From: Erysipelotrichaceae bacterium | GTDB taxonomy: Bacteria > Bacillota_I > Bacilli_A > Erysipelotrichales > Erysipelotrichaceae | Assembly (NCBI GenBank): GCA_017539105.1 | Contig: JAFYHQ010000045.1 | Span: 54,320-118,319, forward strand | Length of the DNA: 64,000 nucleotides | Reading direction: 5' to 3' | Shown: positions 1-64,000 of the stretch, one piece after another | How positions within the stretch are numbered: position 1 is the stretch's first letter | How the letters are laid out: every line of letters begins with the position of its first letter | Made by a program: the position numbers and the translations under genes | The notes under the pieces: model-generated | The model's input: only the letters and a program-made list of their open reading frames with translations | Told to the model about the DNA's origin: nothing | Database searches by the model: none

Positions 1-261
1 GAAACTGACTTCCCAGAGGGTGGCAACACGAACTACTACAACATCAAGGATGATGCTTCTGCTCTTCCGATGGCTTCCAGCAAGTTCCAGAACTTCACGC
101 AGGCTGATTACGATGCGATCGTCAATCTGTTAAAGACGGACGAAGCATTCCGTACTTCTCTGCCTACAGGCTATGGCAACGGCCAGCCGAACGACTATGT
201 CAATGCAGCTGATTACGCAGCTACATTGGAACTGGTTGTCGTTGACGTTGTTAAAGAGTAA
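1..261 (+). CDS. 3' fragment of an upstream gene, probably the BMP-family substrate-binding lipoprotein of the downstream nucleoside ABC transporter; the gene starts before the window
   Basis: The open frame runs to the window edge and ends at a stop at 259-261. A rho-independent terminator follows. It is co-oriented directly upstream of a two-domain ABC ATPase and two permeases of BMP/nucleoside type. The product call rests on synteny only. Confidence 0.35.
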   Translation, partial: ETDFPEGGNTNYYNIKDDASALPMASSKFQNFTQADYDAIVNLLKTDEAFRTSLPTGYGNGQPNDYVNAADYAATLELVVVDVVKE

Positions 262-281
262 TTAAAAACTCACTGTTTTAA

Positions 282-312
282 GGGCTAGTTTTGAACTAGC
301 CCTTTCTTTTTC
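282..312 (+). terminator. Rho-independent terminator (GGGCTAGTT-TTG-AACTAGCCC followed by a T-run)
   Basis: A perfect 9-bp inverted repeat followed by TTTCTTTTTC is seen directly in the sequence. Confidence 0.6.
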
Positions 313-367
313 TTTTAATCCTGATGGATGTAAGCGATTGATTTTATTTGATATAGAAAGGGGATAT

Positions 368-1888
368 ATGGAGAACTATGCAATTGAAATGTTGAACATT
401 ACCAAGCGGTTCCCGGGAATCGTGGCCAATGACAACATTACATTACAGGTGAAATATGGTGAGATCCATGCCTTGCTTGGCGAAAACGGTGCCGGCAAAT
501 CCACTTTGATGAGTGTTCTTTTCGGTCTGTATCAACCGGAAGAAGGAAAGATCCTTCTCGATGGCGAAGAAGTCAAGATCACCAATCCAAAGAAAGCGAA
601 TGAGCTGGGCATCGGAATGGTTCACCAGCACTTTATGCAGATCAAGAACTTTACGGTCCTTGAAAACATCATCCTGGGTGTCGAAACGACGAAGAATGGC
701 GTTCTGCAGATGGATGAAGCAAGGAAGAAGGTCGTTGAACTGTCTGAAAAATATGGCTTGAAGATCGAACCGGATGCCATGGTCAGAGATATCACGGTCG
801 GTCAGCAGCAGCGTGTGGAAATTTTGAAGATGCTGTACCGTGACTGTAAGATCCTGATTTTCGATGAGCCGACTGCCGTCTTGACGCCGCAGGAGATCGA
901 TGAACTGATGCAGATCATGCGTAACCTGAAAGCGGAAGGCAAGGCGATCGTGTTTATCACCCATAAACTGGATGAAATCAAGGCGGTTTCCGACAGATGT
1001 ACCGTTCTGCGTCTGGGCAAGTGCATCGGTACGGTCGATACGGCAAATGCGACGACCCACCAGATGGCAGAAATGATGGTCGGACGTGAGGTCAACTTCC
1101 ATGTCGACAAAGCGCCGCAGAAGCTTGGCGAAGTCGTTCTGTCATTAAGAGATGTCTGCCTGAAGAGCGATATCTCCAACAAGCTGATTCTGAATCATGT
1201 TTCTTTCGATGTCCATGGGGGCGAGATCCTGTGTATCGCGGGTGTCGAAGGCAACGGTCAGTCCGAAGTGGTCAAGGTCATTTCCGGTCTTCTGGAACAG
1301 GATTCCGGGCAGATCTTATTAAGAGGCAAGGATATTTCCAAGGAATCCAGAAGACAGAGGATCGTCGAAGGCATCTCTTATGTGCCGGAAGACAGACATA
1401 AACATGGTGTCATTCTGGATAATACGCTGGAAGAGAACCTTGTTTTAAAGAAATACTTCCTGCCTGAGTATCAGAAGAATGGCGTCATCAATTTCAAAGC
1501 CAGAAAAGAACTGGCAGAGAAACTGATTGATGAATTCGATATCCGTACTTCCGAGGGAAGACAGACGCAGACAAGATCCATGTCAGGCGGCAACCAGCAG
1601 AAAGCGATCGTCGCACGAGAGATCGATGCCGATCATGATGTGCTGGTAGCGATACAGCCGACCAGAGGTCTGGATGTCGGCGCCATCGAAGGTATCCATG
1701 CGAACCTGGTCGCGCAAAGAGATGAAGGCAAAGCCGTTCTGCTGGTATCGTTCGACCTGGAAGAGGTCATGGGTGTTTCCGACAGGATCATCGTCTTCTA
1801 TGAAGGCGAGGTCGTTGCGAATGTAAGACCGGAAGATATTACTGTCAATGAACTGGGTCTGTATATGGCTGGAAGCAAGAGACAGTAG
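368..1888 (+). CDS. ABC transporter ATP-binding protein with two tandem ABC domains (nucleoside/sugar importer type, NupA/RbsA-like)
   Basis: Two nucleotide-binding folds are present: Walker A GENGAGKST in the first half and a second ABC domain after residue ~260 (GVEGNGQSE; signature MSGGNQQK). An RBS (GAAAGGGG) precedes the ATG at 368; the listed ORF start at 338 is an upstream extension. Confidence 0.9.
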   Translation: MENYAIEMLNITKRFPGIVANDNITLQVKYGEIHALLGENGAGKSTLMSVLFGLYQPEEGKILLDGEEVKITNPKKANELGIGMVHQHFMQIKNFTVLENIILGVETTKNGVLQMDEARKKVVELSEKYGLKIEPDAMVRDITVGQQQRVEILKMLYRDCKILIFDEPTAVLTPQEIDELMQIMRNLKAEGKAIVFITHKLDEIKAVSDRCTVLRLGKCIGTVDTANATTHQMAEMMVGREVNFHVDKAPQKLGEVVLSLRDVCLKSDISNKLILNHVSFDVHGGEILCIAGVEGNGQSEVVKVISGLLEQDSGQILLRGKDISKESRRQRIVEGISYVPEDRHKHGVILDNTLEENLVLKKYFLPEYQKNGVINFKARKELAEKLIDEFDIRTSEGRQTQTRSMSGGNQQKAIVAREIDADHDVLVAIQPTRGLDVGAIEGIHANLVAQRDEGKAVLLVSFDLEEVMGVSDRIIVFYEGEVVANVRPEDITVNELGLYMAGSKRQ

Positions 1889-1903
1889 GAGAGGAGAGAA
1901 CTG

Positions 1904-3007
1904 ATGTTAAAGAAAATATTACTTTCCAAGAGAGATTATTCCGGAGTCCTTTCATCCCTGCTGGCTATTTTCATCGGGTTGCTCGTCGGTTTTCTGGCGA
2001 TGGTCATCGTTAAGCCGAGTGCAGCTGTTGCAGGATTTAAAACTTTGGTTACAGGCGGATTCTTTAATGGCCTGATGACATTCGGTTCGGTATTCTTCTA
2101 TGCGACACCGATCATCCTTTGCGGTATGGGCGATGCCTTCGCGTTCAAGGCAAGTATCTTCAATATCGGCGGTCCGGGTCAGATGCATATGGGTGCCCTG
2201 GCTGCGGTATGGGTCACGATCAATATCGGCCTGGGACCTGTCGTTTCTCCGTTTATCGGCTTGCTGGCAGGCGCGATCGCAGGCGCTCTGTGGGCTCTGA
2301 TTCCTGCTTTGTTGAATGCTTACCGAAGAGTCAATATCATCATTACCACCATCATGATGAACTATATCGGCATGTTCCTGGCGGTAGATATTCTGAAAAA
2401 ATCGAATATCTTCGATAACACAAAGAACCAGTCGCTTGCCGTGCCTCGTCCGTTAAGAACGCCTCGCGCGGGATTGGATAAGATTTTCAAAGGAAGCGCG
2501 ATCGACTGCGGCATTATCATCGCGATCATCATCGCGATCATCCTTTGGTTCGTTTTAGAGAAAACAACGTTCGGTTATGAAATCAAAGCCGTCGGTAAAA
2601 ACAGAGATGCAGCTGACTATGCAGGTATCAATGCGAAGAGGACCATCGTTCTTTCCGTTCTGATTTCCGGTGCTTTGATCGGACTTGGCGGCGGTTTCAT
2701 GTATCTGGGCTGGGCCGGAAAATATCTGATCGGTTCCAATACCCAGCTGTCGGAAGGTTTCACAGGCATTGCGGTAACGATGCTTGCAAACAACAACCCG
2801 ATCGCATGTATATTCTCGGGATTCTTCCTGGCATATCTGACACAGTCCGGCTCCTATATGCAGGCGGTAGGCTTCTCTCCGGAAATCGTTAAAGTCATTT
2901 CCTCGGTTGTCGTTTACTGTTCCGCATTGTCGATGTTGGTACATGAATACTTAAGAAAGAAGAAACTCGATTACATCGGTCGTGAACAGAAAGGAGATCT
3001 CAGATAA
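1904..3007 (+). CDS. ABC transporter permease (BMP/nucleoside-type, NupB-like)
   Basis: Polytopic hydrophobic protein translationally adjacent to the ATPase; it overlaps the next permease by 1 nt. Confidence 0.8.
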   Translation: MLKKILLSKRDYSGVLSSLLAIFIGLLVGFLAMVIVKPSAAVAGFKTLVTGGFFNGLMTFGSVFFYATPIILCGMGDAFAFKASIFNIGGPGQMHMGALAAVWVTINIGLGPVVSPFIGLLAGAIAGALWALIPALLNAYRRVNIIITTIMMNYIGMFLAVDILKKSNIFDNTKNQSLAVPRPLRTPRAGLDKIFKGSAIDCGIIIAIIIAIILWFVLEKTTFGYEIKAVGKNRDAADYAGINAKRTIVLSVLISGALIGLGGGFMYLGWAGKYLIGSNTQLSEGFTGIAVTMLANNNPIACIFSGFFLAYLTQSGSYMQAVGFSPEIVKVISSVVVYCSALSMLVHEYLRKKKLDYIGREQKGDLR

Positions 3008-3966
3008 TGAATGCTTGGATACATCTGATTGGCGGCGGTATTCTGCTGGTCTTCATGCCTCTTCTGATCGGCGGCATTGCGGACCTGTTTGCGGAGAGAT
3101 CCGGTGTCTTGTGTATGTGTGTTGAAGGTATCATGATCGCCGGCGCTTTCTTTGGCGTCCTGATGATCCGTCTGTTTGCGGAAACGATGGGCGTCTGGCC
3201 ATTGCTATTCCTGTCGATCGTCGTCTCGATGATCGCCGGTCTGTTTGCCGGGCTCTTGCATGGTTTTGCGGCGATCCATCTGAAAGCGGAACAGAACATT
3301 TCTTCGACTGCGATCAATACGTTCGTTCCTGCGCTGACGATGCTGATTTCGAAATCTGTCTTCGGTACCGATAACTTCACGTATTCCGCCAGTAAGTTCT
3401 TAATCTCAAAGGTTCCGATCCTTGGCGATATTCCGATCATCGGACCGATCTTCTTCCAGGGTACCTATGCGACGACGTATATCGGTATCACGCTGGTTCT
3501 GATTTTATGGTTCATCCTGTACAAGACCAAATTCGGTTTGCAGTTACGATCCACTGGTGAAAACCCGCAGGCTTCCGATTCTGTCGGTATCTCCGTCTAT
3601 GCGATGCGATATGCCGCGATGATGATTGCCGGTGCGATGGGTGGTTTGGCAGGTTTCACTTATATCCTGAATACGACTTACGTGTTCATGGGTTCCGTCT
3701 ATGGCTATGGCTTCCTGGCTCTGTCCATCGTTTCTCTGGGCCAGTGGAAACCAAGCGGAATCATGCTGGGAGCTCTGCTGTTTGGCGCGATCTCGGTCAT
3801 TTCTTCGACCTATTCCGTATTGCCTGTCCTGCAGAATCTTCCGATTCCGCCGGTCTTCTATTCGATCCTGCCTTATGTCATCACCCTGATCGTCGTTGCC
3901 CTGACGCCTGACAAGCACAATGCTCCGGCTGTCTGTGGCGAACCATACGACAAGTCTAAGAGATAA
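3007..3966 (+). CDS. ABC transporter permease (NupC-like second permease)
   Basis: Polytopic membrane protein that is the third member of the ATPase/permease/permease unit. Confidence 0.8.
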   Translation: MNAWIHLIGGGILLVFMPLLIGGIADLFAERSGVLCMCVEGIMIAGAFFGVLMIRLFAETMGVWPLLFLSIVVSMIAGLFAGLLHGFAAIHLKAEQNISSTAINTFVPALTMLISKSVFGTDNFTYSASKFLISKVPILGDIPIIGPIFFQGTYATTYIGITLVLILWFILYKTKFGLQLRSTGENPQASDSVGISVYAMRYAAMMIAGAMGGLAGFTYILNTTYVFMGSVYGYGFLALSIVSLGQWKPSGIMLGALLFGAISVISSTYSVLPVLQNLPIPPVFYSILPYVITLIVVALTPDKHNAPAVCGEPYDKSKR

Positions 3967-3968
3967 TC

Positions 3969-4700
3969 ATGGCATTTTTCGATAAGAACAACGAATTGAT
4001 GTACCATATCCATTGTAAAAAAGGGGACATCGGGGAGTATGTCATACTTCCCGGTGACCCTTTTCGTACAGAAAAGATCGCTGCTTTCCTGGATGACTAT
4101 GAACTGATCGCTCACAATCGCGAACACAAGACTTATACCGGTCATCTGAATGGGATCAAAGTCTCTGTCACTTCGACAGGAATGGGCGGAGGCAGTACGG
4201 CGATCTGTGTGGAGGAACTCATCAAGTGCGGGGCGAAGTATCTGATCCGCATCGGTACCTGCGGCAGGATCACCGATGAGGCGAAGGATGAATCGCTTGA
4301 TGGCTGCATCGTAACAGCAGCCGTAAGAGACGAGGGTACGACCCTGCATTACATTCCGGTGGAATATCCGGCAGTGGCGGATCGCAAGGTCGTAGAAGCT
4401 CTGGCGGAAGCATCCGAAAAGCTGGGATATAACTATATGGAAGGCATCATACAGACCAAGGACTCCTACTATGGTCAGGTGGAACCGGAGAATATGCCAA
4501 CCGAGGCGAATCTTAACTACAGGATGGAGTGCTGGAAACGGGGTAATGTGGCTGTCACGGATATGGAGTCCGCGACTCTGTTCATCGTCAGCCAGATCCG
4601 TAGAGTCAAAGCGGGTTCCGTCATGTCTTTCAAAGAAACGGAAAAATCGATCGCCGTGATCATGGAAGCGATCAAGATATTGAACAGTAAAGGAGAATGA
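3969..4700 (+). CDS. Nucleoside phosphorylase, PNP/UDP family (uridine phosphorylase-like), paralog 1
   Basis: Motifs LPGDPFR, HNREHKTYTG, VSVTSTGMGGGSTAICVEELIKCGA and RIGTCG align to the Udp/DeoD fold. It lies 2 nt after the permease gene. Confidence 0.8.
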   Translation: MAFFDKNNELMYHIHCKKGDIGEYVILPGDPFRTEKIAAFLDDYELIAHNREHKTYTGHLNGIKVSVTSTGMGGGSTAICVEELIKCGAKYLIRIGTCGRITDEAKDESLDGCIVTAAVRDEGTTLHYIPVEYPAVADRKVVEALAEASEKLGYNYMEGIIQTKDSYYGQVEPENMPTEANLNYRMECWKRGNVAVTDMESATLFIVSQIRRVKAGSVMSFKETEKSIAVIMEAIKILNSKGE

Positions 4701-4701
4701 T

Positions 4702-5436
4702 ATGGCATTAACGAATGAAGAAGGCCTGATGTATCATGTACGCATCAAGCCGGGAGATGTCGGAAGATATGTATTGTTACCGGGGGATCCGTTCCGTACG
4801 GATCTGATCGCATCGTATTTCGATAACCCTGTGCTGGTTGCCCACAACCGTGAGCACAAGACCTGGACAGGTTATCTTAATGGCGTCAAGGTTTCCGTCA
4901 CTTCGACAGGTATGGGCTGTCCGTCGACGGCGATCGCTCTGGAAGAACTGATCAAGTGCGGCGCGGACACGTTCATCCGTGTCGGTACGGCAGGAAGAGT
5001 CTGCGACGAATCCTATGATGAGACTTTGGATGGCGTCATCAACAACGCCGCTGTCAGAGACGAGGGTACGACGATCCATTACATTCCGATCGAATACCCT
5101 GCAGTGGCAGACCGTCACGTGGTCGCCGCTCTGGCAGATGCTGCCGAGAAACTGGGATACAACTTCCTGGAAGGCATCACGCAGTCCAAGGATTCCTTCT
5201 ATGGCCAGCATGAACCGGAGACGATGCCTGCGGAAGCAAGACTGAAGTATCGCTGGGAAGCATGGCGCAGAGGTCATGTGGTATCCTCGGAAATGGAATG
5301 CGCTGCACTGTTCGTCATCAGTTCGATCAGAAGATGCAGGGCAGGAGCCATCATGGCTTTCACGGAAATGGAAAAATCCGTCGAAGTCGCCTGCGAAGCG
5401 ATCAAGATCCTGATCGAACAGGATAATAAGCAATAA
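4702..5436 (+). CDS. Nucleoside phosphorylase, PNP/UDP family, paralog 2 (tandem duplicate)
   Basis: About 60% identical to the preceding gene over full length with the same motif set; start is 2 nt after the previous stop. Confidence 0.8.
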   Translation: MALTNEEGLMYHVRIKPGDVGRYVLLPGDPFRTDLIASYFDNPVLVAHNREHKTWTGYLNGVKVSVTSTGMGCPSTAIALEELIKCGADTFIRVGTAGRVCDESYDETLDGVINNAAVRDEGTTIHYIPIEYPAVADRHVVAALADAAEKLGYNFLEGITQSKDSFYGQHEPETMPAEARLKYRWEAWRRGHVVSSEMECAALFVISSIRRCRAGAIMAFTEMEKSVEVACEAIKILIEQDNKQ

Positions 5437-5452
5437 AAATATTATATTTATA

Positions 5453-5481
5453 TTGAAAATTAAATCATTTTAAGGTAATAT
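5453..5481 (+). promoter_or_regulatory. Sigma-A-type promoter for rplJ-rplL (-35 TTGAAA 5453-5458, 17-nt spacer, -10 TAATAT 5476-5481)
   Basis: Hexamers and spacing are read directly from the sequence. Confidence 0.5.
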
Positions 5482-5489
5482 ATTATAGC

Positions 5490-5618
5490 ATCGATATACC
5501 ATAGACAGTAACGGCATCATGCTTAATAATGTTACCGAGGTAAATCTGAAATGATTTTTACCTGTGTCTGTGGGCACAGGTTTTATTTATGAGTATATGG
5601 GTGTTAGAAAGAGGGAAC
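5490..5618 (+). promoter_or_regulatory. rplJ 5' leader (probable L10 autoregulatory leader) containing the hairpin CCTGTGTCTGTGGGCACAGG
   Basis: A ~130-nt untranslated leader with a stable stem-loop lies directly upstream of rplJ. This is the conserved position of the L10(L12) leader in Firmicutes. Confidence 0.4.
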
Positions 5619-6233
5619 ATGAATCAAGCTGTATTAAGTAACAAGCAGGCAATCGTTACCGAGATCGTTGATCGTATGAAGAATTCCGACTCTACGGTTG
5701 TTTGCGAGTATCGTGGACTTAGCGTAGCTGAAGTGACGGAACTTAGAAGAAACTTAAGAGCGGAAGACGTTGAATTCAAGGTCTACAAAAACACCATGGT
5801 CGAAAGAGCGTGCGATGAAACCGGTTTTGGCGATCTGAAAGATGCGTTGGTTGGCCCAAATGCGTTTGCTTTCTCTAAGGATGCGACTGCTCCGGCTAGA
5901 GTACTTGCGAAGTTCGCGAAAAAACACAAAGCTCTGGTACTTAAGAAAGGCATCGTCGAAGGTAAGGTCGTTGATGAAAACATGATCAAGGAACTGTCTA
6001 TGCTTCCGAACCACGACGGCATGCTGTCGATGTTACTGAGCTGTTTACAGGCCCCGGTCAGTTCATTTGCCAGAGCGGTCAAAGCCGTGGCGGATGCCAG
6101 AGGGGATGGAGCACCTGCTACTCAAGAAGAAAAAGCAGAACCTGCTGCTGAAAAAGCGGTAGAAGAAACAAAGGCGGAAGCTCCTGCCGAGGAAGCAAAA
6201 GCCGAAGAAAAAGCTGCAGAAAGTGCAGAGTAA
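5619..6233 (+). CDS. rplJ: 50S ribosomal protein L10 with an unusual ~44-aa Ala/Glu/Lys-rich C-terminal tail
   Basis: MNQAVLSNKQAIVTEIVDRMK... is typical L10. RBS AGAAAGAGGG precedes the ATG at 5619, so the listed ORF start at 5589 is too early. The core is ~160 aa and the tail spans 6099-6233. Confidence 0.9.
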   Translation: MNQAVLSNKQAIVTEIVDRMKNSDSTVVCEYRGLSVAEVTELRRNLRAEDVEFKVYKNTMVERACDETGFGDLKDALVGPNAFAFSKDATAPARVLAKFAKKHKALVLKKGIVEGKVVDENMIKELSMLPNHDGMLSMLLSCLQAPVSSFARAVKAVADARGDGAPATQEEKAEPAAEKAVEETKAEAPAEEAKAEEKAAESAE

Positions 6234-6254
6234 GAAAGAAGGAGAAAAATTATA

Positions 6255-6629
6255 ATGGCAAAATTATCACATGAAGATATCTTGGTTTATCTCGAAGAAG
6301 CCAGCATCTTAGATCTGAACGAATTAGTTAAGGCAATCGAAGAAAAATTCGGTGTCAGCGCTGCTGCTCCAGTCGCTGTTGCTGCTGCACCTGCAGAAGA
6401 AGCTGCTGCTGCCGGTCCGTCCGTTGTATCAGTCATTCTGTCATCCTTTGGCGAAGCTAAGACTGCAGTCATCAAGGTCGTCAAGGAAATCACCGGTTTA
6501 GGTCTCGTTGAGGCTAAGGGTGTCGTTGACAAGTGCCCAAGCCCGATCAAAGAGAACATCTCTGTTGAAGAAGCAGAAGAAATCAAGAAGAAGCTGGTTG
6601 ACGCAGGAGCTACCGTCGAAATCAAATAA
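6255..6629 (+). CDS. rplL: 50S ribosomal protein L7/L12
   Basis: N-terminal dimerisation helix, Ala/Pro-rich hinge and C-terminal domain ending in VEIK. Confidence 0.9.
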
Positions 6630-6637
6630 TTCATTGA

Positions 6638-7228
6638 ATGAGCCATTATTATACGGATAATAAGGATCTTAGTTCTAATAGACAAGAATTCGATTATTAT
6701 TTCGATAATGAGGTTTTTCGTTTCACTACTGATAACGGCGTATTTTCTAAAAATAATGTTGATTTTGGTAGTTATATCTTGATTAAAACGATTTATGAAA
6801 AGGATCTGGGCAGATCTCTTCTTGATCTGGGATGCGGCTATGGACCGATCGGCATCATTCTGAAGCGATTTCATCCTTCGGTTGAAGTCGAAATGGTCGA
6901 TGTCAATTCCCGGGCAGTCGAGCTTGCTGCCGAGAACGCTTCTCGTAATCAAACAGATATTACGGTTTCTTTATGCGAAGATATCCTTACGCTCGGTCAT
7001 GAATTCGATACCATCGTTCTCAATCCTCCCATCCGGGCAGGAAAGAAAGTCATTTTCGGCTTGTATGAAAAGTCGAAAAAGATTTTGAATGAAGACGGGC
7101 ATCTCTATATCGTGATCCGCAAGGCGCAGGGAGCTGCTTCTTCCATCAAGGAACTGGAAACACTATTCAGAAATGTTGTGATCATCCATTCGAAAGCCGG
7201 ATACAAGGTGATCGATTGTCACAACTGA
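6638..7228 (+). CDS. Class I SAM-dependent methyltransferase (small-domain rRNA MTase; RsmC/YbxB-like)
   Basis: LDLGCGYGPIG glycine-rich SAM motif and VLNPPIRAGKK (NPP[FIY]-like motif). It sits between rplL and rpoB, as ybxB does in Bacillus. Confidence 0.75.
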   Translation: MSHYYTDNKDLSSNRQEFDYYFDNEVFRFTTDNGVFSKNNVDFGSYILIKTIYEKDLGRSLLDLGCGYGPIGIILKRFHPSVEVEMVDVNSRAVELAAENASRNQTDITVSLCEDILTLGHEFDTIVLNPPIRAGKKVIFGLYEKSKKILNEDGHLYIVIRKAQGAASSIKELETLFRNVVIIHSKAGYKVIDCHN

Positions 7229-7262
7229 TTCTACACAATGATTATTTGAAAGGACGGCGCAA

Positions 7263-10200
7263 ATGAAACAGACTTACAAAACATTGAATTCGGGTAAGCA
7301 TTCTACTCGCCGTGACTACTCTAAGGTTAGCGGTAATCTTGAATTGCCGAACCTGGTAGAGGTACAAACCGATTCTTTCAAGTGGTTTATCACTAAAGGA
7401 ATCAAAGAAGTATTTGATGATATTTATCCGATTCAGAACTATAGCGGCAATATACGCTTAAAACTATTGAATTATGAATTCGGCGAGCCGAAATACAGCG
7501 TTGCCGAAACCAAATATCGTGAAGAAGATTATCGCGCTCCTTTAAAAGCCAATATGGAACTGGAAATCATCGACGAAGCGACAGGACAGGTTTCTGTCAA
7601 ACGCGAGGAAGTTTTCCTTGGTGATTTCCCGATGATGACGCCGACAGGCACGTTCATCATCAATGGCGCTGAAAGAGTCATTGTTTCACAGATCGTCCGT
7701 TCGCCTGGCGCTTATTTTGACAGCCAGACCGATGACAAAACCAATAAGGAAACGTTCTCCGGAGAACTGATTCCTTCCAGAGGAACCTGGCTGGAATTTC
7801 TGACGGATGACAAGAAGAACGCTTTAGGCCGCATCATGAATATGTCGGTGGACCGTAAGCGTAAGATCCTGTCTACGATCCTTTTGAAATGCATCGGTTT
7901 CGCTTTGAATCTGGAAGACAACGAAAATAATTTCGATGTCACCAGAGCCAAGACATTCCTGGAAGCTTTAGGTCTGGAGATCCATGAGGACCTGATCAAC
8001 CAGAATGACGATCGTGAATATTTAAACATCTACGAAGCCATCTATACGTCTTTCTTAGGCGCTTATGAAGAGATTTCCTATACCCTTCAGGCGGATAAGA
8101 CCAAGACGATGGACGCGGCTTTGCTGGAAATGCACAAGAACCAGAAGCAGGATGAAGTCCCGACGGTCGAAGGTGCCGCCAACCTGATGAATGCGAAATT
8201 CTTCGATGAGAAGAAGTACGATCTGACATCGGCAGGCAGATACAAGCTCAGAAGAAAACTGAGTGTCGTCGACCGTATCGAGAATCATATCCTGGCGCAG
8301 GATGTGTGCACTGCCGAAGGCAAGGTCATTTACAAGGAAGGTACGCTGATCGAAAAGGCGCAGCGTAATGTCCTGAGAGAAGAACTGGCGAAAGGAAGCC
8401 ATGTCGAAGCATTCCCGTTCAGGCATATGTTCTCTCATCCGACGATCGTTGAAGTTCCTTCGAATCACAAAGCCGCCTTGAAAGGCCGTGTTCTGGCGAA
8501 CGATATCGATCTGAGTGACAGAACCTATATGATGGGTACCGTACTGACGGAAGACGATGTAAAACGCATCGCCAAAGAAGTCAGCACTGTCAGGATCTAC
8601 AGCGGTATCGTTGCAAGAGAAGTGCCGCTCAATTCCAAGAACTATCGTGCAGTCATGGATTATGGCCAGCGTTTCTTCGTATTGGGCAGACTGACCGATA
8701 AACATTCCGAAGACGTCAAAGTCGATGAGGAACAGGCTATGCCTTACTATCTGCCGGATCATGATACCTATATCCTGACGACAGACAAGGAAGAAGCCAT
8801 CAAGGCCAGAGTCGACAAAGGCGAACAGATCACCGCTTGGCTGGTCGGTACGGCTTGCCAGGTCGTGAACATCTATAATCCGAAAGACAATGCTTCAAAA
8901 ATCCGACTGATCGGCATCGATCCGCTCAACGACAAGAGATGCATCACGATGTCCGATATGCTGGCATTCTACAACTATATGTTTACCCTGCTGGATGGTG
9001 TCGGCTATACCGACGATATCGATATGCTGGGCAACCGTAGGATCCGTACCGTAGGCGAACTGATCCAGAATCAGTTCCGTATCGGTCTGTCGAGAATGGA
9101 AAAGGCGGTCAAAGAGAAGATGTCCATCACGGAAGTCGAAAACGCGACTCCGAAGACACTGACGAACAACCGTCCGTTATCCGGCGCGATCCGGGAATTC
9201 TTCTCCTCATCGCAGCTGTCCCAGTTCATGGACCAGCAGAATCCTTTGGCGGAACTGACAAACAAGCGTCGTATCTCCGCGTTAGGCCCGGGCGGTCTGA
9301 CCAGAGAGCGTGCAGGTTTCGAAGTCCGAGATGTCCATAACTCGCATTATGGCAGGATCTGTCCGATTGAGACGCCGGAAGGCCAGAACATCGGTCTGAT
9401 CTCTTATCTGACGACCTATGCGAAGATCAATGAGTATGGATTCATCCAGACTCCTTACCGCAAAGTCGATAAGAAGGGCAATGTCTCGGAAGACTATGTC
9501 TATCTGTCCGCGGATGATGAGAATGACTACATCATCGCGCAGGCAAACGAAGTCATCGATGGCAAGCTGGTCCATGACCAGGTCGTCTCGAGAAAAGCGG
9601 GAGAAACGATATTGGCGAACAGAGAAGATGTCGAACTTGCCGACGTATCGCCGAAGCAGGTCGTATCGGTCGCTGCCGCATGTATTCCGTTCCTTGAGAA
9701 CGATGACGCTTCCCGTGCCCTGATGGGTGCAAACATGCAGAGGCAGGCTGTGCCATTGCTGAACCCGCATGCTCCGTATGTCGGAACAGGCATCGAATCC
9801 AAGATCGCCAGAGACTCCGGAACAGGCCTGATTTCAGCACATGAAGGTACGGTAACCTATGTGGATGCCAACACCATCACCATCACTTCGAAAGATGGCG
9901 AGAAGCATGATTATGCCTTGGAAAAATTCGCACGTTCCAATGCCGGAACCTGCATCAATCACCGTCCGATCGTGGTCGATGGCGATGAAGTCAAAGTCGG
10001 CGATATCATTGCCGATGGTCCGAGCATGGATGATGGCGAACTGTCCCTGGGACAGAATGTGACGATCGCTTTCATGACATGGCATGGCTACAACTATGAG
10101 GATGCCATCATCATGTCCGAGCGTATGGTCAAAGACGATGTCTATACATCGATCCATATCGATGAATATTCCATCGAAAAACGTAAAACGAAACTGGGTG

Positions 10201-11417
10201 AAGAAGAGATTACCCGTGATATTCCGAACGTCCAGGAAGGCGCATGCCGTAATCTGGACAGCCGCGGTATCGTCATGGTCGGTGCCGAGGTCAAGGAGGG
10301 AGATATCCTGGTCGGAAAGGTCACGCCAAAGGGTCAGTCCGATGCTTCTCCGGAAGAAAAGCTGTTACTTGCGATCTTCGGTGAGAAATCACACGAAGTC
10401 AGAGATAATTCCTTAAGAGTTCCTCATGGCGGAGCAGGTATCGTTCAGTCCATCAGAGTGTTTAAGCGTTCTGAAGGCTACGAACTGGGTCCGGGCGTGA
10501 CGGAAGTCATCAAGGTCTATGTCGTACAGAAGCGTAAGATTTCTGAAGGCGATAAGATGGCAGGAAGACATGGCAACAAGGGTGTCATTTCCAAGATCCT
10601 GCCGATCGAAGATATGCCGTTCATGCCTGATGGAACGCCGATCGACATCATGTTGAATCCGTTCGGTGTGCCTTCACGTATGAATATCGGACAGGTCCTG
10701 GAGATCCACCTTGGCATGGCTGCCAAAGCGTTAAGCGAAAAGACAGGCCAGCCGGTGAAATTCGCGACCCCGGTCTTCGATGGTATCACCAATGAAGAAC
10801 TGACGCAGATCATGGAAGAAGCGCAGACATCCATGGATGGCAAGATCGTATTGCGTGACGGCAAGACGGGAGAACCTTACGATGAGCGTATCTCCGTCGG
10901 TGTCATGTATATGATCAAGCTGGCGCACATGGTCGACGATAAGCTGCATGCCCGTGCGACAGGTCCGTATTCCCTGGTGACGCAGCAGCCGTTAGGCGGT
11001 AAAGCGCAGAATGGCGGCCAGCGTTTCGGTGAGATGGAGGTCTGGGCACTGGAAGCATATGGCGCCGCTCATACGCTGGAAGAGATCCTGACGGTCAAAT
11101 CCGATGATATCAATGGCCGTACCAAGACTTATGATGCGATCATCAAAGGCAAGAGGATCCCTGAACCTGGCATTCCGGAATCTTTCAATGTCTTGAAGAA
11201 TGAACTTCAGGCTTTGGCATTGGATGTACGGATGCTGGATGAAGAAGGGAATGAGGTCAGCATCTCACGTTCCGATGAAGATGAGCGCGACGTAGAAAAA
11301 GCGCGCGAAGCCGTAACCGTAGAGGATAGTGCCGATCTGACAGTGAGAGATTCGCTGGATGACGACATGACGCCTGAAGCGATGGCAGGCTTCGACGATT
11401 ATACAGGGGAGGAGTAA
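7263..11417 (+). CDS. rpoB: DNA-directed RNA polymerase subunit beta (1384 aa, with a lineage-specific insertion)
   Basis: Universal beta-subunit motifs are present ([56 protein letters not shown]). Confidence 0.97.
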
Positions 11418-11419
11418 GC

Positions 11420-14400
11420 ATGGCAACGAATAAATTCGATAAAATCAGAGTCAGTTTAGCATCTCCTGAGCGTATCCTGGAGTGGTCTCATGGCGAAGTC
11501 ACAAAGCCTGAGACGATCAACTACCGCAGCCAGAAACCGGAACGCGATGGTCTTTTCTGCGAAAGGATCTTCGGTCCGACCAAAGACTGGGAATGTTACT
11601 GCGGCAAGTATAAGAAAGTCAGATACAAGGGTGTCGTCTGCGACCGTTGCGGTGTCGAAATCACCAAGTCTTCGGTCCGTAGGGAACGGATGGGCCATAT
11701 CGCATTGGCTGCTCCTGTCGCCCATATCTGGTATCTGAAAGGCATTCCTTCGAGAATGGGCCTGGTACTCAATGTATCGCCTAAGATCCTCGAGGAAGTC
11801 GTCTACTTCGTTACCTGGATCGTTACCGATCCGGGCAAGACAGAACTGGAATACAAGCAGCCTCTGTCGGAACTCGAAGTCAGAAACTATGAAGCTCTTT
11901 ATGGCAAAGACGCGTTCAAGGCACAGACCGGCGCGGAAGCGATCCGGACACTGCTGGAACAGGTCGATGTCGTAAAAGAAAAAGAAAACATCACCAAGGA
12001 GCTGGAAAAGGCTTCCGGTGATGACAAGCGCAAGAAGCTGATCAAACGTCTGGAAACGATCAATGCGTTCGTGGAATCAGGCAACAAACCGCAGTGGATG
12101 GTTCTTACCGTTCTGCCGGTCATTCCGCCTGATCTGAGACCGATGCTGCAGCTGGATGGCGGACGTTTCGCGACCTCCGACCTGAATGACCTGTACCGTC
12201 GTGTCATTACCCGTAACAATCGTCTGAAGAAACTTCTGGAAATCGGTACGCCTAGTATCATCGTCCAGAACGAAAAACGTATGTTGCAGGAAGCCGTGGA
12301 TGCGCTGATCGATAACGGCAGAAGAGGCAACCCGGTCAAGGGTTCCGCCAACCGTCCGTTGAAGTCGCTGTCTCATTCTTTAAAGGGAAAACAGGGACGT
12401 TTCAGACAGAACCTCTTAGGAAAACGTGTCGACTTCTCAGGCCGTTCCGTTATCGCGGTCGGGCCGGATCTCAAGATGTATCAGTGCGGCATTCCTAGAG
12501 AAATGGCGATTCAGCTCTACAAGCCATTTGTGATCAACGAACTGGTCAACCAGAAGATCGTTCAGTCCTCGAAACTGGCCGAAAAGATGATCGACCGTTC
12601 CGATCCGCAGATCTGGGATGTTCTGGAAGAAATCATGGACAACCATCCGGTCTTCCTGAACCGTGCGCCTACATTGCACAGGCTGGGTATCCAGGCATTC
12701 AAACCGAAACTGGTCGAAGGCCGTGCGATCCGTCTGCATCCATTGGTATGTACGGCATTCAACGCCGACTTCGATGGCGACCAGATGGCAGTGCACCTTC
12801 CATTGTCAGAAAGAGCCCGTGCGGAAGCCGAGATTCTGATGATGGCCTCCAACAACATCCTTGGTCCGAAAGATGGCAAACCGATCGTTACGCCTTCGCA
12901 GGATATGGTCCTGGGAAACTTCTACCTGAATATGGAAGAGACTGCCGAGGAATTCTATGAGAAAGCCGACGCGATCGAAGCGCTCGGAGACACGGAGACA
13001 GCAGCCATGTGGCGCCGTTTCGGTGACAACGAGAGCCATGTCTACAAAGACTACAACGAAGCCGTCATGGCTTACAACGACAAGCAGGTCCATCTGCATA
13101 CCCGTATCGCGATTCCTGCTGCTTCGTTGCACAAAACCTGTTTCACAGAAGAAGAGAACGGAAAATATCTGATCACTACGATCGGCAAGCTGATCTTCAA
13201 CGATCAGTTCCCGGCCGATTTCCCTTACATCAATGAAGTCGAAGGAGATTCTTTAAAGAGAACGCCTGACAAGTATTTCGTTGATTACGGAACAGATATC
13301 AAGTCCTTCATCAAGAATCAGCCGATCGCTCCGGAATTTACGAAGAAATGTCTGTCTAAAGTCATTGCGGAAGTCTTCGCAAGATACAAGACGGAAGGAT
13401 CTTCCGGCATTCTGGATTCGATCAAAGACTTAGGTTTCGAATATTCGACCGTTGCCGGTATGACGATTTCCCTGGCGGATATCAATGTCGCACCGAACAA
13501 ACAGAAATATGTCGATGAAGCAAAATCGAAAGCCGATGTCCTTCAGACCCTGCTGAAACGTGGCCAGCTGACGCTCCCGGAATGGGAAAAACATTTCTCC
13601 AAACTGTGGGCAGATACGACCAACGCGATCGGTGATGACGTCATGAACAACCTTCAGCGTAAATCCCCAATCAACATGTCCAGCGTTTCCGGAGCCCGTG
13701 GTAATAAATCGAATATCACACAGCTCTCTGGCATGCGTGGTCTGATGGGCAGACCGACGCAGTCCAAATCCAAGAAAGAGTATCAGCCTTCGATCATCGA
13801 GGTCCCAATCTATTCTTCTTTCCGTGAAGGACTGAACGTATCCGAATTCTTTATCTCGACCCATGGCGTCCGTAAAGGTCTGACCGATACCGCTTTGAAG
13901 ACAGCCGAATCCGGCTATCTGACCAGAAGACTGGTTGACGTCGCTCAGGATGTCATGATCATGCAGGAAGACTGCCAGACCCGCAAGGGCTACTATGTCG
14001 AGGATATCATCGACCAGAAGGATAATTCCCGCATCGAGAGTTTCTATGACCGTATCGTGGGACGTTATTCCAAAGATGAACTGACCGATCCGAAGACTGG
14101 AGAAGTCATCGTCGGTCAGGATGAATTCATCGATGAAGCGGTTGCGGAAAAGATCATCGCAGCTGGCTACAAGGGTATGAATATCCGTAACTCCTTCACC
14201 TGCGAATGCACCGATGGCATCTGCCGCAAGTGCTATGGCCGCAATATGGCGACCGGCAAGCTGGTGGAAGCAGGCGAAGCAGTCGGTATCATGGCTGCAC
14301 AGTCTATCGGCGAACCTGGCACACAGCTGACCATGCGTACCTTCCACTCGGGCGGTGTCGCAAACGCTGATGATGATATCACCCAGGGTCTCCCGCGTGT

Positions 14401-15265
14401 CGAAGAACTGTTCGAAGCGCGTTGTCCGAAACATCCTGCCGTTCTGGCTAAGATCAGCGGTACCGTTACATCGATCGAAGAAGCGGATGATCACTCCGTG
14501 ACCATCGATATCACAAACGATACCGAAACCATCACTCATAAGCTGGGCATCTCCCAGACCAAGAGAGACTGGATCAACGTTGGTACGGAAGTGCAGGCAG
14601 GCGATAAGCTAACCGAAGGCAATGTCGATCCGAAAGAACTGCTGGCGATCGCAGGCGTGAATGCGGTTCAGAACTATATTCTGAAAGAAGTCAAGAAAGT
14701 CTACGCCGTCACAGGTATCGATATTTCCGACAAACACGTCGAAGTCATCATCAAGCAGATGCTGAAGAAGGTCATCATTACCGAATCCGGCGATTCCGAT
14801 TATTCTGTCGGACAGACGGTTTCGCAGAAGAAGATCAACGAAGTACTCAACCAGCTGCTTCAGGAAAACAAGAAGCCGGTGAAATTCGCGCCATTGCTGA
14901 TGGGTATCTCGAAATCATCCGTTGAAACCGATTCCTTCCTGTCGGCCGCAAGCTTCCAGGAAACGACAAAAGTCCTGACGGATGCTGCCGTCAACGGCAA
15001 GACCGATAACCTCTTCGGTATCAAGGAAAACGTCATTATCGGTAAACTGATTCCTGCCGGAACGGGTTCCCGTTTCGAAAGAGAAACGACCTCCCTGATC
15101 GATCAGAGAGCCGCAGAGCTTGAAGAGATCAGAGAAGAAAAACTCCTTGCTGCGCAAGAAGAAAAAGAAGCTGCTTTGCCAAGCGAACTGACCGGAGATA
15201 TCGATGATATTCTAGGTATCGAACCTGAAGTATCTGTCGAACCGGCAGAAGAAGATCAGCAGTAA
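11420..15265 (+). CDS. rpoC: DNA-directed RNA polymerase subunit beta'
   Basis: Zn-finger [20 protein letters not shown], catalytic [12 protein letters not shown] and trigger-loop/bridge-helix regions are present. It starts 3 nt after rpoB. Confidence 0.97.
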
Positions 15266-15284
15266 GCAGTCTGTCATTCAAATA

Positions 15285-15320
15285 AAATGGTCATCTCAAT
15301 GAGATGACCATTTTTCTTTT
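15285..15320. terminator. Bidirectional rho-independent terminator shared by rpoC (+) and the convergent NlpC/P60 gene (-)
   Basis: An 11-bp perfect stem ATGGTCATCTC/GAGATGACCAT with a 3-nt loop, flanked by T-runs on both strands. Confidence 0.7.
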
Positions 15321-16719
15321 ACCACATTTCCGTATAGTTTCCGTCTGCGAGATATTCATCGTCCATCAGCATGAAATACGTGAACGCATCGTCTCCCAGT
15401 TCATTGAATGATTCGACTTTGCGTTCGTATCTGCGGACCTTCGTTCCTGTCCGGATCGTATCAGCGATCCAGATGTAGTCCTCCTCGATACCGATCACGA
15501 TTCCCACATGACCCGTAAAGCCGCATAAGTCGCCGCATCTGATCCGATCCGACTGCAGCAGTTCATCAGTGATGTTTACTCTTTCTCCCAGCATCGACAT
15601 GCCATAGGAACCGGGACCGCCCGCTCCCATATCGCCGAAATCGTATCCGGCATTGTAGTAGCACCAAGATACGAAACCGCCGCAATCCAAACCGTTCGGA
15701 CGCTTCATCAGATACAGGTTCGTACCGATATCGGAAACCACCAGTCCGCCATCGAGATATTCTTCATCCCGGGAATGATCCTCGGTCGTATCTTCTTTGA
15801 AGTACTGTCCCCAGTATTTCGGACCCAGGATGCTGGCGACAATGTCATCATATTTCTCTTCGCTCAGATAGAAACCCTTGTGATAGTATCTTCCCTCGCC
15901 ATCGCTGCGACGGGAATCCACCGTATTATCCAGTTTTCCGGTTTCCGCAAAGTATGCCAGACGATAAGGAAACTGCAAAGCCAGGAAGCGCGCTGCCGCA
16001 ACGACGCCAGCTCTGGTCTGATAGCCTGCTTCATCGATTTTCATCTCCAGGACCTGATCCAGTTTCCGGTTCCCTTCGTAATCGCAGATCGTTTCATGCA
16101 AGATCGGCTTGTTCATGGAATCGGTATCGATGAGCGTATAGAGATCAGTCACTTCGATATTGATGCTATCGCTGATCCCTTTTGAACTGACCGTGATCGT
16201 GGCAGTACCGACAGAATTGGTAATGATCTTGTTTTCCCTGATGAATGCGACATTCTGATCAGATGAGGAGAACTTCAGGTCTTCATCCTGACCGAAGGTC
16301 AGAAGATCGCAATTCAGTTCCAGTTCTTCTCCGATCGGATAGAACGGATACTTCAGTTCCTCAAGATGGATCGACAGGGTCGAGTTGATGATCGATTCCG
16401 AATCGATCGTTTTTCCCATTGCGTCTTTCACATGGATATAGTACGTTCCTGCTTCGATCGCATATGTCTGATTCGGATCATATGGCGCAAAGTCTGTGCC
16501 GTTATCGCTGATGGCGTCATGATCCAGAGCGACGGAAAAACTGCGCTTCAGTAGGCTTTTGTCTTCGATAGATATGCGGACAGTCGCGGAAGCATCGTCA
16601 TGATCAAGCACTTCGTAGCCGATGATTGGCTTGCTTAAAAGATTGAATAAAAAGAACAGGGATAACCCTATCAGCAGAAGCAGTATAAACAGCAGGATAA
16701 CGATCTTTCTTTTTTTCAT
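15319..16719 (-). CDS. Membrane-anchored NlpC/P60-family cell-wall hydrolase with an Ig-like (Big_2-type) domain
   Basis: N-terminal KKRK + hydrophobic anchor; Ig-like segment (ATITVSSKGISDSINIEV); C-terminal papain-like catalytic motifs DCGGFVSWCYYNAGY (Cys) and GHVGIVIG (His). Confidence 0.7.
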   Translation of the reverse strand: MKKRKIVILLFILLLLIGLSLFFLFNLLSKPIIGYEVLDHDDASATVRISIEDKSLLKRSFSVALDHDAISDNGTDFAPYDPNQTYAIEAGTYYIHVKDAMGKTIDSESIINSTLSIHLEELKYPFYPIGEELELNCDLLTFGQDEDLKFSSSDQNVAFIRENKIITNSVGTATITVSSKGISDSINIEVTDLYTLIDTDSMNKPILHETICDYEGNRKLDQVLEMKIDEAGYQTRAGVVAAARFLALQFPYRLAYFAETGKLDNTVDSRRSDGEGRYYHKGFYLSEEKYDDIVASILGPKYWGQYFKEDTTEDHSRDEEYLDGGLVVSDIGTNLYLMKRPNGLDCGGFVSWCYYNAGYDFGDMGAGGPGSYGMSMLGERVNITDELLQSDRIRCGDLCGFTGHVGIVIGIEEDYIWIADTIRTGTKVRRYERKVESFNELGDDAFTYFMLMDDEYLADGNYTEMW

Positions 16720-16814
16720 AAACCTGAGATAAGTATAACATACTCTCGGTTCAATTTATGGTACTATGAATGCGGACGCCGTTGCGTATGAAACGGTTAT
16801 ACAAGGAGGCAGAT

Positions 16815-18275
16815 ATGGGTTGTACGACGATACTTGCAGGCAGGAATGCCACTTATGATGGATCAACGATGATTGCCAGAAATGATGATGGACGTTTTGA
16901 TGTGAAGAAAATGATCGTGGTCGATCCAAAGAAGCAGCCGAAACACTACCGGAGCAAGATCTCGCATCTCAAGATCGAACTTCCTGAGAATCCGATGCGT
17001 TATACCGCGACTCCAAGCGTCGATCCGAAAAACGGCATCTGGGCTGCGAATGGCATCAATGAGGCAAACGTCGGAATGACCGCGACCGAAACGATCACTT
17101 CCAATGCTTTGGTACTGGGCGCGGATCCTTATGTCGTCTATAAAGAAAAGAAAGGCAGACAGAAAGAAGAAATCGGCGGTCTCGGGGAAGAAGACCTGGT
17201 CGTGCTGGTTCTTCCTTATGTTCATAGCGCAAGAGAAGCGGTTCTCCGTTTAGGTTCTTTATTGGAACAGTATGGAACCTATGAACCCAACGGCATCGCT
17301 TTCAATGATGAAAAAGAATGCTGGTGGCTGGAAACGATCGGCGGACATCACTGGATCGCAAAGAGAGTCAAGGATGACGAGTATGTCATGATGCCGAATC
17401 AGTTTGGCATGGACCGTTTCGATCTGAATGATGCCTTCGGGGATCAGAAGGAACATCTTTGCAGCGCCGATCTGAGAGAATTCATCAGAGACAATCATCT
17501 GGATCTCAACAGGGATGGCGTCTTCAATCCGCGTTATGTCTTCGGTTCGCATTCCGATGCCGATCATGTATACAACACACCGCGCGCCTGGTTTATCGGA
17601 CGCTATTTCAATCCGAATACCTTCAAATGGGACGGAGAAAATGCCGATTTCACACCGGAAAGCGATGACATCCCATGGTCCATGGTTCCGGAAAAGAAGA
17701 TCACTGTGGAAGATATCAAATATATCCTTTCTTCCTATTATCAGGGAACGCCATACAATCCTTACCAGAAAGCCGAGGATCCAAAGAAGGGCATCTATCG
17801 TCCGATCGGTATCAGCCGTACGGGAGTCATGGCTGTGCTGCAGATCCGTGGCTATATGCCTGATCCTTTGAAAGGGGTGGAATGGGTCTGCTTCGGCGCC
17901 AATCCGTTCAATACGGTCGTACCGGTCTATGCGCAGGCTGAAAGGATGCCGAAATATCTGAGCGATGTCACGTTGGATGTATCCACGGAGAACTTCTACT
18001 GGGCTTCCCGTATCATCGGGGCAATGGCGGATCCGTATTTCGGTTCCATGATCCAGCATATCGAACGCTACCAGATGTCCGTCGCTTCCAAGGGACATAA
18101 ACTGATCAACGAGTATGACCGCAAGATGATGGAACAGAATGATTATTCGCTCATCGAAGAAGCGAACGAGAAGATCTGTGCCATGTGCAAGGAAGAAACG
18201 CTCAAAGCATTAAACAACGTACTGCATGAAGCGAGCCTGCAGATGAAATGCGGCTATTCCAGGGCAGATAATTGA
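16815..18275 (+). CDS. C69-family dipeptidase (Ntn Cys hydrolase)
   Basis: MGCTTILAGRNATYDGSTMIARNDD: the nucleophile Cys directly follows the Met. RBS AAGGAGG precedes the ATG at 16815; the listed ORF start at 16770 is an upstream extension. Confidence 0.85.
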   Translation: MGCTTILAGRNATYDGSTMIARNDDGRFDVKKMIVVDPKKQPKHYRSKISHLKIELPENPMRYTATPSVDPKNGIWAANGINEANVGMTATETITSNALVLGADPYVVYKEKKGRQKEEIGGLGEEDLVVLVLPYVHSAREAVLRLGSLLEQYGTYEPNGIAFNDEKECWWLETIGGHHWIAKRVKDDEYVMMPNQFGMDRFDLNDAFGDQKEHLCSADLREFIRDNHLDLNRDGVFNPRYVFGSHSDADHVYNTPRAWFIGRYFNPNTFKWDGENADFTPESDDIPWSMVPEKKITVEDIKYILSSYYQGTPYNPYQKAEDPKKGIYRPIGISRTGVMAVLQIRGYMPDPLKGVEWVCFGANPFNTVVPVYAQAERMPKYLSDVTLDVSTENFYWASRIIGAMADPYFGSMIQHIERYQMSVASKGHKLINEYDRKMMEQNDYSLIEEANEKICAMCKEETLKALNNVLHEASLQMKCGYSRADN

Positions 18276-18344
18276 TCTGAAAATATTTTCAATGCAAATG
18301 TAAATATAGACATATTTGTGTAAGAAACAGTCATGGAATCATTG

Positions 18345-18605
18345 TTTTTTGAGGAATTATATCTTAAAATAGAGAAAAGCTGTGAACAGAAGAGTAGCTT
18401 GATCGGATAGCGTAGAGAATCTTTGGCTGGTGAAAAAAGATGTGGATGATCAGGGGAAGATGGTCTGGGAGCTGCCGGTCCGATATGAAGGCCGGACGCA
18501 TGCCTGCGTTACAGGGCCAGGATATGTCTGTATCCGATGAGGTGCTTTTGCACGAAATAAGGTGGTAACACGATGATAAGTCGTCCTTAGGGGCGGCTTT
18601 TTTGT
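18345..18605 (+). promoter_or_regulatory. Candidate T-box leader (Met specifier?) ending in a terminator hairpin, upstream of metQ
   Basis: A ~440-nt 5' UTR contains an AGAGAA/AGUAG (AG-box-like) region, a possible AUG specifier context (AAAGAUGUGG), a GCGUUA F-box-like element and AAAUAAGGUGGUAACACG (10/12 to the T-box core GGUGGUACCGCG). A 7-bp hairpin GUCGUCC-UUAG-GGGCGGC followed by U6 sits at 18580-18604. Confidence 0.4.
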
Positions 18606-18721
18606 TTCAGGGGGTACATATGAATAAGAAAGTGAAAGAGGTGATCGGCTTGCGTTTCAGCGCAGGCGCGACAATGTGCAATATCATCGTCATCAAGTAA
18701 CAATAAGAAGGGAGAAAAACA

Positions 18722-19561
18722 ATGAAGAAAATCGTTACATTACTGTTTGTTTTACTGCTGCTCTGCGCTTGCGGAAACGGCGGTTCCGGATCAGGCGATA
18801 CGCCTGAGGAAGATAAGACGATCACGGTCGGAGTGAACCCGGTTCCTCATGCCGAAATTCTGGAGAAAGCGGTCAAGCCTGTGCTCGAAGCTCAAGGCTG
18901 GAAACTGGAAGTCGTGGTCTATCAGGACTATGTATTGCCAAATGAAAACCTGGTGGCAGGAGAACTGGATGCCAACTATTTCCAGACTCTGGGCTACATG
19001 AATGGACAGAATGAATCCCATGGCTGGACGCTGACTGCCATCAAGGGCGTGCATATCGAACCGATGGGACTTTATTCCGAGAAATACACGAGTGCTGCCG
19101 ATATCCCGGATGGCGCATATATTTCCGTTCCAAACGATGAAGACAACCGGACCAGAGCGTTGGAATTTCTGATTGCGAATGGTTTCCTGAACCCTGTGGA
19201 AGGAGAGCTGTCAGGCGATACCCTGAACGGCAATGCCGAGGCGAATCCGCATGGCTATCTGATCGTCGAACTGGAAGCTGCGCAATTGCCTCTTGCACTG
19301 GCCGATGTGGATGCATCCGTCATTAATGGAAACTATGCGTTAGGCGCAGGTCTTCCTGCGACCCATCCGGCACTGCTGGTAGAAAGCTTCGATGCGGAAA
19401 CCACGATCCGTCGCACCAACTTTATTGTCGTACTGGAAGGAAACGAGAAATCAGAAAAGATACAGGCGTTGGTCGATGCGATCACTTCGGATGCGGTAGC
19501 GAAGTATATCGAAGATACCTACAAAGGTGCGGTCATCACTTCTTTTGTCGATCCGCAGTAA
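18722..19561 (+). CDS. metQ: Methionine ABC transporter substrate-binding lipoprotein (NlpA/MetQ family)
   Basis: Lipoprotein signal LLLLCACGNG followed by the MetQ fold (TITVGVNPVPHAEILE...). Confidence 0.85.
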   Translation: MKKIVTLLFVLLLLCACGNGGSGSGDTPEEDKTITVGVNPVPHAEILEKAVKPVLEAQGWKLEVVVYQDYVLPNENLVAGELDANYFQTLGYMNGQNESHGWTLTAIKGVHIEPMGLYSEKYTSAADIPDGAYISVPNDEDNRTRALEFLIANGFLNPVEGELSGDTLNGNAEANPHGYLIVELEAAQLPLALADVDASVINGNYALGAGLPATHPALLVESFDAETTIRRTNFIVVLEGNEKSEKIQALVDAITSDAVAKYIEDTYKGAVITSFVDPQ

Positions 19562-19583
19562 TCGATAGAAACAGCTGATACTT

Positions 19584-19620
19584 AGAGATGTTCCGTCTTT
19601 TCTGAACATCTCTCTTTCTT
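19584..19620 (+). terminator. Hairpin + T-rich tract between metQ and metN (partial terminator or attenuator)
   Basis: AGAGATGTTC...GAACATCTCT is a 10-bp stem with a 10-nt loop, followed by CTTTCTT. Confidence 0.35.
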
Positions 19621-19631
19621 AGAGGTCAGAT

Positions 19632-20600
19632 ATGATAAAACTGGAAAACGTATGTAAAGATTTCGGAGATCTCAAGGTCCTTAAAGATATTACGCTTGAG
19701 ATCGCAGATCACGAGATCTATGGAATCATCGGACAGAGCGGCGCAGGGAAGTCGACGCTTTTGCGATGCATCAATGGTTTGGAAGAATATCAGTCCGGTC
19801 ACATCTATGTCGATGACGTGGAAGTGTCCGCAAAGGATACAAAGCAGCTGCATCTTCTGCAGAAGAAGATGGGCATGATCTTTCAGAATTTCAATCTGCT
19901 GGAACGTCTGGATGTCTATGACAACGTGGCGCTGCCGATGAAATTCTGGGGCATCAATACCCATACGCCCGAAGCGCAGGCAAAGATCAAGGAACTGATT
20001 TCGCTGGTCGGGCTGCAGGATAAGATGCATGTCCGTCCGAAGGAACTTTCCGGCGGGCAAAAGCAGAGAGTGGCGATAGCAAGGGCGCTGGTTCTTGATC
20101 CGCAGATCCTCTTATGCGATGAAGCGACCTCCGCCTTGGATCCGGCCATCACCAGAGAGATTCTGGCCCTGCTTCAAGAGATCAACAGGAATCTGGGCAT
20201 CACCATCATCGTCGTGACACACCAGATGGAAGTCGTGAAACAGATCTGTGAAAAAGTCGCTTTCATCAAAGAAGGAAGAGTCCTGGCCATAGGAAAACCG
20301 GAAGAACTGTTCATCCGCCCGACCAGGGACATCAAAGCCTTCCTGCATGAAGACAGCGAACTGCTGCCGGACAACGGATTGAATATCCAGCTCTTCTTTA
20401 CCGACGAAAGCTCGGACGAACCTGTCATCTCCCAGATGGCCAGAAAGCTGGATATCGATTTCTCTATTTCCTGGGCAAAACTTGAGGACTTCCGTTCCAA
20501 TGTGTACGGTTCGCTGGTAATCACGATAAATGAAGAAGATAAAGACAAAGTTCTGGATTATCTGGATTCGGTCAATGTCTTATGGGAGGTTTTGGACTGA
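19632..20600 (+). CDS. metN: Methionine ABC transporter ATP-binding protein with a C-terminal NIL/ACT-like regulatory domain
   Basis: Walker A GQSGAGKST, signature LSGGQKQR, Walker B LLCDEATSALD. Confidence 0.9.
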   Translation: MIKLENVCKDFGDLKVLKDITLEIADHEIYGIIGQSGAGKSTLLRCINGLEEYQSGHIYVDDVEVSAKDTKQLHLLQKKMGMIFQNFNLLERLDVYDNVALPMKFWGINTHTPEAQAKIKELISLVGLQDKMHVRPKELSGGQKQRVAIARALVLDPQILLCDEATSALDPAITREILALLQEINRNLGITIIVVTHQMEVVKQICEKVAFIKEGRVLAIGKPEELFIRPTRDIKAFLHEDSELLPDNGLNIQLFFTDESSDEPVISQMARKLDIDFSISWAKLEDFRSNVYGSLVITINEEDKDKVLDYLDSVNVLWEVLD

Positions 20601-20601
20601 T

Positions 20602-21237
20602 ATGATGGATATTATTCTGAATGCAAGCAGGCAAACTCTGTATATGGTCTTCTGGTCGACATTGTTTTCTGTCATCCTTGGCTTTATTCCTGCCATCATC
20701 CTGACATTGACGGCTCCGGATGGCCTGCGTCCCAACAAGATCGTGTATGAGACATTGTCTTTGCTTGTGAACATCTTCCGTTCGTTTCCTTTCATCATAT
20801 TGCTGGTGATCATCATTCCATTTACCAGATTGGTGGCTGGAAAAGCGATCGGTACCAGAGCGGCCATCGTTCCTTTGACCGTTTCGGCGATTCCTTACAT
20901 CGCCAGGATTTTCGAGACCAGTCTTCGCGAGACTGATCCCGGAGTCATCGAAGCGGCACGCTCATTCGGCGCTTCCGATCTGCAGATCCTGTTCCGTGTC
21001 TATATCAAAGAGTCGATCCCGAGAATGTTGAATGGAGTGATCCTGCTGATCATCTCGCTGGTTGGTTATTCAGCCATGGCAGGCACCGTAGGCGGAGGAG
21101 GCATCGGCGATCTGGCGATCCGTTACGGCTATCAGCAGTACAAGACGGAATACCTTCTGGTCTGTTCGATCATCCTGATCGTTTTCGTTCAGCTCGTACA
21201 GATGCTGGGAAACTATCTGTATAAGAGGCTATCCTAG
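20602..21237 (+). CDS. metI: Methionine ABC transporter permease
   Basis: The EAA-like loop (EAARSFGASDLQILFRVY) is present. The ATG at 20602 follows the metN stop; the listed ORF start at 20530 overlaps metN. Confidence 0.85.
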   Translation: MMDIILNASRQTLYMVFWSTLFSVILGFIPAIILTLTAPDGLRPNKIVYETLSLLVNIFRSFPFIILLVIIIPFTRLVAGKAIGTRAAIVPLTVSAIPYIARIFETSLRETDPGVIEAARSFGASDLQILFRVYIKESIPRMLNGVILLIISLVGYSAMAGTVGGGGIGDLAIRYGYQQYKTEYLLVCSIILIVFVQLVQMLGNYLYKRLS

Positions 21238-22032
21238 ATGAAGAAGGAAACTGTATCGATCCTATCGCAAAGAGGAACACTGATTCCTGCCGATATCGTT
21301 TCGGTTGAAGGCAAAGGAGGCCTGCTGATCCTGGCGCATGGCTTCAAGGCGGAACGTACGGAGGACGGAAGATTTACATTTGTAGCGGAACAGATGGCAG
21401 AGCACGGATTCCATTCAATACGGATGGATTTTCCTGCTTGCGGCGATTCAAAAGAACCTTTTATCGCTTACAGTCTGGATCACTGTCTGGAGGACATGGA
21501 GAGCTGCTTCCTGCATATGAAGGAACGCTATGAGATCGATGACCGTCTCTATCTTCTCGGCTACAGCATGGGCGGAAGACTGATTTCGCTGTTTCTCAGA
21601 AAACATCCGGAAATAAAGAAACTGGTGTTCTGGGCCGCCTGCAACCGTTCATTCGATCTGGATGATCTGTTTCTGGGACAGTCATTCAGGACACTCAAGG
21701 AACAATGCGACAGGGAAGGCTCCTGCGATTTCTATGATATCTATACACAGGAAACCGACCGGATGTCGGCAGAATTCGTCAGCAACATGCTGGAAGAGGA
21801 TGCTTTAGGTCCCTTGGAAAGTTTCAAAGGAGATGCCCTGATCCTTCAGGGAGATCATGATCAGACCATCGAAGTCGGAAACGCGCAATGGATCTATGAT
21901 CATCTGAAACAGGCTTCCGGCAGGAATCTGCATTACATCCATGGCGCCGATCATGGTTTCGGTCTATGGGATGGACGGACGCAAGACAGCGAGGAACTGA
22001 TCAAAACGACCGTATCCTTCCTGAAAGGATAA
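21238..22032 (+). CDS. Alpha/beta-hydrolase fold protein (dienelactone hydrolase/S9-like)
   Basis: HGFKAE...GYSMGG nucleophile elbow and GADHGF near the C-terminus. Its start abuts the metI stop. Confidence 0.65.
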   Translation: MKKETVSILSQRGTLIPADIVSVEGKGGLLILAHGFKAERTEDGRFTFVAEQMAEHGFHSIRMDFPACGDSKEPFIAYSLDHCLEDMESCFLHMKERYEIDDRLYLLGYSMGGRLISLFLRKHPEIKKLVFWAACNRSFDLDDLFLGQSFRTLKEQCDREGSCDFYDIYTQETDRMSAEFVSNMLEEDALGPLESFKGDALILQGDHDQTIEVGNAQWIYDHLKQASGRNLHYIHGADHGFGLWDGRTQDSEELIKTTVSFLKG

Positions 22033-22060
22033 ATGTATCCGTTTACATTGTTCCGGTATA

Positions 22061-22089
22061 TTGAAACCGCAGATCAATGATGTTAAGAT
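22061..22089 (+). promoter_or_regulatory. Promoter (-35 TTGAAA 22061-22066, 17-nt spacer, -10 TAAGAT 22084-22089) driving the riboswitch-led ECF S-component transcript
   Basis: Hexamers are read from the sequence. The predicted transcription start coincides with the riboswitch P1 5' strand. Confidence 0.4.
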
Positions 22090-22095
22090 TATTAA

Positions 22096-22212
22096 GTCCA
22101 TAAAGAGAGATGGAGAGACAAGCTCTGTGATATCTCAGCAACCTCACTGTAAGGTGCTAAAGCTTGAACGATGGGTGAAAAACATTTGCCCATCTTGTGA
22201 TGGGCTTTCTTT
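22096..22212 (+). promoter_or_regulatory. SAM-I-like (S-box) riboswitch lacking P4, with a terminator expression platform
   Basis: AGAGAGAUGGAGAGA matches the S-box P2/K-turn hallmark AGAGAGGUGGAGGGA. GCAACC...GGUGC forms the conserved P3 with a bulged A. The loop CAAGCU (22120-22125) is complementary to J3/4 AGCUUG (22161-22166), giving a pseudoknot. P1 is UCCAU (22097-22101) with AUGGG (22171-22175). The antiterminator GAUGGGU (22170-22176) with GCCCAUC (22188-22194) competes with the terminator GCCCAUC-UUGUG-GAUGGGC + UUUCUUU (22188-22212). Confidence 0.5.
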
Positions 22213-22235
22213 ATGAAAATAGGGGGAGAAATAGT

Positions 22236-22781
22236 ATGAAAAATGATTCTGTCAAGAAAGTTGTCGCTACCGGTATCGGTGCCGCATTGTTCTTTGTGCT
22301 GGCTCGTTTCGTAGCGGTTCCTAGCGGCATTCCGAACACGAATATCACGTTCCAGTATGCGATCCAGGCGGTATTTGCCGTACTGTACGGACCGGTCGTA
22401 GGATGTCTGTCAGGTTTCATCGGCCATGTGCTTTGTGACATGAGCTGGGGCGGCGTCTGGTGGAGCTGGGCGTTTGCAACAGGTGTCTATGGCCTGGTTG
22501 TCGGTTTCTTTGCAGACAAGATCAATGTCAAAGACGGCTACTTCGCTAAGAAAGAATTCTTCACGTTCGTTGTAGCAAACCTGGTGGCCAACTTGCTGGC
22601 ATGGCTGCTGATCGCTCCGATCGGCGATATCGTCATCTACAAAGAAGATGCCAAACTGGTCTTCACGCAGGGTCTGATTGCCGGCGCAGGCGACTTCCTG
22701 TTCGCAGTCGTGCTGGGCGGCTTGCTGCTCTACGGCTACTCCAAGACCGTTGCCAAGACCGGCTCGCTGGATAAAGAGTAG
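22236..22781 (+). CDS. ECF transporter S (substrate-specific) component, substrate unknown (SAM/methionine-related suggested by the leader)
   Basis: A ~180-aa hydrophobic protein with the S-component pattern (GIGAALFFVLARFVAVP..., ...LYGPVVGCLSGFIGHVL). RBS GGGGGAG precedes the ATG at 22236. An ECF A1A2-T module follows. Confidence 0.65.
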   Translation: MKNDSVKKVVATGIGAALFFVLARFVAVPSGIPNTNITFQYAIQAVFAVLYGPVVGCLSGFIGHVLCDMSWGGVWWSWAFATGVYGLVVGFFADKINVKDGYFAKKEFFTFVVANLVANLLAWLLIAPIGDIVIYKEDAKLVFTQGLIAGAGDFLFAVVLGGLLLYGYSKTVAKTGSLDKE

Positions 22782-22805
22782 ATCAAGATCCAGATTGCAA
22801 TGAAA

Positions 22806-22843
22806 AAGAAGTATCCATGATACTTCTTTTTTCTTTTTTTTGG
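22806..22843 (+). terminator. Rho-independent terminator after the S-component gene
   Basis: AAGAAGTAT-CCATGA-TACTTCTT followed by a run of T. Confidence 0.65.
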
Positions 22844-22976
22844 TTTTCAGGGAGATGAAATGAAAAAACTTTACAATATTATCTTAACAGGTGATTGTGA
22901 AACAATGGTGATAATTCCTGCATCATTTCCAGGAATCGCAGATATGCGTGATGAACATATTGTATAATGATGAAGT

Positions 22977-24689
22977 ATGAAACCGATTATTTCTTTTATG
23001 GATTTTTCTTTCCAGTACAATGCCCAGAAGCAGCCGACGCTGAAGCATATCGATCTGGACATCTATCCGGGAGAAAAGATCCTGATCTGCGGAGCCAGCG
23101 GTTCCGGCAAGAGCACGTTGGGCAATTGTATCAATGGCCTGATTCCTTTTTCTTATGAAGGAAAGATGGAAGGGGAACTGACGGTCGATGGAATCGTAAC
23201 GAAAGATTCTTCCATTTTTGAACTGTCGACCAGAGTGGGTACGGTCCTTCAGGATCCGGATGGACAGTTTGTCGGACTGACGGTGGCGGAAGATATCGCT
23301 TTCGCTTTGGAGAATGACTGCGTGGAGCAGGATGCGATGAAGAAGCAGATCATGGAAGCGGCAAAAAAGGTAGGCATCGAGGAACGCATGAACAATGCTC
23401 CGTATGATCTTTCCGGCGGTCAGAAACAGCGGGTTTCCATGGCAGGCGTCATCGTCGATGATGTCAAGATTTTATTATTCGATGAACCGTTGGCCAACCT
23501 GGATCCATATACCGGCAAGACCGCCATCGAACTGATCGATCTGATCAAGAAGCAGACCGATACCACGGTCCTGATCATCGAACACCGCATCGAGGATGTC
23601 CTGTGGGAAAAAGTCGATCGCATCATTTTGATGGATGACGGCCGGATCGTTTCCGATACGAAACCGGAAGAACTGCTGCGCAGCAGTCTTTTGTGGAAAT
23701 ATGGGATCAGGGAACCGTTGTATCTCACGCTGCTGAAATATGCGGGAATCGATGTGAATAAAGTCGAAGGGATCGACAACATCAAAGATCTACAATTAAA
23801 AGCAAACGACAAGAAAAAGATACGCGACTGGTATGAAGCCCAGAGCAAGCCTGAACGTGTGAACAATAATGATTACATCCTGGAAGTCGAACATGTGGAT
23901 TTTTCTTACGACAACAGCGAGCAGATCCTTTTCGATGTTTCTTTCAAAGTGAAACAGGGAGAGATGCTGGCGATCGTCGGAAAGAACGGCGCAGGGAAGT
24001 CCACCATGTGCAAGGTCATCTGCGGTTTCGAAAGAAACAAGACCGGGAAGATCCTTTTCAAAGGAGAAGACGTGACCCAATCCAGCATCCGTGCCAGAGC
24101 ATCCCATATCGGATACGTCATGCAGAACCCGAACCAGATGATCTCCCAGCCGATGATTTTCGATGAAGTCGCCATGGGCATCCGCAATCTGGGATTAAGT
24201 GAAGAAGAACTGCAGAAACGGGTCTATGACACACTTAAGATCTGCGGCTTGTATGAATTCCGCAACTGGCCGATTTCTGCCTTGAGTTTCGGACAGAAGA
24301 AACGAGTCACGATCGCATCCATCCTGGTCATGGGACCGGAAGTGGTGATGCTGGATGAACCGACCGCGGGACAGGATCTCAGACATTACACCGAAATCAT
24401 GGAATTCCTGAAAGAACTGAACGAAAAAGGCATCACGATTATCCTGATCACGCACGACATGCATCTGATGCTGGAATATACCGACCGTTCCATTGTCTTT
24501 ACCGATGGACGCATCGTTGCAGACAAGTCGGGTTCTGCCGTCCTTTGCGACAGGGAACTGATACAGAGAGCAGCTTTGAAGGAGACGTCGCTCTTCTATA
24601 TCGCGGAAATGACAGGCATCGATGATCCTGTGGATTTCGTCGACTGCTTCATCGCCTGCGACAGAAAGGAGCGGGACCGTGGCAACTAA
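22977..24689 (+). CDS. ECF transporter fused ATPase (EcfA1-EcfA2 tandem ABC domains)
   Basis: Two ABC domains (Walker A GASGSGKST and GKNGAGKST; signatures LSGGQKQR and LSFGQKKR); the length of 570 aa fits an A1A2 fusion. Confidence 0.9.
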   Translation: MKPIISFMDFSFQYNAQKQPTLKHIDLDIYPGEKILICGASGSGKSTLGNCINGLIPFSYEGKMEGELTVDGIVTKDSSIFELSTRVGTVLQDPDGQFVGLTVAEDIAFALENDCVEQDAMKKQIMEAAKKVGIEERMNNAPYDLSGGQKQRVSMAGVIVDDVKILLFDEPLANLDPYTGKTAIELIDLIKKQTDTTVLIIEHRIEDVLWEKVDRIILMDDGRIVSDTKPEELLRSSLLWKYGIREPLYLTLLKYAGIDVNKVEGIDNIKDLQLKANDKKKIRDWYEAQSKPERVNNNDYILEVEHVDFSYDNSEQILFDVSFKVKQGEMLAIVGKNGAGKSTMCKVICGFERNKTGKILFKGEDVTQSSIRARASHIGYVMQNPNQMISQPMIFDEVAMGIRNLGLSEEELQKRVYDTLKICGLYEFRNWPISALSFGQKKRVTIASILVMGPEVVMLDEPTAGQDLRHYTEIMEFLKELNEKGITIILITHDMHLMLEYTDRSIVFTDGRIVADKSGSAVLCDRELIQRAALKETSLFYIAEMTGIDDPVDFVDCFIACDRKERDRGN

Positions 24690-25512
24690 AGTACTGAACT
24701 ATATTCCGAAAGAAAGCTTCATCCATGGTCTTTCCGGAACCACCAAGCTGATCATTTTCCTGACCTTTTCCGTTTTATGCGGTCTTTCCTTCGATACCAG
24801 AGTTTTATTGTTCCTGCTGCTGCTTTCCTTTGTCGGTTTTTCTCTAAGCAATATCCGGCTTTCCGAAATCCGTCTGATGAGCACGTTCCTGATCATCTTC
24901 CTGGTAATGAATTTCATATTATTATTCCTTTTCAATCCGGAATACGGTCCTGAACTGTATGGTTCAAGAACGGTACTGTTCCATCTGTTCGGCAGATATG
25001 ATGTGACCATGGAACAGCTGTTCTATCAGTTCAATGTTTCCCTGAAATATGTCATCGGTTTCCCGATCGCGATCCTGTTCATTTCGACGACCAACCCGAG
25101 CGAATTCGCTTCCTCGCTGTCACAGATCGGCGTGCCGTACCGGATCAGCTATTCCGTTTCCCTGGCACTGCGATACATCCCGGATATCCAGCAGGATTAC
25201 CACGAGATCGCCCAGTCCCAGGAAGCAAGAGGCGTCGCTTTAGGCAAGGATGTCAAGTTCTTTGAACGTCTGAAGAATTCCGCCAAGATCCTGCTTCCGC
25301 TGGTACTGACCAGCCTCAACCGCATCGATGACATTTCCAATTCGATGCAGCTGAGAAGCTTCGGCAAATATAAGAAGAGAACCTGGTATACCAAGAAGAA
25401 AATGACGGCTGCGGATTACAGCGTCATTGCGTTCTGTGTCGTGCTGTTCGTAGTGGGCATGATCATCACCAATCAGGGCGGGAACAACCTTTTTAATCCT
25501 TTTGTGAGGTAG
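24679..25512 (+). CDS. ECF transporter transmembrane (T) component (EcfT/CbiQ family)
   Basis: Polytopic protein with the EcfT-like ARG region (SLALRYIPDIQ...AQSQEARG). A likely GTG start at 24679 is preceded by AAAGGAG and overlaps the ecfA stop; the longer ORF from the ATG at 24622 overlaps ecfA by 68 nt. Confidence 0.8.
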   Translation: MATKVLNYIPKESFIHGLSGTTKLIIFLTFSVLCGLSFDTRVLLFLLLLSFVGFSLSNIRLSEIRLMSTFLIIFLVMNFILLFLFNPEYGPELYGSRTVLFHLFGRYDVTMEQLFYQFNVSLKYVIGFPIAILFISTTNPSEFASSLSQIGVPYRISYSVSLALRYIPDIQQDYHEIAQSQEARGVALGKDVKFFERLKNSAKILLPLVLTSLNRIDDISNSMQLRSFGKYKKRTWYTKKKMTAADYSVIAFCVVLFVVGMIITNQGGNNLFNPFVR

Positions 25513-25514
25513 CT

Positions 25515-26357
25515 ATGAAAAAGATGCTTGTAGTTCAGACAGATTTTACTTATAAAGAAGGCGCGGTAGCAGCCATGTATGGCGTGATCAAGAGCGTGGA
25601 TCCAGACATCGAGATCATCACCGCGACCCATGAGATCCCCCAGTACGATACTTGGTCGGCATCCTATCGCCTGTACCAGTATATCGACTTCTGGCCGAAA
25701 GGAACGATCTTCATTTCCGTGGTCGATCCCGGCGTAGGAACGGACCGCAGAGCCTGTGTCGCAAAGACAAGGAACGGCTACTATATCGTGACTCCGGATA
25801 ACGGTTCTCTGACACATGCGGATCATTATTTCGGAATCGAGGAAGTTAGACAGATCGATGAAACGATCAACCGTCTGCATCGCGAAGACAACGGAGCGGT
25901 ATCGATCTTTCACGGGCGCGATCTTTTCGGTTACTGTGCAGCCAGACTGGCTTCGGGGATCATTTCCTATGAAGAAGTCGGACCTGTATACGATATCTCT
26001 GAAATCGTCCGTCACGACATCAAGGAAGCGGAAATTTTTGAAGACAGGATCGAAGGAATGTTCGAGATCAATGACCCGAATTTCGGCAATCTCTGGACGA
26101 ATATCCTCTTGAGCGATTTCCTGAAAAAACACAAGATGGGCGATCTGGTTCATACCGCGATCTATCGCGACGAAGAGAAAGTCTTCGATGACGTTCTTCC
26201 ATACTACGATTCCTTCGGCAAGGCTCCGAAGCACAGCGTGATGATCTACAACAATGAGATCAATAAGATGGGTCTGGCCGAAGTGATGGGCAATCTCTGC
26301 GAAGATTATGACTTAGGCTACGGCGAAGCATACAAGGTGGTGTTCTATGATGAATAA
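25515..26357 (+). CDS. SAM hydroxide adenosyltransferase family protein (DUF62; fluorinase/chlorinase-like fold), paralog 1
   Basis: N-terminal QTDFTYKEGAVAAMYGV, plus DNG, FHGRDLF and GNLWTNI motifs, are shared with SalL/FlA/DUF62 SAM-cleaving enzymes. Start is 3 nt after the ecfT stop. Confidence 0.75.
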   Translation: MKKMLVVQTDFTYKEGAVAAMYGVIKSVDPDIEIITATHEIPQYDTWSASYRLYQYIDFWPKGTIFISVVDPGVGTDRRACVAKTRNGYYIVTPDNGSLTHADHYFGIEEVRQIDETINRLHREDNGAVSIFHGRDLFGYCAARLASGIISYEEVGPVYDISEIVRHDIKEAEIFEDRIEGMFEINDPNFGNLWTNILLSDFLKKHKMGDLVHTAIYRDEEKVFDDVLPYYDSFGKAPKHSVMIYNNEINKMGLAEVMGNLCEDYDLGYGEAYKVVFYDE

Positions 26358-27186
26358 ACTTCTGGTATTTCAGACAGACTTCGGTCTGGACGATGGGGCG
26401 ATCAGCGCCATGGAAGGCGTCGCTTTCAGCGTCGACTTCGATCTGAATATCCGCCATCTGACGCACAATATCCCTCAGTACAACATTTTTGATGCGTCCT
26501 ATCGTTTGTATCAGGCCATCAATTACTGGCCTTCAGGGACCGTTTTTGTGTCTGTAGTAGACCCCGGCGTGGGATCGGATCGCAAGGCGGTCGTCGCCAG
26601 GACGAAGAACGACTACTATGTCGTCACCCCGGACAACGGAACCCTGACCCATATCGACCGTTTCCTGGGCATCGAAGAACTGCGGGAGATCGATGAGAAG
26701 ACAAACAGGCTGGCAGGTTCGGATCTGTCTTATACGTTCCATGGCAGAGATGTCTTCGCCTATACCGGAGCCAGACTCGCCTCCGGAAAGATCACATTCG
26801 AAGAAGTAGGACCAAAGATCGATCTGAAAGATCTGGTCCGTCAGGAACTCTATGGCTGCCATCCGATCGAAAATGGCATCATGGGGCAGATCGATATCCT
26901 GGATGTCCGTTTCGGTTCCTTGTGGACTTCGATCTCTTATAAAGATTTCATCAGCTGCGGCTTCCAGATCGGCGATGACATCCTGGTCGAGATCTTCCAC
27001 AACGATCAGAAAGTCTATTCCAACCGGATCAACTATGGAAAATCTTTTGCGGATGTCGCCATCAGCGAACCGCTGATCTATATGAATTCCGCCTATCACA
27101 TGGCGGTCGCGATCAACCAGGGATCTTTCTCCAAGGTCTATGGCATCGGCGTAGGCTCCGAATGGAAGATCACCATGACCAGATGA
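26347..27186 (+). CDS. SAM hydroxide adenosyltransferase family protein (DUF62), paralog 2
   Basis: Same motif set (QTDFGLDDGAISAMEGV, DNG, FHGRDVF, GSLWTSI). It overlaps paralog 1 by 11 nt (translational coupling). Confidence 0.75.
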   Translation: MMNKLLVFQTDFGLDDGAISAMEGVAFSVDFDLNIRHLTHNIPQYNIFDASYRLYQAINYWPSGTVFVSVVDPGVGSDRKAVVARTKNDYYVVTPDNGTLTHIDRFLGIEELREIDEKTNRLAGSDLSYTFHGRDVFAYTGARLASGKITFEEVGPKIDLKDLVRQELYGCHPIENGIMGQIDILDVRFGSLWTSISYKDFISCGFQIGDDILVEIFHNDQKVYSNRINYGKSFADVAISEPLIYMNSAYHMAVAINQGSFSKVYGIGVGSEWKITMTR

Positions 27187-27268
27187 TTTAACAATTCTTT
27201 CACAAGCGACTGATATACTTTTTTTCGAATCATAAGAAAGATTATTGTATGATAGAAAGGAGGGCTTG

Positions 27269-27772
27269 ATGAATAAGAATAAAGATCTTGATATCTTTGA
27301 ACACGACGACTGGCTGAAAAAAGAAAGAGCCAGAGAAAGCAGGATCTCTGCCTGGGATTTTGATGATGCAAAGAAACTGCGTCAGGAACACGAAGATGAC
27401 TGCGACGCTGAAGATGTGGCGCAGCTGCATCGCATTGAACACAAACGCAGCAATACGATGAAAACCCCATCCTTATCCCGGATGAACGGAACGACTTCAT
27501 CAAACGATGTCGTCTGGTTCATCATCGACATCATCGCCATGTTTGTTCTGGTATTCCTGAATAACATGATATTCCGGCGCTGGGATTTCTATTGGCCGAT
27601 CATCATCCTGTTCCTGGGAATCAATCCCGGCATCTTTATCTGGCTGGCTGTCTTCAGACGCTTCCCGCCGGCAAGATTCAGTAAGCTCTTGCTGTGTATC
27701 GCGATCCTTATCGAAGTGATCGGATTCCTGTATTTTATGATTTATTATCATGGTTATTATTATTTTTTTTAG
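27269..27772 (+). CDS. Hypothetical membrane protein (acidic N-terminal cytoplasmic region, 3-4 C-terminal TM helices), upstream partner of an SPFH protein
   Basis: RBS AAGGAGGG precedes the ATG at 27269. The C-terminal half is hydrophobic. There is a 13-nt gap to the SPFH gene. Confidence 0.5.
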   Translation: MNKNKDLDIFEHDDWLKKERARESRISAWDFDDAKKLRQEHEDDCDAEDVAQLHRIEHKRSNTMKTPSLSRMNGTTSSNDVVWFIIDIIAMFVLVFLNNMIFRRWDFYWPIIILFLGINPGIFIWLAVFRRFPPARFSKLLLCIAILIEVIGFLYFMIYYHGYYYFF

Positions 27773-27785
27773 GAGGTAAAGAAGA

Positions 27786-28670
27786 ATGATTTATGTTGTG
27801 ATTATTGCATTTGTGATCCTGCTGATCCTGATGGTCCTCTTGTCATGCATCAGCATCGTTCCTCAGGGCAATGCCTGGGTCGTGGAACGGCTGGGTAAGT
27901 ATTCCGATACCTGGAAGGCAGGTCTGCATCTCAAGACGCCTGTTCTGGAAAGAGTCGTACGTAAGATTTCCTTAAAGGAACAGGTTGCCGACTTCGAACC
28001 GCAATCCGTTATTACCAAAGATAACGTCACGATGAACGTCGACTCCGTCGTCTATTTCCAGGTCATCGATCCGAAAGCGCTGACTTATGGCGTCGAACGT
28101 CCGATTGCGGCGATCGAGAATCTCTGTGCTACCACATTGAGAAACATCATCGGTTCCATGACGCTGGATGAAACGCTGACTTCCAGAGAAAAGATCAACA
28201 ATGAGACGATCAAAGTCCTGGATGAAGCCACCAACAAGTGGGGTATCGATATCACCCGTGTCGAGGTCCAGAATATCACTCCTCCGAAGTCCATTCAGGA
28301 AGCCATGGAGAAGCAGATGAAGGCAGAACGTGAAAAGAGAGCGGTCATCCTGACGGCAGAAGGCGAGAAGCAGTCTGCGATCACCAGAGCGGAAGGCGAG
28401 AAGGAGTCTGCGATCTTAAGAGCGGATGCAGTCAGAGAAGAACGTATCCGTACCGCGCAGGGTGAAGCGGAAGCGATCCGGGCCGTTGCGGAAGCGCAGG
28501 CAAAAGCCATCGAAATGGTCAACAGCGCCCATCCTTCGAAAGAATATCTGTCGATAAGATCCATGGAAGCGGCAGAAAAAATGGCTGACGGTCAGTCAAC
28601 CAAGATCATCGTTCCATCCGATCTGCAGGATATCGCTTCATTAGCTACGATCTTCAAAGAAAGCAAGTAG
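27786..28670 (+). CDS. SPFH/Band-7 family protein (stomatin/QmcA-like)
   Basis: N-terminal TM followed by the SPFH domain (IVPQGNAWVVERLGKY...), then a coiled-coil Ala/Glu-rich region. Confidence 0.85.
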   Translation: MIYVVIIAFVILLILMVLLSCISIVPQGNAWVVERLGKYSDTWKAGLHLKTPVLERVVRKISLKEQVADFEPQSVITKDNVTMNVDSVVYFQVIDPKALTYGVERPIAAIENLCATTLRNIIGSMTLDETLTSREKINNETIKVLDEATNKWGIDITRVEVQNITPPKSIQEAMEKQMKAEREKRAVILTAEGEKQSAITRAEGEKESAILRADAVREERIRTAQGEAEAIRAVAEAQAKAIEMVNSAHPSKEYLSIRSMEAAEKMADGQSTKIIVPSDLQDIASLATIFKESK

Positions 28671-29153
28671 TCATTTCTTAAACAGCACGATTTTTGGCGC
28701 CAGTATCACGCCGATGCTTAAAGCGATGCCATCCGCCACAAAAGCAACGAAATTGCTGGTGAACTTGGCATAGAGCGGCCAGTGATACATCCAGATTTCC
28801 AGTGCTGTTTTTATTACGGCAATTCCGATGAATACCGCAAGCAGGCTGAGCAAGACTTTCAGATAAATGTTCTTCATGCGAGGCAAGAGATAGCCCAAGG
28901 ACAAACCGATAAAAGCCTGTCCGATGGCCCATGCGATCGGCAGAGACCCTCCTTTCAGCAGGTTGGAAATGATGCAGCCTGCCACACCCACGATGGTGGC
29001 GGAAGGACCCATACCCGCAAGCAGGACTCCGAATACGATATATCCGAGATCCAGCTTGATCCGGCTGATCAAAGGAATGATCACGACCGTAGATAGGACC
29101 ACATACAAAGCGATCCCTATGCCCAATATCGCTATTTTACGTTGTCTGTTCAT
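28671..29153 (-). CDS. Small polytopic membrane protein (160 aa; possibly a solitary ECF S component)
   Basis: Five predicted TM helices, size and hydropathy are reminiscent of ECF S components. It is transcribed divergently from the MarR gene. Confidence 0.4.
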   Translation of the reverse strand: MNRQRKIAILGIGIALYVVLSTVVIIPLISRIKLDLGYIVFGVLLAGMGPSATIVGVAGCIISNLLKGGSLPIAWAIGQAFIGLSLGYLLPRMKNIYLKVLLSLLAVFIGIAVIKTALEIWMYHWPLYAKFTSNFVAFVADGIALSIGVILAPKIVLFKK

Positions 29154-29166
29154 ATCTTCATTATAC

Positions 29167-29214
29167 GATAGAAAAGATTCCGTGTTTTCCTATCAAACGG
29201 CATTCTATCAAAAC
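29167..29214. promoter_or_regulatory. Candidate MarR operator: imperfect palindrome GATAGAAAAG-N8-TTTTCCTATC plus a direct repeat of TCTATCAAAAC/CCTATCAAAC
   Basis: Seen directly in the divergent intergenic region between the membrane protein (-) and MarR (+) genes. Confidence 0.35.
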
Positions 29215-29308
29215 TGTATGTTTCCTTTTCAATATATGATATATAATGTTAAAATAAGTATGGATGATACAAGCATATAATCAATGATCAGTCGGGAGGT
29301 CCGTTTTC

Positions 29309-29749
29309 ATGGAAAGAGTACTAACAAGAGAAATATCGCGCTTAGATGAGAAGATACATAAGTATATCAATAAAGTCACAAAACTGGAGGATTATTTCAA
29401 TCTGACCCAGATTCATGTGCTTGTATATCTGGTACGTCACATCGATGAAGATGTCTGTCAGAAGGACATCGAAATCGAAATGGGGCTGAAGAAAGCGACC
29501 ATTACCGGACTGATCGATATTCTGAGCGAAAAGGGATTTGTCTACAGGATACAGGCGGATGACGACAGGCGCAAGAATTATATAAAGCTTACGCAGAAGG
29601 CGATAGAATACAAAGATGAGATTGCGAAGCATATACACGAACTGAATGGTCTCATAGCTAAAGGCATTTCAAAAGAAGAACTGGAATCGTTCTATCAGAC
29701 CATCGACAAATTAAACGGGAACATGGATTCCCTGAAAGAAATGAACTGA
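29309..29749 (+). CDS. MarR-family transcriptional regulator
   Basis: The winged-helix region (IHVLVYLVRH...KATITGLIDILSEKGFVYRIQADDDRRK) is typical MarR. Confidence 0.8.
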   Translation: MERVLTREISRLDEKIHKYINKVTKLEDYFNLTQIHVLVYLVRHIDEDVCQKDIEIEMGLKKATITGLIDILSEKGFVYRIQADDDRRKNYIKLTQKAIEYKDEIAKHIHELNGLIAKGISKEELESFYQTIDKLNGNMDSLKEMN

Positions 29750-29780
29750 AAAAAAGGGTAGCTCAGCCACCCTTTGATTG

Positions 29781-31124
29781 TTAATCGGCTAATGATCCGA
29801 ACGGATCCCATGGATCGAGAACGATCGGTTTCTTTTCCAGTGCTTTCAGCTGTTTCTGGCTGAGATATTTCTTATGAACGACGGCTTCAAAGACATACTG
29901 ATCGAACCAGCTGTCGGAACAGATGTAGTAACCCTTGTTGGCGGACTTGTCGCCCCAGGAATTTTCGATCTTCCAGCGGGTCGGCTTATTCTTTACAAGA
30001 TTGACTCCGGTAAAGACCATTGCGTGATTCATTGCAGATTCTCTCGCATCCAGCATATCCGCTTTGGACATTCCGAGATCCATATCGAAGGTTTTCTCAT
30101 AATCCATAAGATCGTCATCCCAGAGACCCAGCTGCCGGTCTCCGTCCTTGCCGCAGTCGCAGCCGAACCAGACGATCTCTTTTTCTTTCAGCTGTTTCAG
30201 GATCAGATTCTTGAAATCATCCAGAGGAAGATTCAGGTAGAAGACTTCGTTTTCCGTTCCTGCGACATTCCCCAGGTATTTTACAGTATAGGTCTGGTAG
30301 TATTTCTTGTCATCGGTCGGACCGTTGATGATGCCTACATAATCATCGAGATCGACGCCAAGATACTTTTCATACATCTCCTGCGGAGTCACATCGTAAT
30401 AGGCATGATACTTGTCTTTCTTGTCGTAGTATTCGAAGGTGAATGTCTTCGGAGGAACGCCGAAGCAGTCGCATAACAGTCCGTAGCATTCTTTCAGGCA
30501 CTGATCTTTCATTTCTTTGATCTGTGTGTCTTTTTCTTTTTCAGGGACTTTCTTGAGATCAGTCGCAAACTTTCTCAGACGCCGGTTGATGATTCCATTC
30601 ATCGCTCTTGTATGGGAAGACTGGTACGTTTCCGGCATGGCTGTCTTCGGACAGAGACCATATTTCTTGACCAGGGATACCATCATATCCCACTGTCCGC
30701 CGTCACCGATCGCCGTCTGCAGAAGATAGCGTACGGTTTCATCATTCAAAGGCGTATCGGCTTCTTTGATCATGCATTCCAGGAAATAGTTGATCTTCTC
30801 CAGCTTGTCGTAGAAAGCGATGTAGTTCTGCGAGAATTCGAACTGTTCCTTGATGTTGTATTTTTTGGCCAGGATCTCTCTTAAGATCGTCATCGAGGAG
30901 AACAGCCAGCAGCGTCCTGAGGACATCTGGTTGTTTACAGGAAGCGTTTCGATGTCGATGGAGAAGAAATTGGGGTTCTCCGCTTTGGCTTCCAGGCGTC
31001 TTGAAATCAGTGTGAGATCGTTTTCTGTCAGTGCATTGCGAACCACTCTGGCTTTTTCGTCTTTGAGATATTCTTTGTTTAGTTCTTCAAGAAATTTCTT
31101 GCTGATTGCGTGTAGTTTTGCCAT
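29781..31124 (-). CDS. pepC: Aminopeptidase C (C1-family bleomycin-hydrolase-like)
   Basis: The catalytic Cys motif QMSSGRCWLFS, a 447-aa length and the C-terminal ...WDPFGSLA, which is typical of PepC. Confidence 0.9.
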   Translation of the reverse strand: MAKLHAISKKFLEELNKEYLKDEKARVVRNALTENDLTLISRRLEAKAENPNFFSIDIETLPVNNQMSSGRCWLFSSMTILREILAKKYNIKEQFEFSQNYIAFYDKLEKINYFLECMIKEADTPLNDETVRYLLQTAIGDGGQWDMMVSLVKKYGLCPKTAMPETYQSSHTRAMNGIINRRLRKFATDLKKVPEKEKDTQIKEMKDQCLKECYGLLCDCFGVPPKTFTFEYYDKKDKYHAYYDVTPQEMYEKYLGVDLDDYVGIINGPTDDKKYYQTYTVKYLGNVAGTENEVFYLNLPLDDFKNLILKQLKEKEIVWFGCDCGKDGDRQLGLWDDDLMDYEKTFDMDLGMSKADMLDARESAMNHAMVFTGVNLVKNKPTRWKIENSWGDKSANKGYYICSDSWFDQYVFEAVVHKKYLSQKQLKALEKKPIVLDPWDPFGSLAD

Positions 31125-31340
31125 ATGTTATCCCTCTTTCACTATCCATCTTAACATGATTATCTAAAAGTCGTCTGAATGATGAAATAAAGCAAATAAT
31201 GAATGACTCGATATATGCTTATATTTCCCAAGTTTCATATCAGAAAAAAACACATTCTACAGGAAATAGCTCTATTGTGGAATATACCCTTATGATTTAA
31301 AATATTATTATTGATAAATGCTACATTTGGAGGTTTTATA

Positions 31341-32660
31341 ATGGCTATCACAACAGTAATCAAATATGAAGGGGATAACAGTACCTTTATCTGGAAGCAT
31401 CCTACGGTAAACTTTAATAGCATGACCCAGCTGATCGTCTATGAATCGCAGGAAGCTGTTTTCATGATGAACGGCATGATCATGGATACTTTCGGTCCCG
31501 GAAAGTACAACCTGGATACCGAATCGCTGCCGATATTAGGTAAATTTGTCGATAATCTGGTCTATGGCGATTCATCCTTTACGGCAGATGTTTATTTCAT
31601 CAATCAGACCGTACAGATGGCTCTGAAATGGGGCACATCGCCAAAAGTAAGGTTCATTGAACCAAATACAGGCATTCCTTTGGAAATCGGCGCTTCAGGA
31701 AATCTCAATCTGAGAGTGAAAGATTCCAAGAAGCTGCTGGTCAAGCTGGTAGGAACGACTTCAGGCGTTGCCTGGGACAGCAAAGATTCCACCGATCTGA
31801 GGAAATCATCTGATTCTTCCAATCTGACAAAATCATTGCAGGATCTGTTCAGACCTCTAATCAATACAGCTTTCAGAGTGAATTTCGCTCCGATCGTCAA
31901 AGAAAACAACATCAATATCATCGAGATCGATCAGCACGTCGAACAGCTCGCAAAACCGATGCATGAGAAAATCAACGAAGGTTTTGAAGAGTACGGACTG
32001 TCTGTCGTCGATTTCTATATCACCGATATCGTTCTTCCTGAAGAAGACAGGAACTTCAAGAGAATCAAGGATATCATGGCTTCTTCTTATCTGGGTGTAA
32101 AAGAAGCCCAAGTAGAAGCAGATATCATTGCCGCAAGAAGACTAGCTGAATTGGAACAGGAGCAAACCGCTACTGCGAAGAAGAAAATGGAATTAGAAAG
32201 AGAACTACTGCAGGCGCAGCTGGATGCTCAGAAGACGAAACTATCCGGATTAGCTGAAGCAGAAGTCATGGCTGCCCAAGGCGTGACTAAGAAAGACTAC
32301 CTGCAGGCGGATGTTCAGAAAGCATATGCGGAAGGTTTAGGGAAAGCAGGTTCCAATGGGGGCACAGGGCCATCGATTGCCGGAGACATGATGCAGATGC
32401 AGATGGGCATGATGGCAGCGAATGCGATGTCCGGTCAGATGAAAGAAATGATGTCGGGAATGACTGAGAATGATGCACAGCCTCAACAAGCAAATGTCGT
32501 ATATTGTCCGAACTGTGGCGCTCAGCTTCCAGCTGGAGCGAAATTCTGTATGTCTTGTGGTCAGCCGTTGATAGCAAGTGATAAATGTCCGAATTGCGGA
32601 AGCGAGATTCCAGAAGGTGCGAAATTCTGCCTGAACTGCGGAACAAAGATTGGAGAATAA
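31341..32660 (+). CDS. SPFH-like domain protein with a C-terminal double zinc ribbon (COG4260-type: stomatin/prohibitin-like with C-terminal Zn-ribbon; YdjI-like)
   Basis: The N-terminal ~300 aa carry an SPFH-like fold signature (TVIKYEGDNSTFIWKHP...). A coiled coil follows, then two CxxC...CxxC pairs (CPNCGAQL..CMSCG; CPNCGSEI..CLNCG). RBS GGAGG precedes the ATG at 31341. Confidence 0.7.
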   Translation: MAITTVIKYEGDNSTFIWKHPTVNFNSMTQLIVYESQEAVFMMNGMIMDTFGPGKYNLDTESLPILGKFVDNLVYGDSSFTADVYFINQTVQMALKWGTSPKVRFIEPNTGIPLEIGASGNLNLRVKDSKKLLVKLVGTTSGVAWDSKDSTDLRKSSDSSNLTKSLQDLFRPLINTAFRVNFAPIVKENNINIIEIDQHVEQLAKPMHEKINEGFEEYGLSVVDFYITDIVLPEEDRNFKRIKDIMASSYLGVKEAQVEADIIAARRLAELEQEQTATAKKKMELERELLQAQLDAQKTKLSGLAEAEVMAAQGVTKKDYLQADVQKAYAEGLGKAGSNGGTGPSIAGDMMQMQMGMMAANAMSGQMKEMMSGMTENDAQPQQANVVYCPNCGAQLPAGAKFCMSCGQPLIASDKCPNCGSEIPEGAKFCLNCGTKIGE

Positions 32661-32662
32661 AT

Positions 32663-33664
32663 ATGTCAAAAAAGTTTATCATTTTTCTGACTCTATGGCT
32701 TGTTGCTGTAGCAACACTGAATACTTTGGCTTGGACTCTTGATATCGATAGAGATAAGCTTTTTATCATCAACTACGTTATTCTGAATGTTACCTGGCTG
32801 TTGCAGCTGATCATTTCAATATTCAAGAGACGCAAAGAAGAAGATTTTTCCAGCTTGAAGTTTTTGATCTATCAGGTCGTTCTTTTGGTGATTCTGTCGC
32901 TTCTGGCAGTCTATTACAAGTTTGATTGGAAAGCATTACTGGTTCTGGCGCTTCTCTACTTGAGTATCGTCAGCGGATCAAAAGGCTATAATGCCTATCT
33001 GATTGCCTGGATGGTCATCTTCGTTGCGACTGTAGTGATCTACAGGGTCATTCCGAATGAGGAAGGCGATGTATTCGATGTCGGGTACACTGTTATGATC
33101 ATTGCTCTGGTCATCCAGCTGATCATATCTTATTTTGCTTTACTGAATAAAGAAAGAGATGTTGCGATTCCAACATTCATCATTTCGGTTATAGGATTGG
33201 TCGTGCTGGCGGCGTTCGATCTGGCAATGATCGAATATCTGTATAATCCTGCATTCCGCTACTTTATCATGACTCACGCTTATTTACGCATCTTTATCTT
33301 CAGAATCGCGGATCTGGGAAGCTGGGGGTTTGCTGTAGTCAATGTCGTTGTGCTGGCTTTGCAGTATCTTGTTACTCTGGCAGTCAATATCGGTCAGAAG
33401 AAGAATGTCGAGAGAGACAGACACTTTGTCGAAAAGACTGAAACCATGAGCTCATTAGCAAACAAAGTCAAGAAAATGGCGGACAGTACCGGAAACGAAG
33501 ACATCGGACGTCTCTACGAAGCGCTGCGTCTTGCCGATAAAGCTTCAAAGAACAGCGAAATCGAAAACAGAATCGCAGAAGAGGTCGCTAGACTTAAGAC
33601 TGTTGATTCAAATGAAATGAAAGAAGAAGTTGACTTGATCATCTCGCTGCTGAACGAGAGATAG
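32663..33664 (+). CDS. Polytopic membrane protein (6-7 TM) with a C-terminal cytoplasmic helical tail; co-operonic with the SPFH-Zn-ribbon gene and the TIR genes
   Basis: ATG at 32663 lies 3 nt after the previous stop. It is hydrophobic up to about residue 270, then charged and helical. The next gene starts 33 nt downstream with no terminator between them. Confidence 0.55.
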   Translation: MSKKFIIFLTLWLVAVATLNTLAWTLDIDRDKLFIINYVILNVTWLLQLIISIFKRRKEEDFSSLKFLIYQVVLLVILSLLAVYYKFDWKALLVLALLYLSIVSGSKGYNAYLIAWMVIFVATVVIYRVIPNEEGDVFDVGYTVMIIALVIQLIISYFALLNKERDVAIPTFIISVIGLVVLAAFDLAMIEYLYNPAFRYFIMTHAYLRIFIFRIADLGSWGFAVVNVVVLALQYLVTLAVNIGQKKNVERDRHFVEKTETMSSLANKVKKMADSTGNEDIGRLYEALRLADKASKNSEIENRIAEEVARLKTVDSNEMKEEVDLIISLLNER

Positions 33665-33697
33665 ATTTCTGATCTATAAAAAAAGGGGAACAATAAT

Positions 33698-36600
33698 ATG
33701 CCTGTTTTGAAGTGCAAAATGTGTGGTGGCGACCTGAATGTCACCGATGACTCGGGTGTCGTTGTTTGCGAATACTGTGGAACAAAACAAACCATATCCC
33801 GCACAAATGATGATGTAATAAATAACCTATACAACAGAGCCAATAACCTTCGCTTGAAAAATGAATTTGATAAAGCTCAGAATGTTTATGAGAAGATCAT
33901 TGAACAAGACGCTGACGATGCGGAAGCTTATTGGTCTTTGGTGCTGTGCAAATACGGTATCGAATATGTAGAGGATCCTTTATCACATAAAAGAGTGCCT
34001 ACCGTAAACAGGACACAATACACATCGATCTTTGCGGATCACGATTATAAAGAAGCAATCAGCCGTGCCAATCCTGAGCAAAAGATCGTCTATGAACAGG
34101 AAGCTCAAGCTATTGATAAAATTCAGAAAGGTATCTTGGAAATATCCAAAAAGGAAGAACCTTTCGATATCTTTATTTGTTACAAAGAAACAGATGAAAA
34201 AGGCCACAGAACAATTGACTCCGTAATTGCGAACGATTTATATCATGAACTCGTTAACGAAGGATACAAAGTATTTTTCTCGAAAATCACATTGGAAGAT
34301 AAACTGGGCGAAGCATATGAACCATATATTTTTGCGGCACTCAATTCTGCCAAAGTCATGGTCGTGTTAGGAACGAAAGCAGATTATTTCAACGCAGTAT
34401 GGGTTAAAAATGAATGGTCAAGATATCTTCAGCTGATTGCTAAAGGCGAAAAGAAGACGCTCATTCCTGCATATAGAGATATGGATCCATATGATTTGCC
34501 GGAAGAGTTCGCTTATCTGCAGGCACTTGATATGTCCAAGATCGGTTTTGTGCAGGATCTGCTTAGAGGCATACGAAAACTGGTTGCTACCGAAGAGAAA
34601 AATGATACAAGAGAGATTATCGTTGAGAATCATAATGCTAACGCAGAACCTTTGCTGAAGCGTGCATTCATCTTTCTGGAAGACGGCAATTTCCAAAGTG
34701 CCGACGAATACTGTGACAAAGTTCTTGATATCGATCCAGAAAACGGAAAAGCCTATCTTGGAAAACTGATGGTTCAGCAAAAGATGAACACGGTTTCTGC
34801 TTTATTAGAAAATTATGAACATCTCTATGGTGATCCTGATTATGAAAGAACTAGTATTTCTGAGGTGATGGATGACTATCAGGATATCATTGCATCTAAA
34901 GTTGAAGAATATACGATTCCATCTTATCTGGAAGAAGATAAGTTAAAAGAATTATTCAGGAAATACAATACCAGCTATGATTCCAAAGTACCTGGGCTTG
35001 AGAAACAGAAAGAAATGATAATCAATCTGTTCAATGATGACCGCTCCATCTCAAAGATTCGACGTTATGGCAATCAAGATATTACATCGCTCTTTGATAA
35101 AGTAATCGAGTCTTATGATAAACGGATCGAAGAAGCAAAAGACAACGACAAAGAAACGATCGCTTTGATCAAACAGGGAGTCGTTGACTTCATGAACGAA
35201 ACTGAGGACTCAATTAAGAACCTATATGATGAGGAATCAAAAAAACGTGAAGAGGATTATGAAAAAGCGGTCGAAGATTATGAAAAGACAAATCTCATTG
35301 ACGTATTGAAGCAGAATATTGAAGTTTTCACTAAATGTGGTGATTATCGCGATAGTAAAGAGTATATCGAGAGATGCAACGTCAAGATCGCTGAGCTGAA
35401 AGAACAGCACAAGCGGGAAGAGGAAGCTGCAGCCAAGAAAAAACAGAAAACGATCTTGCTGACGGTTGCTGCAGTTATTCTGTCTATCATTGCTTTTGTG
35501 TTCTATCAGAACGTCATCCTGCCAAACAACAAGTATAATCAGGCTCATATGTATGTCGAGAACGGCGAATATGAACAAGCTGTCGCAATATATAAAGAAC
35601 TAGGTGAATACAGAGACTGTCAGGAGCTGTATAAAGATGCGTTCTATAAGCAAGGACAGGACGCTTTGCAAAAAGAAAACTATGAAACTGCAATCGCTGT
35701 TTTCACTGAATTAGGAACTTATGAAGCATCCGGTGAGAATCTGAAGCAAGCAATATATGGGTATGCGTTAAGTCTTGTGGAAAAACTGAATTATGACGAG
35801 GCGTTAGAAGAGTTCGATCTCATAAATGAATATAAAGATGTTGCTGATAAGATTCTTGATACAAAATACCATAAAGCGCAGTATCTATATGAACAGAAGA
35901 AATATGATGATGCAATAGCTTTGTTTACAGAGATAGTAGATTATGAGGATTCGAATAACTTTATTCTTAAGGTCAAATATGATAAAGCACTTTGGCTGCT
36001 TGAGAATAAAAACTATGATGAATCTATCGCGCTGTTTGATGAGATATCCGGATTTGAAGATGCTGCCAAACAAAAGAAAGAAGCAGAGAAAGAAAAAGAT
36101 AAAAACACGGTCAAGATCCCTTCTGTCTTGGATAAGAGTCAGGAGAAAGCCGAATCCTTACTGAAAGAGGCAGATCTGAAATATACAGTTAAAACCGATA
36201 CATCGCAGAATCAAGTGCCGGGAACTGTTATCAAAGTCAGCCCTGATCAGGGAACGCGTGTAATGAAAGGCTCCACTGTTACAATTACAGTTGCTAAAGG
36301 ATCATCGCAGTATTCTACTTATGCTGGCGATAATAATAACAACGTTTTATATCAGGTCAACGTATCTGGAGGTGTCAGCGATCTGAAGATCAGAAGCGCT
36401 CCGACAGCGATGGATAACAATATCCTGGATAAAGCTAAAACCGGTCAAATATTTAATGTGTATGAAACGCTTTCCAACGAAGGTTACACATGGCTGAGAA
36501 TCGGAAACAAGAGATGGATCGCCGATAATGGATCTTGGGTATATAGAGACACCAAGTGCGACAATAGAAATGGCAATTTCACTTTTGTTACAGCTACAAT

Positions 36601-36802
36601 CAGCGATCCGGACAACGACCATGTCAGTCTTTATGATAATCCTGTAGGAAATGAAAACATGAGAAACTGGGTTGGCAGCGTTTATAACGGAGAAACAGTC
36701 AAAGTATATTTCCGTTTCCATGATGGCACTTACTGGTGGTATAAAGTCGGCGTCGATCGTTGGATTAAGGATAGCGGTGAAGGCAGGGTCAAGATTAACT
36801 AG
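33698..36802 (+). CDS. Single-pass membrane TIR-domain protein, paralog A: cytoplasmic Zn-ribbon + helical module + TIR; TM; extracellular TPR-like repeats + PASTA + 2x SH3b
   Basis: Zn-ribbon CKMCGG...CEYCGT. TIR signature FDIFICYKETDEKG...SAKVMVVLGTKADYFNAVWVKNEWSRYL, with the alpha-C Glu of the SxW..E motif conserved. Single TM TILLTVAAVILSIIAFVFY at about aa 584. PASTA-like segment (TVKIPSVLDKSQEKAESLLKEADLKYTV...GSTVTITVAKG). Two SH3_3-like segments (...IRSAPTAMDNNILDKAKTGQIFNVYETLSNEGYTWLRIGNKRWIADNG...). Confidence 0.8.
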   Translation: MPVLKCKMCGGDLNVTDDSGVVVCEYCGTKQTISRTNDDVINNLYNRANNLRLKNEFDKAQNVYEKIIEQDADDAEAYWSLVLCKYGIEYVEDPLSHKRVPTVNRTQYTSIFADHDYKEAISRANPEQKIVYEQEAQAIDKIQKGILEISKKEEPFDIFICYKETDEKGHRTIDSVIANDLYHELVNEGYKVFFSKITLEDKLGEAYEPYIFAALNSAKVMVVLGTKADYFNAVWVKNEWSRYLQLIAKGEKKTLIPAYRDMDPYDLPEEFAYLQALDMSKIGFVQDLLRGIRKLVATEEKNDTREIIVENHNANAEPLLKRAFIFLEDGNFQSADEYCDKVLDIDPENGKAYLGKLMVQQKMNTVSALLENYEHLYGDPDYERTSISEVMDDYQDIIASKVEEYTIPSYLEEDKLKELFRKYNTSYDSKVPGLEKQKEMIINLFNDDRSISKIRRYGNQDITSLFDKVIESYDKRIEEAKDNDKETIALIKQGVVDFMNETEDSIKNLYDEESKKREEDYEKAVEDYEKTNLIDVLKQNIEVFTKCGDYRDSKEYIERCNVKIAELKEQHKREEEAAAKKKQKTILLTVAAVILSIIAFVFYQNVILPNNKYNQAHMYVENGEYEQAVAIYKELGEYRDCQELYKDAFYKQGQDALQKENYETAIAVFTELGTYEASGENLKQAIYGYALSLVEKLNYDEALEEFDLINEYKDVADKILDTKYHKAQYLYEQKKYDDAIALFTEIVDYEDSNNFILKVKYDKALWLLENKNYDESIALFDEISGFEDAAKQKKEAEKEKDKNTVKIPSVLDKSQEKAESLLKEADLKYTVKTDTSQNQVPGTVIKVSPDQGTRVMKGSTVTITVAKGSSQYSTYAGDNNNNVLYQVNVSGGVSDLKIRSAPTAMDNNILDKAKTGQIFNVYETLSNEGYTWLRIGNKRWIADNGSWVYRDTKCDNRNGNFTFVTATISDPDNDHVSLYDNPVGNENMRNWVGSVYNGETVKVYFRFHDGTYWWYKVGVDRWIKDSGEGRVKIN

Positions 36803-36838
36803 CGGCAGATTTGTTTATAAGCATATATTCAAGGGGGT

Positions 36839-38848
36839 ATGATGATGTTTTTGAAGTGCAAAATGTGTGGCGGAGACTTGAATATTGATAAAGGTGCTAC
36901 CACATGTAAATGTGAATATTGCGGTACGATTCAGACGATACCTGTATTGGACGACGAAAAGAAGAACAAACTTTTCGAAAGAGCCAACAGATTGCGTTTC
37001 AATAACGAATTCGATAAAGCTTATTCCGTCTATCATGACATCATAAACGACTTCCCGACAGAAGCAGAAGCCTACTGGGGGCTGCTTCTGTGCAAATACG
37101 GCATCGAATATGTTGAAGACCCTTATACTCACAAAAGGATCCCTACATGCCATAGATCTTCCTTTGAATCCATCTTTGATGATGATACTTTTGAAATGGT
37201 CATGGAGAATGCCGATGTCGTTGCCAGGGAGATCTACAGGAACGAAGCCAAGGCAATTGAAGAATTGCGGAAAAAGATCATTGAAGTCTCCAATAAGGAA
37301 GAACCATATGACATCTTTATCTGTTATAAAGAAGCCGATGAACAGAATAACAGGACGATAGATTCTGTCATAGCGCAGGATGTTTATAATGCTTTGACCG
37401 AAAAAGGCTACAGAGTGTTCTTCTCAAGGATCTCTCTTGAAGATAAACTGGGGCAGGAATATGAACCATACATTTTTGCAGCGCTGAACAGTGCGAAAGT
37501 CATGCTGGTATTCGGCACCAAGTATGATTATTTCAATGCTGTCTGGGTCAAGAATGAATGGTCAAGATATCTGCAGCTTATAGCTAAAGGCGAAAAGAAG
37601 ACACTCATACCATGTTACAGAGATATCGACGCCTATGACATGCCGAAAGAATTCCAGCATCTCCAGGCACAGGATATGGGCAAGGTAGGAGCGATACAGG
37701 ATCTGCTGCGAGGGATCGAAAAGGTCATGCCGAAGCAGGAAAAGACCGTTGTCAAGGAAACGGTTGCTGATCATGTTGAAACGGTTAAAAAAATAGAAAC
37801 CCCTGTAGAAGAAAAGCCGGTTGAGAAACAAAAGAAATCGTCCCTGGCCTTAATACTTTTCATCGTAGCCTGCATCGTAGTTGCTGCACTGGTACCGACA
37901 GTTATCATTCCGAAGTACAAATATAACAAAGCGATGGATTTGTTAGAATCCGGCAGTTATGAAGCCGCATATGCGATCCTGGAGGAAATAGGGAATGTTG
38001 AAGCGATTGCCTCAAACAAATATGATCGTGCGATCGCTTTGCTGGAATCCGGTGATTTTGAAAAAGCATACGCACTTCTGGAAGAGATCGGGAACGTTGA
38101 AGCAATTGCATCGAATATGTATGATCGTGCAGTCGCCTCGATCAATACCAGAGATTATGAAACAGCCTATATGCTGCTGAATGGACTGGATTATAAGGAC
38201 AGCGCAGACTTGCTGGATTCCATCCTTCCGGAATATCAGAGATTATTGATTTCCAGAGCGGAAGTTGGTTCTTATGTTTCGTTTGGTTCCTACGAACAAG
38301 ACAATAATACCGCAAACGGACAAGAAGAAATCGAATGGCTCGTGCTTTCAAAAGAAGGCGGTCTGATATGGCTGGTAAGCAGGTATGCTTTGGATTGCAA
38401 GCCATTCAATTACTCGCTTACTGATGTCACTTGGGAGACCTGCTCATTGCGCTCATGGCTGAATGATTCGTTCTATCATAACGCATTTGATTCGACGGAA
38501 CAGCAGATCATTGCCAGTAAATATGTAAGTGCCGACAGGAATCCTGACTATGCGGTTTCTTCCGGCAACAGCACGACAGATAAAGTGTTCCTGTTAAGCG
38601 TTTCAGAAGTAAACAGATATCTGGGATCTAATTCTGCAAGAACATGCTCCGGAACGGATTATGCATATGCACAAGGCGCATATAAGAGCAATGCAGGAAA
38701 TTGCTGGTGGTGGCTTCGTACGCATGGCGGAAGTTCCAGTTATGCCGTGAATGTCTGGGATTACGGCGCAATCGACAGCTATGGAGGCTGGGTCGACAAT
38801 AACAAATGTGGTATCCGTCCTGCGATATGTATCGAAATGGGATATTAG
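36839..38848 (+). CDS. Single-pass membrane TIR-domain protein, paralog B: same cytoplasmic Zn-ribbon + TIR module; TM; extracellular 33-aa tandem repeats + C-terminal CWWWLR...GIRPA domain (DUF6273-like)
   Basis: The N-terminal 300 aa are ~65% identical to paralog A (MCGGDLN..CEYCGT, AEAYWGLLLCKYGIEYVEDP, TIR PYDIFICYKEADEQ...NAVWVKNEWSRYLQL). TM is LALILFIVACIVVAALVPTVII. Two tandem 99-bp repeats lie at 37940-38137. The C-terminus carries a CWWWLR...NKCGIRPAICIE motif. Confidence 0.8.
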   Translation: MMMFLKCKMCGGDLNIDKGATTCKCEYCGTIQTIPVLDDEKKNKLFERANRLRFNNEFDKAYSVYHDIINDFPTEAEAYWGLLLCKYGIEYVEDPYTHKRIPTCHRSSFESIFDDDTFEMVMENADVVAREIYRNEAKAIEELRKKIIEVSNKEEPYDIFICYKEADEQNNRTIDSVIAQDVYNALTEKGYRVFFSRISLEDKLGQEYEPYIFAALNSAKVMLVFGTKYDYFNAVWVKNEWSRYLQLIAKGEKKTLIPCYRDIDAYDMPKEFQHLQAQDMGKVGAIQDLLRGIEKVMPKQEKTVVKETVADHVETVKKIETPVEEKPVEKQKKSSLALILFIVACIVVAALVPTVIIPKYKYNKAMDLLESGSYEAAYAILEEIGNVEAIASNKYDRAIALLESGDFEKAYALLEEIGNVEAIASNMYDRAVASINTRDYETAYMLLNGLDYKDSADLLDSILPEYQRLLISRAEVGSYVSFGSYEQDNNTANGQEEIEWLVLSKEGGLIWLVSRYALDCKPFNYSLTDVTWETCSLRSWLNDSFYHNAFDSTEQQIIASKYVSADRNPDYAVSSGNSTTDKVFLLSVSEVNRYLGSNSARTCSGTDYAYAQGAYKSNAGNCWWWLRTHGGSSSYAVNVWDYGAIDSYGGWVDNNKCGIRPAICIEMGY

Positions 38849-38881
38849 GATTTCATGTATCTGATTAGGAGTTAATCAATT

Positions 38882-39648
38882 GTGCCTTTATTGAAATGTA
38901 AAATGTGTGGCGGCAGCCTGAACATCATAGAAGGTCAGACAGTCTGCGAATGCGAATACTGCGGTACGAAACAGACGCTTCCAAAACTGGATAGCGAAAG
39001 AAAACTCAATCTGTATGACCGTGCTTCCTTTTTAAGAAGAAGCAACGATTTTGATAAAGCTACAGCCATTTATGAGCAGATCCTTGCTGAAGATAAGACG
39101 GATGCCGAAGCATACTGGTCTCTGGTTTTGTGCAAGTATGGCGTCGAATATGTGGAAGATCCTTCCTCTCATAAGAGACTACCGACAGTCAACAGGACAC
39201 AATTGACCTCGATCTTCAATGATCCGGATTATAAAGAAGCACTTAACCACGCTTCTGTTGAACAGAAGATTATCTATGAAGAAGAAGCAAAAAAGATTGA
39301 TGATATCCAAAAAAGCATATTCAAACTAAAGAGGTAATAACAAATGTTGGGAATAACACATACGATAGTGTTTTCTTATTAGGCACTGATGAAGTAAAAG
39401 AATACTTAAATACCATCCAGATAAGACGATGTCAGGTTTCTGAATATGCTTTCAGTCGACACGCGACAAGAGCAAGCGATGGTTACTGTTGGTGGTGGCT
39501 TCGCACTATTAGTGGTGATCATTCCAGAGCTGTTGTTGTTTATTCTGATGGCAGTATATATAGTACCGGGAATCTCGCTAATACAACAAGTAATACTGTT
39601 CGTCCTGCCATGTGGATTACTTTACCTTGATTTAGCCCAGTTATTCAT
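38882..39648 (+). pseudogene. Decayed third paralog of the Zn-ribbon-TIR membrane protein family (intact N-terminal 151 codons, internal deletion removing TIR and TM, frameshifted C-terminal CWWWLR...VRPAMWI remnant)
   Basis: 38882-39337 encodes MPLLKCKMCGGSLN..CEYCGT..AEAYWSLVLCKYGVEYVEDP, then stops. Frame +1 across 39373-39648 translates to VFLLGTDEVKEYLN...GYCWWWLRT...SNTVRPAMWITLP, which is homologous to the C-terminus of paralog B. Confidence 0.6.
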
Positions 39649-39820
39649 CTAAATATACTTATAGTTAATTACATGTCGATCATTTGGTTGACATGTTTTT
39701 TCTATTGAAAATGTCAGGAAGATCAACAGACAATGACTTTATCGTAGCAGTTTAATAGTAATAATCAGACATATTATATTTCAGGCTATGATTCAATGAT
39801 TCGTAAGTTATAATTGAACT

Positions 39821-41794
39821 ATGGATGATAGGAAATTCAAACTGGTATCACCCTTCACTCCTACCGGAGATCAGCCGGAAGCAATCGAAAAGCTGGTCGA
39901 AGGGATCAACGAAGGCAAAGAGGAACAGGTCCTTTTAGGTGCGACCGGTACGGGAAAAACATTTACGATCGCCAATGTCATCGCACAAGTCAACAAGCCT
40001 ACTCTGGTCTTCGCCCATAATAAGACTTTGGCAGGCCAGCTTTATTCGGAATTCAAGGCTTTATTCCCGGAGAATGCAGTCGAATACTTCATCTCCAACT
40101 TCGACTATTATCAGCCGGAAGCCTACATGCCCAAGACCGATACCTATATTGAAAAGAATGCCGTCACCAACGACGAGATCGACATGCTGAGGATGTCCGC
40201 ATACAACTCTCTATTGGAACGAAGGGATGTCATTGTCGTCGCGTCTGTGGCCTGCATCTATGCCGGCAGCAACCCTAAGGATTACAAAGATATGTTTTTT
40301 ACGCTGAAGGTTGGAGAGATCATCGACCGTCAGGATCTGATTAAAAGATTAGTCGTCATGCAGTATCAGCGCAACGATGTGGACAAGCTGCGCGGAACGT
40401 TCTCCGTCAAAGGCGATGTCATCGAGATCTGTCCGGGACATACCGATGCCTTCATCATACGGGTTGAAATGTTTGATGACGAAGTCGAGAGGATCACCGA
40501 GATCGAACCTGTCACCAAGAATCTGATCAATGGCTATACGATCTATTCCTTCTTCCCGGCATCCGGCTATGCGCGCAAGAAAGAAGACCTTCTGATTGCC
40601 TGCGACAATATCGAAAAAGAACTGGAAGAACGGCTCGAATACTTCAAAGAAAAAGGCAAAGCCGTGGAATATGAACGTCTGGAACAGCGCTGCCGCTATG
40701 ATATCGAGGCTTTAAGAGAAATGGGCATGTGCTCGGGCATTGAGAACTATGCGATGCATATCGACCACCGTGTACCGGGAGAGAGACCTTACAACCTCTT
40801 TGATTATTTCGGCGATGATTTCCTGATCGTGGTCGATGAATCCCATGCGTCTCTGCCGCAGATCCGGGGCATGTACAATGGCGATCATCAGCGCAAGCTG
40901 ACTCTTGTGGAATACGGTTTCCGTCTGCCTAGCGCTCTGGAAAACCGCCCGATGCGATTCGATGAATGGGAAGAGATCAATGCCCAGCGCATCTATATGT
41001 CCGCGACTCCGGGAGATTATGAACTGGAACGCAGCGGTGAAGTCGTAGAACAGCTCATCCGTCCGACCGGACTGGTCGATCCAAAAGTGGAAGTACGCAA
41101 GACCAACGGCCAGATCGACGACCTGATGCAGGAGATAAATGCAACGATCGAGAAAAATCAGCGTACCCTGATCACGACACTGACAGTCAAGATGGCCGAA
41201 GATCTCAGCGACTATCTGCAGAAGCTGAACTATAAGGTTGCCTATCTCCATCATGAAACCAAGACGCTGGAACGAAGCGAGATCATCCACGACCTGAGAG
41301 AAGGAAAATACGATGTCCTGGTCGGAATCAATCTGTTAAGAGAAGGACTGGATATTCCGGAAGTATCCCTGATCGCGATCCTGGATGCGGACAAAGAAGG
41401 CTTCCTAAGAAGCTCCCGTTCCCTGATCCAGACCATCGGCCGTGCCGCCCGTAATGTGGATGGCAGGGTCATCATGTATGCGGACGAGATCACTGATTCC
41501 ATGAAACAGGCCATCGATGAGACCGAACGACGCAGGAAGATACAGATCGCCTATAATGAGGAACATCACATCACTCCGCGTTCCGTCGTAAAAGAAGTCA
41601 ACGAAGTCATCCATTCGAAAGAAACCAAAGAAATGGCTCGCAAATATAACCAGAAGCATAAGCACACGAAGGCGGAAAAAGAAAAACTCATGGCTTCGAT
41701 CGAAGCGGAAATGAAACAGGCTGCAAAACAGCTGAATTTCGAGCGTGCCGCCGAACTGAGGGATATCCTGTATGAACTCCGAGACGAAGATTGA
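39821..41794 (+). CDS. uvrB: Excinuclease ABC subunit B
   Basis: Walker A GATGTGKT, helicase motifs, the beta-hairpin region and the C-terminal UVR domain (ELRDILYEL). Confidence 0.95.
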
Positions 41795-42383
41795 TATCAG
41801 GCGCTTATTCTATACCGTTCTTGGAATCGCCATTCTTGGCGCGGGTGTCGCTCTGGCTGTAAGAGCCGGATTGGGCACCAGTCCTTTGGACGTGCTCATC
41901 GAACTGGTTCATTTCAAGATCGGCATTTCAGTCGGAAGACTGACATTTTTCTGCCAGGTCATGATGGTGGTGATCGCTTTGATTCTGTGGCCCAAGACCA
42001 TCGGCATCGGAACGGTCATGGCGATGTTTCTGACCCAGTTTCCGATCGATCTGGTCTATGACCTGGTCGGGACCTATGACAGCTTCTATATCAATCTGTT
42101 CCTATGCGTCATCGGTACCGCATTGACAGCCTTTGGCGCTGCCGTGATCATCCGTGCAGGTCTGGGTATGGGAACCTATGAAGCATTGACCTTCTCGATC
42201 TCCAATCGTTTCAAGATAAAGTATCTCTATGTCAAATACGGACTGGAAGCGATCTTTCTTCTGCTGCTGATCCTGTTCCATGGAACCATCGGCATCGGTA
42301 CCTTGATTTCCTATCTCTTTTTAGGCAAACTGATCACGGTCTTCATCCCTGTGACAGAGAAATGGATCTCTTTCCCGGATTAG
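41772..42383 (+). CDS. Small polytopic membrane protein (YczE/YitT-like)
   Basis: [10 protein letters not shown]-type motif and ~6 TM helices; it overlaps the uvrB 3' end by 23 nt. Confidence 0.5.
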
Positions 42384-42415
42384 AAACACCATAAAATGTG
42401 TTATATAATGGAACT

Positions 42416-43258
42416 ATGAAAAAACTGGTACTCATCAGCGGTATCTCCGGAGCCGGCAAATCGACTGCTTCCAATATCCTCGAGGATATGGGTTTCACTT
42501 GTATCGACCAGTATCCGGTCGAACTCTTGCCTGATCTGATCGAACTGATCAAAAGCAGTGATTCGATCAAATACAACAAAGTCGCACTGACCATCGGATT
42601 ATCGGATCTGGAGAATTTCTATGATTTATTGGCGAATTCCGAATTCGATGTTTCATTGATCCTTCTGGATGCCAGCAAGGATTCGATCATCAACCGCTAC
42701 AAGTTCACCAGACGCGTCCATCCTTTGGTGACATCGAATATGGCAGCGACCGTGGAAGAAGCGATCGAAATCGAAAAGAACATCCTGAACAAATGGAAGA
42801 CACGCAATGTGCATGTCATCGATACCAGCAATCTCACGGTCAAGCAGCACAAAGAAAAGCTGGATAAGATCCTGAAATACAACGATCAGGAGAATCTGGC
42901 GATCACGTTTGAATCCTTCGGATTCAAGAACGGGGTCCCGGAAGATGCCGATGTGATCCTGGATGTCAGGATGCTGGATAACCCGTTCTATATCGCCAAA
43001 CTGAAGAATAAGACAGGCAACGACAAGGCTGTCAGGAACTATGTCCTGGACTCCAAGCTGACCCAGCGATATATCAAGAAGAGCCTGGCTTATCTCGATT
43101 TCATGTTCAAGGAATACGGCAAAGAAGAGAAAAGACATCTGACCATCTGCGTCGGATGCACCGGAGGCCAGCATCGTAGCGTCACCCTGGCGAATTATTT
43201 CTACGAGTACTATAAAGACAAATACATGTGTTACGTGACACACAGGGAACTGAAATGA
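42416..43258 (+). CDS. rapZ: RNase adapter protein RapZ (YvcJ; P-loop NTPase)
   Basis: MKKLVLISGISGAGKSTASNILEDMG and C-terminal CTGGQHRSV; the listed ORF start at 42398 is an upstream extension. Confidence 0.9.
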   Translation: MKKLVLISGISGAGKSTASNILEDMGFTCIDQYPVELLPDLIELIKSSDSIKYNKVALTIGLSDLENFYDLLANSEFDVSLILLDASKDSIINRYKFTRRVHPLVTSNMAATVEEAIEIEKNILNKWKTRNVHVIDTSNLTVKQHKEKLDKILKYNDQENLAITFESFGFKNGVPEDADVILDVRMLDNPFYIAKLKNKTGNDKAVRNYVLDSKLTQRYIKKSLAYLDFMFKEYGKEEKRHLTICVGCTGGQHRSVTLANYFYEYYKDKYMCYVTHRELK

Positions 43259-44181
43259 AAAAGATCGTAGCGATCGGCGGAGGCCATGGGCTTTCGGCGA
43301 TCTTAAGAGGAATCAAAGACATTCCGGATATCGAGATCTCGGCAATCGTAACAGTCGCCGATGACGGAGGATCCACGGGACGTCTCAGGAAACGTTATAC
43401 CATTCCGGCCATGGGCGATGTCAGGAATGTGCTTTTGGCGTTGTCGGATGGCGAACCTTTGCTGCATGATCTGATGAACTTCCGTTTCGAAGGCGAAGAC
43501 AACATGGATATCGCAGGTCATTCCTTGGGCAATCTGATTCTGACTGCTTTGACCAATATGACCGGTTCCTTCAATGAAGCGATAAGAATTACTTCGGATA
43601 TGCTGATGGTGAAAGGAAGGATCATTCCTTCGACTCTTCAGAATGTCACCCTGTTTGCGCAGATGGATGACGGAACGATCGTCAAAGGGGAAGCCAATAT
43701 CCCATCTCTCATCCACAACATCGAAAAAGTCTTCTATCAGGAAGCGGTCCATGCCAACGAAGAAGCCGTACAGGCCATCAAAGAAGCCGATCTGATCATT
43801 TACGGGATCGGATCCCTCTATACTTCCATTCTTCCGAATACGATCATCAAAGGCATCAACGAAGCCCTGCATGAATCCAAAGCCTGGCGCATCTATTTCG
43901 CCAACTGCATGACCCAGTCCAACGAGACATATAACTATGACCTGGCAGCCCATCTGCAGGCCTTCAAGGACCATCATACCGATGTGGACCTGGTCGTCAC
44001 CCATGAAGACAAGATCCCGGAACATATCCTTTACCGTTATGCCCAGCAGAATTCCATCGAAGTCCTGGACAGCGAAGAAGTCACGATCCCGGTCATCAAA
44101 TATCCTTTATTATCTTTTGAAAACGATCTGGTCCGTCATGATCCGAAACAGATAAGGAAAGTCATCGAGGATCTGCTCTGA
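43255..44181 (+). CDS. yvcK: Gluconeogenesis factor / UPF0052 (YvcK, CofD-like)
   Basis: MKKIVAIGGGHGLSAILRGIK...DDGGSTGRLR; it overlaps rapZ by 4 nt. Confidence 0.9.
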   Translation: MKKIVAIGGGHGLSAILRGIKDIPDIEISAIVTVADDGGSTGRLRKRYTIPAMGDVRNVLLALSDGEPLLHDLMNFRFEGEDNMDIAGHSLGNLILTALTNMTGSFNEAIRITSDMLMVKGRIIPSTLQNVTLFAQMDDGTIVKGEANIPSLIHNIEKVFYQEAVHANEEAVQAIKEADLIIYGIGSLYTSILPNTIIKGINEALHESKAWRIYFANCMTQSNETYNYDLAAHLQAFKDHHTDVDLVVTHEDKIPEHILYRYAQQNSIEVLDSEEVTIPVIKYPLLSFENDLVRHDPKQIRKVIEDLL

Positions 44182-45122
44182 TGTCTTTTTCTACCGATAT
44201 CAAACAGGAAATCAGCAAGCGTGATTCCGAGCTTCACTGCAAGAAAGCGGAGCTCAGCGCATTGCTGAAGCTGACCAGTTCCCTGACCATATCCAATGGA
44301 AATCTGGGTTTTGTGGTACGCACCGAGAATCCCACCACGGCAAAGCGTATCGTTTTTTTATTGAAAGAACTCTATGAAGCGGATACGGAGCTGCAGATCT
44401 ATAAGAAGACCAATCTCAAGAAAAACAACGTCTATACCATCGAAGTCCATGAACAGGGAAGAGAGATCCTGGATGATCTGGACATCTACAATGAAAAAGG
44501 CCTGCAGGCCCATCCCCGTTACGATCTGATCATGCGCAACTGCTGCGCGGCTTCCTATCTGGCAGGAGCGTTTCTAGCTTACGGTGCCTGCAACGATCCG
44601 CAGAATTCCAACTATCACATGGAGATCTCTTTGCCCGAGATCGAGAATGCGAACTTCCTGGTCAAGCTGTTATCCCGTTTCCAGATCGAAGCGAAGATCG
44701 TTAAAAGAAGGGCGCGCTATATCGTTTATGTGAAGAAAGCGGATCATGTATCGGATTTCCTGGCGCTGATCGGCGCGCATGACGCGATGATGCGTTTTGA
44801 AGATGAAAGGATCGGAAGGGACGTAAACAACTCCATACGCAGGATCGACAACTGCGAGATCGCGAATGAAGTGAAAACACTGAAAGCGGCCCAGCAGCAG
44901 ATCACGAACATGCAGAAGATCATCGACAGCGGCAAGTATGAACATCTCAATGAGAAACTGAGGAATGTGATTGATATCCGATTGAAGTATCAGGACTCCT
45001 CATTGCTGGAGTTATGTGAAGCATATCAGAAGAACTATGGCGAAGCCATCTCCAAGTCGGGCATGAAACACCGGCTGAACCGGATCGATGGCATCGCCGA
45101 TCATTTGGAGGAACAGCCATGA
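44181..45122 (+). CDS. whiA: Sporulation/cell-division DNA-binding regulator WhiA
   Basis: LAGLIDGDG-derived N-terminal region and C-terminal HTH; conserved rapZ-yvcK-whiA synteny. Confidence 0.9.
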   Translation: MSFSTDIKQEISKRDSELHCKKAELSALLKLTSSLTISNGNLGFVVRTENPTTAKRIVFLLKELYEADTELQIYKKTNLKKNNVYTIEVHEQGREILDDLDIYNEKGLQAHPRYDLIMRNCCAASYLAGAFLAYGACNDPQNSNYHMEISLPEIENANFLVKLLSRFQIEAKIVKRRARYIVYVKKADHVSDFLALIGAHDAMMRFEDERIGRDVNNSIRRIDNCEIANEVKTLKAAQQQITNMQKIIDSGKYEHLNEKLRNVIDIRLKYQDSSLLELCEAYQKNYGEAISKSGMKHRLNRIDGIADHLEEQP

Positions 45123-45901
45123 AATATGTATTGATTACCGGAGCATCCAGCGGGATCGGAAAAGAACTGGCGAAGCAGTTTGCGAAGAAGGGACATGATC
45201 TGATTCTGGTGGCGAGAAGAGAAGATCTTCTCAAGGAACTGAAGGAAGAACTGGAAACAGAATATCATCGCAGCGTTCTTTATTATCCTTGCGATATCGC
45301 AAAAGATCCAAAAGCGGTCTATGACTTCTGCAGGGATAACGGTCTCGATGTATCCGTTCTGGTAAACAATGCGGGTTATGGGGATTACGGTCCGTTCACC
45401 GATGGGGATATCGATAAGCTTTTGGGTATGATCGATCTCAATGACAAGGCGCTGGTGGCTCTGACTTATCATTTCCTGAAGGATATGAAAGAAAAAGGAT
45501 CCGGACATATCATCAATACCGGATCGGTGGCTTCGTTCATTCCGGGTCCCTATATGGCGGTCTACTATGCGACCAAGGCTTTCGTTTTGAGCTTCTCTCT
45601 GGCATTGAGAGAAGAGCTGAAAGATACCGGCATCCATGTTTCTGTCCTGTGTCCTGCGCCGACCAAGTCTCCGTTCTGGGAGGTTGCCGGAGGGGAAACC
45701 ACTGCCGTATACAATAATATTTTTGCCCGTACCGCAAAGAATGCTGCCAAGACCGGTTATGATCTGTATGACAGCAAAAAAGCCTATGCGATCGACGGTC
45801 CGGCATACAAGCTGATCATCGGGATCGCCAGGCATCTGCCTTTGGAACTTTGTGCCAGAACGATCGGATACCTCCAATCCAAAACGAAGAAATCCCGTTA
45901 A
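45119..45901 (+). CDS. SDR-family oxidoreductase
   Basis: TGASSGIG cofactor motif and the YxxxK catalytic motif (YYATK). Confidence 0.8.
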   Translation: MKYVLITGASSGIGKELAKQFAKKGHDLILVARREDLLKELKEELETEYHRSVLYYPCDIAKDPKAVYDFCRDNGLDVSVLVNNAGYGDYGPFTDGDIDKLLGMIDLNDKALVALTYHFLKDMKEKGSGHIINTGSVASFIPGPYMAVYYATKAFVLSFSLALREELKDTGIHVSVLCPAPTKSPFWEVAGGETTAVYNNIFARTAKNAAKTGYDLYDSKKAYAIDGPAYKLIIGIARHLPLELCARTIGYLQSKTKKSR

Positions 45902-46668
45902 ATCTTTCTATAGATATCGATAATAAATGCGAACGTAACGGACAGCCCATCACAGCTGTTCAGTTTCTTTTTGTCTGAAACTGAGGTGGTATTGCTGTAG
46001 GGAGTCATCAGGAAGAGATCATGAAGCTCTTCTTTGTTCAGGATCGCTTTCTGATGGATTTTTAGCTGTTTTTCAAGGACCAGACCATCGATCATGATAT
46101 CTTCTATGTCATTCCTGTAAGGCTTCTCATAGAGGACTTCTTTCATCTCAAAGAGATGCTCCTCATCGGGACGAACCAGAAGGAATCGTCCATCTTTTTT
46201 CAGGATGCGTACGATCTCTTCCTTGGCGATCGGCGCGAAGATGGTCAGGACCTTGTCCGCACATCCGTCATATAACGGAACATCGAAGATCGATGAAAGG
46301 ATATAGACCGTATCTTTATCGCTTTTCGAAGCATAACGCAGACCCTGCTTGCTTAAGTCGATGCCTGTTTTATCCTTGCTGTGGAAACGGGAAGTATAGT
46401 AACCCTCTCCGCAAGCCAGATCGACCAGGATATCTTCTTCACTGATGTGCCTGTTTAATTCATCCAACAGGAAACGGTAATGATCCCTGTTCAGGAAATT
46501 CCTTCTTGCCTGTATCATTTCTTTATTGTCTCCGCTTGTTTCCGATTTATGCAGATAGAGATTCACATAGCCTTCCCTGGCAATATCAAAACTGTGTCCA
46601 TGAATGCACCTATAGGTATTCTCATTCTTATGCAACGTTTCTTTACAGACCGGACAACGGATTTCCAT
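45898..46668 (-). CDS. 23S rRNA (guanine-N1)-methyltransferase RlmA-like (Zn-finger + class I MTase)
   Basis: MEIRCPVCKETL...YRCIHGHSFDIAREGYVNL plus DLACGEGYY. The start is taken at the MEIRCP Met (46668) rather than the longer ORF (46806), which has no N-terminal similarity. Confidence 0.7.
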   Translation of the reverse strand: MEIRCPVCKETLHKNENTYRCIHGHSFDIAREGYVNLYLHKSETSGDNKEMIQARRNFLNRDHYRFLLDELNRHISEEDILVDLACGEGYYTSRFHSKDKTGIDLSKQGLRYASKSDKDTVYILSSIFDVPLYDGCADKVLTIFAPIAKEEIVRILKKDGRFLLVRPDEEHLFEMKEVLYEKPYRNDIEDIMIDGLVLEKQLKIHQKAILNKEELHDLFLMTPYSNTTSVSDKKKLNSCDGLSVTFAFIIDIYRKI

Positions 46669-46714
46669 AACAATATTGTACGATACGGGAAAGAAAATGT
46701 TATAGAATGAAAGT

Positions 46715-47293
46715 ATGAAAAAGGGACTGTTAATCGTATTTAGCGGAGTATCAGGCGTAGGCAAGGGAACGCTTCTTGATCGGCTGATGCCTATGGAAGA
46801 TCTCAATCTGGCTTATTCGGTATCCATGACGACCAGAGCGCCGCGCGAGGGAGAAGTCGAAGGAGAAGATTATTTCTTTGTATCCAAGAAGAGATTCGTG
46901 GAAGCCATCAAGAATGACGAGCTCCTTGAGCATGCGCGTTTTGTCGGAAACGACTATGGGACGCCGAGAGCCTACGTCGAGCAGCAACGGGAACTGGGCA
47001 AGAATGTCATTCTGGAGATCGAGATCCGGGGAGCGAAACAGATCATGGAGAAGTGTCCGGATGCCTTGAGCATCTATATCGTTCCGCCTTCGCTGGAAGA
47101 ACTGGAACGGAGACTGCGGGCTCGCGGTACCGAGGATGACGAGACGATCATGAAGAGGATCTCCAAGGCGAAGAAGGAACTCAAAGATACGGATACTTAT
47201 GAGCATATCGTATGCAACGACGACCTTGATGTCGCGGTCGAAGAGATCCGCCAGATCATTCTGGATGAGATCGATAAACAGGAAGAGAACTGA
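46715..47293 (+). CDS. gmk: Guanylate kinase
   Basis: GVSGVGKGTL P-loop and typical Gmk length. Confidence 0.9.
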   Translation: MKKGLLIVFSGVSGVGKGTLLDRLMPMEDLNLAYSVSMTTRAPREGEVEGEDYFFVSKKRFVEAIKNDELLEHARFVGNDYGTPRAYVEQQRELGKNVILEIEIRGAKQIMEKCPDALSIYIVPPSLEELERRLRARGTEDDETIMKRISKAKKELKDTDTYEHIVCNDDLDVAVEEIRQIILDEIDKQEEN

Positions 47294-47325
47294 GCGATCC
47301 GCTGAAGATTCACAGAATAGAAAGA

Positions 47326-47372
47326 AACATATCACAGGAGATAATCTTATCCTGACGATATGTTTTTATTTT
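47326..47372 (+). terminator. Terminator after gmk (stem AACATATC/GATATGTT followed by TTTTTATTTT)
   Basis: Inverted repeat followed by a T-run. Confidence 0.45.
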
Positions 47373-47384
47373 CAATAATCTTAA

Positions 47385-47414
47385 TTGTGAAAACGTTTAC
47401 AATTATCTTATAAT
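47385..47414 (+). promoter_or_regulatory. Promoter (-35 TTGTGA, 18-nt spacer, -10 TATAAT) overlapped by a consensus cre site TGAAAACGTTTACA (47388-47401)
   Basis: The cre consensus TGWAANCGNTNWCA is matched at every defined position. Promoter hexamers are read from the sequence. Confidence 0.5.
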
Positions 47415-47446
47415 ATTATTTAGGGGAAAAACCCCAGGAGGAAATT

Positions 47447-48523
47447 ATGAAAAAACTTTTTAAGTTGCTTATGATCGCTTTGATCGCTTGCTGCTTATTC
47501 GCATGCGGTAAGGGCGGTAACGAAGGCGGCGGCGAAGAAACCGTTGGCGGCGGCAGTCTGGTTATCTATTCTCCAAACTCCGACGCTCTGGTCGAAGCTG
47601 CTGAAAAATTCGGTGAGAAGTATGGCATCGATGTACAGTTCATTTCCGCAAAAACAGGCGAATGTCTGGAAAGAATCGCTGCGGAAAAAGACAACCCGCA
47701 GGGCGATGTCATGTATGGCGGCATGAACTATGCCAACTCTTTCAACCCGGATTATGTTCCGTTGTTTGAACCATACGTTGCAAAAGGCGATGAGAATCTT
47801 CCTGAAGCATATCAGAACTTCAATGGCATCACCACGCACTACTGCCTGGATGGTTCCGCAGCTTTGCTGGTCAACGTTGCCGAGTATGAAAAACTGGGTC
47901 TGAATATCGATGATTTCGATTCTTATGCAGATCTGTTACAGCCGGAACTGTTCGGCAAGATCGCTATGGGTGACCCTGCTTCTTCATCCAGTGCATGGGC
48001 TGAACTGACGAATATGCTGTTAGTCATGGGTGATGAACCATATGACGAGAAGGCTTGGGAATGGGTCAATACATTCGCTCAGAACCTGAATGGCGTCATC
48101 ATCGATGGCTCTTCCGCAATCTACAAGGGCACGTTCGAAGGCGAATATGTCGTAGGCGTTTCCTATGAAGACCCATGTGTAGGTCTCTTGGTCGACCAGG
48201 CAGCTCTGGGCGAAGAGATCGTCCGTCTGGTTTATCCTTCCGAAGGTGCCGTATGGCTCCCTGCAGGTGCAGCTATCATCAAGAACGCTCCGAATATGGA
48301 AAATGCGAAACTGTTCATGGATTGGCTGATCTCCGATGAAGGTCAGAACGAAATCGCTAAGACGACGGCTCGTCCGGTCAATCCTAGCATTCCGAACACT
48401 TCCGATCTGATGATCCCGTTCTCCAAGATCAATGTCGTATACGAAGACATGGAACTCTGCGGAACGCACAAGAAGGAATGGCAGGCTCGTTGGACGGATA
48501 TGTTCAATGCTGCAAAACAGTAA
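47447..48523 (+). CDS. ABC transporter substrate-binding lipoprotein (SBP family 1; Fe3+/thiamine/polyamine type)
   Basis: Lipobox LIACCLFACGKGG; the SBP fold is inferred from length and operon context. Confidence 0.75.
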   Translation: MKKLFKLLMIALIACCLFACGKGGNEGGGEETVGGGSLVIYSPNSDALVEAAEKFGEKYGIDVQFISAKTGECLERIAAEKDNPQGDVMYGGMNYANSFNPDYVPLFEPYVAKGDENLPEAYQNFNGITTHYCLDGSAALLVNVAEYEKLGLNIDDFDSYADLLQPELFGKIAMGDPASSSSAWAELTNMLLVMGDEPYDEKAWEWVNTFAQNLNGVIIDGSSAIYKGTFEGEYVVGVSYEDPCVGLLVDQAALGEEIVRLVYPSEGAVWLPAGAAIIKNAPNMENAKLFMDWLISDEGQNEIAKTTARPVNPSIPNTSDLMIPFSKINVVYEDMELCGTHKKEWQARWTDMFNAAKQ

Positions 48524-48563
48524 TTCAAAGTAATACAATAATCAAACAGGTGAGGTTGGAAAT

Positions 48564-49691
48564 ATGAGTGTTAATATCAAAATCCGTGACGCTGTGAAAA
48601 AATACGGCGATAATACGATAATTTCTGACTTATCACTGGATATCAAGGAGGGTGAGTTCTTTACCCTCCTTGGTCCATCTGGATGTGGTAAGACGACTTT
48701 ATTGCGTATGATTGCTGGCTTTAACTCGATCGAGGGTGGAGACTTTTATTTTGGGGATACCAGAATAAATGATATGGATCCGGCAAAGCGTAATATCGGT
48801 ATGGTGTTTCAGAACTATGCCATTTTCCCGAATATGACGGTGGAAAAGAACGTAGCATTCGGTCTGAAGAACCGTAAGCTTCCTGCGGAAGAGATCGCAT
48901 CCAAGACGGATCAGTTTCTGAAACTGATGAAGATTGATGAATATCGCGATCGTATGCCGGAGAGGCTTTCCGGCGGTCAGCAGCAGCGTGTCGCTTTGGC
49001 GAGAGCCTTGGCGATCACTCCGGATGTATTGCTGATGGACGAGCCGCTTTCGAATCTGGATGCCAAGCTGAGAGTCGAAATGCGTACGGTCATCAAGCAG
49101 ATACAGAATGAAGTAGGTATCACGACTGTCTACGTTACTCATGACCAGGAAGAGGCTATGGCTGTTTCCGATCGTATCGCTGTCATGAACAATGGCGATA
49201 TTCAGCAAATCGGTACGCCGAAGATCCTTTATCAGAGACCTGCGAATCTGTTTGTCGCAACGTTTATCGGTCATACGAATGTGATCGATGGCGAACTGAA
49301 GATCGAAGACGGCAAGGCTTATCTGTATCTGCCTGGCAACTACAAGGTCAGAATGGATACGATCCGCAAGGAAGATATGAAGGATCAGAAGGTCAAAGCA
49401 AGCATCCGTCCGGAAGAACTGGTAGTGGATGTGAACAATAAAGACGGCATCAAGGCGGTCATCGATGATGCGGTATTCCTTGGCTTGAATACGCACTATT
49501 TCGTACACTTCGAAGACGGAGAGACCGCGGAGATCGTTCAGGAATCCAAGATCGATTCCATCATTGAAAAAGGCACGGAAATCCGTCTGGGTGTCAAGAC
49601 CGAGAAGATCAATATCTTCGATGAGAACGGAGAACACAACCTGGTGGAAGGCGTGATCAACGATTACGACGTGTATAAAAAAGAGGCTTAA
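48564..49691 (+). CDS. ABC transporter ATP-binding protein with a C-terminal TOBE domain (FbpC/PotA-like)
   Basis: GPSGCGKTT, LSGGQQQRVALARAL and a C-terminal beta-rich TOBE-like extension. Confidence 0.9.
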   Translation: MSVNIKIRDAVKKYGDNTIISDLSLDIKEGEFFTLLGPSGCGKTTLLRMIAGFNSIEGGDFYFGDTRINDMDPAKRNIGMVFQNYAIFPNMTVEKNVAFGLKNRKLPAEEIASKTDQFLKLMKIDEYRDRMPERLSGGQQQRVALARALAITPDVLLMDEPLSNLDAKLRVEMRTVIKQIQNEVGITTVYVTHDQEEAMAVSDRIAVMNNGDIQQIGTPKILYQRPANLFVATFIGHTNVIDGELKIEDGKAYLYLPGNYKVRMDTIRKEDMKDQKVKASIRPEELVVDVNNKDGIKAVIDDAVFLGLNTHYFVHFEDGETAEIVQESKIDSIIEKGTEIRLGVKTEKINIFDENGEHNLVEGVINDYDVYKKEA

Positions 49692-49694
49692 TCT

Positions 49695-51350
49695 ATGAAC
49701 AGCAAGTCCAACAAATACTTCGATGTCTGGAAACTGGTCTCGGTAGCGATCCTTTTCCTGTACATCCTGTTCCTGCTGTATCCGCTGTTTAAGTTGCTGC
49801 AGAACGCGTTCTTTACCAACGAGGGACATTTCACTCTGGAACAGTTCCAGGCGTTCTTTTCGCAGTCTTATTACGTAGAATCGATCTTCAACAGCTTGAA
49901 GGTATCGGCGCTGGCGACGCTGCTGACGCTGGTCATCGGCATTCCTTTGGCCTACTTCTATCAGATGTATGAGATCAAAGGAAAGACGATACTGCAGGTA
50001 CTGATCATCCTTTGCTCGATGTCCGCTCCGTTTATCGGCGCGTACTCCTGGATCATGCTGCTGGGCAGAGGCGGTATCATCACGAAATTCATCGAGAGCA
50101 TCATCCAGAGACAGATGCCAAGCATCTATGGCTTCAATGGCATCCTGCTGGTGCTGGCACTACAGCTGTTCCCGCTGGTCTTCCTGTATGTTTCCGGCGC
50201 TTTGAAGAATATCGATAACTCCCTGCTGGAAGCAGCGGAAAATATGGGATGTTCCGGATTCAAGCGTTTCTTCAAGATCGTCATTCCATTGTGCATGCCT
50301 ACGATCATTGCGGCAACGCTGATGGTCTTCATGCGTGCGTTTGCGGATTTCGGTACGCCATTGCTGATTGGCGAAGGCTATCAGACCTTCCCGGTCATCA
50401 TTTATAAGACCTACTTTGCGGAAACCGGTTCCGACCACAATTTCGGTGCGGCCATTTCCGTTATCGCGATCGTCATCACGGCAATCATCTTCCTGATCCA
50501 GAGATACGTCAACAACCAGTTCCGTTTCACGATGAATGCGATGCATTCCATTGAACGAAAAGAACTGCATGGCTTGAAATCCATCCTGGTACATTTCTAT
50601 TGCTGGTTCGTGGTACTGCTGGCGTTCATGCCGCAGATCTATGTCATCTACACCTCGTTCCAGAAGACCTCAGGCAAGATCTTCCTGCCGGGCTATTCTT
50701 TGGATTCGTACCGTTTCGCGTTCTCGCATCTGAAGAATGCGATTCCGAATACGTTCCTGATCGGCGGTCTGGCTTTGATTGTTGTCATCCTGCTGGCGAT
50801 TCTGATCGCTTATCTGGTGGTCAGAAGAAGCAACCTCATCAACAAGATCATCGATACCTTGTCCATGGTTCCATATATCATTCCTGGTTCCGTTGTCGGT
50901 ATTGCATTGCTGATGGCGTTCAATAAGAAGCCGCTGGTACTGGCAGGCACGGTCACGATCATGATCATCGCATTGGTCATCCGTCGTATCCCTTATACCA
51001 TCCGTTCTTCGACTGCGACTTTGCAGCAGATCCCGATGTCGATCGAGGAAGCGGCGATCTCGCTTGGTTCTTCCAAGCTGAAGGCGTTCTTTACGATCAC
51101 GGTTCCGATGATGGCGAATGGTATCCTGTCGGGTGCGATCATGTCCTGGGTCACGATCATTACCGAGCTGTCTACGGCAATCATCCTGTACAACCTGAAG
51201 ACGATCACGCTGACGCTGGCGACGTATACGTATGTTTCCAGAGGCAACTATGGCATCGCTGCGGCTTATGCGACGATCCTGACGGTTGCGACGGTACTGT
51301 CGTTACTGATCTACATGAAGATCACAGGAAACAAAGAAATATCGTTCTAG
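49695..51350 (+). CDS. ABC transporter permease with two fused permease domains (FbpB/ThiP-type)
   Basis: A 551-aa polytopic protein with two internal homologous halves, each carrying an EAA-like loop. Confidence 0.85.
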   Translation: MNSKSNKYFDVWKLVSVAILFLYILFLLYPLFKLLQNAFFTNEGHFTLEQFQAFFSQSYYVESIFNSLKVSALATLLTLVIGIPLAYFYQMYEIKGKTILQVLIILCSMSAPFIGAYSWIMLLGRGGIITKFIESIIQRQMPSIYGFNGILLVLALQLFPLVFLYVSGALKNIDNSLLEAAENMGCSGFKRFFKIVIPLCMPTIIAATLMVFMRAFADFGTPLLIGEGYQTFPVIIYKTYFAETGSDHNFGAAISVIAIVITAIIFLIQRYVNNQFRFTMNAMHSIERKELHGLKSILVHFYCWFVVLLAFMPQIYVIYTSFQKTSGKIFLPGYSLDSYRFAFSHLKNAIPNTFLIGGLALIVVILLAILIAYLVVRRSNLINKIIDTLSMVPYIIPGSVVGIALLMAFNKKPLVLAGTVTIMIIALVIRRIPYTIRSSTATLQQIPMSIEEAAISLGSSKLKAFFTITVPMMANGILSGAIMSWVTIITELSTAIILYNLKTITLTLATYTYVSRGNYGIAAAYATILTVATVLSLLIYMKITGNKEISF

Positions 51351-51374
51351 GATAGAAATAAGTAAATTTGATTA

Positions 51375-51410
51375 AAACCCTCCCTGTTAAAAAACAAGGA
51401 GGGTTTTTAA
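51375..51410 (+). terminator. Rho-independent terminator (AAACCCTCCCTG-loop-CAAGGAGGGTTT followed by TTT)
   Basis: A 12-bp stem with one mismatch, followed by a T-run. Confidence 0.65.
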
Positions 51411-51497
51411 TTAATAGAAAACGGATGTGTTATTATATTTATGAAAAATATAGAATTATTAATTTAAAAGAGTATGAAACAAAGGGGTATCAGGATT

Positions 51498-54400
51498 ATG
51501 AAACGTATATTGACAATATTGTCTGTTTTTTTATTGTGTGTATCTTTATTGAGCGTAAAGATTATTTCTGCTGAAGAAGATGCCGCTACAAACACTTTAT
51601 CAGAAGCCGTTGAAGAAAATGCATCTAAAGAAGAAACTGTTCAACAGGATGTGACAACAGAAACGATGGATGAAGATGCAATAGAAGAGAATAAAACAGA
51701 AACGATCGTTTCAGATAATGATGTTTCAAATGAGAACATCATGGAAATAAATGTTGAAGAAGCTGATGAATCTGTCCTTAATGATGAAACGATCGATAAC
51801 TCCATTAGGCAAGAGGAAACAACGGATTCCATCTCCGAAGATCTTCCGGTAGAGCTGGATGAAACCAGCACCACTGGAGATGCTTACGCAATTCTGGCAA
51901 ATAACGGAGACTTTGTTTTCTTTAGAAGTACTACATCCTATAACAATGGGTCTACATACTCCGTCACAATAAATGGAACATCTTATAGAGGGACCGTTTA
52001 TTCTGGAATCGAGATGTTACAGGCAACCTATGATGGCGTTACTTGCACAACTCCTTGGCGCAATAAAATATCATCAATCAAAAAAGTCTATGTAGCAAAT
52101 GGCCAGACAATAAGTCCTATATCTATGGCATACTGGTTTTTGAGTTGTACTAACATGACATCTTTCGATGGAACAGGTTTCGATACATCGAATGTTACGG
52201 ATATGAGTTGGATGTTCGCTTTTTGTTCTTCCCTGACATCCGTAAATGTGAGTGGTTTCGATACATCGAATGTTACGGATATGAATTTATTGTTTGATGG
52301 CTGTTCTTCTTTAACGACTGTTGATGTGAGTGGATTCAATACATCGAGTGTTGCTGATATGAGCCAAATGTTTCATGGTTGTTCCTCTCTGACAGCCGTT
52401 GATGTGAGCGGATTCGATACATCGAGTGTCGTGTACATGCTCTACATGTTTTCTGGGTGTTCGTCTTTGACATCTCTTGATTTGAGCGGATTCAATACAT
52501 CGAGTGTTACGGATACGGGATACATGTTTAATGACTGCTCCTCCCTAACATCTCTTGACATAAGTGGATTCGTTACATCAAATGTTTCATATATGGCATA
52601 TATGTTTAATGGTTGTTCCTCTCTGACAGCCGTTGATGTGAGCGGATTCGATACATCGAGTGTCGTGTACATGCTCAACATGTTTTCTGGGTGTTCGTCT
52701 TTGGCATCTCTTGATCTGAGCAGTTTTGATACGTCGAATGTCTCATATATGAGAAATATGTTTGATGGTTGCTCCGTTTTAGATACGGTCATATTGGGTT
52801 CCAAATTTACAAGATGGTTAGACAACTCTTATCTTCCTTCAGGTAGCTGGTATCACGAAAACCCCAATTTAGTTAAGGATGAATATGAACTGTGCAACCA
52901 ATTTCCATCTCATGCTGCAGAATGGGCTGGAACATGGACACGGAAAGGCTTTGCTTATGCTATCTTGACAAACAATAGGGAACTTATTTTCTTTAGAAGC
53001 GGAACTTCCTATACTAACGGTTCAACATACACTGTTACAATTGATGGAACATCTTATACAGGAACTGTTTATTCCGGATTTGAGGCACTGTCTGCGACTT
53101 CATATAATTCAATTCCTTGGTATTCAAATAGACAATTGATCAATAAAGTCTATGTAGTTAATGGTCAAACAATCAATCCTGTATCGACCACTTATTGGTT
53201 CTATGAATGTTCCAACATAACATCTTTCAATGCAACAGGCTTCAATACATCAAATGTTACGAATATGGGGAGCATGTTCTACGGCTGTTCCTCCTTGACA
53301 TCGCTAGATCTGAGCGGATTTGATACATCAGAAGTTACTAATATGAGCGGTATTTTCTATGATTGCTCCTCCTTGACATCTCTTGACATGAGTGATTTCG
53401 ATACATCAAAAGTCACACACATGAGGCGTATGTTCTGGAATTGCTCCTCCTTGACATCTCTTGATTTGAACAGTTTCGATACATCATGCGTTGAGGATAT
53501 GGAAAGCATGTTCTCTGGCTGTTCTTCCCTGACCTCTTTAGATCTCAGTCATTTCGATACATCAAATGTTACTCGCATGCAAGGATATGATTATTTATAT
53601 GGAATGTTCTCTGGCTGTTCATCGCTGACTTCTCTAGATCTCAGTCATTTCGATACATCTAACGTTGGGGATATGGCTAGTATGTTCTCTGGCTGTTCTT
53701 CCCTGGCTTCCCTTAATTTAAGCAGTTTCAATACATCGAATGTTGTAGATATGTACAACATGTTTTCCGGTTGTTCTTCCCTGGCTTCCCTTGATCTAAG
53801 TGGTTTTGATACATCAAATGTACAAGGCATGGATCGTATGTTCTATAATTGTTCTTCCTTGGTCTCTCTTGATTTAAGCAGTTTCGATACATCAAAAGTG
53901 ACGGATGCGGAAATGATGATGGACATGTTTTATGGATGTTCTTCCTTAGAAACTATCAAACTAGGTTCTGGATTTACAAACTGGATAGATAATGCTTATT
54001 TGCCTACGGGCAACTGGTTGCATGAAGAACCTGATCTGGTGAAGACTGAAGTCGAACTGTATAACCAATATCCATCTCATGCAGCAGAATGGGCAGGCAT
54101 CTGGACTAGAGACATGTCAAGAGTTGGCAGTGCATATGCGATCCTTGCGGACGATGGAGACTTCATCTTCTTTAGAAGCGAAACGCCTTATACCAATGGT
54201 TCGTCTTGTACTGTAGTTATCAATGGTGTTTCCTATACCGGAACCGTATATTCCGGAATCGAAGACTTGTCTGTTGACGATAATTATGACATTCCTTGGT
54301 ATTCCAAAACAGGAACGATCAAGAAAACGTATGTTGCAGAAGGGTATACAATCAAGCCGGTCTCCATGGCTTACTGGTTCTATGATTGTACCGAAATGAC

Positions 54401-57400
54401 TTCATTCGATGGCGATGGCTTCGATACTTCATGCGTTACTGGTATGAATTTCTTGTTCTACAATTGCCGGTTAATGACGGAAACTGACCTAAGCGATTTT
54501 GACACCTCCAGTGTTGAAGATATGGGCTGGATGTTCTATGATTGCGAATCACTGGCATTTTTTGATCTGGAGGGATTCGTTACTTCAAATGTCGAAAATA
54601 TGGGCAGCATGTTCTCGCATTGCCTTTCTGCGGTATCTCTCGATGTCGATGGTTTCGATACTTCAAAAGTTCGTTCCATGAGTTCTATGTTCGCTTATTG
54701 TAACCTGCTGGAGTCTCTTGATCTGAGTCATTTCAACACATTGAGCGTTCAAAGCATGGACTCGATGTTTGCTGGCTTACCAGCCATGACATCGCTCGAT
54801 TTAAGCAATTTCAATACTTCAGCAGTTCAGAATATGTCCTCCATGTTCAGCAACAGCGGATTCCTAGTATCGCTTGATTTAAGCAGTTTTAATACCTCAA
54901 GTGTTACAAATATGCGGATGATGTTTAATGGATGCCTGTCTTTGGCTGAAGTGAAATTTGGTCCGTCTTTCAGTAAATGGATCCAGAACGCCTATCTGCC
55001 TTCAGGCAGCTGGGCGCTTAAGAACTCTTCTTTAGTTAAGACAGAAACTGAACTGTATAATGAGTATCCTTCTCATGCACAAGAATGGGCAGGAACCTGG
55101 ATTAAAATCACACCTGTTTCTTCTGTTTCTTTGAATAAGAATTCACTTAATATCAAAGTAAATGCTTCAGAAGCTTTAACTGTGACAGTTCTTCCTGAAG
55201 ATGCAACGATCAGAGATGTGGTATGGAGTTCATCCGATTCAACTGTTGCTTCTGTTAATCAGAACGGTCTTGTGACCGCTTTACAAGCCGGGACAGCCAT
55301 CATCACTGTTACAACAACTGATGGAACCAATCTTTCTGCTCAATGTGAAGTAACAGTGGAAGAAAATGTCCCTACAGACGGAACTGCTTATGCAGTGTTA
55401 ACAGACAATGGCAATTTGATATTCTTTAGAAGTTTTGAAACATACACAAATGGTGTTAATACGACAGCAAAAGATATCTACAATAATACCTATACCGGAA
55501 TTGTATATACAGGAATAGAAACAGCAAATTTTGAAGAATCTTCTCAGGTTCCGTGGCTTTCAGATCCAGGTTCTATTGGAAGTTCATATGTTGCACCTGT
55601 CCAGATTATTAGCCCGATATCAACAGCCTTCTGGTTTTATAATTGTTCGAATATGACATCAGTAGATTTATCAGGACTTGATACATCCAATGCCACATAT
55701 ATGCACTGCATGTTCTATGGTTGTTCCTCCCTCACATCTCTTGACTTAAGTAACTTCAGCACATCTGACGTCATATATATGGACAGCTTGTTCTCCGGTT
55801 GTTCTTCTCTGACCTCTATTGATCTGAGCAGCTTTGATACCTCCGCCGCCACAAATATGGCTGATATGTTTAAAGATTGTTCCGCCTTGATTTCTGTAAA
55901 ATTTGGAACGGAATTCACCAAATGGATCCAGAATGCTTATCTTCCTACAGGCACATGGTTCAATCTGGAAAAGAATCTTCACAAAACAGAGACAGAACTG
56001 TATGACAGCTATCCCGCAAATGCGTCAGCTTGGTCAGGGACATGGATAAAAGGCATGCTTGCTTCCTCCATTTCTCTGAATAACGATTCGTTAATCATGA
56101 AAGTTGATGATTCCGAAACATTGATTGCTACGGTTCTTCCTGAAGATGCAGCATTCAAAGACGTTGCATGGAATTCATCCGATCCGACTATTGCCTCTGT
56201 CGATCAGAATGGTCTTGTCACAGCATTAAGCACAGGAACAGCCATCATTACTGCAACAACAACTGATGGAACTGATCTTTCTGCACAGTGCGAAGTAACG
56301 GTTGAAGAAATACAACCGACAGATGGAACGGCATATGCCTTATTAACAAACAGAGGAGATCTGATCTTCTTCAGAAGTTTTAGTACATACACAAACAGAA
56401 CGAGTACAACTGTAGAAGATATATATGGCAATACCTATACCGGAACTGTCTATACAGGGGTTGAATCTGGCAATAACTACTGGCTCTCAGACAGCGATTC
56501 TGTAAAGAGTGTCTATGTTGCACCAAACCAGACGATCAAGCCAGCATACACTGCGTATTGGTTCCGCGACTGTTCGAACATGACTTCATTTGATGCAACA
56601 GGTTTTGATACATCAAATGATAGAAACATGTCATACATGTTCCTTTACTGTTCTTCTCTTTCTTCTCTTTATCTCAGCGGTTTTGATACATCCAACGTTA
56701 CAGACATGAGAGAAATGTTCTCTGGCTGTTCCGCTCTGACTTCTCTGGATCTAAGCAGCTTTGATACATCAAAAGTAACGAACATGACATCCATGTTTTA
56801 TAGGTGTTCCGCTCTGACTTCTCTTGATCTGAGTAGTTTTAATACAACCCTTGTCACAACAGGAATGGCCAATATGTTCTATGGATGTTCTTCTTTGCCA
56901 TCTCTTGATCTGAGCAGTTTTAACACGTTGAATGTAACAGATATGAGTTCCATGTTTGAAGGATGCTCTTCATTATCATCGGTTGACTTAAGTGGTTTTG
57001 TTACGTCACAAGTTACCGACATGTCATTGATGTTCTATGAATGCTCATCTCTAGCCTCAATTGATCTTAGTAGCTTCAATACATCCAATGTTACGAACAT
57101 GAGAGGAATGTTCGATAATGATTCCGCTCTGACCACTCTTGATCTGAGCAGTTTCGATACATCGAAAGTCACCGATATGTATGGTATAGTCTCTCACTGT
57201 TCCTCTCTTGTTTCACTTGATCTGAGCAGTTTTAACACGTCGAATGTGGCCAATATGAAAACCATGTTCCGTGACTGTAGCAGTTTGGCTTCTGTTAAAT
57301 TAGGTGCTGATTTTACTAAATGGATAGACAATGCCTACTTGCCTTCAGGCACATGGTACAACTTTGAGAAGGAACTTCATAAAACAGAAATAGAACTCTA

Positions 57401-59435
57401 TAACAACTATCCTTCAAATGCTTCAGACTGGGCAGGAACCTGGATCAAAGGAACAGATGTTTCGTCCGTTTCTTTGAACAAGACTTCACTGAATATGAAG
57501 GTCGGAGCTTCTGAAACACTTACTGCGACAGTCCTCCCTGAAGATGCAACGAATAAAGAATTAGTCTGGTCATCCTTGGATCCAACGATTGCTTCTGTCG
57601 ATCAGAATGGACTGGTTACAGCTATGAAAGTTGGAATCACAATTATCAAAGCAACCACGACAGACGGAACGAATCTTTCTGCTCAATGCGGAGTGACCGT
57701 AGAAAAAGCTGATGCAACAGACGGAATCGCTTATGCCGTGCTGACATCGGATGGGGATCTGATTTTCTTCAAAAGTTTTGAAACATACACAAACGGCGAG
57801 GAAATATCAGCCAGAGATATTCATAACAATTCTTATATCGGCACCGTTTATTCGGGAATCGAAACGGATGTTTATGACCTTTCTGTTCCATGGTATTCAC
57901 AACAGGAATCTATCATAAAAGCATATGTTGCCCCGGATCAGATGATTAAGCCGAAATCCACAGCATACTGGTTCAATGATTGCGAAGCTATGACATCTAT
58001 CGCTTTATCAGGATTCGATACATCGGATGTCACCGACATGCGTGACATGTTCCATGGCTGCGAATCGCTGACTTCTCTTGATCTAAGCAGTCTCAATACA
58101 ACTAAGGTTGCAGATACGACTGCCATGTTCTATGGGTGTACTTCCCTTGAATCACTTGATCTGAGCAGTTTCAATACTTCGAATGTTGAAAGAATGGAAG
58201 ATATGTTCCTTGATTGTCCTTCTTTGACTTCTGTCAAGCTGGGTACCGGGTTCACGACATGGAATGATAATGCATACCTTCCTGAAGGAACATGGCACAA
58301 TTTTGATAAAAATCTGCATATCACAGAAACTGAATTGTATAGCAGCTATCCAAGGAATGCGTCTGTATGGTCGGGTACTTGGGTCAGAAGAACATTGCTT
58401 TCTTCGGTCGCTTTGAATGAGCATGAACTGACCATGATCATCAGTGACACAGAGAGTCTTTCTGCAACGATCCAGCCAGAAGATGCAACGATCAAGGATC
58501 TTGAATGGTCTTCTTCCAAACCAGCTATCGTATCCGTGGATCAGGAAGGCAATATCGTTGCGTTGGCGTTGGGAGAAGCGGTGATTACTGTTTCTGCCAC
58601 GGATGGTTCCGGTTTGTCTGACAGCTGCACTGTGAAGGTGGTTGAGATGATGTTGCATTTTGAAGAGAAGAATCTCACAATCATTCCGCAGGACAGCAAG
58701 CAGCTTACGGTCGCTATCAGACCTGAAAGCCAGTCAGGTCGTAAAGTAGTCTATGAATCTTCCGATCCTTCCATACTGTCGGTAGATGAAGAAGGCGTTA
58801 TTACCGGAATCAAAGCGGGGAAAGCAACGGTTACGGCATACCTTGAAGAATACGAAGAAGCAAGCGATACCTGTGAGGTCAGGGTTCTGTTCAAAGACGT
58901 CGCCGTATCTACAAGTTATTTCTTCAACCCGGTCTATTGGGCATTCGATAACGGAATAACCACCGGCACCTCTCCAACGACTTTCTCTCCGGATGATCCT
59001 TGTACAAGAGGACAGGTAGTAACGTTCCTGTGGAGAACACTTGGCTGCCCTGAACCTGTATCAGAGAATCCTTTCAAGGATGTTTCTGAAGGCAAGTTCT
59101 ATTACAAAGCAGTCATCTGGGCATTCGAGAACGGCATTACGACAGGAACATCAAAGACCACTTTCTCTCCGAATGACAAGTGTACGAGAGAACAGATCGT
59201 TACTTTCTTATACAGAACTGCTAAATATGCCAACGGAGGCAATGATCCTGAATATGTATCGAAAGATATGAACTTCTCTGATGTCTTGGTGAGCAATTAT
59301 TTCTATGAACCTGTACATTGGGCATTCTCAACAGGCATCACCACCGGAATTTCGTCAACGAAATTCGGTGTAGGTAACGACTGTATCAGGGCGATGGTCG
59401 TTACTTTCCTGAAGAGGTATGATGACGCATACTAA
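51498..59435 (+). CDS. Giant (~2,646 aa) SLH-anchored cell-surface protein built from six super-repeats of DUF285-type 26-residue repeats, Big_2 Ig-like domains and three C-terminal SLH domains
   Basis: Signal peptide MKRILTILSVFLLCVSLLSV (RBS AAGGGG before the ATG at 51498; the ORF could start at 51474). There are more than 60 copies of the 26-aa unit FDTSNVTDMSxMFxGCSSLTSLDLSG. There are five or six Big_2 modules (...LTVTVLPEDAT...VTALQAGTAIITVTT...). The C-terminus carries three SLH domains (...NPVYWAFDNGITTGTS...). Confidence 0.85.
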   Translation: MKRILTILSVFLLCVSLLSVKIISAEEDAATNTLSEAVEENASKEETVQQDVTTETMDEDAIEENKTETIVSDNDVSNENIMEINVEEADESVLNDETIDNSIRQEETTDSISEDLPVELDETSTTGDAYAILANNGDFVFFRSTTSYNNGSTYSVTINGTSYRGTVYSGIEMLQATYDGVTCTTPWRNKISSIKKVYVANGQTISPISMAYWFLSCTNMTSFDGTGFDTSNVTDMSWMFAFCSSLTSVNVSGFDTSNVTDMNLLFDGCSSLTTVDVSGFNTSSVADMSQMFHGCSSLTAVDVSGFDTSSVVYMLYMFSGCSSLTSLDLSGFNTSSVTDTGYMFNDCSSLTSLDISGFVTSNVSYMAYMFNGCSSLTAVDVSGFDTSSVVYMLNMFSGCSSLASLDLSSFDTSNVSYMRNMFDGCSVLDTVILGSKFTRWLDNSYLPSGSWYHENPNLVKDEYELCNQFPSHAAEWAGTWTRKGFAYAILTNNRELIFFRSGTSYTNGSTYTVTIDGTSYTGTVYSGFEALSATSYNSIPWYSNRQLINKVYVVNGQTINPVSTTYWFYECSNITSFNATGFNTSNVTNMGSMFYGCSSLTSLDLSGFDTSEVTNMSGIFYDCSSLTSLDMSDFDTSKVTHMRRMFWNCSSLTSLDLNSFDTSCVEDMESMFSGCSSLTSLDLSHFDTSNVTRMQGYDYLYGMFSGCSSLTSLDLSHFDTSNVGDMASMFSGCSSLASLNLSSFNTSNVVDMYNMFSGCSSLASLDLSGFDTSNVQGMDRMFYNCSSLVSLDLSSFDTSKVTDAEMMMDMFYGCSSLETIKLGSGFTNWIDNAYLPTGNWLHEEPDLVKTEVELYNQYPSHAAEWAGIWTRDMSRVGSAYAILADDGDFIFFRSETPYTNGSSCTVVINGVSYTGTVYSGIEDLSVDDNYDIPWYSKTGTIKKTYVAEGYTIKPVSMAYWFYDCTEMTSFDGDGFDTSCVTGMNFLFYNCRLMTETDLSDFDTSSVEDMGWMFYDCESLAFFDLEGFVTSNVENMGSMFSHCLSAVSLDVDGFDTSKVRSMSSMFAYCNLLESLDLSHFNTLSVQSMDSMFAGLPAMTSLDLSNFNTSAVQNMSSMFSNSGFLVSLDLSSFNTSSVTNMRMMFNGCLSLAEVKFGPSFSKWIQNAYLPSGSWALKNSSLVKTETELYNEYPSHAQEWAGTWIKITPVSSVSLNKNSLNIKVNASEALTVTVLPEDATIRDVVWSSSDSTVASVNQNGLVTALQAGTAIITVTTTDGTNLSAQCEVTVEENVPTDGTAYAVLTDNGNLIFFRSFETYTNGVNTTAKDIYNNTYTGIVYTGIETANFEESSQVPWLSDPGSIGSSYVAPVQIISPISTAFWFYNCSNMTSVDLSGLDTSNATYMHCMFYGCSSLTSLDLSNFSTSDVIYMDSLFSGCSSLTSIDLSSFDTSAATNMADMFKDCSALISVKFGTEFTKWIQNAYLPTGTWFNLEKNLHKTETELYDSYPANASAWSGTWIKGMLASSISLNNDSLIMKVDDSETLIATVLPEDAAFKDVAWNSSDPTIASVDQNGLVTALSTGTAIITATTTDGTDLSAQCEVTVEEIQPTDGTAYALLTNRGDLIFFRSFSTYTNRTSTTVEDIYGNTYTGTVYTGVESGNNYWLSDSDSVKSVYVAPNQTIKPAYTAYWFRDCSNMTSFDATGFDTSNDRNMSYMFLYCSSLSSLYLSGFDTSNVTDMREMFSGCSALTSLDLSSFDTSKVTNMTSMFYRCSALTSLDLSSFNTTLVTTGMANMFYGCSSLPSLDLSSFNTLNVTDMSSMFEGCSSLSSVDLSGFVTSQVTDMSLMFYECSSLASIDLSSFNTSNVTNMRGMFDNDSALTTLDLSSFDTSKVTDMYGIVSHCSSLVSLDLSSFNTSNVANMKTMFRDCSSLASVKLGADFTKWIDNAYLPSGTWYNFEKELHKTEIELYNNYPSNASDWAGTWIKGTDVSSVSLNKTSLNMKVGASETLTATVLPEDATNKELVWSSLDPTIASVDQNGLVTAMKVGITIIKATTTDGTNLSAQCGVTVEKADATDGIAYAVLTSDGDLIFFKSFETYTNGEEISARDIHNNSYIGTVYSGIETDVYDLSVPWYSQQESIIKAYVAPDQMIKPKSTAYWFNDCEAMTSIALSGFDTSDVTDMRDMFHGCESLTSLDLSSLNTTKVADTTAMFYGCTSLESLDLSSFNTSNVERMEDMFLDCPSLTSVKLGTGFTTWNDNAYLPEGTWHNFDKNLHITETELYSSYPRNASVWSGTWVRRTLLSSVALNEHELTMIISDTESLSATIQPEDATIKDLEWSSSKPAIVSVDQEGNIVALALGEAVITVSATDGSGLSDSCTVKVVEMMLHFEEKNLTIIPQDSKQLTVAIRPESQSGRKVVYESSDPSILSVDEEGVITGIKAGKATVTAYLEEYEEASDTCEVRVLFKDVAVSTSYFFNPVYWAFDNGITTGTSPTTFSPDDPCTRGQVVTFLWRTLGCPEPVSENPFKDVSEGKFYYKAVIWAFENGITTGTSKTTFSPNDKCTREQIVTFLYRTAKYANGGNDPEYVSKDMNFSDVLVSNYFYEPVHWAFSTGITTGISSTKFGVGNDCIRAMVVTFLKRYDDAY
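52150..58250 (+). repeat. Intragenic array of near-identical 78-bp (26-codon) coding repeats organised into six ~1-1.4-kb super-repeats
   Basis: Recurrent DNA words such as TTCGATACATCGAATGTTACGGATATG and GGCTGTTCTTCCCTGAC. Each super-repeat starts with a module of the form (D)AYAILxNNGDLIFFRS...GTVYSGIE.... Confidence 0.8.
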
Positions 59436-59463
59436 GTAATTATATAAATTTCAGATCATGTCA

Positions 59464-59495
59464 AAAGGCTACTGATAATTCAGTAGCCTTTTATA
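59464..59495 (+). terminator. Terminator after the giant surface-protein gene (AAAGGCTACTG-ATAATT-CAGTAGCCTTT)
   Basis: An 11-bp perfect stem followed by a T-rich tail. Confidence 0.6.
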
Positions 59496-59539
59496 TCTTC
59501 GTCATTATTAATGTTCAGCGTGTTAATATATTGGTGTAG

Positions 59540-59900
59540 ATATGAAACAAGGGAGTGTCAGGATCATGAAACGCTTATTGACAATATTGTTTCAGTTCTT
59601 TTATTATGCACAACCAATGTAACTAGCTTGTACTTTTTATTTTCAGAATGTAATTCACTGGTCTCTCTTGATTTAAGCAGTTTCAATACATCTAATGTTA
59701 CAGATATGTTTGGCATTACATGGTATTATCCGACTGAATTAAACTTCAAAGATGTTCAAAAAGGGAAATACTATTATGAAGCTATCCAATGGGCATATTA
59801 TTGGGGCATCACTACAGGCGTTTCTTCCACCAAATTCGGTGTAGGAAATGACTGTTCAAGAGGAATGGTTGTGACATTCCTGAGTAGGTATTCTGATTAA
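59540..59900 (+). pseudogene. Deleted paralog remnant of the giant surface-protein gene: homologous 5' region/signal-peptide start fused out of frame to one 26-aa repeat and one SLH domain
   Basis: 59540-59600 (ATGAAACAAGGGAGTGTCAGGATCATGAAACGCTTATTGACAATATTG) is homologous to 51474-51530. The signal-peptide frame hits a stop after ~18 codons. Another frame encodes ...SLDLSSFNTSNVTDMFG... plus an SLH domain (YYYEAIQWAYYWGITTGVSSTKFGVGNDCSRGMVVTFL). Confidence 0.5.
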
Positions 59901-59944
59901 AGAACACTGAAAAGTGTTCTTTTTTCATATCGTTATAGAAGAAC

Positions 59945-59973
59945 AGAAAAAAAGGATCCTCTTTTGAGGATCC
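59945..59973 (-). terminator. rpsD terminator (GGATCCTC-AAAA-GAGGATCC followed by T7 on the minus strand)
   Basis: Perfect 8-bp stem; the A7 run on the plus strand gives T7 on the minus strand. Confidence 0.7.
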
Positions 59974-59988
59974 CTAGGTCCGTTAGTA

Positions 59989-60597
59989 TTATCTGTTGTA
60001 ATACTCGATGACCAGCAGTTCGTTGATGTCCTGGCTGAGTTCTTTTCTTTCAGGATATCTGACATACTTGCCCTTGCGAGCATCTTTGTCGACTTCAACG
60101 AAATCCTTGGTCGAGACGTTAGCTTCCAGCGACTGGCTGACTAAGACATTGTTCTTGTAGTTGTCTTTGATCTCGATCACGGAACCCGGCTTGATCTGAG
60201 CGGAAGGAATATCTACCTTCTTGCCATCAACCAGCACATGGCCGTGATTGACGATCTGTCTGGCCTGCTTTCTTGTCGAAGCGAAGCCCATACGATAGAC
60301 CAGGTTGTCCAGTCTTGATTCCAGCATGGTGAACAGGATGGTACCTGTAACGCCTTTGGAACGTACGGCTTTCACGAATGTGTTGTAGAACTGTTTTTCG
60401 CTTAAGCCATAGAGATGTCTCATCTTCTGCTTCTCGGCTTTCTGCAATCCGTAGTTGGACTGTTTCGCTCTTCTGGCAGTCGGTGAGCCGTGCTGGCCCG
60501 GAATGTAAGGCCGTTTCGCCAATTCTTGTCCTGTTTCAAGAACAGAGAAGTTTAAACGTCTGCTGATTCTCCAAGTAGGACCTGTATTTCTTGCCAT
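59989..60597 (-). CDS. rpsD: 30S ribosomal protein S4
   Basis: MARNTGPTWRISRRL... is canonical S4. Confidence 0.95.
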   Translation of the reverse strand: MARNTGPTWRISRRLNFSVLETGQELAKRPYIPGQHGSPTARRAKQSNYGLQKAEKQKMRHLYGLSEKQFYNTFVKAVRSKGVTGTILFTMLESRLDNLVYRMGFASTRKQARQIVNHGHVLVDGKKVDIPSAQIKPGSVIEIKDNYKNNVLVSQSLEANVSTKDFVEVDKDARKGKYVRYPERKELSQDINELLVIEYYNR

Positions 60598-60750
60598 AAG
60601 TCATTTCCTCCTTAAGTAAGTACAGGTGTAAATCATTACCGGGGGTGTTGGTATGCGATTTTCAGCAATAGCGCCTGCCTACTAATCTCCTGTGGTATCA
60701 ACGCCTTACCGATAACTTTACATGCTGCTATGATTATGTGCTTTACTATT
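60598..60750 (-). promoter_or_regulatory. rpsD 5' leader (candidate S4 autoregulatory leader)
   Basis: A ~150-nt structured untranslated region lies upstream of rpsD, in the position of the Firmicute S4 leader. Confidence 0.3.
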
Positions 60751-60813
60751 ATCCCAAATAGGGGACCTAAAGTCAATTGAAAAAAGGTATTTTAAATAGT
60801 AAAATGGTTCTGT

Positions 60814-62541
60814 ATGAAAGAAAAGATCCTTGATTTTGTCATCAATAATAAATTATACGTCATCATCGCTGTCGCAGCGTTGGTGTTTCTTATTTTCCTT
60901 CTGATCATCATCAAAAAGGCACATAAGAAAAAGCTTAAGAAAACCTTGGATGAGCTCTATGTGCGTTTCAATGATGTGAAGACCGTTCCGATCGCTTTCA
61001 AACTGAACAAGGCCCAGATCATGGCCAAGAGAAACAAGGAAACGATGGAACAGGTATCGCAGTACTATCAGAAGTATGAGGATGCGGAGAAGCACATCAC
61101 GCAGGTGCAGGATCTTTTGAATGAGGCGGATGATTCTTTGGGCAGCGTGAGTTACAAGGAAGCGATGAACAGCCTACGTATCGTGGGGGAGAATCTGACA
61201 GATTGCGAGAAGGAAATCAAGAGTATCGACAGTTTCCTGGAAGCATTCTCCAAGAAGGAAGACGAGCAGCGGGATTATTCCATCAAACTGAAAGAGAAGT
61301 ATCGCGTGGTCAAAGCGACGATCGATAAGAATTCACAGCTGCTGTCGATCGCTTATGATGGTTTCGTGAATAAACTGAAAGAGTGCGAAGAACTGTTCTC
61401 GGCATCGGAAGATGCGATGATGTCTTCGGAATATGGTCTGGCACAGGATGATCTGGAGAAGATCGATCAGATCTTAAGCGAGATCAAGACCAATGCGAAT
61501 GCCGTTCCTACGCTGGTAAAGGATACCAAAGGCGTACTGCCTTTGATGCTGGATGAGACGAAACGGGAACTTGCCCTGACTCAGCAGCGGGGCGTCTATC
61601 TCGATCATCTGAGGATCGATGAGAGGATCGAAGAGATCGAACGTTCCTTGAACAGCGATATCAAGAATATCATGGATGCGGATACCCAGGGGATCAAAAA
61701 CAATGTCGCCAGAGCGAAGGAACAGGTCAATGAACTCAATGATATGCTGGCGGCGGAGAATCGCGCTTACAAGCAGGCCAAGGAAACCAATGACAAGGCG
61801 TATGAACATCTTGCCGATATGGAGAAGGTGGAGAACTATGTCCGTGTCGCATATGAGAAGGATTCGGACCGCTACGGCTTGAGTATCGTATCGGAGACGC
61901 TGGATCAACTGAAAGAAAACATCCAGGCGTACCGTCAGGAGTATCAGAATATTGCTGCGGATCTCAGCAAGGCGGATCATCCTTCGGGAGAGATCCTGGC
62001 TGCTGCCGAAGATCTTTACAATCATATCGAAGATGACAAGAAGGCTCTGTATGCGTACAAGAGCATCATCGATAAGTCGACGGATGGCGAACAGAGGGCC
62101 ATCTCTCAGCTGACCAAACTGCAGCTGGTGGTCTGCGAAGTGGAAGCCAAGCTGGCGGAATATTCTTTGCCTGCGATCGATGAATCCTACAAGGATGACT
62201 TGTATCGGGCGCATGGCTATATCGAGAGACTGCGCAGCGAACTGTCGGTCATTCCGATCGATGTGGATAAGCTGAATGAGCTTTTATCGGAAGCGATCGA
62301 TTTCATCTACAAGTTCTATAACAACATCAACAATGTCGTTGGCATGGGTGTGATGGTGGAGAATGCGATCGTGTTCGGCAACCGTTACCGTTCCACTTAT
62401 CCGGAGATCGATCGGGAATTGTCGAAAGCGGAATTCCAGTATTTCAATGGCGAATATACGAAGGCTTTGAAGACGGCGATCACCTGCATGGAGACGCTGT
62501 TTCCGGAAAGCATCGATGAAAAGATCATGGAGAATGCCTGA
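60814..62541 (+). CDS. ezrA: Septation ring formation regulator EzrA
   Basis: N-terminal TM (VIIAVAALVFLIFLLIII) followed by ~540 aa of coiled coil; conserved position next to rpsD and upstream of cysteine desulfurase-thiI. Confidence 0.85.
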   Translation: MKEKILDFVINNKLYVIIAVAALVFLIFLLIIIKKAHKKKLKKTLDELYVRFNDVKTVPIAFKLNKAQIMAKRNKETMEQVSQYYQKYEDAEKHITQVQDLLNEADDSLGSVSYKEAMNSLRIVGENLTDCEKEIKSIDSFLEAFSKKEDEQRDYSIKLKEKYRVVKATIDKNSQLLSIAYDGFVNKLKECEELFSASEDAMMSSEYGLAQDDLEKIDQILSEIKTNANAVPTLVKDTKGVLPLMLDETKRELALTQQRGVYLDHLRIDERIEEIERSLNSDIKNIMDADTQGIKNNVARAKEQVNELNDMLAAENRAYKQAKETNDKAYEHLADMEKVENYVRVAYEKDSDRYGLSIVSETLDQLKENIQAYRQEYQNIAADLSKADHPSGEILAAAEDLYNHIEDDKKALYAYKSIIDKSTDGEQRAISQLTKLQLVVCEVEAKLAEYSLPAIDESYKDDLYRAHGYIERLRSELSVIPIDVDKLNELLSEAIDFIYKFYNNINNVVGMGVMVENAIVFGNRYRSTYPEIDRELSKAEFQYFNGEYTKALKTAITCMETLFPESIDEKIMENA

Positions 62542-63644
62542 TGAAGATCTATCTGGATGCAGTCTCAACGACGGCTCTTGATCCGGAAGTCAAAGAGACT
62601 TATGTGAGACTTCTCGATGAATATTACTGCAATAGCGATGCCTTATATGACGATGGCGTCGCTATTTATGATATGCAGGAAAAGGCGCGTACGCACATTT
62701 TAGAGGCTTTAGATCTCAAGGATAAGGATCTGATCTTTACTTCGGGAGCTTCGGAGGCGAATTCTCTGGCAATCAAAGGATTCTGTCTGAAACAGAAGGA
62801 AAAGAAGCACGTGATCACATCCTATTATGAGCATTCTTCGGTATACAATGCCTTCAGACAGCTGGAGGACCGGTTCGGTTTCGATGTGACATATCTGAAG
62901 CCGGATGAGGATGGGCAGATCACGGCAGATGCGGTAAAGAACGCTTTACGAAACGATACCTGTCTGGTGAGCATCATGGCCGTAAACAACGAGATCGGTG
63001 CGATCAATGATGTCGCGCAAATCGCCAAGGCTGTCAAGAAGCATCCGGGAACCTTGTTTCATACGGATATCACCCAGGCGATCGGCAAGATCCCGTTGGA
63101 TCTCAAAGATGCGGATATGGCTTCGTTTTCTGCCCATAAGATCCATGGATTAAAAGGAAGCGGAGCATTGATCAAGAAGAGTCATATCGAGCTGCTTCCG
63201 TTGATTTCCGGAGGACAGCAGGAGTATTCCATGCGCGGAGGCACATCCAATGCCCTGGTCAATATCGTCCTGGCAAAGACCGTGAGACTGGCTCTGGAGC
63301 ATCAGAAAAGAGATCAGGAACAGCTGAAGAAGATGCACGATCATCTCATTGAAGGATTCCCTGAACAGGTGCATATCAACTATGACAAAGGAGTTGTTAC
63401 ATTGGTCAACATTTCGACGCCTATCCCTTCGGAAGTATTGCTGAATGCCTTAAACAAAGAAGGCATCATGGTTTCCAGCAAGTCCACTTGCGGATCCAGA
63501 AAGAACGAACTCAACCGCAGCCTCTCCAGCATGAATATCGATGAGGACCATGCGATAAGGATCTCGTTCGATTCTACGAATACGATCGAAGAACTGGGCC
63601 GTTTCAATCAATGCCTAAAGGAGATTTTAAATCAATATGCCTGA
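62541..63644 (+). CDS. Cysteine desulfurase (class V aminotransferase, NifS/IscS/NifZ-like)
   Basis: PLP-Lys motif SFSAHKIHGLKGSG; it is co-operonic with thiI. Confidence 0.9.
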   Translation: MKIYLDAVSTTALDPEVKETYVRLLDEYYCNSDALYDDGVAIYDMQEKARTHILEALDLKDKDLIFTSGASEANSLAIKGFCLKQKEKKHVITSYYEHSSVYNAFRQLEDRFGFDVTYLKPDEDGQITADAVKNALRNDTCLVSIMAVNNEIGAINDVAQIAKAVKKHPGTLFHTDITQAIGKIPLDLKDADMASFSAHKIHGLKGSGALIKKSHIELLPLISGGQQEYSMRGGTSNALVNIVLAKTVRLALEHQKRDQEQLKKMHDHLIEGFPEQVHINYDKGVVTLVNISTPIPSEVLLNALNKEGIMVSSKSTCGSRKNELNRSLSSMNIDEDHAIRISFDSTNTIEELGRFNQCLKEILNQYA

Positions 63645-64000
63645 TTATGATCATATCATCGTCCGATATGGAGAACTTTCCACCAAAGGCAAGAACCGGA
63701 AAGAATTCACCAATCGTCTGACTCAGAATATCCGCAGCCGTTTAAGCGAATACCATGCCCTGATTTACAAGACCCTGCATGACGGTCTTTTCATCCGTCT
63801 GAATGGCGAAAACTATGAAGCGATCAGAGAAGACCTGAAACAGGTTTTCGGTTACAGCTATTTTCAGGGAGCCATCAAGGTTAAGAAGGATATCAATGAA
63901 CTGAAGGAGGTTTCATTGAAACTGGTCAATGCCCATGAATCAAAAACGTTCAAGGTACAGACCAAACGTCACGACAAGAGCTTCCCGATGTCTTCCGATG
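63637..64000 (+). CDS. thiI: tRNA 4-thiouridine synthase ThiI, N-terminal part (the gene continues beyond the window)
   Basis: MPDYDHIIVRYGELSTKGKNR... (THUMP N-terminus); it overlaps the previous gene by 8 nt. Confidence 0.85.
   Translation, partial: MPDYDHIIVRYGELSTKGKNRKEFTNRLTQNIRSRLSEYHALIYKTLHDGLFIRLNGENYEAIREDLKQVFGYSYFQGAIKVKKDINELKEVSLKLVNAHESKTFKVQTKRHDKSFPMSSD

Follow-up and report, generated by a model that had tools for sequence, protein, structure and literature searches.

SAM aptamers can work without the P4 helix, and aptamers designed without it respond to SAM as well (PMC12714719, published in Nat Commun in 2025 and citing Trausch 2014 and Heppell 2011). According to the same work, variation in the RF00162 alignment consists mainly in the deletion of P4, some natural variants having none, and affinity is reported to drop as P4 gets shorter (PMC12714719). 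P4-less variants are not mentioned in Barrick and Breaker 2007. In SAM-I/IV riboswitches the P2 helix has no internal loop (PMC2864571), while both SAM-I/IV and SAM-IV have a hairpin on the 3' side of P1 and form a second pseudoknot, PK-2, with the P3 loop (PMC2864571; PMC6890682). As regards the metabolism of the ligand, SAM uptake by bacteria is typically confined to obligate parasites (PMC12676344, 2025), and the SAM hydrolases of the DUF62 family share a conserved His-Arg-Asp catalytic triad (PMC10491745).

The leader described here lies in front of a gene for the S component of an ECF transporter, in a window of 64,000 nucleotides (the whole stretch of DNA that was analysed) taken from contig JAFYHQ010000045.1 of an Erysipelotrichaceae bacterium. 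It is a genuine but ordinary SAM-I riboswitch of the previously reported P4-less short form. We read it, with a probability of roughly 85%, as a transcriptional OFF switch for the S-component gene, possibly also acting on the downstream ATPase, T-component and DUF62 genes. The elements of the leader are the following:

22061–22089, + strand: promoter-like site, with -35 TTGAAA (22061–22066), a 17-nt spacer and an extended -10 TG-n-TAAGAT (22081–22089); consensus scan
22095–22177, + strand: SAM-I (RF00162) aptamer in its P4-less form, 83 nt; Rfam scan and strict pattern
22096–22101, + strand: 5' strand of P1, GUCCAU, pairing with AUGGGU (22171–22176) through 4 Watson-Crick and 2 G.U pairs; sequence and Rfam alignment, invariant in seven orthologous leaders
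22107–22136, + strand: P2 (22107–22111 / 22132–22136) with K-turn-type loop and P2a; Rfam alignment
22112–22114 and 22126–22131, + strand: K-turn-type internal loop, GGA opposite UGUGAU; Rfam alignment
22115–22117 and 22123–22125, + strand: P2a (GAG/CUC) with loop ACAAG; Rfam alignment
22119–22122, + strand: 5' strand of the pseudoknot PK-1, CAAG in the P2a loop, pairing with CUUG (22163–22166); 3 of 4 pairs covary in 123 aptamers
22137–22158, + strand: P3, AGCA(A)CC / GGUGCU, with bulged A22141 and a short 9-nt loop; Rfam alignment
22158–22169, + strand: J3/4 to J4/1 (UAAAGCUUGAAC) in place of P4, holding the 3' strand of PK-1 (22163–22166); Rfam alignment
22170–22194, + strand: antiterminator hairpin, GAUGGGUGAA (22170–22179, including the P1 3' strand) with UUUGCCCAUC (22185–22194, including the terminator 5' arm)
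22188–22212, + strand: intrinsic terminator GCCCAUC-UUGU-GAUGGGC (22188–22205) followed by UUUCUUU; terminator scan, -13.3 kcal/mol

The first-pass annotation of this DNA had proposed a SAM-I-like aptamer lacking P4, followed by a terminator/antiterminator and placed ahead of an ECF S component, and had suggested comparing it with the Rfam models by Infernal. The comparison bears the proposal out. A gathering-threshold scan of the whole window gave an RF00162 (SAM) match on the + strand at 22095–22177, with 55.6 bits, the gathering score being 44.4 (E = 4e-10), and this was the top-scoring member of the SAM clan, the one overlapping clan match scoring lower. The alignment spans the full model, positions 1–108, with 17 P4 positions deleted, both in the whole-window scan and when repeated on 21950–22300, and the strict P4-less pattern was matched once in the window and in none of 100 shuffles. 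The score, J1/2, the P3 pocket, the P2 K-turn and the pseudoknot between P2a loop and J3/4 are all those of an RF00162 member; the feature that is missing is the P4 helix, of which one closing pair remains. This loss does not rule out membership, because P4 is treated as dispensable in the literature and natural P4-less members exist (PMC12714719). No variant nucleotide was seen in J1/2, P3 or P1 of the window aptamer, the core being indistinguishable from SAM-I, and from its sequence the RNA would be expected to bind SAM. The likeness to SAM-I/IV that had also been put forward did not survive: a K-turn internal loop in P2 and PK-1 are present, a conserved PK-2 partner is absent and RF00162 scores best, so that SAM-I/IV and SAM-IV were both rejected. 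A possible PK-2, consisting of a 4-nt complement between UCAC in the P3 loop and GUGA just 3' of P1, was dropped, since the P3 loops of the seven orthologous leaders differ in sequence as well as in length (about 5 to 12 nt).

In the details of the aptamer most of the initial description was confirmed. The S-box core AGAGAGAUGGAGAGA is found at 22104–22118, and J1/2 (AAGAG, 22103–22107) is invariant in the seven orthologues, as is the P3 pocket sequence. P1 is short, with UCCAU (22097–22101) facing AUGGG (22171–22175) plus G22096.U22176, and weak, being computed in isolation at +1.4 kcal/mol. P3 is minimal, like P1, and consists of GCA(A)CC (22138–22143) and GGUGC (22153–22157) with the expected bulge at A22141. 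A K-turn signature can be recognized at the sequence level in P2, where G22113-A22114 stands opposite G22129-A22130 with a UGU bulge. Two claims had to be narrowed. The complementarity behind a 6-bp pseudoknot, CAAGCU/AGCUUG, is indeed in the sequence, but pairing over six base pairs was rejected in favour of the canonical four (22119–22122 / 22163–22166), since it clashes with P2a, which uses C22123 and U22124. In fact, only four pseudoknot pairs are kept and covary in 123 related aptamers, the fifth position being C-G in 87 and C.U in 34. Also, 12 nt (22158–22169) do separate P3 from the P1 3' strand, as had been noted for the missing P4, but that helix is not wholly gone: one closing pair, G22162-C22169, is left, and is kept in 113 of the 123 aptamers (GC in 44, GU in 38, UA in 31) with covariation.

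A scan of metagenomes with the P4-less pattern returned at least 120 loci, many of them on gut and rumen contigs, and all of the 20 loci that were re-scanned lay above the Rfam gathering score, at 47–73 bits. The form has as its constants a 9-nt linker, the 4-bp pseudoknot and the one residual closing pair. Covariation was assessed on 123 distinct P4-less aptamers, with the central four P1 pairs fixed by the search pattern. In this set 91.3% of cells are paired, compared with 79.0% in shuffles, and the covariation score is 0.342 as against 0.113 in shuffles (none of 500 reaches it) and 0.013–0.072 with partners slid. P2, P2a, the pseudoknot and the residual pair covary across the 123 aptamers: in P2, both-sided changes are found in four of the five pairs, with 99.3% of cells paired, and in PK-1 the exchanges are AU/UA, AU/GC and GC/CG, with 99.2% of cells paired. 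The six outer pairs of P3 are paired in 100% of cases, and the G-A ... G-A columns of the K-turn are invariant in 123 of 123. Among the matches listed, a terminator-like hairpin with a T-tract lies downstream of 105 of 121 P4-less aptamers, and the genes found 3' include metK (12), metN (16), metQ (6) and O-acetylhomoserine sulfhydrylase (3), which belong to the classical S-box regulon; for the small proteins encoded 3' of other P4-less riboswitches, no Pfam or PHROGs match was found. The P4-less form is thus common in gut and rumen metagenomes and not unusual, and the view of the first-pass annotation, which set the minimal form apart from canonical Firmicute S-boxes, has to be given up, such aptamers being abundant there and natural variants having been published (PMC12714719).

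With respect to expression, the promoter arrangement TTGA(A/T)...TG-TAAGAT is kept in the leaders of six sister species (L001, L004, L006, L007, L008, L010) and in sister leaders devoid of the riboswitch, and from the position of the promoter-like site the transcript probably starts at about 22095–22097, that is, at about the first base of P1. The proposed competition between an antiterminator that includes the P1 3' strand and the terminator has a basis in the sequence, since 22170–22179 and 22185–22194 pair in 10 base pairs, all of them standard (-12.6 kcal/mol). The minimum-free-energy fold computed for the full leader includes this hairpin, the design of which is kept in the orthologues and which is mutually exclusive with the terminator hairpin. 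The terminator itself, GCCCAUC / GAUGGGC with a U-rich tail, is as originally given apart from its loop, which is UUGU (4 nt) and not UUGUG, and it shows compensatory changes in the orthologues (for instance GCCCGUC/GAUGGGC and ACCCAUCA/UGAUGGGU). Folding of the leader is more stable than that of shuffles (z = -2.7), and the OFF and ON folds, at -22.9 and -21.5 kcal/mol, are nearly isoenergetic with ligand and pseudoknot terms uncounted.

The following mechanism can be proposed. Transcription would begin at about 22095, and P2 with its K-turn, P3 and the 4-bp pseudoknot would be the first to fold. SAM, bound between P1 and P3, would keep the short P1 (22096–22101 / 22171–22176) closed, leaving 22188–22194 free to pair with 22199–22205 as the terminator, and RNA polymerase would stop in the U-tract, at about 22206–22212. 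If SAM ran short, the 3' strand of P1 would instead pair with 22185–22194, forming the antiterminator and allowing read-through into the S-component gene. Both the OFF logic and a regulatory reach past the S gene are what we infer from this arrangement; the control of the downstream genes is uncertain, because an AT-rich hairpin and a T-run lie between the S gene and that of the ATPase.

Carriers of the window-type leader are Erysipelotrichaceae genomes, seven species including that of the window having the aptamer (the six others being those cited above for the promoter). Among these six orthologous leaders P2 shows compensatory changes (GAUGG/UAUC, GGCGG/ACC, GACUG/GUC), while P1 and the pseudoknot are invariant in all seven, so that neither has covariation evidence from within the clade. 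No riboswitch was found ahead of the same gene in L002, L005, L009, L011, L012 and L013, the leaders of L009 and L011 keeping only its first bases (GCGTCCAAAAGA), and the copy of L003 is partly deleted, J3/4 being gone together with most of the pseudoknot strand. With six close relatives lacking the riboswitch and a damaged copy in a further one, selection on it is therefore not strong in the clade. These absences and remnants would also suit a decaying relic, a SAM-I descendant which, with P4 and the greater part of P3 gone, has ceased to be a useful binder of SAM and is heading for the loss seen in the sister species, and so would the minimal P1 and P3 and the reported fall in affinity with P4 shortening (PMC12714719). 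Such decay is nevertheless very improbable: the nucleotides of the ligand pocket and of the tertiary contacts are all intact, the seven species that retain the element show compensatory changes in P2 and the terminator and not random drift, and the P4-less geometry occurs widely, with metK among the essential genes under its control.

It is very improbable, too, that the leader is a canonical four-helix SAM-I, in which the hairpin at 22170–22194 would be P4 and the terminator 3' arm (AUGGGC, 22200–22205) the 3' strand of P1, with SAM stabilising a terminator-free fold, either as an ON switch or as a purely post-transcriptional structure. This fold, at -27.9 kcal/mol, is more stable than the OFF and ON folds, the other two evaluated, but it needs the terminator 3' arm to have been transcribed, which is later than the termination decision. 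For L102, L197 and L092, Infernal gave matches of 111 nt as against the 80–87 nt of the P4-less pattern, so that the downstream hairpin would there be read as P4, judging from match lengths alone; for the window, however, Infernal favours the P4-less alignment. Furthermore, a second downstream ATGG could serve as P1 strand in 100 of the 121 P4-less leaders listed, and the terminator 3' arm of L004 is a better complement to the P1 5' strand than to the terminator 5' arm, but a resemblance of this kind is expected in any terminator/antiterminator design, since one segment has to pair with both the P1 3' strand and the terminator 3' arm, and the latter is thereby bound to look like the former. 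In fact, 15 leaders have a terminator and no second ATGG, including the top-scoring metK leaders L116 (72.9 bits) and L145 (64.4 bits), and the P4-less form is therefore an aptamer in its own right; in L100 the RBS lies directly 3' of P1 and the hairpin is absent. Moreover, an ON logic would make no sense for the leaders of metK, metN and metQ, which share the architecture.

The genes that would stand under the P4-less OFF switch, or follow it, are these:

22236–22781, + strand: ECF transporter S component, 181 aa, with RBS GGGGGAG at 22223–22229; PF07155, NF010182
22802–22832, + strand: AT-rich 14-bp hairpin with T-run between the S and ATPase genes, possibly a partial terminator (predicted); terminator scan
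22977–24689, + strand: fused double ECF ATPase, 570 aa; two ABC_tran domains and DUF3744, TIGR04520, TIGR04521
24622–25512, + strand: ECF T component of the CbiQ family; PF02361, 92.9 bits
25515–26357 and 26347–27186, + strand: two tandem paralogues of the DUF62 / SAM hydroxide adenosyltransferase (SAM hydrolase) family; PF01887 and PF20257 in both

The S component scores 156.6 bits with PF07155 (cutoff 26.7) and 212.3 bits with NF010182 (cutoff 99). The link with riboflavin that its family name carries found no backing, since no FMN riboswitch turned up in Rfam scans of the window and of 24 homologous loci, and no solved structure was matched with the single sequence or with a profile at E up to 10. 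The start codon of the T component is uncertain, its longest ORF overlapping the end of the ATPase gene. For the DUF62 paralogues, relatives in the PDB include 2zbu (E = 1e-38) and PH0463, as well as an entry under the name (R)-SAM hydrolase. They score 106 and 138.8 bits with NF058624 (cutoff 350) and 95.6 and 116.5 bits with NF053629 (cutoff 470), and as these values lie under the (R)-SAM hydrolase equivalog cutoffs, stereoselectivity cannot be inferred from them. The motifs VVDPGVG(S/T)DR(K/R) and FHGRD are present in both, and may hold the residues of the DUF62 triad. The neighbouring operon is a T-box-controlled methionine importer.

The presence of DUF62 genes in the operon and the preference of characterised members for (R,S)-SAM (10.1101/2025.08.29.672840; PMC10491745) are circumstantial grounds for a ligand preference shifted towards the cargo of the transporter, for instance S-adenosylhomocysteine, SAM as its inactive (R)-sulfonium epimer or a different adenosyl compound, but this is scarcely conceivable for a core that has no variant nucleotide and cannot be told from SAM-I, identical P4-less aptamers preceding metK and methionine importers, where SAM is the logical signal.

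Taking the leader, then, as a SAM-responsive OFF switch, its target may be placed in a wider context. Of 80 species-level loci, most retain the arrangement of S component, ATPase and T component, and in 30 of the 80 DUF62 genes adjoin the S-component gene, in two gene orders. Two metagenome contigs carry a SAM riboswitch on the module, followed by S, ATPase and T in L102 and by DUF62 and S in L197, with S components only 41–43% identical to that of the window. No SAM riboswitch was found ahead of the same transporter in Clostridia, using a crude regular expression and Rfam gathering scans of 24 loci, and riboswitch control of the transporter is therefore lineage-specific. Since DUF62 genes are adjacent in 30 of the 80 loci and a SAM riboswitch sits on the module in the clade of the window, L102 and L197, SAM scavenging is suggested. 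It is thus possible, and put forward here tentatively, that an ECF importer of free-living gut Firmicutes, with an S component mis-named "riboflavin", takes up SAM, the inactive (R)-epimer that forms from it spontaneously or a closely related adenosyl-sulfonium compound, that DUF62 splits this cargo into methionine and adenosine, and that some lineages switch the module on at low SAM. The OFF logic fits such scavenging better than a housekeeping repair of damaged SAM, and the T-box-controlled methionine importer in the neighbouring operon also speaks in its favour. The conserved adjacency to DUF62 SAM hydrolases lends some support to the initial supposition of a cargo related to methionine or SAM for the S component, and the S-box-linked methionine-precursor ECF family mentioned along with it had indeed been predicted before, as MtsTUV (TCDB 3.A.1.29), a database prediction (PMC3654945). 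No description of an ECF-type SAM importer was found in the literature, and transporters are not mentioned in the DUF62 papers (10.1101/2025.08.29.672840; PMC10491745).

As an RNA, the riboswitch is of limited importance, since it is picked up by standard Rfam annotation and the P4-less form of SAM-I had previously been documented. The aptamers collected nevertheless constitute a large natural set of minimal SAM-I aptamers for structural and design work. In addition, the riboswitch may serve as a functional label which, together with the DUF62 neighbours, points to a SAM-related cargo for an ECF S family that databases name riboflavin transporter. If the scavenging proposal were true, free-living gut anaerobes would import SAM, in contrast to the view that restricts uptake to parasites (PMC12676344), and DUF62 enzymes would have a nutritional role.

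Compared with canonical SAM-I (RF00162; B. subtilis yitJ, T. tengcongensis metF), the window leader has the same junction and pocket nucleotides, the same P1, P2 K-turn, P2a and P3, the same PK-1 between P2a loop and J3/4, and the same terminator/antiterminator OFF platform, whereas its P4 is reduced to one closing pair, its P3 and P1 lie near the lower limit of length, and it measures 83 nt against a model of 108 positions. The P4-less SAM-I aptamers of PMC12714719 represent, by their description, the same phenomenon, but that work points to an Actinomycetota group, while the carriers here are Erysipelotrichaceae genomes and gut/rumen metagenome contigs. SAM-I/IV (RF01725) and SAM-IV (RF00634) share the SAM-binding core and, like the window RNA, have no P4 within the multi-helix junction; the window RNA has an internal loop in P2 and PK-1, the terminator is the sole hairpin 3' of its P1, and conservation is wanting in the P3 loops. 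Regarding the transporter, PF07155/UPF0397 proteins presumably correspond to HtsT and not to MtsT. MtsTUV (TCDB 3.A.1.29, "methionine precursor") and HtsTUV (TCDB 3.A.1.31, "unknown") likewise form a dedicated module of S component, ATPase and T component with a regulatory link to methionine or SAM (PMC3654945). Finally, the SAM transporters of obligate intracellular bacteria (Chlamydia; PMC3104491) would handle the same substrate, if scavenging is true, with an unrelated type of transporter, and whereas the bacteria hosting those importers are without SAM synthesis, the carriers of the present module are free-living gut anaerobes.

The Rfam search proposed in the first-pass annotation placed the leader of the S-component gene (22236-22781, + strand) in the SAM-I (S-box) family, with a match to RF00162 at 22095-22177 on the + strand which scored 55.6 bits against a gathering score of 44.4 (E = 4e-10) and was one of three matches in total when the 64-kb window was scanned at gathering thresholds. 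A permissive re-scan of 21950-22300 again gave RF00162 as the best model, one overlapping lower-scoring match of the SAM clan being suppressed. SAM-I identity, absence of P4 and a termination switch had all been correctly recognised beforehand, and the motifs listed then were found in their places. The alignment covers the whole model with a very short P3; as for P4, its 17 positions are deleted, although one closing pair, G22162-C22169, is left around the pseudoknot strand. Some details had to be amended: the terminator loop is UUGU and not UUGUG, and the 6-bp pseudoknot was an overcount, comparative data backing no more than the four canonical pairs (22119-22122 with 22163-22166). Six bases are complementary because of the palindrome AAGCUU, C22123 and U22124 belonging to P2a (GAG/CUC). 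The leader is real and correctly located; as an RNA it is an ordinary member of the RF00162 family, its short form having been reported before. The elements around it are:

22061-22089, + strand: promoter-like site, TTGAAA at 22061, 17 nt, then TG-n-TAAGAT ending at 22089 (consensus scan)
22170-22179 with 22185-22194, + strand: antiterminator, P1 3' strand plus four further bases, ten standard pairs
22188-22205, + strand: intrinsic-terminator-like hairpin, followed by UUUCUUU (consensus scan)
22802-22832: AT-rich 14-bp hairpin with T-run, directly 3' of the S gene
22855-22882: weak promoter-like site between the S gene and the ATPase gene

The antiterminator pairing is mutually exclusive with both P1 and the terminator. 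The terminator (OFF) and antiterminator (ON) folds are nearly isoenergetic at -22.9 and -21.5 kcal/mol, ligand and pseudoknot terms being left out, the antiterminator occurs in the minimum-free-energy fold of the whole leader, and this leader folds more stably than its shuffles (z = -2.7). Beyond the observed family membership, helices, covariation, mutually exclusive hairpins and conservation, established S-box knowledge predicts that binding of SAM would close P1 and the pseudoknot, freeing 22188-22194 for the terminator, and that at low SAM the antiterminator would form and the S-component gene would be transcribed. The AT-rich hairpin and the weak promoter-like site lie in the 195-nt gap that precedes the ATPase gene, and the hairpin could make expression of the S gene independent of the remaining module genes. 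In the homologous loci L005, L007, L009 and L011, the S gene is not followed by an ATPase, T or DUF62 gene.

Close homologues of the S component are annotated from Erysipelotrichaceae MAGs, and the scanning of species-representative genomes with an alignment of homologues yielded 80 loci (L001-L080), with the S-component match at about 6001 in most of them, the 13 closest coming from ruminant-gut Erysipelotrichaceae and relatives. The same P4-less leader is present in six of these 13 (L001, L004, L006, L007, L008 and L010), with compensatory changes in P2, a freely variable P3 loop, and terminator and antiterminator pairings preserved despite differing sequences; P1 and the pseudoknot are constant in this clade. 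In L003 (about 5840-5985) J3/4 is mostly deleted, including the pseudoknot strand, and the remainder is kept, while L002, L005, L009, L011, L012 and L013 have the same promoter followed by a short leader only. In L009 and L011 (about 5900-6000) this leader opens with the initial bases of P1 and J1/2 (GCGTCCAAAAGA), followed by a T-run and the RBS, a remnant which looks like riboswitch loss rather than gain elsewhere. The sister species L003, L009 and L011 may represent stages of such a loss.

A wider comparison was based on a pattern with CCAU at the 5' end, the SAM-I core, and GGUGCYAA separated from GAUGG by exactly nine bases, that is, the P4-less geometry with one particular P1. It matched once in the window and never in shuffles, and at least 120 loci of the metagenome collection carry it, so that the architecture is not the rarity it had been taken for. 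The P4-less SAM-I form is, in fact, already known: in a published principal component analysis of the RF00162 alignment, the first component is P4 deletion (PMC12714719, Nat Commun 2025). All 20 metagenome loci re-scanned with Rfam scored above the RF00162 gathering score (47-73 bits), P4 being deleted in both alignments inspected. The metagenome matches listed, together with the window and its six relatives, gave an alignment of 123 distinct aptamers of 75-95 nt, in which 91.3% of cells are paired (79.0% in shuffles). The covariation score was 0.342 against 0.113 in shuffles, none of 500 shuffles reaching it, and fell to 0.013-0.072 when partners were slid by 1-3 columns. Changes on both sides occur in four of the five P2 pairs and three of the four pseudoknot pairs (AU/UA, AU/GC, GC/CG), and the residual P4 pair is GC in 44, GU in 38 and UA in 31 aptamers. 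The central four P1 pairs, imposed by the search pattern, are uninformative in this respect; the flanking positions pair poorly, and therefore P1 is short throughout the class.

Among the matches listed, a terminator-like hairpin with a T-tract follows 105 of 121 P4-less aptamers, and the first downstream genes include MetN (16), MetK (12), MetQ (6) and O-acetylhomoserine sulfhydrylase (3). In many organisms, therefore, the classical S-box regulon is under this same minimal aptamer. Seven further first genes encode FGase-family (N-formylglutamate-amidohydrolase, PF05013) proteins, and two families of 13 and 12 members had no Pfam or PHROG match; all three would be SAM-regulated genes without an obvious link to sulfur metabolism. 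The two unmatched families of small proteins, behind about 25 of the 121 leaders, share an '...EGF.F' motif by eye (L110, L103, L112 and L115, with proteins of about 118 aa; L158, L094, L139 and L093, of variable length). One contig, L109, carries two near-identical P4-less riboswitches on the - strand (3802-3883 and 7593-7674), one 5' of a 931-aa tandem-repeat protein and the other 5' of a 438-aa protein.

As an RNA, the leader is of modest interest; the transporter-hydrolase module labelled by it is the part worth attention. The S component belongs to PF07155/NF010182, for which databases give the name ECF-type riboflavin transporter S component. Behind its gene come those for a fused double ATPase, a T component and a pair of DUF62 (SAM hydroxide adenosyltransferase) paralogues. 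A profile search included, no relative of the S component was detectable among solved structures, so the name has no support here, and neither a SAM nor, despite that name, an FMN riboswitch was found by Rfam in the 24 Clostridia loci scanned. The S, ATPase and T genes are nearly always intact across the 80 loci. DUF62 adjoins them in 30, as two copies downstream of the T gene (8 loci) or one copy directly upstream of S (22 loci). Moreover, the RNA-only metagenome search independently recovered, among the matches listed, two more contigs with a P4-less SAM riboswitch 5' of the module: L102 (riboswitch, S with 41% identity, ATPase, T) and L197 (riboswitch, DUF62, S with 43% identity).

Characterised DUF62 enzymes hydrolyse SAM, releasing adenosine and methionine, with a preference for the inactive (R)-sulfonium epimer in those whose stereoselectivity has been tested (PMC10491745; 10.1101/2025.08.29.672840). 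Both proteins of the window score far under the NCBI equivalog cutoffs, and therefore their stereochemistry cannot be read from the scores. Judging by gene context, the module may import SAM, its (R)-epimer or a close adenosyl-sulfonium relative, to be cleaved for methionine and adenosine, and a module that SAM turns off would fit scavenging better than damage repair. The tandem paralogues (25515-27186) are only 47-48% identical to each other and are retained as a pair in L001-L004, L006, L012, L035 and L043; different SAM epimers or different substrates are possibilities for the two copies. Directly 3' of them, a 175-aa ORF (27245-27772) without a Pfam match is present, among the 80 loci, in L001 only (76% identity). 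No description of an ECF-type SAM importer was found in the literature. According to a 2025 paper (PMC12676344), SAM uptake by bacteria is typically limited to obligate parasites. Among the ECF families of TCDB, MtsTUV is entered as a predicted "methionine precursor" family and HtsTUV as "unknown" (PMC3654945).

Other RNA elements of the window are:

18373-18591: T-box leader (Rfam, 111 bits) of the directly upstream operon, genes 18722-22032
5481-5596: ribosomal protein L10 leader (RF00557, 67 bits), unrelated to the riboswitch

The T-box operon encodes metQ, metN, metI and an alpha/beta hydrolase (Hydrolase_4), and synteny of the hydrolase gene is conserved in all close relatives. Visual inspection suggests AUG at 18462-18464 (GGAAG-AUG-G) as the specifier. 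Adjacent methionine-related uptake operons would be under two different RNA sensors, of tRNA-Met charging and of SAM.

The 3' arm of the terminator, GAUGGGC, is close in sequence to the 3' strand of P1, GAUGGGU. In the full-length RNA this arm could therefore close P1 instead, the antiterminator hairpin then serving as the P4 of a four-way junction. At -27.9 kcal/mol this is the lowest in energy of the three folds computed, and in L102 (3053-3163), L197 (1716-1826) and L092 (61-171) the Rfam match spans 111 nt, against 80-87 nt for the P4-less pattern. These lengths suggest that Infernal took the antiterminator hairpin for 'P4' and matched the terminator 3' arm to the 3' strand of P1, an annotation artefact which can hide P4-less aptamers in automated surveys. 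Nevertheless, for the window leader Infernal favours the P4-less alignment, and a second ATGG is absent from 15 terminator-bearing leaders among the matches listed, the best-scoring ones of metK being among these 15. In addition, such a fold cannot exist until after the termination decision, and its ON logic would be senseless for metK and methionine importers. For these reasons we consider it a by-product of the terminator/antiterminator design, the P4-less SAM-I aptamer being the preferred reading.

The affinity to SAM-I/IV first suggested, and with it the SAM-IV class, is rejected: in those RNAs a hairpin follows P1 on its 3' side and the P3 loop takes part in a second pseudoknot, and in SAM-I/IV the P2 internal loop is missing as well (PMC2864571; PMC6890682), whereas here the P3 loop is unconserved even in seven close orthologues, the sole 3' hairpin is the terminator, PK-1 (P2a loop with J3/4) is present, and the P2 internal loop carries the K-turn G-A ... 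G-A signature, invariant in 123 of 123 aptamers.

Follow-up and report, generated by a model that had tools for sequence, protein, structure and literature searches.

An Mts-type ECF transporter linked to DUF62 genes in Erysipelotrichaceae: a possible system for SAM import and cleavage

Genes and RNA elements of the locus

The window, a 64,000-nt stretch of DNA from an Erysipelotrichaceae bacterium, carries a locus for an ECF transporter together with two DUF62 genes, here termed D1 and D2. The order on the + strand is a SAM-I riboswitch with its terminator, the S component gene, a second terminator, a fused ecfA1A2 gene, ecfT and the two DUF62 genes (Table 1). An initial annotation had proposed this layout, and every feature that it named is present where it was placed. 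The ecfA1A2 and ecfT genes overlap by 11 nt, as do D1 and D2, and 2 nt separate ecfT from D1; the D1/D2 overlap had been given correctly, but the gap between ecfT and D1 had been given as 3 nt.

The whole ECF-DUF62 stretch lies 3′ of metQ, metN, metI and a hydrolase gene, which form a methionine ABC importer operon immediately upstream. The T-box that governs this operon is neighbouring context, outside the ECF operon; its specifier was taken from the cmscan alignment (GAA-G-AUG-G).

Table 1. Features of the ECF-DUF62 locus and of the adjoining operon.
Feature	Position	Strand	Evidence
T-box leader, AUG (Met) specifier	18373..18591	+	Rfam RF00230, 111 bits
metQ	18722-19561	+	Pfam NlpA
metN	19632-20600	+	Pfam ABC_tran+NIL
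metI (ORF)	20530-21237	+	Pfam BPD_transp_1
Alpha/beta hydrolase	21238-22032	+	Pfam Abhydrolase
SAM-I riboswitch aptamer	22095..22177	+	Rfam RF00162, 55.6 bits (gathering score 44.4)
Riboswitch expression platform, terminator hairpin GCCCATC-TTGT-GATGGGC then T-run	22188..22212	+	terminator scan
ECF S component, UPF0397 / MtsA (MtsT) family, 181 aa	22236..22781	+	PF07155, NF010182
Intrinsic terminator after S, 14-bp hairpin then T-run	22802..22842	+	terminator scan; hairpin and T-run itself 22802-22832
Conserved non-coding block	22856..22940	+	invariant columns, five-locus alignment
Predicted promoter -10 box TTGTATAAT	22960..22968	+	8 nt 5′ of ecfAA start codon
Fused (duplicated) ECF ATPase, EcfA1A2 / MtsB-type, 570 aa	22977..24689	+	TIGR04520, TIGR04521, DUF3744
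ecfT, CbiQ family, 277 aa from GTG 24679	24679..25512	+	PF02361, 93 bits
DUF62 paralog D1, divergent type, 280 aa	25515..26357	+	PF01887 154 bits, PF20257 37 bits
DUF62 paralog D2, canonical type, 279 aa	26347..27186	+	PF01887 166 bits, PF20257 66 bits

The SAM-I aptamer is a short form that lacks P4 and has a minimal P3. The intrinsic terminator call of the expression platform spans positions 22188–22205. On reading the sequence, the 5′ arm of this terminator (CCCATC) is able to pair with the P1 3′ strand (GATGGG, positions 22171–76) as an antiterminator, and this alternative pairing is the classic OFF-switch layout. The S gene that follows has an ATG start codon with the ribosome-binding site GGGGGAG, and its stop is at position 22781.

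A hairpin and T-run is found between S and ecfAA in most of 80 related loci, and it is kept across a five-locus alignment. Downstream of it is the conserved block, with the motif string AAATGAAAAAA..TTTAC..TTAACAG..GATTGTGAA..GTGATAAT..GGAATCG, which may be an operator or an upstream promoter element. A peptide-coding role for the block was rejected, the reading frame not being kept in one of the related loci. A -10 box is positioned 6–8 nt before the ecfAA start in the window and in eight related loci, with the sequence TATAAT (TAAAAT in one of them). Because the box is 8 nt from the start codon in the window and no Shine-Dalgarno sequence is found 5′ of that codon, the ecfAA-T-D1-D2 mRNA is predicted to be leaderless. 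S is a transcription unit apart from ecfAA-T-D1-D2, and the translational coupling of the ECF module to DUF62 put forward in the initial annotation holds for the latter genes but does not extend to S.

The fused ATPase scores 415 bits with TIGR04520 and 364 bits with TIGR04521. Each half contains a Walker A and a Walker B motif, with LSGGQ as the signature of the first and LSFGQ as that of the second. The start of ecfT is most likely the GTG at position 24679, which has the ribosome-binding site AAAGGAG at positions 24666–72 and is the point at which homologues begin; an ATG at position 24622 is disfavoured on the same grounds.

The transporter family and its linkage to DUF62

The S component scores 156 bits with PF07155 and 212 bits with NF010182. 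Its family (PF07155/UPF0397) is the MtsA of the “methionine-regulated ECF transporter” in SEED, and we take it to be the MtsT of Rodionov's MtsTUV of 2009. The AlphaFold model of S has a pLDDT of 91, and each of its 25 best matches in the PDB is an ECF S component. The transporter is not an orphan; it belongs to an already predicted family, and the locus is an ordinary member of this widespread group of Firmicute Mts-type ECF importers. The MtsTUV/MtsABC transporter was reportedly described by Rodionov and co-workers in 2009, in J Bacteriol 191:42. It shares with the present locus the S family, a dedicated module of duplicated (fused) ATPase and CbiQ-type T, and Met T-box or S-box control. In the window, by contrast, a SAM riboswitch and a terminator belong to S alone, and AA-T is transcribed apart from it with two DUF62 genes. 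In TCDB the transporter falls under 3.A.1.29, the Met-P family, which is listed in PMC3654945.

The arrangement seen in the window recurs in 10 or more related Erysipelotrichaceae loci and is thus not due to chance. The four genes metQNI and hydrolase are found upstream of S in 10 Erysipelotrichaceae loci, and metQNI is likewise 5′ of S-AA-T in Lactococcus lactis.

When 80 genome loci were retrieved with the S component, DUF62 was found to adjoin the transporter in 30. The gene order is D-S-AA-T in 20 of these, D-S at a contig end in two, and S|AA-T-D1-D2 in eight. No other recurrent neighbour outside local synteny was seen among the 80. DUF62 is not obligatory beside the transporter, since in 40 of the 80 loci (Blautia, Faecalibacterium, Gemmiger and others) none is present within about 7–10 kb of S-AA-T, and none is near the Lactococcus S-AA-T.

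In the reverse comparison, among 80 metagenome loci retrieved with DUF62 (29%–62% identity), S, AA or T genes adjoin DUF62 in 20. The D2-type clade, with 16 of its 21 loci, and the D1-type clade together with related ones account for all 20, and ECF genes are beside DUF62 in none of the ~55 loci of other clades. For one DUF62 clade, the transporter alone recurs as a neighbour; DUF62 loci that have no ECF genes show no recurrent neighbour. Further orders among the metagenome loci are D-S alone, D-AA-T-S, AA-T-D and AA-T-x-D..S.

In all, the linkage spans at least six gene orders and three classes of Firmicutes. The order is D-S-AA-T in Aeribacillus pallidus, Clostridium tertium and Allofournierella, D-S-x-AA-T in S. 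pneumoniae, D-S..AA-T in S. suis, and D-S in S. sanguinis and the S. gordonii/cristatus group. The DUF62-to-S gaps are 12–90 nt, and the two genes stay together even at a distance from AA-T, the D-S pairs of streptococci being an example. A previous link between the Mts family and DUF62 was not found in the literature searched.

SAM riboswitches or Met T-boxes control the transporter or DUF62 where sensors were found. The Rfam scan detected a SAM-I riboswitch upstream of S in the window and in eight related loci, nine in all. Three other loci are without the riboswitch, and there S is about 90–117 nt behind the metQNI-hydrolase operon with its Met T-box. A T-box with an AUG specifier is directly 5′ of DUF62-S-AA-T in Aeribacillus, and another is directly 5′ of DUF62 in a second locus. 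In locus L090, queG and odhA come after DUF62 and there are no ECF genes; only the 3′ end of a T-box is present, at the contig edge, and its specifier is unreadable. The Clostridial D-S-AA-T operons scanned have no known Met or SAM RNA sensor.

The two DUF62 paralogs

D1 and D2 are 47% identical to one another and have 30%–34% identity to solved DUF62 members; the best PDB match of D2 is 2zbu (1e-38). Both exceed the Pfam cut-offs for PF01887 and PF20257, in agreement with their initial assignment. They share these domains with PH0463, MJ1651, Salinispora DUF62 and SaciSAMH, and both retain the Asp-Arg-His triad (D68/R75/H127 of PH0463), which is D71/R78/H133 in D1. The triad is invariant across the 86 DUF62 sequences compared, D1 included, with one exception (L102). 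Unlike the characterised enzymes, which are seen as acting in the repair of endogenous SAM and not in partnership with an importer, the window paralogs belong to a clade of Firmicutes whose DUF62 genes are associated in the genome with an ECF importer and with methionine sensors.

D2 clusters with the single DUF62 that adjoins S in Clostridia and Bacilli. Sequence comparison places D1 in a separate, older, ECF-linked clade, and a D1-type gene is the sole DUF62 in two loci, L130 and L123. D1 displays 30 clade-specific substitutions, including S248E, N257V and D236K (D2 numbering). By a provisional mapping to fluorinase, checked by its agreement with published residue numbers, the Ser aligned with fluorinase S269 is Glu in the D1-type clade, and the Asn aligned with N278 is V, C or S; D236 is K or Y. 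The methionine pocket of D1, unlike that of the characterised hydrolases, thus appears to be remodelled (Ser to Glu) with the triad intact. In the fluorinase, R270, next to S269, forms a salt bridge with the methionine carboxylate (PMC12080486). The duplication had been read as a tandem event hinting at sub-functionalisation. The separate ECF-linked clade and changed pocket of D1 agree with a division of labour, but the duplication is ancient and not a recent tandem event.

FlA fluorinase and SalL chlorinase resemble D1 and D2 in fold, in SN2 attack on the SAM C5′ and in alignable SAM-binding residues. Halogenase activity is however not expected, because D1 and D2 have the hydrolase triad where the halogenases have the halide pocket (Asp for Tyr/Thr, His for Tyr and Gly for Ser).

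DUF62 enzymes are named (R)-S-adenosyl-L-methionine hydrolases by NCBIfam and in recent work (bioRxiv 10.1101/2025.08.29.672840). Characterised members convert SAM, preferably (R,S)-SAM, to adenosine and methionine (bioRxiv 10.1101/2025.08.29.672840; PMC12120602). The statement in the initial annotation that their physiological role is unknown has therefore been overtaken by the proposed (R,S)-SAM hydrolase role, though SAM hydrolysis as the physiological activity has been doubted for at least one DUF62 enzyme (PMC12120602). Both window paralogs are far under the NCBIfam (R)-SAM hydrolase equivalog cut-off, with 106 and 139 bits against 350, which is a counterpoint to a SAM model.

Proposed function and alternatives

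The comparative evidence strongly supports the ECF module and DUF62 acting together in a methionine/SAM pathway. A coupled uptake and salvage of a SAM-related compound had been suggested at the outset; the reciprocal linkage, its many gene orders and the Met/SAM sensors bear out the coupling, and the substrate is what we infer. The reading we prefer, tentatively and with a probability of about 0.45, is that SAM or a close analogue enters the cell through Mts, and that DUF62 cleaves it, especially the inactive (R,S)-SAM, to adenosine and methionine.

On this reading, the locus encodes an Mts-family ECF importer of group I, with S (MtsT/MtsA), a fused double ATPase and T, coupled to two DUF62 SAM hydrolases. 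At low cellular SAM, the SAM-I riboswitch would no longer terminate transcription and S would be made. S would dock on the AA-T energising module. The module's own promoter would drive both it and the two hydrolases, on an mRNA that is probably leaderless and translationally coupled. The complex would draw on the rumen or gut surroundings for SAM or for an adenosyl-sulfonium compound very close to it. Water activated by the DUF62 triad would attack C5′ and give adenosine and L-methionine. This cleavage may trap the substrate, yield methionine and a purine nucleoside, and clear the biologically inactive (R,S)-epimer that would accumulate in any extracellular SAM pool. The recurrent joining of transporter and DUF62 suggests that the carrier bacteria import and salvage SAM.

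Two further points run counter to the SAM model. Hydrolysis of an imported cofactor looks wasteful, except where the enzyme selects one epimer or the cell is really after methionine, and in the window S is transcribed apart from the hydrolases. So do two observations given above, the S-AA-T loci with no DUF62 nearby and the Clostridial operons with no known sensor.

SAM importers are known from Rickettsia (RP076) and Chlamydia (CTL843); they are of the DMT/EamA family and serve obligate intracellular bacteria. Mts as proposed here would share SAM uptake with them, but the protein family and the energy source are unrelated; to our knowledge no ECF-type SAM importer has been demonstrated. ECF S components under riboswitch control carry the riboswitch ligand or its direct precursor, e.g. 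TPP/ThiT, FMN/RibU, preQ1/QrtT and THF/FolT. This general principle of riboswitch-matched substrates, and an import-and-cleave precedent, QueK-QrtT-QueL, are described in PMC3766115 and PMC11477304. In the Que system, too, an S gene is beside enzymes that cleave an imported nucleoside-type compound, and a riboswitch (preQ1) senses the end product (PMC11477304). The S family, enzymes and ligand differ, and the Que system has experimental support whereas the window system is known from sequence.

A rather unlikely alternative, though one with several observations in its favour, is that Mts imports a non-adenosyl methionine precursor or derivative (homocysteine, S-methylmethionine, methionine sulfoxide, a keto-acid or a peptide-like form) while DUF62, independently, turns (R,S)-SAM made in the cell back into methionine; the genes would then be clustered only through a shared methionine-starvation regulon. 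The SEED role name goes no further than methionine-regulated, and Rodionov et al. in 2009 reportedly termed the family only methionine-regulated or methionine precursor. This alternative also fits the T-box end upstream of DUF62 in L090, the adjoining metQNI, another methionine supplier, in two lineages, and the half of the S-AA-T loci that have no DUF62 nearby. However, the most persistent unit is DUF62 right beside the substrate-binding S gene, even with AA-T elsewhere, and a linkage that has outlasted at least six rearrangements in three classes is seen more typically with consecutive steps than with shared regulation. Nor does metK, metE, metC or another methionine-regulon gene recur beside the transporter or DUF62 in the surveyed loci.

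The same import-and-cleave logic might serve another adenosyl cargo, i.e. decarboxylated SAM, a SAM analogue, a breakdown product or a mixture, with D1 and D2 specialised for different cargos or epimers. The D1-type clade, its pocket changes at an untouched triad and its role as sole DUF62 in two loci would suit this, but the residue mapping to fluorinase is provisional. DUF62 chemistry requires a sulfonium leaving group, and the thioethers MTA and SAH are poor ones. Control by a SAM riboswitch and Met T-box best fits SAM or methionine, and such a cargo is distinctly unlikely.

There is very little chance that S carries riboflavin or an unrelated vitamin with the DUF62 genes as functionally unlinked passengers: NCBIfam and Pfam do name the family ‘ECF-type riboflavin transporter S component’ and the leading Foldseek match of the S model is T. 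maritima RibU, but this match (19% identity, E = 1e-3) places the predicted structure no nearer RibU than FolT, ThiT, BioY or PanT, a sequence search of the PDB gave no match at E ≤ 1, Rfam scans of 32 loci gave no FMN riboswitch before S but instead a SAM riboswitch or Met T-box, and the DUF62 linkage recurs well beyond chance. It is equally improbable that DUF62 is mainly non-enzymatic, e.g. a cytoplasmic gating or regulatory subunit that senses SAM and modulates the transporter; the coupling of D1 and D2 to ecfT and the altered D1 pocket could be so explained, but the triad is conserved, many loci pair DUF62 with S while AA-T is elsewhere, and the characterised homologues are enzymes.

Layout and transcription units of the locus

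The features of the locus are collected in the table. Here S is the ECF substrate-binding component, AA the fused ecfA1A2 ATPase and T the ecfT product; D1 and D2 are the two DUF62 paralogs (DUF62-1 and DUF62-2), and D is a single DUF62 gene elsewhere. Handles such as L001 refer to related loci from the genome and metagenome scans.

Genes and RNA elements of the metQNI, ECF transporter and DUF62 region
Feature	Position	Strand	Basis and remarks
T-box leader	18373-18591	+	Rfam, 111 bits; AUG (Met) specifier from covariance-model alignment
metQ	18722-19561	+	downstream of Met T-box
metN	19632-20600	+	downstream of Met T-box
metI ORF	20530-21237	+	downstream of Met T-box
alpha/beta-hydrolase gene	21238-22032	+	fourth gene of metQNI operon
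SAM-I riboswitch aptamer	22095-22177	+	55.6 bits (gathering score 44.4); short form without P4
Terminator	22188-22212	+	terminator scan; GCCCATC-TTGT-GATGGGC and T-run
S component	ATG 22236 to 22781	+	RBS GGGGGAG; PF07155 156 bits; NF010182 212 bits (cut-off 99)
Hairpin after S	22802-22842	+	terminator scan; 14 bp and T-run
Fused double ATPase (AA)	22977-24689	+	570 aa; TIGR04520, TIGR04521; begins beyond 195-nt spacer
T component, CbiQ-type	start most likely GTG 24679	+	PF02361; RBS AAAGGAG; start as in homologues, versus upstream ATG 24622
DUF62-1 (D1)	25515-26357	+	PF01887 and PF20257
DUF62-2 (D2)	26347-27186	+	PF01887 and PF20257

AA, T, D1 and D2 are four closely packed genes. From the GTG start, T overlaps the ATPase gene by 11 nt; the gap between T and D1 is 2 nt, and D1 and D2 overlap by 11 nt. 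The initial annotation had described a riboswitch-led S gene, a terminator and then AA, T and two DUF62 genes beside metQNI; this is correct overall, except that the T/D1 gap had been given as 3 nt. As read from the sequence, the 5′ arm of the riboswitch terminator is able to pair with the 3′ strand of P1, which is the usual SAM-OFF attenuator. In 10 Erysipelotrichaceae loci the Met-T-box metQNI operon has the alpha/beta hydrolase as its conserved fourth gene, whose product might process an imported methionine derivative.

An alignment of the spacer between S and AA from five Erysipelotrichaceae loci displays three conserved elements: the terminator hairpin, a non-coding block at about positions 22856–22940, and the sequence ATTGTATAAT. 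The TATAAT in ATTGTATAAT sits 6–8 nt ahead of the ATPase start codon, with no Shine-Dalgarno sequence between the two. A −10 box right at this start codon is found in the window and in L001, L008–L011, L013, L015 and L017; it reads TATAAT, but TAAAAT in L013. The spacer has no convincing −35 box, so a sigma-70 promoter with a −35 box was dropped and the −10 box is the only conserved promoter element. Because this box lies at the start codon and a Shine-Dalgarno sequence is absent, we infer a dedicated ecfAA promoter that would give a leaderless mRNA.

Most of the 80 related loci have a hairpin with a T-run separating S from the ATPase gene. Thus the order S, hairpin, AA-T is a habit of the family, and it probably sets the levels of S and of the module independently. 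At the other end of the unit no terminator was found after D2; the gene that follows (ATG 27269) has its own −10-like box and RBS and is not conserved in relatives.

The block at 22856–22940, which lies downstream of the S terminator and ahead of the ecfAA −10 box, is invariant in the five loci while its flanks diverge. It has no Rfam family match, encodes no peptide, and may be an operator. A 35-codon open reading frame at 22860–22967, with a good RBS, was considered as a leader peptide; its frame is broken in L010 and it is therefore not coding. Apart from the T-box and the SAM element, an Rfam E-value scan of positions 18300–23000 returned nothing but noise, and no riboswitch between S and ecfAA.

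The transporter and its family

The source is an Erysipelotrichaceae bacterium of the rumen or gut, and its closest genome match is the MAG RGIG2833 from goat omasum, with 92%–97% amino acid identity.

An AlphaFold model of S (pLDDT 91) has six helices in the six-helix ECF S fold, and its top 25 Foldseek matches in the PDB are all ECF S components, with TM-scores of 0.5–0.77. RibU, PanT, FolT, BioY and ThiT match the model about equally (12%–22% identity). A sequence-level PDB search with S gave no match at E ≤ 1; S also matches PF12822 besides PF07155, and it has a conserved Trp cluster (W75, W76, W78). TIGR04520, TIGR04521 and DUF3744 all fall on the one ATPase protein, which has two ABC_tran domains; the fused ATPases of relatives are 557–575 aa in length. 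The T component carries an ARG coupling motif at residue 183, and the S-AA-T trio is kept in about 70 of 80 loci. With an S fold, two ATPase domains and a CbiQ-type T adjoining S, the locus belongs to the group I (dedicated module) ECF transporters.

In the ATPase, the first half carries the ABC signature motif as LSGGQ and the second half (23886–24689) as LSFGQ. One ATP site may thus be degenerate, as LSFGQ replaces LSGGQ in the second half.

The S score on NF010182 lies above the cut-off of this UPF0397/MtsA orthology model. Searches for identical sequences and a third search for homologues bring S. sanguinis SSA_0592 and S. gordonii SGO_0469, both termed "UPF0397" in UniProt, into the S family. 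By these names the module is placed in the Mts family (MtsTUV of Rodionov and coworkers; TCDB 3.A.1.29 "Met-P"). The "Met-P" family is listed in PMC3654945. Two marks of the Mts family, regulation by a methionine/SAM sensor and a duplicated (here fused) ATPase, are both found at the locus. Rodionov and coworkers are said to have predicted in 2009, from the Met regulation, that MtsTUV carries a "methionine precursor", and we know of no experimentally characterised Mts family member.

The current NCBI and Pfam name for S is "riboflavin transporter". A RibU-type S component was rejected: an Rfam scan of 32 loci gave no FMN riboswitch ahead of S, S has no PDB sequence match, and the fold of RibU is no closer than the others. 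The name is without support here.

Linkage of DUF62 genes with the transporter

The S-component alignment was scanned against one genome per species, and the 80 loci obtained were mapped by tblastn. The arrangements are S-AA-T (40 loci), DUF62-S-AA-T (20), S followed by a separate AA-T-D1-D2 unit (8), S alone (6), a cut S-A (4), and DUF62-S cut by a contig end (2). DUF62 adjoins the transporter in two different orders, and the carriers include Erysipelotrichaceae, Christensenellales, Oscillospiraceae and others. Clustering of all open reading frames flanking the 80 S loci yielded no other neighbour that recurs beyond local synteny.

In Solobacterium-like MAGs (L012, L014, L016, L018) S is found without AA-T or DUF62 within 10 kb, with genes for two PF00756 esterases and an ATP-grasp protein downstream; the S of L014 carries a SAM riboswitch. 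These lone S components must use a module encoded elsewhere. A PfkB kinase located directly upstream of (D-)S-AA-T in L004/L021, L027, L030 and L031 was considered as an adenosine kinase that would complete a path from SAM over adenosine to AMP; this was dropped because NCBIfam places it with KDG-type sugar kinases.

The linkage was also viewed from the side of the enzyme. Family-wide DUF62 motifs were used to scan metagenomes, and the 80 loci recovered, a broad sample with 29%–62% identity to D2, were searched with HMMs for S, AA and T and used for a neighbour-joining tree. The association of DUF62 with ECF genes noted in the initial annotation is borne out in both samples, the two adjoining each other in 30 of the 80 S-based genome loci and in 20 of the 80 DUF62-based metagenome loci. 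All 20 of the latter fall in the clade closest to D2 (16 of its 21 loci) or in D1-type and related clades; ECF genes lie beside DUF62 of other clades in 0 of about 55 loci. The loci without ECF genes show no recurrent neighbour of DUF62.

Further gene orders are D-S without AA-T nearby, D-AA-T-S (L100), AA-T-D (L135), T-D (L134) and AA-T-x-D...S (L130). Among named organisms, the order is D-S-AA-T in Aeribacillus pallidus, Clostridium tertium and Allofournierella, D-S-x-AA-T in S. pneumoniae, D-S-(3 genes)-AA-T in S. suis, and D-S in S. sanguinis and the S. gordonii/cristatus group. The pairing is kept through at least six rearrangements in three classes of Firmicutes; what persists most is a DUF62 gene right next to the gene of the substrate-binding S component. 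The arrangement in the window is one variant among several, with a riboswitch ahead of S alone, an AA-T-D1-D2 unit that is separate and probably leaderless, and two paralogs.

The S. suis order explains a published table whose first gene is a mis-named DUF62. PDB 7ccg, P0222, S. suis SSUSC84_0347 (PMC9423846) and positions 4132–4980 of L168 form one group of side observations. The protein of PDB 7ccg ("RNA polymerase subunit delta") is not the streptococcal DUF62, because the hydrolase triad is missing, with Tyr for both Asp and His, and the sequence is chlorinase-like.

No paper combining DUF62, "hydroxide adenosyltransferase" or COG1912 with ECF terms was found in the literature searched. 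Nor was a linkage of Mts with DUF62 found there; Rodionov 2009 and Kornfuehrer 2020, the likeliest to mention it, lie outside the literature covered.

The regulatory elements identified at these loci point to methionine or SAM. A custom covariance model was built from Rfam-verified SAM aptamers and run over 1.4 Mb of loci. A SAM riboswitch precedes S in the window and in L001, L008, L010, L011, L013, L014, L015 and L017, and the model found none elsewhere in the 1.4 Mb. In L009, L012 and L016 the riboswitch is absent and S lies about 90–117 nt behind the hydrolase gene of a Met-T-box metQNI operon, from which it is probably read. In Aeribacillus (L095, 7649–8870) a T-box with an AUG specifier stands directly before DUF62-S-AA-T, and in L099 (3440–4632) a Met T-box, also with an AUG specifier, is directly upstream of DUF62. 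L090 (1–960) retains the 3′ end of a T-box, cut by the contig, before DUF62, queG and odhA; it has no ECF genes, and the regulated gene appears to be DUF62 alone. No known RNA sensor was found in the Clostridial operons scanned, and Rfam gave nothing except one Met T-box on 22 Clostridial, Bacilli and metagenome loci. In Lactococcus lactis (L169, 1–4953) four tandem metQ (NlpA lipoprotein) genes, metN and metI are followed directly by S-AA-T.

The DUF62 paralogs and a possible role in SAM uptake

A Pfam search agrees with the assignment of both open reading frames to DUF62: the PF01887 and PF20257 scores are 154 and 37 bits for D1 and 166 and 66 bits for D2, all above the gathering cut-offs. 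On NF058624 (cut-off 350) D1 scores 106 and D2 139 bits, and on NF053629 (cut-off 470) 96 and 117 bits, in both cases far short of the NCBIfam equivalog level. By these sequence scores D1 and D2 are members of the DUF62 family, not demonstrated iso-functional orthologues of characterised (R)-SAM hydrolases.

The two sequences are 47% identical. Alignment to 1wu8 and 2wr8 places the catalytic triad at D71/R78/H133 in D1 and D72/R79/H132 in D2. The same alignment reproduces the published numbering of the water-activating triad of PH0463 (D68/R75/H127), which stands in place of the halide pocket. Of the 86 DUF62 sequences compared, only L102 departs from the Asp-Arg-His triad.

D2 clusters with the single DUF62 genes from Clostridia and Bacilli, and D1 falls in a separate clade, also ECF-linked, which includes L130 as well as L089 and L096 (both S-AA-T-D1-D2). 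The duplication, described earlier as tandem, is old and did not arise as a local tandem event.

There are 30 clade-fixed substitutions in D1 versus 6 in D2. Among those of the D1 clade (D2 numbering) are D236 to K/Y, S248 to E and N257 to V/C/S, at sites whose conservation extends from Pyrococcus to Thermotoga. In the methionine-moiety pocket D2 keeps S248 and N257, and D1 has E and V there and K at D236. By alignment with a fluorinase sequence whose motif positions agree with the published residue numbers, S248 (N-S motif) would be the counterpart of S269 and N257 (A-[IV]-N motif) that of N278. Fluorinase R270, next to S269, salt-bridges the methionine carboxylate (PMC12080486). With the triad kept and the residues at S248, N257 and D236 replaced, D1 seems to be catalytically competent and to have an altered pocket for the methionine moiety.

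The locus as such is ordinary: a transporter of a known, predicted family is joined to enzymes of a known family. When a riboswitch controls an ECF S component, the cargo is the riboswitch ligand or its precursor. The substrate for DUF62 chemistry has to be an adenosyl-sulfonium compound, and adenosine and L-methionine are the products known. Of the models that agree with the linkage, the SAM riboswitch and the Met T-boxes, the simplest is that Mts imports SAM or a very close analogue and that DUF62 cleaves the imported compound; we give it a probability of about 0.45. Cleavage would yield methionine and adenosine for the cell, and would clear the inactive (R,S)-epimer, which is bound to accumulate in extracellular SAM. 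Against this model count the half of the S-AA-T loci that have no DUF62 nearby and the lack of a Met/SAM sensor in the Clostridial operons. SAM hydrolysis has also been doubted as the physiological activity of one DUF62 enzyme (PMC12120602).

A good deal less probable is that transporter and DUF62 supply methionine in parallel, without connection. It is less probable again that the cargo is a different adenosyl compound, each paralog (D1, D2) being specialised for a cargo or epimer of its own. A transporter for riboflavin or another unrelated vitamin with passenger DUF62 genes is very improbable, the FMN riboswitch being absent from the loci scanned, and a non-enzymatic regulatory role for DUF62 is just as remote.

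To return to SAM import and cleavage, the full reading, in which the Mts S component is the first ECF-type SAM importer, the Firmicute DUF62 clade processes imported SAM and D1 and D2 have divided the work, is doubtful as a whole. If true, Mts S would be the first SAM importer known from free-living or commensal Firmicutes, S. pneumoniae and S. suis among them; SAM would be taken up like a vitamin and join the cross-fed "vitamins" of microbial communities, and processing it would be the physiological job of this DUF62 clade. D2-type enzymes would clear the inactive (R,S)-epimer or cleave it to adenosine and methionine. The D1 type, whose carboxylate pocket holds a Glu, would take a second cargo or epimer (e.g. 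decarboxylated SAM) or form mixed trimers with D2. This would also correct the names "ECF-type riboflavin transporter" and "RNA polymerase subunit delta", which are widespread in databases.

The Mts prediction reportedly dates from 2009, and to our knowledge its cargo has never been tested; the cellular purpose of the DUF62 SAM hydrolases has been debated since 2008. The damage-repair role of DUF62 is still questioned in a 2025 paper (PMC12120602). Both questions are more than 15 years old, and the conserved, rearrangement-proof pairing of Mts with DUF62 joins them into a single testable hypothesis. The system is present in abundant commensals of the rumen and gut, and also in pathogens with ready genetics (S. 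pneumoniae, S. suis).

Elsewhere in the window, two adjoining TIR-domain open reading frames of 1034 aa (TPR, TIR and PASTA) and 669 aa (TIR and DUF6273) occupy positions 33698–38848 in a low-GC stretch (0.38–0.42), and may represent an anti-phage defence island. Another low-GC stretch, at 51474–59435, encodes a predicted surface protein of 2653 aa with 13 DUF285 repeats and Big_2, LRR and SLH domains.

Follow-up and report, generated by a model that had tools for sequence, protein, structure and literature searches.

A recurrent bacterial cassette of an SPFH protein, a polytopic membrane protein and putative TIR receptors

Described systems closest to the locus

The PspA-YdjGHI (SamGHI) system of B. 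subtilis offers a close precedent for the locus described here. YdjI is a soluble member of the Band_7_1 family, has a C-terminal Zn finger and depends on YdjG/YdjH for its membrane localisation (PMC8581546). YdjH carries a TPM domain (PMC11237479). When the SPFH protein is lost, the pair of membrane sensors becomes unbalanced (bioRxiv 10.64898/2026.02.06.704340). The SPFH protein is brought to the membrane by its partners and in turn dampens the signals that they give (PMC8581546; bioRxiv 10.64898/2026.02.06.704340). Our locus lies in a stretch of 64,000 nucleotides, the whole of which was analysed and is called the window. It resembles the B. subtilis system in that a gene for a Band_7_1 SPFH protein with a Zn ribbon (S) stands beside those of a membrane protein (M) and of single-pass proteins with an N-terminal Zn ribbon (T). 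The differences are several. PspA is part of the B. subtilis unit and is missing from the S-M-T cassette. YdjH has a TPM domain, whereas M belongs to an unannotated 4-TM family. YdjG comprises two ribbons, an NTF2-like domain and a TM segment, whereas T comprises one ribbon, TPR, TIR, a TM segment and a variable ectodomain. The order is G-H-I in one system and S-M-T in the other, where the Zn-ribbon partner is amplified into paralog arrays.

A second precedent is found in multicellular bacteria, in which DGR-diversified C-type lectins with a TIR effector have been proposed as antigen sensors (PMC10907252; PMC7159879). As in T, a C-terminal lectin-fold sensor is combined with a TIR domain, and both systems are proposed to recognise varying non-self ligands. 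However, the antigen sensors are STAND NTPases or MoxR-vWA (VMAP) ternary modules, use peptidase effectors as well and are mostly cytoplasmic. S-M-T has no NTPase, its receptor is a single-pass protein with a sensor predicted to lie outside, and this receptor has an SPFH protein and a 4-TM protein as partners. The hosts of S-M-T are unicellular gut and rumen Firmicutes, and a DGR is present in a minority of cassettes.

Thoeris and other TIR NADase defence systems share with T a TIR_2 domain with a conserved catalytic Glu, and SIR2-family genes occasionally lie in the cassette. Unlike Thoeris, the window lacks an effector of the ThsA type (SIR2-SLOG or Macro); nothing in Thoeris corresponds to S or M, and T is a transmembrane receptor with its own sensor. 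PADLOC gives no Ths match for the window proteins, and NCBIfam ThcB4 reaches 20.2 bits against a cutoff of 220. We rejected such sub-threshold, domain-level PADLOC and NCBIfam matches (the PASTA part of PD-T4-6, PDC-S66 and ThcB4) as evidence of membership.

T also recalls animal Toll-like receptors in microdomains, with a cytoplasmic TIR domain joined through one TM segment to a ligand-binding ectodomain, in some T proteins an LRR, and with genes that adjoin the gene of a flotillin/stomatin-family scaffold. However, the domain order is reversed, the TIR domain being N-terminal in T, and only the TIR domain is homologous; the bacterial domain keeps the NADase Glu and is probably an enzyme rather than an adaptor platform. 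The resemblance is an analogy, not family membership. In the open-access literature, we found no description of the S-M-T cassette, no paper linking SPFH proteins with TIR receptors, and nothing relevant on TIR with PASTA, on band-7 with TIR and SIR2, or on DGR with SPFH.

Organisation and components of the window locus

The region 31341-39337 holds five ORFs on one strand, from S to the N-terminal remnant of T-C, with gaps of 2-36 nt (Table 1). The consecutive spacers are 2, 33, 36 and 33 nt. A Shine-Dalgarno match is found at every start, with GGAGG 8 nt 5' of the S ATG. On the + strand of the region upstream of S, the promoter scan finds no sigma-70 match of at least 9/12. Promoter-like matches are at background level (30 found versus 26.6 ± 5.3 expected in shuffled sequence), and we therefore claim no promoter and give no weight to one 9/12 match in the T-A/T-B spacer (36814-36843). 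The independent promoter between 33664 and 33698 that the earlier note had listed as counter-evidence is not indicated. The terminator scan of the + strand from 31341 to 39250 finds no site, which bears out the claim that none separates the membrane-protein gene from T-A, and a weak terminator-like site lies at 39252-39268, within the T-C fragment. The sole strong + strand terminator-like site downstream of 31341 is the hairpin at 39671-39696, likely, from its sequence, to be the end of the transcription unit. An Rfam search of 29-40 kb finds no family.

Table 1 Features of the S-M-T locus in the window
Feature	Position	Strand	Description
Region upstream of S	31125..31340	+	intergenic, divergent from pepC-like gene; presumed promoter region
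S	31341..32660	+	439 aa; soluble Band_7_1 SPFH protein, long coiled-coil helix, two C-terminal Zn ribbons
M	32663..33664	+	333 aa; polytopic membrane protein, unannotated family
T-A	33698..36802	+	1034 aa; Zn ribbon, TPR, TIR, TPR/coiled coil, TM 585-603, predicted extracellular TPR-like repeats, PASTA, SH3_3
T-B	36839..38848	+	669 aa; Zn ribbon, TPR, TIR, TM 339-357, predicted extracellular TPR-like repeats, DUF6273
T-C, N-terminal remnant	38882..39337	+	151 aa, GTG start; Zn ribbon and TPR part only
T-C, C-terminal remnant	39340..39630	+	stop-free, other frame; last ~95 aa of DUF6273 domain
Terminator-like hairpin and T-run	39671..39696	+	11-bp stem, TTTTTTCTATT tail; upstream of uvrB

The five ORFs are one copy of a conserved three-component membrane cassette, S-M-T(n), and comparative evidence suggests that S-M-T is transcribed as a single unit. 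The earlier proposal of one unit of five genes holds as to five same-strand ORFs with short gaps, with the amendment that the fifth is a decayed T paralog. GC content is 0.38-0.44 in the cassette versus about 0.48-0.50 in the flanks. The flanking genes are housekeeping genes (pepC, marR and uvrB), with no defence island; flanks vary in other loci.

S is one of the soluble, YdjI-type SPFH proteins. Its aa 26-235 match Pfam Band_7_1 (PF13421) with a score of 126.4 bits, where the cutoff is 24 (E 1.5e-36), and Pfam places two Zn_Ribbon_1/DZR ribbons at aa 386-436, in agreement with the earlier note's description of an SPFH protein with two C-terminal ribbons. No hydrophobic or TM segment is found in S (maximum KD19 0.84). 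The AF2 model contains an SPFH alpha/beta core (pLDDT 70-85) followed by a long coiled-coil helix (residues 237-312), as in cage-forming members of the family. In Foldseek, it resembles stomatin, HflK/C, prohibitin, QmcA and flotillin (E 4e-9 to 1e-6, probability 1.0), with more than 300 columns aligned to cage-forming SPFH proteins. The models of S and M are of low to moderate confidence (overall pLDDT 58.5, which is low, and 67.6, respectively). The SPFH fold and the long helix, both present in S, are what enables stomatin, HflK/C and flotillin to assemble into rings or cages on membranes. A PDB search with the sequence profile of S matched only Zn-finger proteins. Homologues of the same architecture number more than 6500 (clusters at 90% identity). 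In many S proteins, a SHOCT tail replaces the Zn ribbons, and these proteins are still encoded beside M and T; the ribbons are therefore not essential to the partnership.

M has about eight hydrophobic helices, rather than the six or seven TM segments counted in the earlier note, plus a cytoplasmic helical tail (aa 220-333). A canonical M protein has about 232 aa, four TM helices and a cytoplasmic three-helix tail with an R-Y-S-D-P motif. The window protein differs in an extra N-terminal four-helix block and a degenerate R-Y-S-D-P motif; its aa 1-62 and aa 107-209 each match the N-terminal part of the M HMM. A word-indexed search with window M found only itself, and homology was therefore established by clustering of locus ORFs and an HMM, then by a profile search. 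The HMM, built from 59 locus M proteins, matches window M at E 4e-21, and the profile search finds at least 417 family members, all annotated 'hypothetical'. M has no match in Pfam, NCBIfam or PADLOC, three family representatives have no Pfam match either, and the precomputed Pfam field is empty for 120 M homologues among the matches listed. The AF2 model, with a pLDDT of 84-94 in the tail, has no fold match in the PDB (best Foldseek E 2.4). The conserved 'EAYWGLVLCKYGIEYVEDP' surface and the R-Y-S-D-P tail are candidate interaction surfaces of S-M-T scaffolding.

T-A and T-B have in common an N-terminal CxxC..CxxC ribbon and a TIR_2 domain at about aa 158-281, which scores 47.3 bits (E 3.4e-12) in T-A and 48.0 bits (E 2.1e-12) in T-B against a cutoff of 28. 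Each has one TM segment with lysines on its N-terminal side. The cytoplasmic modules are 63% identical, and the ectodomains share the repeat part only, with PASTA (E 4.4e-14) and SH3_3 matches in T-A and a DUF6273 match (E 4.7e-27) in T-B. A tandem 99-nt repeat lies in T-B at 37917-38114. Pfam finds no LPXTG or S-layer adhesin-type anchoring domain in T-A or T-B and no NTF2-like domain in T, whose only ribbon is the N-terminal one. A PDB search with the T-module profile returned spurious repeat matches to designed WD40 proteins and weak TIR matches only. We rejected the idea that T is a TcpB-like secreted virulence factor, since its TIR domain is N-terminal, lies on the predicted cytoplasmic side of the sole TM segment and is not preceded by a signal peptide.

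Judged by its sequence, the region 38882-39630 is a third, decayed copy of T, frame-shifted and with an internal deletion, because a ribbon/TPR remnant is followed by a frame-shifted DUF6273 remnant. The N-terminal remnant has 62% identity with T-A aa 1-151 and an E value of 1e-68 with the T HMM, and it ends just before the expected TIR start, with no TIR domain and no TM segment; the strain carries this ORF in three other samples as well. The translation of 39340-39630 is 41% identical to T-B aa 576-667 (BLASTP E 7e-23). We rejected this segment as a DGR template repeat for T-B, since it shares no DNA repeat longer than 26 nt with the 3' end of T-B and the window has neither an adenine-biased pair nor an RT.

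Linkage and diversification across genomes

Two sets of loci were compared, 80 S-seeded loci from different species (GTDB species representatives) and 80 T-seeded metagenome loci. In the S-seeded set, S recurs in at least 75 loci, M in 62 and T in 60 (101 genes), and the next family in 8. Only S, M and T thus recur among all ORF families in 80 independent loci, and the linkage is therefore far beyond chance. The earlier note had set beforehand a lack of co-conservation in relatives as the finding that would speak against it, and this census shows the opposite. Of 71 evaluable S-seeded loci, 57 have M immediately downstream of S, and in 37 of 43, T is found on the same strand within 4 kb. Conversely, S or M is present in 65 of the 80 T-seeded loci, and in 13 of the 14 where both flanks are at least 3 kb. 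The genes share a strand and usually follow the order S-M-T(n), and in relatives both the genomic context of the cassette and the number of T copies differ. The idea that an SPFH scaffold and TIR receptors cooperate as one unit thus gains support from order, strand and co-conservation in both directions across hundreds of species.

These data also bear on whether the genes are accidental neighbours, that is, whether S-M is an independent membrane scaffold beside which T genes pile up with no functional coupling. In favour of an accident, the median gap is 97 nt for M→T and 106 nt for T→T, wider than for S→M (median 15 nt; at most 50 nt in 112 of 120 cases). A TIR-bearing partner is missing from about 14% of evaluable S-M pairs, and two T arrays (L092 and L158) have no S-M within more than 6 kb. 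Against chance neighbourhood, the association is two-way across families and orders, order and strand are fixed while other neighbours vary, and all three T-module contigs in IMG/VR have S and/or M adjoining. We regard an accidental arrangement as very improbable. Some of the S-M pairs that have no TIR-bearing partner adjoin plain Zn-ribbon–TM proteins, and S-M can therefore work without TIR.

The T module is always N-terminal, has 4108 representatives of 50%-identity clusters and occurs in proteins of 467-3073 aa. The catalytic-Glu motif W-[VI]-[KRQ]-N-E-W is kept in all 188 T proteins with a TIR region. The T-A copy is WVKNEW, with E239, which is invariant in alignment A2; E239 aligns with the Glu of SKWCLMEL in the TIR domain of flax L6, a plant TIR NADase, in an alignment that is weak alone (E 0.69). 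The TIR domains of T are accordingly putative NADases by their conserved catalytic Glu. The ectodomains are variable. Among 96 of them, DUF6273 is found in 48, RCC1 in 10 and LRR in 5, and PASTA also occurs. Between the window strain and one relative, identity is 79% for S, 60-77% for the T modules, 34-45% for the ectodomains and 36% for M.

DUF6273 has a C-type-lectin-like fold and is a DGR target (PMC10743442). In five related loci (L157, L159, L083, L096 and L100), TR/VR pairs are present, with the VR at the 3' end of T and 85-100% of the TR/VR mismatches at TR adenines; L157 has the full DGR layout S-M-T-bAvd-TR-RT, with RVT_1. By these patterns, a DGR hypermutates the T ectodomain in the five loci. 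The 64-kb window has no TR/VR pair, no RT and no DGR. SIR2_2 or SIR2-like genes lie inside the cassettes of loci L167/L168, L021, L001 and L038, and the window has no SIR2. Carriage of the cassette by phages or plasmids was rejected: no T-module match is found in 50,697 phage genomes or in 72,556 plasmids, and only three in 2.9 million IMG/VR contigs.

Proposed function and alternatives

Our main reading is of a conflict or immune system in which the T proteins are TIR NADase receptors at the surface and S and M serve to scaffold or restrain them, and we give it a probability of roughly 0.55. In its favour are the linkage of the three genes, the scaffold-like fold of S, the conserved TIR motif and variable ectodomains of T, and the DGR and SIR2 genes of some cassettes, which mark a conflict system. 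From what we infer of function, topology, contacts and NADase activity in S-M-T, the following mechanism can be proposed. M would anchor S to the inner membrane face, as YdjG/YdjH do for YdjI in B. subtilis, and the S-M assembly would corral or restrain the cytoplasmic modules of the T receptors. The trigger would be the binding of an external ligand by the ectodomain (candidates are a phage receptor-binding protein, a foreign glycan and a cell-wall fragment) or a local membrane perturbation. On this trigger, the TIR domains would self-associate and cleave NAD+, leading to NAD+ depletion or a signal nucleotide, and the response would end in growth arrest or abortive infection. With several T paralogs in tandem (two intact and one decayed in the window), the ligand range would widen. 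In a bolder version, T proteins would be bacterial pattern-recognition receptors that sense phage or foreign surfaces outside the cell, before genome entry, through variable lectin, LRR or RCC1 ectodomains, some of them hypermutated by a DGR, with the TIR NADases clustering under an M-anchored SPFH cage; this version is tentative, and we lean against it.

Several observations speak against the main reading. PADLOC system models match none of the five proteins beyond weak domain-level matches, the cassette is flanked by housekeeping genes and not by a defence island, the window has neither DGR nor SIR2, and some S-M pairs have no TIR-bearing partner. In addition, PASTA and SH3_3 domains are typical of cell-wall sensing, and their presence in T-A would suit a role in envelope surveillance equally well. 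Such a role is the core of an alternative that we consider unlikely, in which S-M-T is an envelope-stress module of the YdjGHI/SamGHI type that senses membrane or wall damage (for example, muropeptides via PASTA/SH3) and organises repair or signalling, the TIR domain being an interaction or signalling domain and not a suicide NADase. In its favour, S shares with YdjI the Pfam family, the Zn ribbon at the C-terminus and the absence of a TM segment. As with YdjH and YdjG, one partner of S is a membrane protein and the other crosses the membrane once and bears an N-terminal Zn ribbon, and TIR-less loci have short Zn-ribbon–TM proteins flanking S-M; PASTA and SH3_3 in T-A and the housekeeping flanks are also consistent with it. 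However, the genes up to 10 kb away on both sides in the window strain include no PspA (PspA_IM30), which is not a recurrent neighbour in the 80 loci either, and the TPM domain of YdjH and the NTF2-like domain of YdjG are lacking in M and T, respectively. All 188 TIR domains keep the catalytic Glu, half of the ectodomains are lectin-like DUF6273 and not cell-wall binders, and DGR hypermutation and embedded SIR2 genes would be unusual for a housekeeping stress sensor. The YdjI/Psp analogy drawn in the earlier note therefore holds for S (Band_7_1, Zn ribbon, no TM segment) and fails for M, which is not YdjH-like, and for PspA, which is not linked. Of its two options, envelope stress or defence, the Psp-type envelope-stress reading is the weaker, because no PspA is linked in the window or in relatives.

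Surface recognition outside phage defence is a further account, which fits the ectodomain repertoire (DUF6273, RCC1 and LRR). Lectin, LRR or RCC1 ectodomains would bind glycans of the host or of neighbours, for adhesion, for recognition of kin or competitors or for niche sensing; binding would be converted by the TIR domain into a signal for metabolism or dormancy, with the receptors clustered by S-M. Ligand-binding proteins are the classical surface targets of DGRs in bacteria. The C-type-lectin-like fold of DUF6273 (PMC10743442), the wide occurrence of the cassette in gut and rumen anaerobes and the lack of the T module in the phage and plasmid collections all fit. On the other side, TIR domains with SIR2 and with DGR-diversified sensors are tied to conflict systems in the literature that we found, and the window T proteins have no LPXTG or S-layer anchoring. 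We think this account improbable as well.

If S-M indeed control a surface-sensing TIR NADase, as in the main reading, the cassette would provide a concrete bacterial client for SPFH scaffolds and carry the YdjGHI/SamGHI model beyond stress signalling into immunity. It would also be a tractable bacterial model for TIR receptors held inactive in membrane microdomains and a model for how DGRs tune receptor specificity. If the pattern-recognition version were true, T would be a prokaryotic Toll-like counterpart in flotillin/stomatin microdomains and the first surface-triggered abortive-infection system. Such a role would bear on phage–host dynamics in gut and rumen Firmicutes, in which few defence systems have been tested. 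The cassette, with M lacking a family annotation, is common (S in more than 6500 clusters at 90% identity, T in more than 4100 at 50%), and it is widespread in gut and rumen anaerobes of the Firmicutes, across families and orders, in at least 581 species representatives; cultured carriers include strains of Blautia, Anaerotignum, Pseudoflavonifractor and Ruminococcus flavefaciens. Against the main reading, its presence in hundreds of species is more uniform than the usual patchy spread of defence systems.

Gene layout of the cassette in the window

Five open reading frames (ORFs) lie on one strand between a pepC-like gene and uvrB. They comprise S, encoding a soluble Band_7_1 SPFH protein; M, encoding a polytopic membrane protein; and copies of T, encoding a putative receptor with a zinc ribbon, TPR, TIR, and a single TM segment. 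The ORFs are separated by 2, 33, 36, and 33 nt, and a Shine-Dalgarno match is present at every one of the five starts. ORF calls, spacers, and Shine-Dalgarno matches thus bear out the same-strand SPFH–membrane protein–TIR layout proposed earlier. The unit had been described as five genes. Five same-strand ORFs are indeed present, but the fifth is not an intact gene: judging from its sequence, it is, together with the fragment directly after it, a third T copy without its middle (T-C, a decayed paralog).

Coordinates of features in the window and in related loci (L numbers)
Feature	Coordinates	Strand	Remarks
pepC-like gene	29781-31124	-	divergent from cassette
S	31341-32660	+	Pfam Band_7_1 E 1.5e-36; two C-terminal Zn ribbons
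M	32663-33664	+	about 8 hydrophobic helices, three-helix cytoplasmic tail
T-A	33698-36802	+	ribbon, TPR, TIR_2, TM, TPR-like repeats, PASTA, SH3_3
T-B	36839-38848	+	ribbon, TPR, TIR_2, TM, TPR-like repeats, DUF6273
T-C N-terminal remnant (fifth ORF)	38882-39337	+	ribbon and TPR part only
T-C C-terminal remnant	39340-39630	+	frame-shifted DUF6273 C-terminus
Strong terminator-like site	39671-39696	+	terminator scan
uvrB	39821-41794		flank of cassette
SIR2_2 or SIR2-like genes	L167:7126-8109, L168:8071-9054, L021:9031-9990, L001:17967-19199, L038:12107-13291
Short N-terminal ribbon, one-TM proteins	L041:12253-13047, L052:12136-13337, L066:12103-12516, L069:9383-9946		TIR-less cassettes

A scan of the window region finds no plus-strand terminator-like site between the cassette genes, in agreement with the earlier claim for the M–T-A junction (33664/33698). 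Promoter-like matches occur across the cassette at background frequency only and are uninformative, and no Rfam families are found in the cassette region. The GC content is 0.38-0.44 in the cassette and about 0.48-0.50 in the flanks.

Linkage of S, M, and T in related genomes

The S alignment was searched against GTDB species representatives, and 80 loci at 41-51% identity (of at least 581 confirmed matches) were compared. The loci span Lachnospiraceae, Oscillospiraceae, Acutalibacteraceae, Ruminococcus, Erysipelotrichaceae, and others. Only three ORF families recur: S, an M-type membrane protein of ~232 aa (62 of the 80 loci), and zinc-ribbon–TPR–TIR proteins (60 loci, 101 genes); the next largest family is found in 8. 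M is directly downstream of S in 57 of the 71 loci with enough flank, and T is within 4 kb of S on the same strand in 37/43. In the reverse direction, S or M is present in 65 of 80 metagenome loci seeded with T, and in 13 of the 14 whose flanks are both 3 kb or longer. The order is S-M-T(n), where n is the T copy number, or sometimes T-S-M-T, always on one strand, with median gaps of 15 nt (S to M), 97 nt (M to T), and 106 nt (T to T). Co-conservation in relatives, on which the earlier note had staked its proposal, therefore holds both ways. The two-way census strongly supports the predicted co-operonic organization and functional coupling, and S, M, and T very probably constitute one functional module.

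Two relatives, with S 79% and 75% identical, carry the cassette in other genomic contexts; one has four T genes and the other has three plus SIR2_2 and RCC1-type variants. The window strain from three further samples has the identical layout.

Architecture and variants of the components

S belongs to the Band_7_1/YdjI family. It contains no hydrophobic segments and hence lacks its own membrane anchor. For S, AF2 gives a model with an overall pLDDT of 58.5 (low) and 70-85 in the core. Structural matches to stomatin, HflK/C, prohibitin, QmcA, and flotillin extend over >300 aligned columns (E 4e-9 to 1e-6, probability 1.0), so S has the SPFH core and long helix of this ring- or cage-forming family. 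More than 6500 homologues share the SPFH and zinc-ribbon architecture. The C-terminal tail varies, with two or three zinc ribbons in most copies and SHOCT in many; since SHOCT-tailed S genes still adjoin M and T partners, ribbon-to-ribbon pairing of S with T is dispensable. Such tail variation is seen in L157:7876-9030 and about 20 other S genes in L081-L160, and a few S proteins have N-terminal ribbons too (e.g. L079, L051). A second SPFH gene (window 27245-28670; 294 aa, PF01145 Band_7) lies 3 kb upstream of the cassette and is preceded by an ORF of 167-175 aa without a Pfam match; the two may be a stomatin/NfeD-type pair.

M has no match in Pfam, NCBIfam, or PADLOC, and no PDB fold match was found for its model. 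Its hydrophobic helices number about eight rather than the 6-7 TM segments first counted, and the three helices of its tail are predicted confidently. The HMM of the ~232-aa family matches M (E 4e-21), whose additional N-terminal block is similar to the first two helices of the HMM. The family has at least 417 members; all are annotated 'hypothetical', and Pfam domains are lacking throughout. Family proteins have four TM helices; their helical tail is cytoplasmic and carries a conserved R-Y-S-D-P motif, of which the window M has a degenerate version.

The N-terminal modules of T-A and T-B (CxxC..CxxC ribbon, TPR, TIR_2) are 63% identical and are followed in both by the TM segment. Lysine clusters ahead of this segment fit an N-in, C-out topology. 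In all 4108 representatives of 50%-identity clusters (E <= 1e-30) the module is N-terminal; these proteins are 467-3073 aa long in total. The motif W-[VI]-[KRQ]-N-E-W is kept in 188/188 T proteins with a TIR region. The Glu of this motif (E239 in T-A) lines up with the catalytic Glu motif in flax L6 TIR. Among 96 C-terminal regions, DUF6273 accounts for 48, RCC1-like propellers for 10, and LRRs for 5; Flg_new, WG repeats, and TM2 occur once each. DUF6273 has a C-type-lectin-like fold used by phage receptor-binding proteins diversified by diversity-generating retroelements (DGRs) (PMC10743442). A close relative of the window strain shares 79% identity with it in S, 60-77% in the T modules, 34-45% in the ectodomains, and 36% in M. 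T-B contains a tandem 99-nt duplication (window 37917-38114; 73% identical) and so encodes a 33-aa TPR-like unit twice, immediately outside the TM segment; T-A has similar units (35897-36034).

All loci were scanned for repeat pairs with mismatches at adenines of one copy. Five loci (L157, L159, L083, L096, and L100) contain such pairs, with 13-26 mismatches each, 85-100% of them at template adenines. The variable copy is the T gene 3' end in 5/5, and the template is about 700 nt downstream. In L157 (7876-16424) the DGR is complete: S(SHOCT) and M are followed by T, whose DUF6273 3' end is the variable repeat, and directly downstream by bAvd, the template repeat, the RVT_1 reverse transcriptase, and an integrase. 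A DGR therefore rewrites the T ectodomain in some genomes, which identifies this domain as a surface that binds ligands and is under diversifying pressure.

SIR2_2 or SIR2-like genes lie inside five cassettes, in two of them (L167 and L168) directly after M. In L167 the SIR2 gene precedes one for a protein that shares the ribbon and TPR head of T but has RCC1 repeats where TIR would be. This fits an exchange of one NAD-consuming effector for another. An FRG-domain gene of L167 matches PADLOC candidate PDC-S15. In TIR-less cassettes, S-M is often flanked by short proteins that have one TM segment and the same (L/F)KCKxCGG..CEYCG ribbon as T. This suggests a core of S, M, and a ribbon-TM partner, with T being such a partner to which TPR, TIR, and sensor have been added; the short proteins may represent its ancestral, YdjG-like form. 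No T module occurs in 50,697 phage genomes or 72,556 plasmids, and among 2.9 million IMG/VR contigs only 3 contain one, with S or M beside T in each. S-M-T is therefore a chromosomal host system.

Proposed mechanism and alternatives

SPFH cages in general enclose client membrane proteins (HflK/C-FtsH, stomatin). In B. subtilis, the membrane partners of the SPFH protein become unbalanced when that protein is lost (bioRxiv 10.64898/2026.02.06.704340). Because of these two analogies, we infer that S-M would organize or restrain the cytoplasmic modules of T. YdjI is soluble and needs YdjG/YdjH (PMC8581546); by analogy, M would hold S under the membrane. An external ligand or membrane perturbation would then allow TIR assembly and NAD+ cleavage, leading to growth arrest or abortive infection. 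The TIR step follows what is generally known of bacterial TIR NADases. We give this composite reading a probability of roughly 0.55. The cooperation of an SPFH scaffold with TIR receptors, as suggested in the earlier note, is supported and extended. The two-way census contradicts an accidental neighbourhood of S, M, and T, which is very improbable.

A Psp-type envelope-stress module would account for the YdjI-like S, the ribbon-TM partners, and the PASTA/SH3 domains of T-A. However, PspA and a TPM-type YdjH are missing, and identity with the PspA-YdjGHI operon is rejected, three of its defining features having been looked for in the cassette and not found. Such a module also leaves the DGR, the SIR2 genes, and the invariant catalytic Glu unexplained, and we consider it unlikely. 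An alternative of similarly low probability is surface recognition that serves ends unrelated to phage defence. Identity with Thoeris is rejected: a ThsA-type effector is missing, and the TIR matches are far below cutoffs.

The window carries one copy of a widespread three-component cassette, and no description of an SPFH-TIR receptor cassette was found in open-access papers and bioRxiv. The cassette joins known kinds of system, namely TIR conflict systems, SPFH-partner complexes, and DGR-tuned sensors. Similar DGR-diversified lectin 'antigen sensors' coupled to TIR effectors have been proposed in multicellular bacteria (PMC10907252; PMC7159879); unlike these, the cassette lacks STAND or MoxR-vWA cores, its sensor would be outside the cell, and S and M are added. 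The layout is also similar to that of Toll-like receptors in flotillin-type microdomains, as an analogy only.

Elsewhere in the window, two tandem, overlapping paralogs of the SAM hydroxide adenosyltransferase type (SAM_HAT_N, SAM_HAT_C) occupy 25515-27186. A lone 2653-aa ORF with a signal-peptide-like start (51474-59435), in a low-GC stretch (0.38-0.41), probably encodes a giant surface protein.
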